This document shows, piece after piece, positions 1-20,000 of a DNA stretch of 20,000 nt. The stretch lies in the IMG/VR virus record IMGVR_UViG_3300042507_001994. One strand, written 5' to 3'. The stretch comes from an uncultured virus (IMG/VR IMGVR_UViG_3300042507_001994) (Duplodnaviria; Heunggongvirae; Uroviricota; Caudoviricetes). The notes beneath the pieces were generated by a model. The model was not told where the DNA came from. It saw only the letters and a list, made by a program, of their open reading frames with translations, and did not search any database. How positions within the stretch are numbered: position 1 is the first letter of the stretch; every line of letters begins with the position of its first letter. The translations under genes were made by a program, and so were the position numbers.

Positions 1-390
1 TTCTCCGTTCTCTTCCGTGATGACCTCAAAGCCCTTGTCGCTCTTGGCCCAGGATTCAAACTTCTTGATCTCGTCGTAGAGGACGATGCCGAACTCTTCC
101 GGGTGCATCACCAGAGCTTCGGTCTTGAGATACTGAGACAGCCTGGGGCCGGCGCGGAACGGACCATCACCGCCGTAAAGCTGGTTCTGACCGCTGGTCT
201 CACCCAGGCACAGACCCTCACACCGGGCCGACTGCGGGCAGGTAGACAGGTTGCGCTCGTTGATCTTCTGGGCGCTGGCAAGCCCAAGCCCCAGAGACGC
301 CACGCTGTTCTGGATGTCTTCCGGAAGCTGGTACTCGTTCAAGCGGGTCTTCTGCAGCTTCCCGTTTTCACCAAGGAGGGTGCCGACGTT
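1..390 (-). other. Cys-triad domain (CX5CX3C), GP88-like / putative radical-SAM-related, within the polyvalent protein (truncated by the window edge)
   Basis: LLGENGKLQKT...SLGLGLASAQKINERNLSTCPQSARCEGLCLGETSGQN...KTEALVMHPEEFGIVLYDEI. Cys codons at 238-240, 220-222 and 208-210. Family call from recalled consensus. Confidence 0.55.
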
Positions 391-3300
391 GTGCTCGTCC
401 TTGAGCACCTGCCGGGCCTGGGCGAGCTTGGCACGCTGATCTGCCGGCGAGAGTTGCTTGTACGCAGAGATGGCAGACTCAAGGCCCTTGCCGATGTCAC
501 CAATCGTCGTGGTCTTGGCGATAGCCTCGCTGCGCGGCTTGTAGAGCGTGAACAGCTTGGTCATCTTCATCTTCTCGGCGAAGGCATTGCCCTCTGCCAG
601 TTGGATGAAGAAGTCCTTCCGGCCATCCGAATGCTCCATGTCGAACTGGAGCATCTCCGGCGGCACCTGAACCATCACGTTGGCTTCAATCGGACCCTGA
701 TCGATGTTGCCAGCCCTGGTCCGGACAGCAGCAGGATTGGACTCGTTGGTCAGGTAGATCCGGTTGGACGTTGGGCTGGTCGCCTTGAGTCTCTTGGTCT
801 TGGCGACTTCCCGGGCGGACAGATTGCTGGTCGGGAAGTACAGGGTGACCGTGCCATTCGCGTTGAGCGGCACGTTCAGAACAGGATGGTTCTCCTTGCC
901 CTTGGCAAGCTCTTTCTCCCCATACGGGGCTTTGATGGAGAGCTTGGGCGTTTCAACAGGCGCCTCGATCTGCCCCGCCGAGGTGTAGGGAAGAATGCCG
1001 TTCTGCTCTTCGTACTTCTCGGCGTCCTTCTCTTCCTGTGCAGTGTCTTTCCAAGAATCGGGCTCGATGGGGCCGGCACGAAGCTCGCCCCGCTCGGCCT
1101 TCTTGAATATCCGCTCTGCATCAAGCGCGGCACCAAATGCCTCCTTGATAGCCTGGAAGAAGTTCTGGATCTTCTTCAGCAGAGCCTGGAGCATCCCAGC
1201 AGGAGCCTTGGTGGCGCTGAAATCGGCAAAGGCATCAGCGATAGCCTCCTCCAGCATCGCCTCTTCGTCGCCGCCGTAGAACTTCATGTAGGCGTCGTAC
1301 CGGGACATCTGCCCTTCTTGCAGAGGCTGTCTGTTTACATTCTTCTTCTTCAGGTACTGATCGACCCACTTCTCCTTGGCCTGCCTCTCCAAAGACTTCC
1401 ACTGCGCCGGGGAGAAGAAGCCAAGCTCCTTCATGGCATGGATTGCTTCATGCCTCAGAGCAACGACAGGATCTGTCGCATCAAGTGCCAGACTGAGAAC
1501 CTTGGAGGCGTACTCCCCCTCGGCCTTCATGTCGGCAACCAACCGGAGACCCACATCCTTCAGGCCATACCGGGTCAGGATCCTCTGAAGAGCCTTGCCA
1601 AGTGCATCAATCTTGGCCTCAACATCCTTGGGAAGTTCCTTGGGCTCAGCTTCCCGGACAGAGGGCTTCTCTTCCGGCTTCTCTGCAGGCTCCATCTCCT
1701 TGCGGATCTCTTGCACAAGCTCAGGAGAGCTTGACCAGTTATCCCAGGACGCTTTCTGCTGACGGAGTTCCTTCTCCCGCTTCTTGAGTGCCTCGGGATC
1801 CTTGATGTCGATCCCTTCCTTCTTGGCGATCTCCGGGCGCCTGCTGGCGCCAGAGATGGCAGCAAGCCTCTGCGCAATCTGGTTCTGCTTGAGAGTGGCG
1901 ATCTTCGCCATCTCCTCAGCTTCCTTCATGGCGGAGTCATCAAACCCAAAGAGGTCACCACCCTCTAGCGCAGGACGGCCCTTGGAGATCTCCTGTACCG
2001 CCTTGATGATGTTTACAGCAGCAAGAGGGCTCTTCCCCTCCTGGATGGCCTTTATGCCGACTGCTTGGAGTCGGGAGTCTCCGGGGGCGGCGTTGGCGAT
2101 TGCGGCTGCGCCTGCGTCAGGGATGACATCGGCACGATGCGCCGCAACAAGCTCGGGACTTCCTTTGGTTGCGATGGCGAAGCCTTGCTTTCCCGGAGCC
2201 CGCGCCAGAAGACCTCTTGCGTCGGCATCTGCTTCTGGGATTCCTGCATTTTCAAAGTAGGCGACATAGTCCTTGACCTTCCCCTGTTGGTCCCGAATGT
2301 TCAACTCGGCATCCAGCATCGCTGCCTGTTTGGCATCGAAACCAGTAGCCTCTTCATGGATCTGGGCAGGGATGGTTTGTTCTCCACTGCGCTGGGCAAG
2401 ATCCAACCTATGCCGCCCGGAGATCACCTCCATGCGGCCATCGTTTCGCTTCCAGACCTGGATGGGCGCGACACCGCGCCGGTCAAACGTGCCGCCCAGG
2501 GCCTCAACAACACCCTTGGCATCAGCATCCGACTTGAACTGAGGAACGTCTTTCGACAGCATCAACTCAGCAAGGGGCAACTCAATGACGGGATAGCCAG
2601 CGACCGCGTGCTGCTCTGACGCTTGCTCGGCCTTCGCCTCATCCGCCGCGGCTTGCTCTTCTTCTTTGGTCTCAGCCTGGGCCGGCTTGGTCTCGGTGGG
2701 CTTGGCCTGCTCAGGGATCTCGGTGGCTGGCTTCTCTGCCGTTTCAACGGGAGTGAGCGGCAGCGTTGTCGGCGCAGCGCCTTCTGCAGGCTGTGTAGCC
2801 GTTTGTGTAACGAGATCGGGCGGGACAGTCTTCTCTCGGGGAACCCGCTGCGCCAGGATGGATTGAAGCGTGGATGCCCGCTGCTCCGGCGGCAGGTTCA
2901 TGGCATACGCCCTCACCTGATCCAGAGTGCCGACTGATCCATCGGGAAGGCGGAAGACATCCTCTCCCTCCGGGGCCGTTGAAACAACAGGCTCAGTGGG
3001 GGCGGCGGGCGGCGTCACCGGGGCAAGAGGCTGTTCTGCACGCCGAGCGGCGTCGATCTCCCGGCTCATCCTACGGGCGAAAGCAGAGTCGGACTCACCC
3101 TCTTGTTGACCCGGCAAACGCTCCACACCAGTGCGAGGAACAGCAAGTCCACCACCCAGGATGGCCCCGGCAGCACCTTCCATTGCGCCAGCACCAAAGA
3201 CATTCCTGAACAGAGGAACATCAAAGCCTTCACTCCTCAAGGCTATGTTCTGGGCAAGTTGAGACTGTCCAGCTTGTGCGAACTCAGGAGCGCCTTCTTG

Positions 3301-4143
3301 AAGAGCGCCAAGACCGACGCGGGACAGCAGGCCCCTCTCGGCATCTCGAAGAGCTTGCTGCTCTGCAACATCCTTGACAGCACCTCTGCTCAGCATGGAC
3401 GTCAGAGGACGTTCAATGCCCATACCGCCAGCAATTGCCCCCAACCCACCGGCAGCAACCATGGACGGAAGATTGGAACTTGCATAGGACTGAGCCTCTA
3501 GAGCCTTGGCCCGAGCGATCTCATCGGAGGCGCCCTTCTCCTTGTAAGCCTGCTCGACAGCCTCGTAGATGGAGCCCTTGACCTCACCAACCCCCATGGC
3601 CGCGCCGACAGCAGGCATGGCAACAGCACCGGCACGGGCCACACCAAGAGCAGCCCCAACAGGGCCAGAAGCAAGACCAGCAATGATTACCGGCGCGGTA
3701 GACCCAAGAGCCTGGGCCAGCGTATCTACAGGGGCGGTGGCTAGAGCCCGAAGACCAGCACCAACCTGAGCAAGGACACCCTTGTCTTCTGCCTCCTTGA
3801 GGATCTCTGCAACCCTTCTCTGGTCATTCTTTGCCTGAGAAGACAGAAGATCTGCCAGCCAAGTATCGGCAGACTTGAGTGCCTCTGATGCCGAAGATCC
3901 CGCCCCGAAGAGGTCGGCCAGCATCCTGATGCCACCAACACCGCCCCGGACAACCTGAAGGGGAACATCGAGGATCTGCCGAAGAACGCCGCTCTGTTCT
4001 GGCTGAGGGGCCGGAGGAGCAGTGATGGCCTGTCGTCCAACTTGAGATTGGACATATTGAATGATCTGGTCTTGTGTTGCTCCCTCCGGGGCAGTAACAC
4101 GATACCGATTGCCATCAGGAGCAGTGACTTCGTAAGTCGGCAT
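1..4143 (-). CDS. Large polyvalent virion-delivered protein (>1381 aa, C-terminus beyond the left edge): Gly/Ala hydrophobic region, ParB-like, HExxH zincin, ART-like and Cys-triad domains
   Basis: ATG at 4143, 2 nt after the upstream TAA (4146-4148). Manual translation reads MPTYEVTAPDGNRYRVTAPEGATQDQII... to ...FESWAKSDKGFEVITEENGE at position 1 with no stop seen. It is absent from the ORF track, consistent with having no stop in the window. Motifs: VISGRHRL, HEAIH...EEAIADAF, GTVTLYFPT...IYLTN, TCPQSARCEGLCL. Position after the internal-protein genes is typical of phage polyvalent proteins. Confidence 0.9.
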   Translation of the reverse strand, partial: MPTYEVTAPDGNRYRVTAPEGATQDQIIQYVQSQVGRQAITAPPAPQPEQSGVLRQILDVPLQVVRGGVGGIRMLADLFGAGSSASEALKSADTWLADLLSSQAKNDQRRVAEILKEAEDKGVLAQVGAGLRALATAPVDTLAQALGSTAPVIIAGLASGPVGAALGVARAGAVAMPAVGAAMGVGEVKGSIYEAVEQAYKEKGASDEIARAKALEAQSYASSNLPSMVAAGGLGAIAGGMGIERPLTSMLSRGAVKDVAEQQALRDAERGLLSRVGLGALQEGAPEFAQAGQSQLAQNIALRSEGFDVPLFRNVFGAGAMEGAAGAILGGGLAVPRTGVERLPGQQEGESDSAFARRMSREIDAARRAEQPLAPVTPPAAPTEPVVSTAPEGEDVFRLPDGSVGTLDQVRAYAMNLPPEQRASTLQSILAQRVPREKTVPPDLVTQTATQPAEGAAPTTLPLTPVETAEKPATEIPEQAKPTETKPAQAETKEEEQAAADEAKAEQASEQHAVAGYPVIELPLAELMLSKDVPQFKSDADAKGVVEALGGTFDRRGVAPIQVWKRNDGRMEVISGRHRLDLAQRSGEQTIPAQIHEEATGFDAKQAAMLDAELNIRDQQGKVKDYVAYFENAGIPEADADARGLLARAPGKQGFAIATKGSPELVAAHRADVIPDAGAAAIANAAPGDSRLQAVGIKAIQEGKSPLAAVNIIKAVQEISKGRPALEGGDLFGFDDSAMKEAEEMAKIATLKQNQIAQRLAAISGASRRPEIAKKEGIDIKDPEALKKREKELRQQKASWDNWSSSPELVQEIRKEMEPAEKPEEKPSVREAEPKELPKDVEAKIDALGKALQRILTRYGLKDVGLRLVADMKAEGEYASKVLSLALDATDPVVALRHEAIHAMKELGFFSPAQWKSLERQAKEKWVDQYLKKKNVNRQPLQEGQMSRYDAYMKFYGGDEEAMLEEAIADAFADFSATKAPAGMLQALLKKIQNFFQAIKEAFGAALDAERIFKKAERGELRAGPIEPDSWKDTAQEEKDAEKYEEQNGILPYTSAGQIEAPVETPKLSIKAPYGEKELAKGKENHPVLNVPLNANGTVTLYFPTSNLSAREVAKTKRLKATSPTSNRIYLTNESNPAAVRTRAGNIDQGPIEANVMVQVPPEMLQFDMEHSDGRKDFFIQLAEGNAFAEKMKMTKLFTLYKPRSEAIAKTTTIGDIGKGLESAISAYKQLSPADQRAKLAQARQVLKDEHNVGTLLGENGKLQKTRLNEYQLPEDIQNSVASLGLGLASAQKINERNLSTCPQSARCEGLCLGETSGQNQLYGGDGPFRAGPRLSQYLKTEALVMHPEEFGIVLYDEIKKFESWAKSDKGFEVITEENGE
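600..870 (-). other. ADP-ribosyltransferase-fold-like domain, apparently degenerate
   Basis: NGTVTLYFPTSNLSAREVAKTKRLKA...RIYLTNES...VMVQVPPEMLQFDMEHSDGRKDFFI fits the recalled layout of YH-x-T ... [IV]Y[LF]T ART domains, with Phe at the His position. Confidence 0.5.
1090..1620 (-). other. Zincin-like metallopeptidase domain (MPTase-PolyVal type)
   Basis: ALRHEAIHAMKELG (HEAIH at 1438-1452), then EEAIADAF (1228-1251) as a candidate third zinc ligand, then the amphipathic helix LLKKIQNFFQAIKEAF. Confidence 0.8.
2290..2600 (-). other. ParB/Sulfiredoxin-like N-terminal domain
   Basis: VIELPLAELML...PIQVWKRNDGRMEVISGRHRLDLAQRSGEQTIPAQI...AELNIR. GxHR motif at 2404-2427. Confidence 0.8.
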
Positions 4144-4145
4144 GG

Positions 4146-5792
4146 TTATTCCTGGCCGGGCGTTTTAACTTTTTCAATACTCCATCCTGCGGTGTTTACA
4201 GAGGATGGCATGGGAACACCTGCCTCTTGGCTCATTCTGGAAATGGCAGCATCAAGATTGCGGATTTCCTGGCTGTTTTTGAAAGACGTTTCAAAATCTT
4301 GTTGCATTTTTTCCCAAGCATCAGTCTTTTCTTTTGGTGCGTTGGGTGCGGAAGCGGCCATTTGAGCCAGTTTGACTGGAGTGCTGTTTAACCAATCCGC
4401 CCTTGCTTTTTGATACGTTTTGTTCCGGTTGTCCAGTGCTACGGTCAACCTCTGCAGACCGATCATTTCTCGCCCTTGTGCCGCGGAATCTCTTGAGGCC
4501 CTTGCCGCCGATTCCCGAGCTTTAACATCTTGAAGCCTAGTATCGATCTCGGCTTGCGTCTGCCGCATTCTGACGTTGTTATCGGCAATCTTCTGATCCG
4601 TCTCCCGCTTCAGATCTGCGTCACGGTTTTGGATGGCATACTTCCTCTGTTCTTCCAAAAACTCAGACTCTTGATACTGAGAATTGAGAAGACGAACCTT
4701 CTCGTTGAGAACAGAGATGCCCTCTTCTGCCTTCTCGGCCCTAGCTCTCCTGCCAGCAAGAATAGAGGATAGGCCCCCGGCCAGGGAGCCCATCGTCTTG
4801 CCGCGCTGAGGATTGATGCTTGCCGCAAGTGAAAGCAGGGCTTCAGGATCATCAATCAACGGACGCCGGGCAGCATCAATCCTTCCTTGAAGTTGCCTGA
4901 TTCCTTCTGAACGAATCTTCTCCGCGTCCTGTTGAGACCGTTGAAGCCTTCCCGCTGAGAGTTGTTCCATGCGCTGCCGCGCAGCCAACACCTCTGGAGA
5001 GATGGCCGCCCCCTCTTGGACGATTCGATTTCGTTCTTCTTCCGCTCTTTCAAGTCTTTGAGAGTAGGGCGAAAGACCTGTTGGAGCCTCTGCCGCAGGC
5101 GAAGTTGCGGCGGGCGGAGTAAAGATCGAGGTAAGCGGCGTCACGCCGGTCGCAGAGCGTGCGGCGGGCGGAGATGACGAAGCGGCGGTGCGGGCAGGTG
5201 TTTGAGCAGCAGACCGCCCTTGCGCCAACCATGGATGCTGCTGCAGCATCCGTTGCACTGCAGGCTCAGACCCGGATGCTTGAACAAATTCAAATTGCTG
5301 GCGAATCCTTTGGCGCCGAGCCTCTTCAACTCGCGCAGCATCTTCTTGGTCAGTGACACGTGAGCCGCCAAAGCTAGGATCAAGCTGAGCAACGATGTCC
5401 CCGTCAAGATCGCCAACCTCCCCGCCAGGGGCATAAGACTTCATCTCCCCACCAGAAGCAGCCATGACAGCCATGACCTGATCTGCCACTGGAGGCGTTT
5501 GTTGCGCCGCAGCATTCTGGGCTTGAGCTTGTTGGCCCATGGCTCCTTGTTGTAGAGCCTTGGCCTTCATCGCATCGGCATAAGCAGAAGCAACAGCCCA
5601 CTTGGGCCGCATGTCATTTGGGTCGTTGTAGATCCTGATCAGGTCTTCTGCTGGGATCTGTTTCAACGCCCTGGTGTATGCAACAGGGTTTCGCCCTTGT
5701 TGTGCAGGAAGGGCTGTAAACGCCCCTGCTTGGCCGGGCATGGCAGGTTTGTTTCCGCCTTGGATAAGGGATTGAAGACCTGCCATGATCAT
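4146..5792 (-). CDS. Putative internal virion / DNA-ejection protein, helical coiled-coil (548 aa; alternative start 5786)
   Basis: Long ORF with ATGA overlap with the upstream stop. Q/A/E/R-rich helical composition, amphipathic segment ALLSLAASI...GSLAGGLSSILAG, and the motif MAASGGEMKSYAPGGEV. Function inferred from gene order. Confidence 0.7.
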   Translation of the reverse strand: MIMAGLQSLIQGGNKPAMPGQAGAFTALPAQQGRNPVAYTRALKQIPAEDLIRIYNDPNDMRPKWAVASAYADAMKAKALQQGAMGQQAQAQNAAAQQTPPVADQVMAVMAASGGEMKSYAPGGEVGDLDGDIVAQLDPSFGGSRVTDQEDAARVEEARRQRIRQQFEFVQASGSEPAVQRMLQQHPWLAQGRSAAQTPARTAASSSPPAARSATGVTPLTSIFTPPAATSPAAEAPTGLSPYSQRLERAEEERNRIVQEGAAISPEVLAARQRMEQLSAGRLQRSQQDAEKIRSEGIRQLQGRIDAARRPLIDDPEALLSLAASINPQRGKTMGSLAGGLSSILAGRRARAEKAEEGISVLNEKVRLLNSQYQESEFLEEQRKYAIQNRDADLKRETDQKIADNNVRMRQTQAEIDTRLQDVKARESAARASRDSAAQGREMIGLQRLTVALDNRNKTYQKARADWLNSTPVKLAQMAASAPNAPKEKTDAWEKMQQDFETSFKNSQEIRNLDAAISRMSQEAGVPMPSSVNTAGWSIEKVKTPGQE

Positions 5793-6637
5793 CCCGTCGT
5801 GGTGTTGGACTGGTTCCCGAACAGCATCTGATACAGAGCCAGCCCGCCGATGCCGCCTTGGGTCAGCGCCCCCAGCAAGGAGTCGCCTTCACTGTACTTC
5901 GGAGCTTCAAGCGGGAGGCCCTGCAAGAGGCTCTGCATGTACGTCGCCTGCTGGTAGGGATACTTCAGAGACTCCTGGAACTGCTGGTAGCCAAAGTCCA
6001 ACGGCTGTTGAGCGATGGCCCGCTCTTTCTCGCCCGCAGCCATTTGCTGCTGGAGTGCATCCAGCCCGAACTTGGCGCCGTACTGCTGCGCCTGCTCGCC
6101 GTACTGTTGGGATTTCAGCCCAAGCTCAGACTCGGCAAGACGTTGTTTCTGGGCCTGATCAAACGCAGCCTGCAATCCCTTGATGTTGATGTCCGAGATC
6201 TGTTGACCCAGGTTGCGCTGCCGCTCCGCCTCCATGATCGCCTGTCGGCTACCGCCGTAGGCGCCCGCTTGAGCAAGCCGCGCCTGCTCCGATTGGCGGC
6301 TGATGTCAGCCTGCCTGCGGGCTTCCCGTGCAGCGATGTCAGTGACATTACTCGTATACGGGTTCATGTAGTCTTGAACAGAACCCAGAGCGCCAAGACC
6401 CGTGTTGAACTGCGTTGGGTTGTACGTGCCCAGGTTCTGAAATCCTGTAAACGCGTTCTTTAGCGCATCAGGCGTTGCAGCAAACCGATCACCTGTAAAC
6501 GGCTGGTAGGCTTGATTGGCCGCGCCCCATCCTTTGGACAACATGTCCTGAACATAGGGTCCGAAGCTGGCAGAGAGCGTGGACTGACCCGGGGTGATCG
6601 CCGGGCTGGTCGTGCCGGTAGTTGTGGTGACATCCAT
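5789..6637 (-). CDS. Putative DNA transfer/pilot (ejection) protein, 282 aa
   Basis: ATG at 6637 overlaps the upstream TGA, with AGGAG 6 nt upstream (GTG at 6640 is an alternative start). Motifs YMNPY and AGAYGGSRQA, Gln-rich body, and C-terminal hydrophobic Gly-rich segment LLGALTQGGIGGLALYQMLFG, as recalled for podovirus-like internal proteins. Confidence 0.7.
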   Translation of the reverse strand: MDVTTTTGTTSPAITPGQSTLSASFGPYVQDMLSKGWGAANQAYQPFTGDRFAATPDALKNAFTGFQNLGTYNPTQFNTGLGALGSVQDYMNPYTSNVTDIAAREARRQADISRQSEQARLAQAGAYGGSRQAIMEAERQRNLGQQISDINIKGLQAAFDQAQKQRLAESELGLKSQQYGEQAQQYGAKFGLDALQQQMAAGEKERAIAQQPLDFGYQQFQESLKYPYQQATYMQSLLQGLPLEAPKYSEGDSLLGALTQGGIGGLALYQMLFGNQSNTTTG

Positions 6638-7389
6638 CACGCTCTCCTTTGAAGCTGGTTCATCAGCGCGTAGAGTGCCTTGGCGCCGCCTGCTTGGTTG
6701 ACTGCACGCTTGGGCACGTAGGCTTCTCCGTTGGACACCCTGGCCGGGGTGTTCCCATCGATTGTCGCAGGGATGTGGTCGCTTGTGCCAGTCCCCGGGC
6801 CCACAATCGGTCGAGCGCCGGGAAGCATTTGAGCAATACCCCTTGGGCCCCCAGCGCCGTCCACCGCCCGCTTGGTCATCACGAAGCCGCCATCCTCCAT
6901 GCGAAGAGGGTTCTTGTGGGTGCCTGTGACAGCACCGCCATGGGCATAGGCGTGCATAAGACCGCCTTGGGCAGCGTACTGAGCGATGGGCCCGTACTTC
7001 CCCTGCACCATGGTGCGGTTCGTCGGAGTGGGAGATGCCACCTGGGTATAACCGCCGCCCGAAGGACTGGCGCGGTTCAGTGCCCCAAGAAGCGCCATCA
7101 GACCCACTGTGCCGCCCATCCCGACGCCGGATCTCATCAGGCTGTTGAACGCCTGCATGGACGGGTTTGAGAGAAACGCCCTGAGAGGGTCAAGGGCGCT
7201 GGCTTGATATGACCCCGCTGCTGTGGGATTGTTGGCACCAGATACGCCGGGGCCTTCTTGCGCGGCGGTTTCTGACATACCGCTGAGCCACGTATAGGCC
7301 GGAGGAATGTCGTACCCCAATGCGGCGTTTACATCCGCATCAGACACACCGGGCAAGTAATAATCTTCAGCGGTGTAATAATCATCCAT
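6637..7389 (-). CDS. Virion-associated protein with AxGG motifs and a duplicated tape-measure-C-terminus-like (GPGTGTSD...GE) domain, 250 aa
   Basis: ATG at 7389 is preceded by GGAGG and lies 1 nt after the upstream TGA, so it is preferred over the track start 7413. Contains hydrophobic GVGMGGTVGLMALLGAL, YAAQGGLMHAYAHGGAV, and GPGTGTSDHIPA...RVSNGEAYVPKRAV...ALYALM. Confidence 0.75.
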   Translation of the reverse strand: MDDYYTAEDYYLPGVSDADVNAALGYDIPPAYTWLSGMSETAAQEGPGVSGANNPTAAGSYQASALDPLRAFLSNPSMQAFNSLMRSGVGMGGTVGLMALLGALNRASPSGGGYTQVASPTPTNRTMVQGKYGPIAQYAAQGGLMHAYAHGGAVTGTHKNPLRMEDGGFVMTKRAVDGAGGPRGIAQMLPGARPIVGPGTGTSDHIPATIDGNTPARVSNGEAYVPKRAVNQAGGAKALYALMNQLQRRA

Positions 7390-7390
7390 A

Positions 7391-10060
7391 TCATCCTCCG
7401 TAGGGCAATCCATAGGGCGACATTCTCAGCCCTGCTTGAACATCTGCAATGTTGGGCCGATCCTGTTCTTGCTTCTTCTGCTGATTCATCATTGCCATCA
7501 GCGCGAATAAGCCCTGTAGGTCTCCCATTGGCGAGCGGGTGGGCGCGGGTGGGCGCGGCGCCGGAGCGGGTGCTGGGGCTGGTGCCGGCGCAGGAGCGGG
7601 CGCAGGAGCAGGCGACGGGGCCGCGATGACATTCCCCGCGTAGTCCACGATGTTGCCCGTGGAGGACTCAAGTCCTTGATCTGCGCCGCCAGGGACGATA
7701 GCACCAGGGACGCCATTCAGTTGCTCCAACAGGTCAAAAATTTCCTGCCCATAGTCCCCTTCGGTAGCAGCAGTATCTAGCGTCAGCGTGCCGCCGTAGG
7801 TTGGGTCAAAGACGCTTTCTTGCGTTAGGTCGTAACCTTCATCCACGCTTCCGACGCCACCCTCTGGCGGCAAAGTAGGAAGAATCTCTTCCAGGATTTG
7901 CTCCCACTCGTCCTTTGCTGGTAAACCAGTATCAATGACAGGTCGTTGGGTCGCGACATCTTCATCAATGTACTTGAAGATGTCATCAAGCGACGGGGGA
8001 GGCGGCTCAACAGGAAGTGGTTCCGCAAAGGTCGGCTCTGCAGGAGGCTGCTCAACAACCGGTAATTCAACAAACGGCGGCTCTACAGGCGGTGGCTCAA
8101 CAAACGGTGGTTCGGTAAGAAATGGCTCCTCAAACTCAGGAAAAAAGGGCGGCGGCTCAACAGGCGGTGGTTCTGTAAGAAGAGGCTCTTCAAACTCGGG
8201 GAAAATGGGTGGCGGCTCAGCAAGAGGCGGCTCAGCAGGAGCGGGTTCGGTAAGGGGCGGCTCCTCAAACTCGGGGAAAAGGGGTGGTTCTGCAACAGGC
8301 AGCTCTACAGGAGGCGGCTCTGTAAAAAGCGGTTCTTCAAACTCCGGGAATAGCGGCGTCTCTTCAAAGAACGGAGGCTCAACAGGAGGCGGCTCTACGG
8401 GCTCAGGCTCAACAGGCGCCAAGTCGTAAATATTGGGCGTGAAGTATTCCGGCTCGGGCTCGAAGAACGGCGGCGCTGTGACCTCTACCGGGGGCTCATC
8501 AGACGGAGGTGCTTCTGTTGCTTCGCTGGGTGTCGTGATGTACGGCTCAACGAATTCATCCTTCGGCTGTTGAGTTTCTGGAGTGAAGATGTCGGGCTCT
8601 GCTGGCTCTGTGGGCAGCGTGACCGGCGGATTGATGTTCAGCAGTTCTTCTGCAAGATCTTCAATCGTTCTTTCAGTCTCAAAATCCCCGCTAAAAACAT
8701 CTCCTTCACCGCCTGTAAACGCGTCTTCTTCAGACACAACATCGCGTGACGGCTGAACTACATCCAGGGCCCGTGAAGGATCTCTGTATGCCTGATCAAT
8801 AACGGCTTGCTGTTGATTTTCTTCAAGCTGTTGGACAAAGTCAGTAGCCGCCGTGAGCGCCTTCATCGGGTCGATCTTGCCGGAGGTGCCAAGCTCAACA
8901 GCCCCCCGAACAACGCTTGACGGCAGACCCAAAGTCTCACTAGCAGACCCAATAGCGGAGCCTGTCAAACTACCCACGACAGCGTCGCCAAAGTCCTGCT
9001 TGCCGCTAAGCTCCCCCATGATGCCGCTGGTGATGGCACGCTCTGCAGCTTTCTCCAATGGGCCAAGGGATTCAGGCACAAGGCCGCTAACAACACTGGA
9101 CACACCTGTGCCGGCCAAGGGCAAAACGCCTGCCTTGGCTACATCGCCCAGGTCACCGCCAGTGATTGCGGACAAGCCCGCATTCACAATGCCCTTACCT
9201 ACCGCAGCCGTTACTGCAGCTTCCGAGACCCCCAATGCGCCTGCAATGCCCTTGGCTGCTTCAGCAGGAAGAAGCGCATTGCCAAGGGATGAGATTGCCT
9301 CTCCCCCGTAGCCAGGGATACCGACGACGGTTGTGGCTACCGGCAGCACAAAGTCCTTAAAGAAGGACTTGATGTCGTCGTCGTCGCCCGTCTTGGTCTG
9401 CGCAACAACCTCTCCAGACGGCAGTTTGAATCCCGTGTAGTTGTTGTAGTTATGGAAATTGCTGCGCTTGGAAACAAAGTCGTAGCCCTCTGCCCGCTTT
9501 TGGTCTACGAACTGCTGCAGTGCCCTTGTGGGATTGCCCTGCATGAAGCCGCCTTCACTATCGTAGCCGACTTCAAACATTTGCCCCTTGAACCCAAGCT
9601 GCGGCGCAACTTGAGCCCAACGGCTGTAATCTACCGGGCCCTGAGACGGCACGCCTCCTTCGTCAGTCTGAACGTAGTCAGGAACCCATTCGGAGTAGAT
9701 CTTTGACGCGGGCTCGTATGCTTGCGTAAACGGCAGTACCGCAGACTCCCAAGAGCCAAACGCTTTCTTGCTGAAAAACGGAGATGCCTTTTCAAAGCCT
9801 TCCAGCACCTTCATTGCATAGCCAAGGCGCTCCTGATCTGATGCCTTGGAAACATCCTCTGGGACGCTGTCGGCTGCGTCGGTGTAGTCACGAATGACGC
9901 GCTGCCCTGAGCCCTTGACATTGGTTCCCCAAGCGTCAAGAACCTTGTCAACCGCTGACTTGACCTTGGGGTCAACCACGCTGCGCTGCGCCATCAAGGC
10001 AGCCGGCATAACCGGCCCGAAGGAGTAGTCGATTGCGGAGTTATCAGGAGCTGTTGTCAT
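7391..10060 (-). CDS. Putative internal virion protein with Gly/Ala hydrophobic region and a long acidic Pro/Glu linker, 889 aa
   Basis: Long ORF with ATGA overlap. Gly/Ala-rich hydrophobic middle, EPP repeats and an (AP)n tract. Function inferred from position only. Confidence 0.65.
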   Translation of the reverse strand: MTTAPDNSAIDYSFGPVMPAALMAQRSVVDPKVKSAVDKVLDAWGTNVKGSGQRVIRDYTDAADSVPEDVSKASDQERLGYAMKVLEGFEKASPFFSKKAFGSWESAVLPFTQAYEPASKIYSEWVPDYVQTDEGGVPSQGPVDYSRWAQVAPQLGFKGQMFEVGYDSEGGFMQGNPTRALQQFVDQKRAEGYDFVSKRSNFHNYNNYTGFKLPSGEVVAQTKTGDDDDIKSFFKDFVLPVATTVVGIPGYGGEAISSLGNALLPAEAAKGIAGALGVSEAAVTAAVGKGIVNAGLSAITGGDLGDVAKAGVLPLAGTGVSSVVSGLVPESLGPLEKAAERAITSGIMGELSGKQDFGDAVVGSLTGSAIGSASETLGLPSSVVRGAVELGTSGKIDPMKALTAATDFVQQLEENQQQAVIDQAYRDPSRALDVVQPSRDVVSEEDAFTGGEGDVFSGDFETERTIEDLAEELLNINPPVTLPTEPAEPDIFTPETQQPKDEFVEPYITTPSEATEAPPSDEPPVEVTAPPFFEPEPEYFTPNIYDLAPVEPEPVEPPPVEPPFFEETPLFPEFEEPLFTEPPPVELPVAEPPLFPEFEEPPLTEPAPAEPPLAEPPPIFPEFEEPLLTEPPPVEPPPFFPEFEEPFLTEPPFVEPPPVEPPFVELPVVEQPPAEPTFAEPLPVEPPPPSLDDIFKYIDEDVATQRPVIDTGLPAKDEWEQILEEILPTLPPEGGVGSVDEGYDLTQESVFDPTYGGTLTLDTAATEGDYGQEIFDLLEQLNGVPGAIVPGGADQGLESSTGNIVDYAGNVIAAPSPAPAPAPAPAPAPAPAPAPRPPAPTRSPMGDLQGLFALMAMMNQQKKQEQDRPNIADVQAGLRMSPYGLPYGG
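7548..7625 (-). repeat. (Ala-Pro)n low-complexity coding tract
   Basis: Translates as APSPAPAPAPAPAPAPAPAPAPRPP with mixed synonymous codons. Confidence 0.9.
7976..8560 (-). repeat. Pro/Glu-rich imperfect coding repeats (EPPPV units, four FPEFEEP copies)
   Basis: Seen in translation, with recurring DNA GGCGGCTC(A/T)ACAGG. 195 codons contain no Lys or Arg. Confidence 0.9.
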
Positions 10061-11406
10061 GTCAGATCCCAGAACGCCATCGTGCCGATGGCATCATGCG
10101 TGCCGCTCAGTGCGCGAACCGCGATGGTGTAGGTATCGCTTACCCCCGCCAGAGTGGCGCCAAGCTGCAGATCCCAGTTGTAGTCGGCGCCATTGGCGAT
10201 TGGTGCAGACGATTGCGTTGATGCCACGACATAGCTTGAGAAGATGATCGTGCCCCCGGTCAGGGCAGTGGCCGACAGGTCTTGCTCCACATTAGCCGAT
10301 GGGGACGCTGCCCAAGAGGCGCCGGTCAAGGTGGCATTCTTGATCATCGCCACTTCAAACGTGACGGTTGAGGTCGCGGTTGGCAGCACCGAGTACCCGT
10401 CCGGGATCACAACCGCCCCCGTTCGTCCAGAAGCCAGCCTGATAGACATCAGAGGCACAAAGTTGACACCAATGTTGGTGTTGGCCGTCGTCATGCGGAC
10501 AACGTCAGTAGCCACTCGCTTCTCATAGCCACCCTCAGAAATCACCGTGGAGCAGATCTGCTTGAGCGTAGCCGCAGTGCTGACCCCAGTGTTGGTGATC
10601 TCGTACCTGACCGGCAGGATTGCCGTGGTCATGTAAACGCTGGTCAGGTTGTTGGCGTTTTGGAACGTGTGGCAGATGATGACCTGACCGTTGATGACAA
10701 ACCCAGCCCGGACGGAGCCAACACCAAGCCACTCGAAGTCTTCCCAGAAGATCTGCGCCTTGGTCAAGTCAAGCGTGAAGCCCGAGTCTCCGGTGCCATT
10801 GAGCTTGTCGCCGTTCCAATCGGCCTGGGCCACGCGGGTGTCCACCGCCACCCCCGTGACATACGTCCTGCGGACGATGTACACCGTGGTGCCGTCGCGC
10901 TCCAGGAACACCCCGTTTTCGGTGTTGAAGTAACCAATACGGATGCGTTGGTTCTCGTTTGCCGTGGGCATCACGAAGGTGTTCAGCACCAGCAGGCTTT
11001 TCCCAGGCTGGTAAGAGAATGACCGATACGTCTGGCGCACAACCTCCGAGCCGCTGCTCGTGGTGACGTTTAACTCAACCGTGCTGGAGTTGGCGCTGTA
11101 GGTCACATTGCCGCCCGTAGCGGTGCTCTCACTGAACAGGTCGTTCTTGGCGTAGCGGTTCTGGCTGTCGAACAGTGTGAAAGGCTGGCTGAAGCGAGCG
11201 CGTCCAAACGCATCCAGCGCGGAGCCGTAGAAATTAACCGCCACTGGGGATGCGCTCACAATCTGCTCCAGGAGGTTGTCAAGCTGGTTGAAGTAAATCC
11301 GCAGAACGCTCAGCAGCTTGTCGAAGTACTGCGGATCGTAGGTGCGCGAGGCGACCGGCAGTGCCGGAGCCTTGAACCGCTTGATGATGTTGGCCCAGAT
11401 ACTCAC
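10057..11406 (-). CDS. Putative tail needle/spike-like structural protein, 449 aa
   Basis: GTG start in a GTGA overlap with the upstream stop. Short N-terminal APALP...YDPQYFDKLLSVLRIYFNQLD helix, then a beta-rich domain beginning DAFGRARFSQPFTLFDS. Lies directly after the nozzle-like gene. Confidence 0.6.
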   Translation of the reverse strand: MSIWANIIKRFKAPALPVASRTYDPQYFDKLLSVLRIYFNQLDNLLEQIVSASPVAVNFYGSALDAFGRARFSQPFTLFDSQNRYAKNDLFSESTATGGNVTYSANSSTVELNVTTSSGSEVVRQTYRSFSYQPGKSLLVLNTFVMPTANENQRIRIGYFNTENGVFLERDGTTVYIVRRTYVTGVAVDTRVAQADWNGDKLNGTGDSGFTLDLTKAQIFWEDFEWLGVGSVRAGFVINGQVIICHTFQNANNLTSVYMTTAILPVRYEITNTGVSTAATLKQICSTVISEGGYEKRVATDVVRMTTANTNIGVNFVPLMSIRLASGRTGAVVIPDGYSVLPTATSTVTFEVAMIKNATLTGASWAASPSANVEQDLSATALTGGTIIFSSYVVASTQSSAPIANGADYNWDLQLGATLAGVSDTYTIAVRALSGTHDAIGTMAFWDLT

Positions 11407-13556
11407 GATTTGCGCCCGTCAGGACGAAGATCGATCCGGAACTTGCCCAACTGCCACTGCACGCCCAGCGAGTTTGAACGCGCCTTGACCGCCATCTGCC
11501 TGCCGCGCACGCGGATGTACAGGTTGCCCTGGTAGGGTGTGATGGTGCCTGAGAAGCGCTCGACGCCGTTGTTGGCGTCACGCTGGATCGTGCGCTCGTT
11601 GTTGAGTGCCACCGACATGTTGGCCGAAGGCGCCACGTTCGTCACCCCCCGCGTGTACCCGGAGCCCGAGTTCTGCAGGGGCAGGAGCGACATATTCAGG
11701 GACTGGTTCTCAACCGCTGTGGTAGACCCTGCAAAAGTCACATCAGGCAGCATCCGCGTGACAAAGCCAAAGTTGTGGCCGTCGTCAATGTCGAATTCGG
11801 AGGAAACGATGTAGGAGTCAATAGCCACTGGAGGATTCACCGACCCGTCGTCACAACCGATCTCGTGGTACAGCAGTTGATAGTTGTAGTCCGCTGCTAC
11901 GGGGATGTTGGAAAAGACACTGGCGTCGTTCCAAGCCGTCCGAGCCATGCTGCCGTAGTACCAGATCTTTTCAGCGTAGTTGTAGACGGCGTAGCGGTCA
12001 ACCGTAGTTGAGGAAGCGGAGCAGTAGAACCACCACACTTCACTGAACTGCTCAACGGTGGACGCAAAGACCTGAAGGTTTTGGCCTTGATTGAAGTCGT
12101 CAAAGATGAACTTGCGGATGTCGCACTGAAGCGTGCTCGTGCGCCCGTCGAAGACGTAGAACTTCTCGTCGCCCATCCAGTACACCACGCCCGCCGCCAC
12201 AGCCCAGGCGCGGTCACTGACGATGGTGACGTTGTCAGCAAGGATCTGCGAGCCCCAGACGATGGGCGGGCCGAGGTACTGCAGGGAGTACAGCGCCGTG
12301 TCCGTCCAGACCAGGATCTCCTGACGCGTTTGCGCCACGGCAGCGATTGCCGAGCCCCGAGACAGCGTCAGACTTCCCGCCTGCCCCGTAGCGGCGGGGG
12401 TCCAGTTGGCGGCGCTTTCCTGATCCGACCAGCGAATCAGCATGGGGTTGAGCGTGGTCGAGCCATAGTCCGTCGTGCCGAAGGCTAGGACGAAGCGCGA
12501 GGCGTCGGAGACAAGCCGGAAGAGCGCCGCAGACGGCGTGTCGCTGGCGCCGGGCAGGGTGGAGATGTCTACACCACGGTTCGTGAATCCCGCTGAAGAG
12601 TCCCAGTAATAGATCCCGCCGCCCTTGGGGCCGTAGATTAGATCCTCACCGAAGTTGGCGTGGTTCCACAGCCCGATCTGCAGGGGGTTGCCGAAAGTGA
12701 ACGCCCCGCCCCCGCCCCAGCTACCGCTGCCCCAGCCGCCCCCGCCCCAGCCCGTGCTTGTCGTACTGGTAACCTGTTGGAGTTCCGACCCAGCGCTGAC
12801 TTGGTAGTTAGACACTACCCCTGCACCACCTGAAGCACTAGAGGTAGCGTTGGTGGACGCTTGGATGAAATACGTAGCTACGTTCTCAGCGCCAAGCTGC
12901 GCGCCCGCAGGGATGTCGCTCGTAAACGCACTGCTGAGCGTGTACACGCCCGCCCCGCCCGTACCAGTGATTGTGCGCGTCTCACCGTTGTAATCCAGCG
13001 AAGCACCGGAAACAATGATCCCTGGAGAGTTGACTGCACTGACAGTCAACGTAGTGCCGCTGGATGAGCAAGTGATCAGCGTGACGTTCGAGAGGATTTG
13101 ATACTCGGAAGTACCGCCGACACCTGCGGTATTGAGGTTTATGCCACCAATAGTCCCGGGGGACGTAAAGGTGACGTAGGAACCCACCGTGAGCAGTCCG
13201 TTGACGAACGTCCCGACACCGGTAGAGGTGTCAACCACGGCGACATACGGGAAGCCGTTATAGGTGTTGAGAGACGTCAGCGCCCCAGTGACTCGGATCG
13301 GCGTGATGTCGTAGTACTGCCCGTAGTACACGTAGTACTTCAGGTGCGTGCCAAGGCCCAGGTAGATGTTCCAAGGCCACAGGGCACGACAGACACCCAG
13401 GAAGGTATCGTTGTTGAGTTGTTGCCAGCCGCCGATCTTCTCCGGTTGCCCGGAGCGAAAACGCACTTTGTCGCACTCGTACCATCCGCCTTCTGCGGAG
13501 TAGCGGGTGTTTTCCCGGAAGATCCCGGGACGAAGTTGTAGCGTCTTCAGGGGCAT
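11403..13556 (-). CDS. Tail nozzle / head-stabilisation protein (P22 gp10- or T7 gp12-like role), 717 aa
   Basis: N-terminus MPLKTLQLRPGIFRENTRYSAEGGW...DKVRFRSGQPEKIGGW, GWGGGGWG tract, LIRWSDQE, many beta-propeller-like W/Y/D strands, and C-terminus RVRGRQMAVK...WQLGKFRIDLRPDGRK. All are recalled as typical of this phage structural family. Confidence 0.7.
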   Translation of the reverse strand: MPLKTLQLRPGIFRENTRYSAEGGWYECDKVRFRSGQPEKIGGWQQLNNDTFLGVCRALWPWNIYLGLGTHLKYYVYYGQYYDITPIRVTGALTSLNTYNGFPYVAVVDTSTGVGTFVNGLLTVGSYVTFTSPGTIGGINLNTAGVGGTSEYQILSNVTLITCSSSGTTLTVSAVNSPGIIVSGASLDYNGETRTITGTGGAGVYTLSSAFTSDIPAGAQLGAENVATYFIQASTNATSSASGGAGVVSNYQVSAGSELQQVTSTTSTGWGGGGWGSGSWGGGGAFTFGNPLQIGLWNHANFGEDLIYGPKGGGIYYWDSSAGFTNRGVDISTLPGASDTPSAALFRLVSDASRFVLAFGTTDYGSTTLNPMLIRWSDQESAANWTPAATGQAGSLTLSRGSAIAAVAQTRQEILVWTDTALYSLQYLGPPIVWGSQILADNVTIVSDRAWAVAAGVVYWMGDEKFYVFDGRTSTLQCDIRKFIFDDFNQGQNLQVFASTVEQFSEVWWFYCSASSTTVDRYAVYNYAEKIWYYGSMARTAWNDASVFSNIPVAADYNYQLLYHEIGCDDGSVNPPVAIDSYIVSSEFDIDDGHNFGFVTRMLPDVTFAGSTTAVENQSLNMSLLPLQNSGSGYTRGVTNVAPSANMSVALNNERTIQRDANNGVERFSGTITPYQGNLYIRVRGRQMAVKARSNSLGVQWQLGKFRIDLRPDGRKS

Positions 13557-13560
13557 AGCA

Positions 13561-14076
13561 TTACCTCAAGAACAGCGTCCGCTCATCACGGCGGCGCTTG
13601 ACGAGGCCCGGAAGTTCTTTGCCGCCACCTTTGGTCCACTGCATGAACGCATCAGCAGCCCCTTCAATATCACCGCGATTGGCCTTCATGCGGATCTGAC
13701 TGCGCTGGAGGTTGCCTAGCCCTGCATTGAACGCAAAACTGACCAAAGCGTCGAACCGGCCTTGATGACCAGCACAGCCGGGAACCAGACGAAGAACGCC
13801 TCGTTCAAAAGCAGCGACATCCATCGAGAATAGTCTCTCGATCTCTTCCTTGGACCAGACACGGTTGTCCTCCGGCTTGAGCGGGTACTCCCGACGGATC
13901 ATCGGGATGTCCTGCGTGGTCTTGTCAGGCGGACGCACCATGGGTAGGCGAATCTGATCCTGATACAGAACATGCCCGTACCCAATGGTCCAGATGTGCG
14001 CAGGGCACAGGTAGGGCCGCGTGCGGTAGCCCTCGTACCTGTGCATGAGATCTGCGCCAACCGGGCTCAGTTTCAC
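13561..14076 (-). CDS. Endolysin, GH24 (T4-lysozyme-like/RrrD) muramidase, 171 aa
   Basis: Catalytic pattern E-X8-C-X5-T (EGYRTRPYLCPAHIWTIGYGH), FDALVSFAFNAG and LPGLVKRRRDE. GTG at 14076 overlaps the holin TGA and has GGAG 6 nt upstream. Confidence 0.95.
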   Translation of the reverse strand: MKLSPVGADLMHRYEGYRTRPYLCPAHIWTIGYGHVLYQDQIRLPMVRPPDKTTQDIPMIRREYPLKPEDNRVWSKEEIERLFSMDVAAFERGVLRLVPGCAGHQGRFDALVSFAFNAGLGNLQRSQIRMKANRGDIEGAADAFMQWTKGGGKELPGLVKRRRDERTLFLR

Positions 14077-14576
14077 TTCTTGCTCCACTGCCGACTCCCG
14101 AACCAGAAGCTGATGATGCCGCTTAACATCACCATTTCATCTTCGCTAAAGATGATGGCCGTCACGCGGATCAGGTCATCAACACTCTGGATCAGGCCAG
14201 GATGCTTCCAGACATAGAGCGTCAGGGCTGCGTTGATCAACACAAGCTCGATGATGAAGATGTAGGTGACCGTGGGGCGCACCGTCCCAACGTAGTTCGC
14301 CACCCACCGGCTGGCACGATCCAAGACCTTCTCGTCGTGCTGCAGCGCAGCCTGGGTCATCTGCGCCTCAGTCTGCATCGCAACCTGCTCGGTGCGGATC
14401 TCCTCCATCTTGGCCTGGGCGGCATAGCCCTGGGCGGCAAGCTGAAGCTCGCGCTCCGTCTGGAGCCGCGCCATTGCGATCTCGTGCTTCTGGTCGGACT
14501 TGTTCTGGAAGAACTCCAGCAGTTTTGGCAGACCGCTGATCAGGAGGCCACCGAGGGTGGAGAGCAGGCTGAGCAT
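14073..14576 (-). CDS. Holin-like protein (GTA 3TM holin type), 167 aa
   Basis: N-terminal amphipathic helix, coiled coil, VRPTVTY followed by a TM segment, and C-terminal IISFWFGSRQWSKK. Immediately upstream of the endolysin. Confidence 0.75.
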   Translation of the reverse strand: MLSLLSTLGGLLISGLPKLLEFFQNKSDQKHEIAMARLQTERELQLAAQGYAAQAKMEEIRTEQVAMQTEAQMTQAALQHDEKVLDRASRWVANYVGTVRPTVTYIFIIELVLINAALTLYVWKHPGLIQSVDDLIRVTAIIFSEDEMVMLSGIISFWFGSRQWSKK

Positions 14577-14578
14577 GA

Positions 14579-14989
14579 TTACCCCTTGGTCGTGATGACA
14601 TCATCACCGCGCTGGACAGTGACCTTGTCGCCTTCCACATTGACCTTCATAGACGGCTCATGCCGCTCAGGCTTGTCCAGCCGGTCGATCAGTTCCTTGA
14701 TGATGGTGATCTCGGGCTTCTCTTCCTTCTTGGTCTCGTTGACGATGCCGTTGACCATCTGTATTAAAGCCATGGTGGCGGTTGCCACAAGCCCAATGAC
14801 GGCAGGCAGCGCCTCGGTATTTAGGAAGGCCGACGACACCACGCCCACGAGGACCAGCAGAAAGATCCAGATGATGGCCGTCTTTCCGATGGCCTTGGCC
14901 GCGACCTCTTTTGCTGTGGCTTGAGCCTCTAGGCGCTGAAGTTCTACAGCAGCCTGTGCCTTCAAGGTTTTCAGATCAATTGGTTCCAT
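14579..14989 (-). CDS. Membrane protein with two predicted TM helices, 136 aa (possible lysis accessory)
   Basis: ATG at 14989 in a TGATG overlap, preferred over the track start 15145. Hydrophobic segments AIIWIFLLVLVGVVSSAFL and ALPAVIGLVATATMALIQMV, and a charged C-terminal tail. Confidence 0.75.
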   Translation of the reverse strand: MEPIDLKTLKAQAAVELQRLEAQATAKEVAAKAIGKTAIIWIFLLVLVGVVSSAFLNTEALPAVIGLVATATMALIQMVNGIVNETKKEEKPEITIIKELIDRLDKPERHEPSMKVNVEGDKVTVQRGDDVITTKG

Positions 14990-15261
14990 CACAACATCCT
15001 GGGTTCCCGGAAGGCTCGTGCCGGGATCACGGAAACATCCCCGTCGAGCCATGCGATTTGAACAGAGTCGGCGCTCAGAATCCAGCAGCCCGGCACGCGA
15101 ATCTTTTCCTTGATAAACAAAGCCCATCGAGCCGCGCCAACGCATGGTCCCGGCTCCCGATGAAGCTCAACACGGACCTCCCCGTCCCAGGCTTCAGCGA
15201 TTACATCGCCTGCCGCGCTGCCTGCGAGCAGCAAGCTGAGCAAGGCGACGAGATAGCGCAT
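14989..15261 (-). CDS. Small exported protein with signal peptide and two Cys, 90 aa
   Basis: ATG at 15261 with AAGGA upstream. MRYLVALLSLLLAGSAAG signal-like N-terminus, plus PGPCVG and PGCW. Confidence 0.7.
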   Translation of the reverse strand: MRYLVALLSLLLAGSAAGDVIAEAWDGEVRVELHREPGPCVGAARWALFIKEKIRVPGCWILSADSVQIAWLDGDVSVIPARAFREPRML

Positions 15262-15265
15262 GACG

Positions 15266-15367
15266 TTATCCTTTACCCTCGGCAAACACGTTCACAAATA
15301 CCGTACCGTCTTCCAACGCTTCTATCTCATGCCATTCGTTGGCGGCAAGGGTGGTGATCGGTGCCAT
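15266..15367 (-). pseudogene. 33-aa ORF, apparent C-terminal remnant of a phage cupin-fold gene
   Basis: ATG at 15367 with GGAGGAG upstream, and TAA at 15266-15268. Translates as MAPITTLAANEWHEIEALEDGTVFVNVFAEGKG, which has cupin motif-2-like WHEIEALED but no motif 1. Exactly fills the gap between two genes. Confidence 0.65.
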
Positions 15368-15368
15368 G

Positions 15369-15671
15369 CTACTCCTCCAATTTCTGTCGCAACGCATCCA
15401 ACACAAACGTCGCCTTGCGCTGTTCCAGTCGCTCTGTCAAAAGCGTGCGCTCCAGTTTGTCCTTGAACTGCAAGTCCGACAGCAACTGAATTTCCTCAAA
15501 CGACCACTGCTCAATGAGCGAGACCGGCTCCGCTGCACGGTGCGGCAATAGGCGCTCGGGCCAATGCGGCAGCAGGGCAATCATGGCCGTGTAGTTGTCG
15601 ATGTTGATCTGGTAGTGCGCGATTTCATCCTCGCGCTGCTTGATAGCTTCGGTGAGTTGTTCTTGGTTCAT
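15369..15671 (-). CDS. Small helical hypothetical protein, 100 aa (possible partner or chaperone of the beta-propeller/tail fibre)
   Basis: ATGA overlap with the propeller stop, GGAG upstream, and coiled-coil-like composition. Confidence 0.75.
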   Translation of the reverse strand: MNQEQLTEAIKQREDEIAHYQINIDNYTAMIALLPHWPERLLPHRAAEPVSLIEQWSFEEIQLLSDLQFKDKLERTLLTERLEQRKATFVLDALRQKLEE

Positions 15672-16684
15672 ATCGTTCTCCAGGTTACGCCTTTACCATT
15701 TCCGGCAGGCAAAGTTGACGGGTTTGTATATTTAGTACCAAAACCTGCGCTCCAAGGATAAACAGAAATAAATGGTGTAGTGGTGTGAGCCACTGCAATG
15801 TCAGCACCTGATGAAGAAAATGCTACGCCCAAACCATTTCCCGTAGGTAAAGTGGCTGGATTGGAGTATTTGGTTCCAAAACCCGAACTCCAAACCCAGG
15901 CGGAAATACGAGGTGACGTATCATGAGCAATAGCTATGTCTGCGCCTGATGGAGAAAATGCTATACCATTTCCGGTCCCAGTAGCCAAAGTTGACGGGTT
16001 TGTGTATTTAGTACCAAAACCTGAACTCCAGGGGTATACGGTAATATATGGATTATTGTTGTGAGTAACGGCTATATCCGCTCCAGAAGGAGAAAATGCT
16101 ACGCCATAACACTCACCCGTAGGTAAAGTGGCTGGGTTTGCATACTTTGTTCCAAAGCCCGAACTCCAAGGATAAACGGATATCCATGGTGTTGAACCAA
16201 AATGGCCTACTGCAATGTCCGCACCCGAGGGAGAAAATGCTACGCCCAAACCAGTTCCGGCAGGTGACGTGGCTGGGTTTGCGTATTTGGTGCCAAATCC
16301 AGAACTCCAAGGATAAACAGAAATAAATGGTGTAGTGGTGTGAGCCACTGCAATGTCAGCACCTGATGGAGAAAATGCCACCCCATTTCCAGTTCCGGTA
16401 GGTAACGTGGCTGGATCGGCGTATTTTGTGCCAAAGCCTGCGCTCCATGGGTAAACGGAGATAAAGGGTGTAGTGTCGTGAGCCACTGCAATGTCCGCAC
16501 CCGAGGGAGAAAATGCTACGCCCAAACCAGTTCCGGCAGGTAACGTGGCTGGATCGGAGTATTTGGTTCCAAACCCGCCACTCCATGGGTAAACGGAAAT
16601 AAAGGGTGAAGTGGCGTGAGCCACTGCAATATACGCAGTAGCAATAAATGCGCTTTCCCTTATTGCACGCGCAGCAAAAGTCAT
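15668..16684 (-). CDS. Seven-bladed beta-propeller (WD40-like) protein, 338 aa, candidate receptor-binding/tail accessory
   Basis: Seven ~46-aa repeats of IAVAHxxxPxISVYPWSxGFGTKYxxPATLPxGxGxGVAFSPSGAD. ATGA overlap with the tail fibre stop. Confidence 0.85.
   Translation of the reverse strand: MTFAARAIRESAFIATAYIAVAHATSPFISVYPWSGGFGTKYSDPATLPAGTGLGVAFSPSGADIAVAHDTTPFISVYPWSAGFGTKYADPATLPTGTGNGVAFSPSGADIAVAHTTTPFISVYPWSSGFGTKYANPATSPAGTGLGVAFSPSGADIAVGHFGSTPWISVYPWSSGFGTKYANPATLPTGECYGVAFSPSGADIAVTHNNNPYITVYPWSSGFGTKYTNPSTLATGTGNGIAFSPSGADIAIAHDTSPRISAWVWSSGFGTKYSNPATLPTGNGLGVAFSSSGADIAVAHTTTPFISVYPWSAGFGTKYTNPSTLPAGNGKGVTWRTI
15690..16632 (-). repeat. Tandem ~138-bp coding repeat, 7 units
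   Basis: Exact 64-bp match between 15750-15813 and 16305-16368 (offset 555 = 4x138+3). Exact 57-bp match between 16209-16265 and 16485-16541 (offset 276 = 2x138). Confidence 0.95.
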
Positions 16685-18201
16685 GCAAACCCCTTGGACA
16701 ACGAGGCGTACCAGAAACCCGTGGAACTCAGGTATGTGGCGACCAACAAATCAACCGAATTTGCCGCTGTGCTAAGCGTCCCCGCAAGGCCCCCCGGCCA
16801 CTTAAAGCTTGTCGGCCATGTCATTGTACGGCTGCCTGTCGCATCCTGAGTAATGAACCAGTTGATGGTCTGGCCGTTCCGTGGGTTGCTGATGGTCGGT
16901 GCGGTCGTGACGTTGGCGGTGAATGTGGTGGCAAACACATTGGACAAAGCACAATCCACCGTCATGGCCGTTGCGCTAAATGTCACTGTGACCGGCGTAG
17001 TCTGGGCACCTCCGGTAAACGTAGTCGCGCCTAAAGTTGGCGCTGTTGCCAGCACAATGCTGCCCGAACCTGTTACGTTTTGACCCAGCGCCGTTGCTAC
17101 GCCGGTTCCAAATGAGGTAATGCCCGTGCCGCCGCTGGCTACAGCCAAAGTCCCTGCAACGCTCACCGCGCCGTTTGTGGCTGTGCTAGGGGTTAGCCCG
17201 GTCGAACCAAAGCTGATTGTGGTGACGCCGCTTGCGGCAGGGGCCGTGCTCTGCCAAGTAGTGCCATTGCTGGTCAGGATATTGCCCGCTGTCCCAGGAG
17301 CTACCACTTGAAGCGCCGAGGTGCCGTTGCCTAGCAGGACGTTGTTCGCCGTCAGAGAAACTGCGCCTGTGCCGCCGTTGGCTACAGGCAGAGTGCCGGA
17401 GACATGTGTGGCGAGGCCCACTTTGCCCCAGGACGGAGCGACACCAATACCACCAGAGATCAAAACATTGCCCGTGGCTACATCGGCCAGCTTGGCAAGC
17501 GAGGTAGTGGTGTCTGCGTAGAGAAGATCCCCGACCGCGTAGCTGGTCTGTCCAGTGCCCCCCCGGGCCGCAGGCAATGTTCCAGTTGTGCCAGCATCAA
17601 TCGGCAAACCCGTCGCATTTGTCAACGTCACTGCCGAAGGCGTGCCAAGATTGGGCGTGACAAGGATTGGAGACGTCGCCAGCACGTTGTTTCCCGTGCC
17701 GGTATTTGTGACGCTGACGATCTGCTTGTTCGCATCCAGTGCCAGTGCCGTCGATGCCGTCAGGGCAGTAAGAGTCACATTGCCCGAAGCCGTCAGGTCC
17801 ACCACCGCCCCGAGCGTGACGAAGTCCGACCCGTTCCACGCCACCACCGCCATGCGCCCTGCGGGCACCACCACACCCGTCGTAGGGCCCACGCCGACGA
17901 TCTTGACCCCGAAGCCCCCAGTGGTGCCGTTGATGACCACGTATGCCTTGCTGGACGCCGGAGCCGTGATGGTGCGCTGCGCAGCCCGGGAGCCCGTGCA
18001 GTTGAGGATCATCTGCCTCGCCTGATCCGTCACCCCATTGGCTGTCGTCAACGTGACGTCAGCGTCGGTGGATAGGGTCGTCGTCCCAGCAATCGCCTGA
18101 TCCGTCAGGTCGATCATCCCGTTGCTGACGGTGGACCCCCAGCCCGTATCCCCCAGGCCAGGGTTAGAGAGGCGGAGGTTGGTGGTGAAGCTGGTTGGCA
18201 T
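16681..18201 (-). CDS. Tail fibre protein, 506 aa
   Basis: T/G/A-rich. N-terminal MPTSFTTNLRL...GWGSTVSNG anchor-type segment, three GTL(P/A)xAxGGTG fibre repeats, and C-terminal QDATGSRTMTWPTSFKWPGG...TLSTAANSVD domain. Confidence 0.8.
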   Translation of the reverse strand: MPTSFTTNLRLSNPGLGDTGWGSTVSNGMIDLTDQAIAGTTTLSTDADVTLTTANGVTDQARQMILNCTGSRAAQRTITAPASSKAYVVINGTTGGFGVKIVGVGPTTGVVVPAGRMAVVAWNGSDFVTLGAVVDLTASGNVTLTALTASTALALDANKQIVSVTNTGTGNNVLATSPILVTPNLGTPSAVTLTNATGLPIDAGTTGTLPAARGGTGQTSYAVGDLLYADTTTSLAKLADVATGNVLISGGIGVAPSWGKVGLATHVSGTLPVANGGTGAVSLTANNVLLGNGTSALQVVAPGTAGNILTSNGTTWQSTAPAASGVTTISFGSTGLTPSTATNGAVSVAGTLAVASGGTGITSFGTGVATALGQNVTGSGSIVLATAPTLGATTFTGGAQTTPVTVTFSATAMTVDCALSNVFATTFTANVTTAPTISNPRNGQTINWFITQDATGSRTMTWPTSFKWPGGLAGTLSTAANSVDLLVATYLSSTGFWYASLSKGFA

Positions 18202-18210
18202 AGGCGCCTC

Positions 18211-20000
18211 TCAAGTTTGAATCTGAACCCAGCCAGGGTTTTGAAAATCGTTGATGTCGGTCCAGTTTGGAACCTGCGTCGTCACCACGTTCTGCCAGCC
18301 GGGGCTCTGCGTTGAGTTCACTTCGACCCAGCCCGGAGCCTGCGCGTTCTGGACATTCTGCCAGTTCGGACTCTGGCTGTCATCTATTGGGTTCCAGAGG
18401 TAGCCGCCGACCACAAGGTCAGCAATCGTCCCGGAAGCACTGAAGGAGACGTTGAAGATCGACCCGGCTGCATCAACAGCATCAAGACCCGAGGCAAGCT
18501 CACTGAGCGAGACGTTGAAGATTGACGCCGCTACAGAAGGCGTGTCCAAGACCGAGGCCGTTTCGCTGACCGAGGAGACAAAGATCACCAGGGCACTAAG
18601 CGCATCCGTGCCTGTTGCAAGCTCTGAGACCGCCGTGGCAAAGATCATCTGCGCGGCCAGCGCGTCGGCTGCTGTGGCCGTGTCAGAGAAGGACGCTGGG
18701 AGTACCAAGGAGGCCGCAGGAGCGTCTGAAAGCGTTGCAGCATCACTCAGGGACACGCCGAAGGTTGAAGCGGCCACAGCGGGCGTATCCTGGCCCGTTG
18801 CAAGCTCAGAGACCGACGGATTAAAGATGGATGCGGCCACCGCGAACGCATCTAGGCCGCTCGCAAGCTCGGACACTGCCGTGGCAAATACCATTTGAGC
18901 GGATAGCGCATCTGAGCCCGTTGCCGTGTCGGAGAAGGCTACCGGGAAGATCGACGCGGCGGACAGCGCGTCGGAGCCCGTGGCGGTGTCGGAGAAGGAT
19001 GGGTTAAACGTTGATGCGGCAACCGCCGGCACATCAGAGGCTGTGACGGTGTCGGAGAACAGCCCCTGCATTACAAGGACGGCTGAAGCTGTGTCGGCCC
19101 CCGTAGCCGATTCAAAAACCGCTGCTGGGGCCGTCAGCAAAGCGACAGCGGTGTCTTGGCCGGCAGCGAGTTCGCTGACAAGAGCCCCGAAGGTAGAGGC
19201 CGCAACAGCAACCGCATCTGAGCCCGTGGACGTTTCGGCTATGGCAGCACTAAAGACAGCGATTGCAGCAAGCGCGTCTGCGCCCGTGGCAGATTCAAAA
19301 ATGTCTCTCGTGTAAATCAGGCTTCCGGCAATGCTGTCTGACGCTGTGACGGTGTCAGAGAAATCACAGCTATACAGCAGCCCGCCCAAAATGGTATCCG
19401 AGGCAGTGGCGGTATCGGAAACAGATGCGTTTAACGTGAGCGTGGTGGCAGCGGCATCCGAGCCTGTTGCTGTGTCAGAGAAAGAGACATTGAATGTTGT
19501 ACCGCCCGGGGCGGCAAAGATCCAGCCCAGCGAGCCGTTGTTGGTTGAGTTCGCCCCGGCGTACCATGTGCTGTCAAGGTTATAGGCACGAACCCCAGTG
19601 ATAGTCAGATAGTCAACGCTGGCAGCCTGCCCGCCGCCCGTGAAGACCAGCGTTCCAGGAGAGGAAGCTGATGTTCCTTGGACGGTGAGGATGTTGCCAG
19701 CAGTGCCAGAGGCAGTCCACGATGTTGTAATGCGCTGGGTGGTGGTGCCCATGTTGATGGTGTTGGCACCAGCGGCAGTGCTGCTGATGGTCTTGAAGGT
19801 GTTGTTGCCGGTGATGGTGAGCGTGCCGTTGCCGCCTTGGTTCAGGGTGATGTTGGTGTAGGCTACGTCGCCACCAGCGAAGGTCTTGGCAGATGCTGAG
19901 GTGAGGCTGATGGTGCCGGTGCCGGTGACGGTGAGGTTGGTGGGGGTGGCTGTGAATACAGCGCCAGAACCAGCAAAAGTCCAAGTACCAGAACCAAAAG
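18211..20000 (-). CDS. Repeat-rich virion/tail-associated protein (N-terminus beyond the right edge, >595 aa)
   Basis: The frame stays open upstream of the track start 19752 to the window edge (FGSGTWTFAGSGAVFTATPTNLTVTGTGTISLTSASAKTFAGG...). Beta-helix-like T/G/N region, then ~18 repeats of 19-20 aa, then Trp repeats. Confidence 0.8.
   Translation of the reverse strand, partial: FGSGTWTFAGSGAVFTATPTNLTVTGTGTISLTSASAKTFAGGDVAYTNITLNQGGNGTLTITGNNTFKTISSTAAGANTINMGTTTQRITTSWTASGTAGNILTVQGTSASSPGTLVFTGGGQAASVDYLTITGVRAYNLDSTWYAGANSTNNGSLGWIFAAPGGTTFNVSFSDTATGSDAAATTLTLNASVSDTATASDTILGGLLYSCDFSDTVTASDSIAGSLIYTRDIFESATGADALAAIAVFSAAIAETSTGSDAVAVAASTFGALVSELAAGQDTAVALLTAPAAVFESATGADTASAVLVMQGLFSDTVTASDVPAVAASTFNPSFSDTATGSDALSAASIFPVAFSDTATGSDALSAQMVFATAVSELASGLDAFAVAASIFNPSVSELATGQDTPAVAASTFGVSLSDAATLSDAPAASLVLPASFSDTATAADALAAQMIFATAVSELATGTDALSALVIFVSSVSETASVLDTPSVAASIFNVSLSELASGLDAVDAAGSIFNVSFSASGTIADLVVGGYLWNPIDDSQSPNWQNVQNAQAPGWVEVNSTQSPGWQNVVTTQVPNWTDINDFQNPGWVQIQT
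18214..18396 (-). repeat. C-terminal 11-aa Trp repeat, W-x6-Q-x-P-[NG]
   Basis: Six Trp codons exactly 33 bp apart: 18394, 18361, 18328, 18295, 18262, 18229. Confidence 0.9.
18420..19500 (-). repeat. 17-18 imperfect 19-20-aa coding repeats with core S[DE][TL]ATGxD
   Basis: SDTATGSD, SDTVTASD, FESATGAD, SELASGLD and similar cores, counted in translation. Confidence 0.9.

Follow-up and report, generated by a model that had tools for sequence, protein, structure and literature searches.

What is a module of tape measure proteins doing in a protein of 250 residues, in a phage that appears to be short-tailed? The question is raised by a window of 20,000 nucleotides (i.e., the whole stretch of DNA analyzed here) from an uncultured virus (IMG/VR record IMGVR_UViG_3300042507_001994), a phage with a genome of about 65.7 kb. 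How tape measure proteins (TMPs) and podovirus ejection proteins exit the virion and build a conduit for DNA is poorly understood, and sequence features common to both classes are few. TMPs are long, mostly helical rulers, typically above 600 residues, whose length scales with the tail; their gene normally lies between frameshifted tail assembly chaperones and distal tail or hub genes, in a genome that also carries a tail tube gene. An earlier note on this DNA had described the C-terminal region of a small protein, p250, as an internally duplicated domain resembling the end of a TMP.

From N to C terminus, p250 consists of an acidic, variable N-terminal end, a Gly-rich hydrophobic helix, YAxGG motifs, and a C-terminal two-unit domain. 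When its reading frame is taken from an upstream ATG at 7413 (6637..7413, minus strand), it encodes 258 residues, and the residue numbers used here follow this longer form. The ATG at 7389 is nevertheless likely to be the true start, because a GGAGGA lies 7 nt upstream of it, the TGA of the upstream gene is 1 nt away, and a relative that is 96% identical (P0001) has 250 residues. The features of the protein are as follows:

6637..7389, minus strand: p250, 250 residues from the ATG at 7389, as given in the list of open reading frames
7075..7131, minus strand: SGVGMGGTVGLMALLGALN, Gly-rich hydrophobic stretch, residues 95-113
6934..6978, minus strand: YAAQGGLMHAYAHGG, aromatic-A-x(1,2)-G-G motifs ahead of the module, residues 146-160
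6640..6918, minus strand: two-unit domain, residues 166-258
6826..6909, minus strand: copy 1, the degenerate unit PLRMEDGGFVMTKRAVDGAGGPRGIAQM, residues 169-196
6760..6804, minus strand: GPGTGTSDHIPATI, Gly-rich loop with the invariant Asp212 and the first strand of copy 2, residues 204-218
6643..6747, minus strand: copy 2, the complete unit PARVSNGEAYVPKRAVNQAGGAKALYALMNQLQRR, residues 223-257, with the invariant Glu230

Conservation was assessed with a family profile (A1) made from the window protein and 33 of 120 listed relatives, an alignment of the two-unit domain (A2, 125 rows), and an alignment of a family with a single unit (A3, 67 rows). The hydrophobic stretch has a top 19-residue Kyte-Doolittle mean of 1.24, which is moderate and under a firm transmembrane call; it is conserved in the family consensus, with a helix at 102-112 in the AlphaFold2 model, and may interact with a membrane or form a coiled segment. 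Between it and the two-unit domain, A148, G150, G151, A155, Y156, A157, G159, and G160 are invariant in A1.

The two-unit domain was modeled by AlphaFold2 as one compact domain (residues 170-258; pLDDT 85-98, as block means over 171-258). Within it, the aligned segment of copy 1, PLRMEDGGFVMTKRAVDGAGG (residues 169-189; 6847-6909), and that of copy 2, PARVSNGEAYVPKRAVNQAGG (residues 223-243; 6685-6747), share 10 of 21 residues at an offset of 54, which is the best gapless 21-residue self-match of p250; GPGTGTSDHIPA stands between the two copies. The earlier note had placed its two copies at exactly these positions. When A1 profiles of residues 166-203 and 219-258 were compared using hhalign, the score was 22.0 (P = 7.8e-5, 37 gapless columns, probability 62%), whereas 200 column shuffles gave a mean of 8.5 (SD 2.1) and a maximum of 16.2. 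By DSSP of the AlphaFold2 model, copy 1 has strands at 170-172 and 177-179 and helices at 181-186 and 190-196, and copy 2 has strands at 222-226 and 231-233 and helices at 235-240 and 244-257, with an additional strand (214-218) before it; the modeled order of strand-strand-helix-helix is thus the same in both halves, again at an offset of 54. Profiles and model together indicate that the two halves are related units, as the earlier note had proposed; each is predicted to be a β-hairpin followed by two helices.

The alternative is that there was no true duplication, copy 1 being an unrelated hairpin-helix that resembles copy 2 through convergence and a shared Gly/Ala-rich composition. The identities are indeed only 10 of 21, a number reached by 4 of 500 shuffles of p250; the hhalign probability is modest, and extending the alignment of the halves weakens it (P = 6e-4, 49 columns, one gap of 9 residues). 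However, none of the 200 profile shuffles reached the real score, the predicted secondary structures are in identical register, and a K-R-A-V..A-G-G core is common to both copies and conserved across the family. In addition, there are single-unit relatives with the same N-terminal half, as would be expected if a copy had been added: P0257 (253 residues) has a p250-like N-terminal layout (TRTMTQGKYGPIAQYAAEGG) and a unit at its C-terminal end, with copy 1 absent. We therefore regard the alternative as highly improbable.

The two copies are not equivalent. Copy 2, which carries a 9-residue hairpin insertion, has the full pattern of the module (GPGTGxSD-x-IP..x-G/D-E-aromatic), i.e., a Gly-rich loop with Asp, an IP(A) strand, and an x-G-E hairpin with Glu, and its helices end in ..GG..LY.LM. 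In copy 1, the SD..IPA segment is absent and Gly176 occupies the position of the invariant Glu of copy 2 (GG versus GE, as in the earlier note), so that it is without equivalents of both residues that are invariant in the superfamily, Asp212 and Glu230. D212, I218, A224, E230, and Y232 are invariant in the 125 rows of A2, as are the single-unit equivalents D183 and E201 in the 67 rows of A3. The earlier description of one active and one degenerate half thus holds for the degeneracy of copy 1 at the motif level, while "active" stands for conservation of the motif in copy 2 and nothing further. Catalysis or metal binding would also be compatible with a strictly invariant pair of acidic residues.

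The kinship with TMPs was evident in several searches. A tblastn search returned 205 phage records at E ≤ 1, and one with a single unit as query returned 546 at E ≤ 0.01, nearly all listed rows lying under annotated TMP genes; hundreds of cultured phages carry the unit in this setting, and the segment best matching TMPs was GPGTGTSDHIPATI. Among the 34 members of the p250 family, 16 matched the TMP PHROG 6090 and 15 the TMP PHROG 8927 at E ≤ 0.01, p250 itself matching TMP PHROGs only at E values of 0.002-0.006 and over internal stretches. By these sequence matches, the module of p250 is kin to a module in bona fide TMPs, which bears out the earlier claim that the motif is characteristic of such proteins. 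This tie was already known to annotators; the two-unit form is an anatomical variant.

The unit pattern is present in Emalyn, Seahorse, DMS3, PhiBP82.1, DSL-LC04, and Douge. In Pseudomonas and Burkholderia phages it lies about 100 residues from the end of the TMP (about residues 1022-1056 of 1160 in DMS3 and 1225-1254 of 1354 in Burkholderia phage PhiBP82.1), but in actinophage TMPs it is internal (about 923-966 of 1570 in Emalyn and 930-976 of 1350 in Seahorse). The reference to a tape measure "C-terminus" is therefore apt for DMS3 and PhiBP82.1, but not for Emalyn and Seahorse. The unit of DMS3 is of the very same kind as residues 1019-1085 of JBD30 gp46 (8rk3_A), and two sites in Douge gp16 match it. 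An aromatic-A-x-G-G motif precedes the unit in TMPs as it does in p250, i.e., FATGG in DMS3, YAGGG in Douge, and FANGG in DSL-LC04.

The sole cultured-phage context in which we found both halves was the Emalyn type of Gordonia TMP (NC_031234 gp15, residues ~911-973). There, GGFIV..LLSAL is followed by GPGTGTSDSIPA..ARVSNGETYF, hairpin insertion included. Positions 7-75 of the domain HMM, spanning both copies, matched residues 911-973 with a nominal E value of 1.8e-7 (Z set to 4e6), and in at least 26 of 30 listed rows of this type the tblastn alignment began at query residue 7-10, within copy 1. Unlike in p250, the module lies at about 60% of the length of a 1570-residue TMP, encoded between tail chaperone and minor tail genes, and the final helix of copy 2 is unmatched.

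The invariant pair D212/E230 (D183/E201 in the single-unit family) is what favors an enzymatic reading, in which the module would be a small enzyme, either an acid protease or self-cleaving element or a peptidoglycan hydrolase, with Asp212 and Glu230 as the catalytic pair, copy 2 active, and copy 1 a scaffold. It may be added that the Emalyn module is directly followed by a part of the TMP that resembles a peptidase (a likeness seen by eye, with no family match), and that the TMPs of T5 and lambda are cut near their C-terminal ends (PMC10038345; lambda as cited there). The candidate serines, however, vary: the single-unit family (LADGEF) and some two-unit members have Ala in place of Ser227, several members have A, D, or K in place of Ser211, and A2 shows invariance at neither position. 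In Pfam, p250 and all of 69 relatives lacked a family match (E ≤ 0.001), and even at E ≤ 1 any one family was matched by at most 2 of 125 members; there was no NCBIfam match, and no hydrolase or peptidase occurred among the listed fold-search matches. A unit of 45-55 residues is also very small for an active site, and the G-E turn could equally be a structural hairpin cap. An enzyme is thus decidedly unlikely, and the (auto)proteolytic role suggested by the earlier note finds no backing in the serines or in peptidase family matches.

Other searches were equally sparing. The two-unit domain had no Pfam, NCBIfam, or PDB sequence match, and Foldseek gave no match in the PDB at E ≤ 1e-3. A fold search of BFVD found uncharacterized phage proteins only, and the ESM Atlas gave viral hypothetical clusters only, the nearest named cluster being crAss_CARG1 (0.86, below the tool's lead level). 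Searches of PDB sequences with the A1 and A3 profiles gave no matches at E ≤ 1 and E ≤ 10, although profiles of this full-length kind did not even recover the JBD30 chain, found when a DMS3 fragment was the query.

Is p250 itself a TMP? Its length argues otherwise, since it has 250 residues of which only ~90 are confidently folded, in an α/β arrangement, and it matched no TMP family among the curated models of Pfam and NCBIfam. Its position argues the same, because its neighbors are p889 and p283, unlike the surroundings of the module at the Emalyn, DMS3, and PhiBP82.1 loci. The genes concerned are as follows:

10057..13556, minus strand: p449 and p717, the first genes of the conserved cassette, for virion structural proteins
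7391..10060, minus strand: p889, upstream of p250, with a Gly/Ala-rich hydrophobic region and Pro-rich PEFEEP repeats
5789..6640, minus strand: p283, downstream of p250 and translationally coupled to it, its start overlapped by the p250 stop (TGATG)
4146..5792, minus strand: p548, found in 23 of 45 related loci
1..4143, minus strand: the first 1381 residues, within the window, of a 2631-residue protein

Apart from the weak motif matches of p250, no tube, sheath, chaperone, or TMP PHROG was matched by the 14 window proteins, the 2 giant proteins, or the 34 proteins of genome positions 1-37.5 kb. This accords with the earlier observation that no tape measure, tube, or sheath gene is in the window, and extends it to the scanned rest of the genome. 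Judging from these absent long-tail matches and from its relatives, the phage is probably short-tailed.

Across related viral loci the gene order p717-p449-(variable)-p250-p283 is conserved. The p449/p717 region matched phrog_1645 (E = 3e-108) and phrog_3287 (E = 6e-61), both annotated "virion structural protein," p449 resembles gp65 of HMO-2011, and p449 and p717 were each found upstream in 38 of 45 loci. Directly downstream of p250, p283 was present in 41 of the 45; it had no Pfam, PHROG, or NCBIfam match. The variable member is p889, detected in only 13 loci and without a family match in Pfam or PHROG. We rejected the idea that p250 and p889 are related to longer proteins by fission or fusion, the best E values of p889 against the N-terminal parts of the fused forms P0130 and DSL-LC04 being 0.84 and 3.4, respectively. 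Farther downstream, p548 and the 2631-residue protein matched ParB-like and unknown PHROGs; they are presumed to be ejected or "DNA transfer" proteins, and their DSL-LC04 counterpart is annotated "DNA transfer protein."

DSL-LC04 (OR003939) has a syntenic cassette, in which the slot of p250 is taken by a 759-residue "tail tape measure protein" that ends in one unit and is followed by a 294-residue gene homologous to p283 (E = 6e-8). The part of the DSL-LC04 paper that was accessible gives this gene no function. The arrangement also recalls the podovirus ejection proteins (T7 gp14/15/16 and P22 gp7/20/16), which are likewise large genes without families that follow tail or structural genes and end in a giant protein of the "DNA transfer" type. 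The likeness observed is one of gene arrangement rather than of sequence or fold, and none of these T7 and P22 proteins is known to carry the module. Gene order suggests that p250 would be packaged in the virion and ejected.

The module is widespread, occurring once per chain in the TMPs of siphophages and as the very end of thousands of unannotated phage proteins. A profile search with the domain found 5232 representatives (50% identity) at E ≤ 1e-3, and among the best 150 of these it was nearly always at the C-terminal end of the protein. The single-unit form, known from proteins of aquatic phages such as P0257 and the DSL-LC04 protein, and with at least 7747 clusters (90% identity) in a search that saturated at 8000 candidates, is far commoner than the two-unit form, for which relatives similar in length to p250 make up 609 clusters at E ≤ 0.001. 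Copy 1 was found in none of 119 listed single-unit relatives, many of which have a basic C-terminal tail after the unit. The term "stand-alone" used by the earlier note fits p250 itself, but that state is lineage-specific, since 42 longer proteins (460-1074 residues) carry the same domain, in 40 of them at the extreme C-terminal end. With the full 258-residue protein as query, tblastn against 50,697 cultured-phage records gave no match at E ≤ 1e-3; a megablast of the window against cultured phages and a literature search with the motif strings of the module also gave none. The module is among the most abundant unnamed phage domains measurable here, and it is without an entry in Pfam, in NCBIfam, or among solved structures.

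What might such a module do? We consider the chances about even that it serves as a non-enzymatic docking or pairing "hook" in p250, a conserved small protein of a virion or ejection cassette. Such a hook would keep a protein exiting by way of the tail channel in register with the tail tip or a partner. In the p250 subfamily, the partner surface for which single-unit forms would need a second chain would come from the same chain, through the degenerate copy 1. This reading of p250 draws on the JBD30 TMP, gp46, in which residues 1022-1066 were predicted to form a hook from a short hairpin and two helices; the authors speculate that this hook might anchor the TMP in the baseplate once its C-terminal domain has left (PMC11445458). 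The published hook matches the order of elements in each half of p250, both being predictions. The JBD30 hook (near-identical in DMS3) resembles p250 in having a G-P-G-T-G-T-S-D-S-I-P...x-x-E-F hairpin and two helices, preceded by F-A-x-G-G. JBD30 gp46 has one short-form unit, about 100 residues from the end of a 1158-residue ruler and ahead of a C-terminal coiled coil serving as the baseplate plug, whereas p250 has two units at the very end of a protein of 250 residues, in a genome without tail-tube genes. The TMP residues built are the last 33 in 8rk3 and the last 42 in 8zdo, and the hook lies outside the built part of 8rk3.

The JBD30 authors also predict a cut right after the hook, and name the T5 anchor as a structural parallel (PMC11445458). 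In phage T5, the stretch of 42-43 residues that precedes the maturation cut in pb2* (T1085-R1127) was seen docked between subunits of the baseplate hub after receptor binding (PMC10038345). By its position, the T5 anchor recalls our module: it is a short element after a hydrophobic, channel-forming stretch, which becomes the C-terminal end and anchors the ejected protein. Among PDB sequences, a search with the unit retrieved no chain of T5 at E ≤ 10; the comparison with T5 is thus an analogy, made by the authors of the JBD30 study.

The predicted cut raises another reading, in which the module with its YAxGG leader would be a maturation cut site or packaging signal, recognized by a phage or host protease, and not a docking element. 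In p250, DMS3/JBD30, Douge, and DSL-LC04, the unit does have an aromatic-A-x-G-G motif 3-12 residues ahead of it. In the podophage proteins, however, the module is already at the C-terminal end, with nothing left to cut off, and the pattern [FYMWRLIV]A.GG was not enriched in any of eight structural proteins of this phage (at most two matches each, a count reached by 22 to 300 of 300 shuffles). In the literature consulted, no phage has a cut mapped at the module. A signal of this kind seems very unlikely to us. We also think it unlikely, if somewhat less so, that the target of the module is on the host side, in the cell wall or envelope (peptidoglycan or membrane), an attachment that would fix ejected proteins and TMPs at the site of entry and not to parts of the phage.

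For the docking or pairing hook, the models of single units are of interest. The single unit of P0257, modeled alone, was poorly predicted (pLDDT about 50-57), as against the high values for the two-unit domain. This contrast fits the idea of pairing but is only suggestive, because the alignments differ in depth (67 versus 125 rows). When P0257 residues 160-253 were predicted as a two-copy complex from A3, the score was 0.19, the mark being 0.42; no controls were run, and the result speaks neither for nor against pairing.

Judged by sequence comparison, the p250 domain is a two-unit variant of a widespread, unnamed TMP module whose function we infer. Because the two-unit version is predicted to fold alone with very high confidence, it is the member with which a first experimental structure and binding assays should be easiest to obtain, and such results would bear on the proposed hook of JBD30-type TMPs as well. 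A broader reading, which we offer tentatively and would not call probable, is that the module may be an ancient, universal "exit anchor" common to long-tailed TMPs and short-tailed ejected proteins. A single unit would then fold only once outside the virion, by pairing with a partner in the tail tip or with the units of further chains. In the subfamily of p250, duplication of the unit and decay of one copy would have turned this clasp between chains into a self-contained pseudo-dimer. If that were true, the two classes of protein that cross the cell envelope would be partly homologous, and not merely analogous.

The feature under study lies in this open reading frame:

6637..7413, minus strand: p250 ORF counted from its first ATG, 258 aa, with the two-copy feature in its 3' third

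Translation probably begins at the second ATG (7389), because GGAGGA stands 7 nt before it, the TGA of the upstream gene is 1 nt away, and P0001, a relative 96% identical to the window protein, is 250 aa long. The stop codon of p250 overlaps the ATG of the next gene (TGATG); from this overlap and the tight spacing, p889, p250, p283 and p548 look translationally coupled. Translation of the ORF returned the two 21-residue stretches, the intervening GPGTGTSDHIPA and the GG/GE difference exactly as an earlier note had given them.

That note had proposed an internal duplication with one degenerate half. Within the single sequence, the top gapless 21-residue self-match was at offset 54 with 10/21 identities, a figure equalled in 4 of 500 shuffles of the protein. 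Profile-profile comparison of residues 166-203 with 219-258, using the window protein aligned with 33 of the 120 relatives listed, gave a score of 22.0 over 37 gapless columns (P 7.8e-5); 200 column shuffles averaged 8.5 ± 2.1 and peaked at 16.2, so that none reached the real score. A longer, weaker alignment (P 6e-4), with a gap of 9 residues, set GGAVTGT of copy 1 against GPGTGT of copy 2; on this pairing, copy 1 would be a unit without the SD..IPA..G hairpin.

The note had also called for structure prediction, and an AlphaFold2 model displayed a like order of elements in both halves. It was built on the window protein plus 124 picked relatives, i.e., 25 of the 120 similar-length matches and 99 of the 126 new ids of a profile search (those left out were mostly long proteins). 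Block-mean pLDDT was 85-98 over residues 170-258, the remainder being poor (mean 72.7), and the DSSP elements recurred at offset 54, with strand 214-218 as an additional element in copy 2 only:

First strand: E170-172 in copy 1, E222-226 in copy 2
Second strand: E177-179 in copy 1, E231-233 in copy 2
First helix: H181-186 in copy 1, H235-240 in copy 2
Second helix: H190-196 in copy 1, H244-257 in copy 2

From the profile statistics and the predicted structure we concluded that the duplication is genuine, though ancient and partial; the description of copy 1 as the degenerate half holds.

Relatives of similar length numbered 609 at E≤0.001, from 2176 candidates, and the domain was also present on 42 longer proteins (460-1074 aa), in 40 of which the S.GE motif lay 27-38 residues before the C-terminal end, the remaining two being single-unit forms. 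Searching 1.84 billion representatives with a profile brought up 5232 proteins at E≤1e-3, of which 519 passed E≤1e-10 and 79 passed E≤1e-30. Of the 5232, the 150 top-ranked proteins were 99-1143 aa long, and their match ended at or near the C-terminus. No curated family covers the domain: Pfam scans gave none on the window protein or among 69 relatives at E≤0.001, every family matched at E≤1 among 125 members was matched by at most two, and NCBIfam gave none.

P0257, a relative of 253 aa, has the N-terminal layout of p250 but only the complete unit. Its C-terminal 104 residues matched at least 7747 clusters (139-443 aa), a lower bound because the search saturated at 8000 candidates, and a copy-1-like motif occurred in none of the 119 other proteins among the matches listed. 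D212, I218, A224, E230 and Y232 were invariant in the alignment used for AlphaFold2; the equivalents of D212 and E230 were invariant too when P0257 was aligned with 62 of the 119 listed matches and four others, where the Ser227 position is Ala. Because the single-unit form is much commoner, lacks copy 1 and has the same invariant Asp and Glu, the two-unit protein would be a derived subfamily. The earlier note had suggested an (auto)protease, a claim that found no support: the serines vary across the family and no peptidase family or fold was among the matches. The invariant Asp and Glu would suit a catalytic or metal-binding role, which we rate as quite unlikely.

The claimed kinship with tape measure proteins (TMPs) was sustained. 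The PHROG matches of p250 itself were weak (E 0.002-0.006, on internal stretches of TMP families); across the family, phrog_6090 was matched by 16 of 34 members, phrog_8927 by 15/34 and phrog_7025 by 7/34. With the last 72 residues as query, tblastn matched 205 records of cultured phages at E≤1 (Gordonia 89, Mycobacterium 45, Arthrobacter 40), and all 40 rows listed fell under the tape measure gene, which a few RefSeq copies name 'endolysin'. The single unit of DSL-LC04 (OR003939) found 546 records at E≤0.01, including Pseudomonas 63 (DMS3 and JBD69 among them), Burkholderia 39 and Vibrio 32. As query, the full two-unit domain matched 49 records, exclusively Gordonia, Arthrobacter or Rhodococcus; of the 30 rows listed, at least 26 have an alignment that starts within copy 1. 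The unit lies at these positions:

Emalyn: residues ~923-966, TMP of 1570 aa
Seahorse: residues ~930-976, TMP of 1350 aa
DMS3: residues ~1022-1056, TMP of 1160 aa
PhiBP82.1: residues ~1225-1254, TMP of 1354 aa

The earlier label of a TMP C-terminus is therefore correct for the proteobacterial phages (DMS3, PhiBP82.1) but wrong for the actinophages (Emalyn, Seahorse). Right behind the two-unit module of the Emalyn TMP, residues ~990-1060 (..STYPGHQESD..GIDWSG..) look like an embedded peptidase-type lytic domain.

The DMS3 unit also matched the chain sequences 8rk3_A (JBD30 gp46) and, at two sites (964-1002 and 1412-1453), 8zdo_S (mycobacteriophage Douge gp16), so TMPs too can carry several units per chain, not in tandem. 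The two Douge units are far apart, each with YA(G/N)GGFLSG ahead. No solved structure covers the module: according to the papers on these two chains, the built residues are the last 33 of gp46 and the last 42 of gp16. The JBD30 authors speculate there, with T5 as analogy, that release of the C-terminal domain lets a hook, predicted at residues 1022-1066 as a short hairpin with two helices (their Appendix Fig. S8), anchor the TMP within the baseplate (PMC11445458). In T5, the 42-43 residues ahead of the cut after R1127, which come right after a hydrophobic channel-forming stretch, are seen docked between hub subunits (PMC10038345). We found no sequence similarity between T5 and the unit. The layout of p250 fits the JBD30/T5 logic, with a Gly-rich hydrophobic helix followed by YAxGG motifs and the module at the C-terminal end, and so does the module being the natural C-terminus of the podophage proteins.

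Modelled alone, the single-unit protein was poor (unit pLDDT about 50-57), whereas the two-unit domain was very good. This contrast is as expected if a unit needs a partner, which the duplicated form would provide within the chain, but it is only suggestive because the two models were built on alignments of unlike depth. The layout, the natural C-terminal position and the pLDDT contrast lead us to prefer docking or pairing, with no enzymatic activity, as the role of the module in p250; we give this reading as a whole an even chance and are surer of the anatomy of the domain. Binding of the module to the envelope is unlikely, and its use as a processing signal very unlikely; the AxGG tag is not enriched in any of 8 structural proteins of this phage.

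The window is positions 41288-61287 of a 95,467-bp virus record (G000) that looks like a chimera of two phages. In G000, large terminase, portal and primase/helicase each occur twice; its positions 1-127 recur exactly at 65722-65848; and GC is 57.8% ahead of the junction versus 63.2% behind. A 66,006-bp record is 100% identical to G000 over 1-20000 and 60995-66197 and 99% identical over 60001-61279; it has nearly nothing of 79-95 kb, and so represents the first genome only. Together these observations place the window in what appears to be a ~65.7-kb circularly permuted genome. The chimera would join this complete genome, at the common region (junction ~65722-66197), to ~29.7 kb from another, GC-richer phage, which has a TerL, portal, primase, P22-type adaptor/gp10-like genes and tailspike-like gene of its own.

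The ~65.7-kb genome runs from TerS, TerL, portal, major head protein and an adaptor-like gene through a 2140-aa protein, tail-fibre-like genes and lysis genes to p717-p449-p889-p250-p283-p548-p2631:

18211-20000 and beyond (G000 59498-65920), minus strand: 2140-aa ORF behind the head/adaptor genes
10057-11406, minus strand: p449, resembling gp65 of podovirus HMO-2011
7391-10060, minus strand: p889, Pro-rich near-repeats ..PEFEEP(L/F)(L/F)TEPPPVEPP.. in a long run, plus (PA)n
5789-6640, minus strand: p283, conserved ..AGAYGGSRQ.., no known family
1-4143 (G000 37535-45430), minus strand: 2631-aa protein, last of the cassette

Apart from the motif matches of p250, none of the 50 scanned proteins of this genome matched tube, sheath, chaperone or TMP families, which bears out the claimed absence of tape-measure, tube and sheath genes; with the relatives DSL-LC04 and HMO-2011, this points to a short-tailed phage. 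The 2140-aa ORF, with no PHROG match, may encode a giant fibre or decoration protein. In the 2631-aa protein, residues 546-602 are like a ParB nuclease-type stretch (E 4e-5 to 9e-5), and PHROGs 9854, 18222 and 1617, all of unknown function, match it over long stretches. Among cultured phages, p449 has some of its closest relatives in the T4-like cyanophages S-RIM12, S-WAM2 and S-RIM8, as 'virion structural proteins' (about 47-50% identity, 73-78% of the query covered); with HMO-2011, one structural gene thus spans very different phage types.

Gene order was kept across 45 related IMG/VR loci: p283 lay downstream in 41 of them, while upstream p449 was present in 38 and p717 likewise in 38. For p548 the count was 23, and for p889, the least conserved member, 13; several absences are truncated loci. 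The nearest named genome, the metagenome-assembled DSL-LC04, shares this cassette; the place of p889 and p250 is taken by a 759-aa 'tail tape measure protein' with one unit at its end, followed by a p283 homologue (E 6e-8; 294 aa, with AGAFGGTRE for AGAYGGSRQ) and a 'DNA transfer protein', the counterpart of the 2631-aa protein. The p283 protein is a candidate partner of p250. The DSL-LC04 paper, in its available part, groups the TerL with Pelagibacter phages and assigns no function to the cassette genes.

We found no published description, supplements aside, of the module in short-tailed phages. What is new here is a duplicated, self-contained form of a very abundant, uncharacterised tape-measure 'hook' module, located in a podophage-type ejection cassette.
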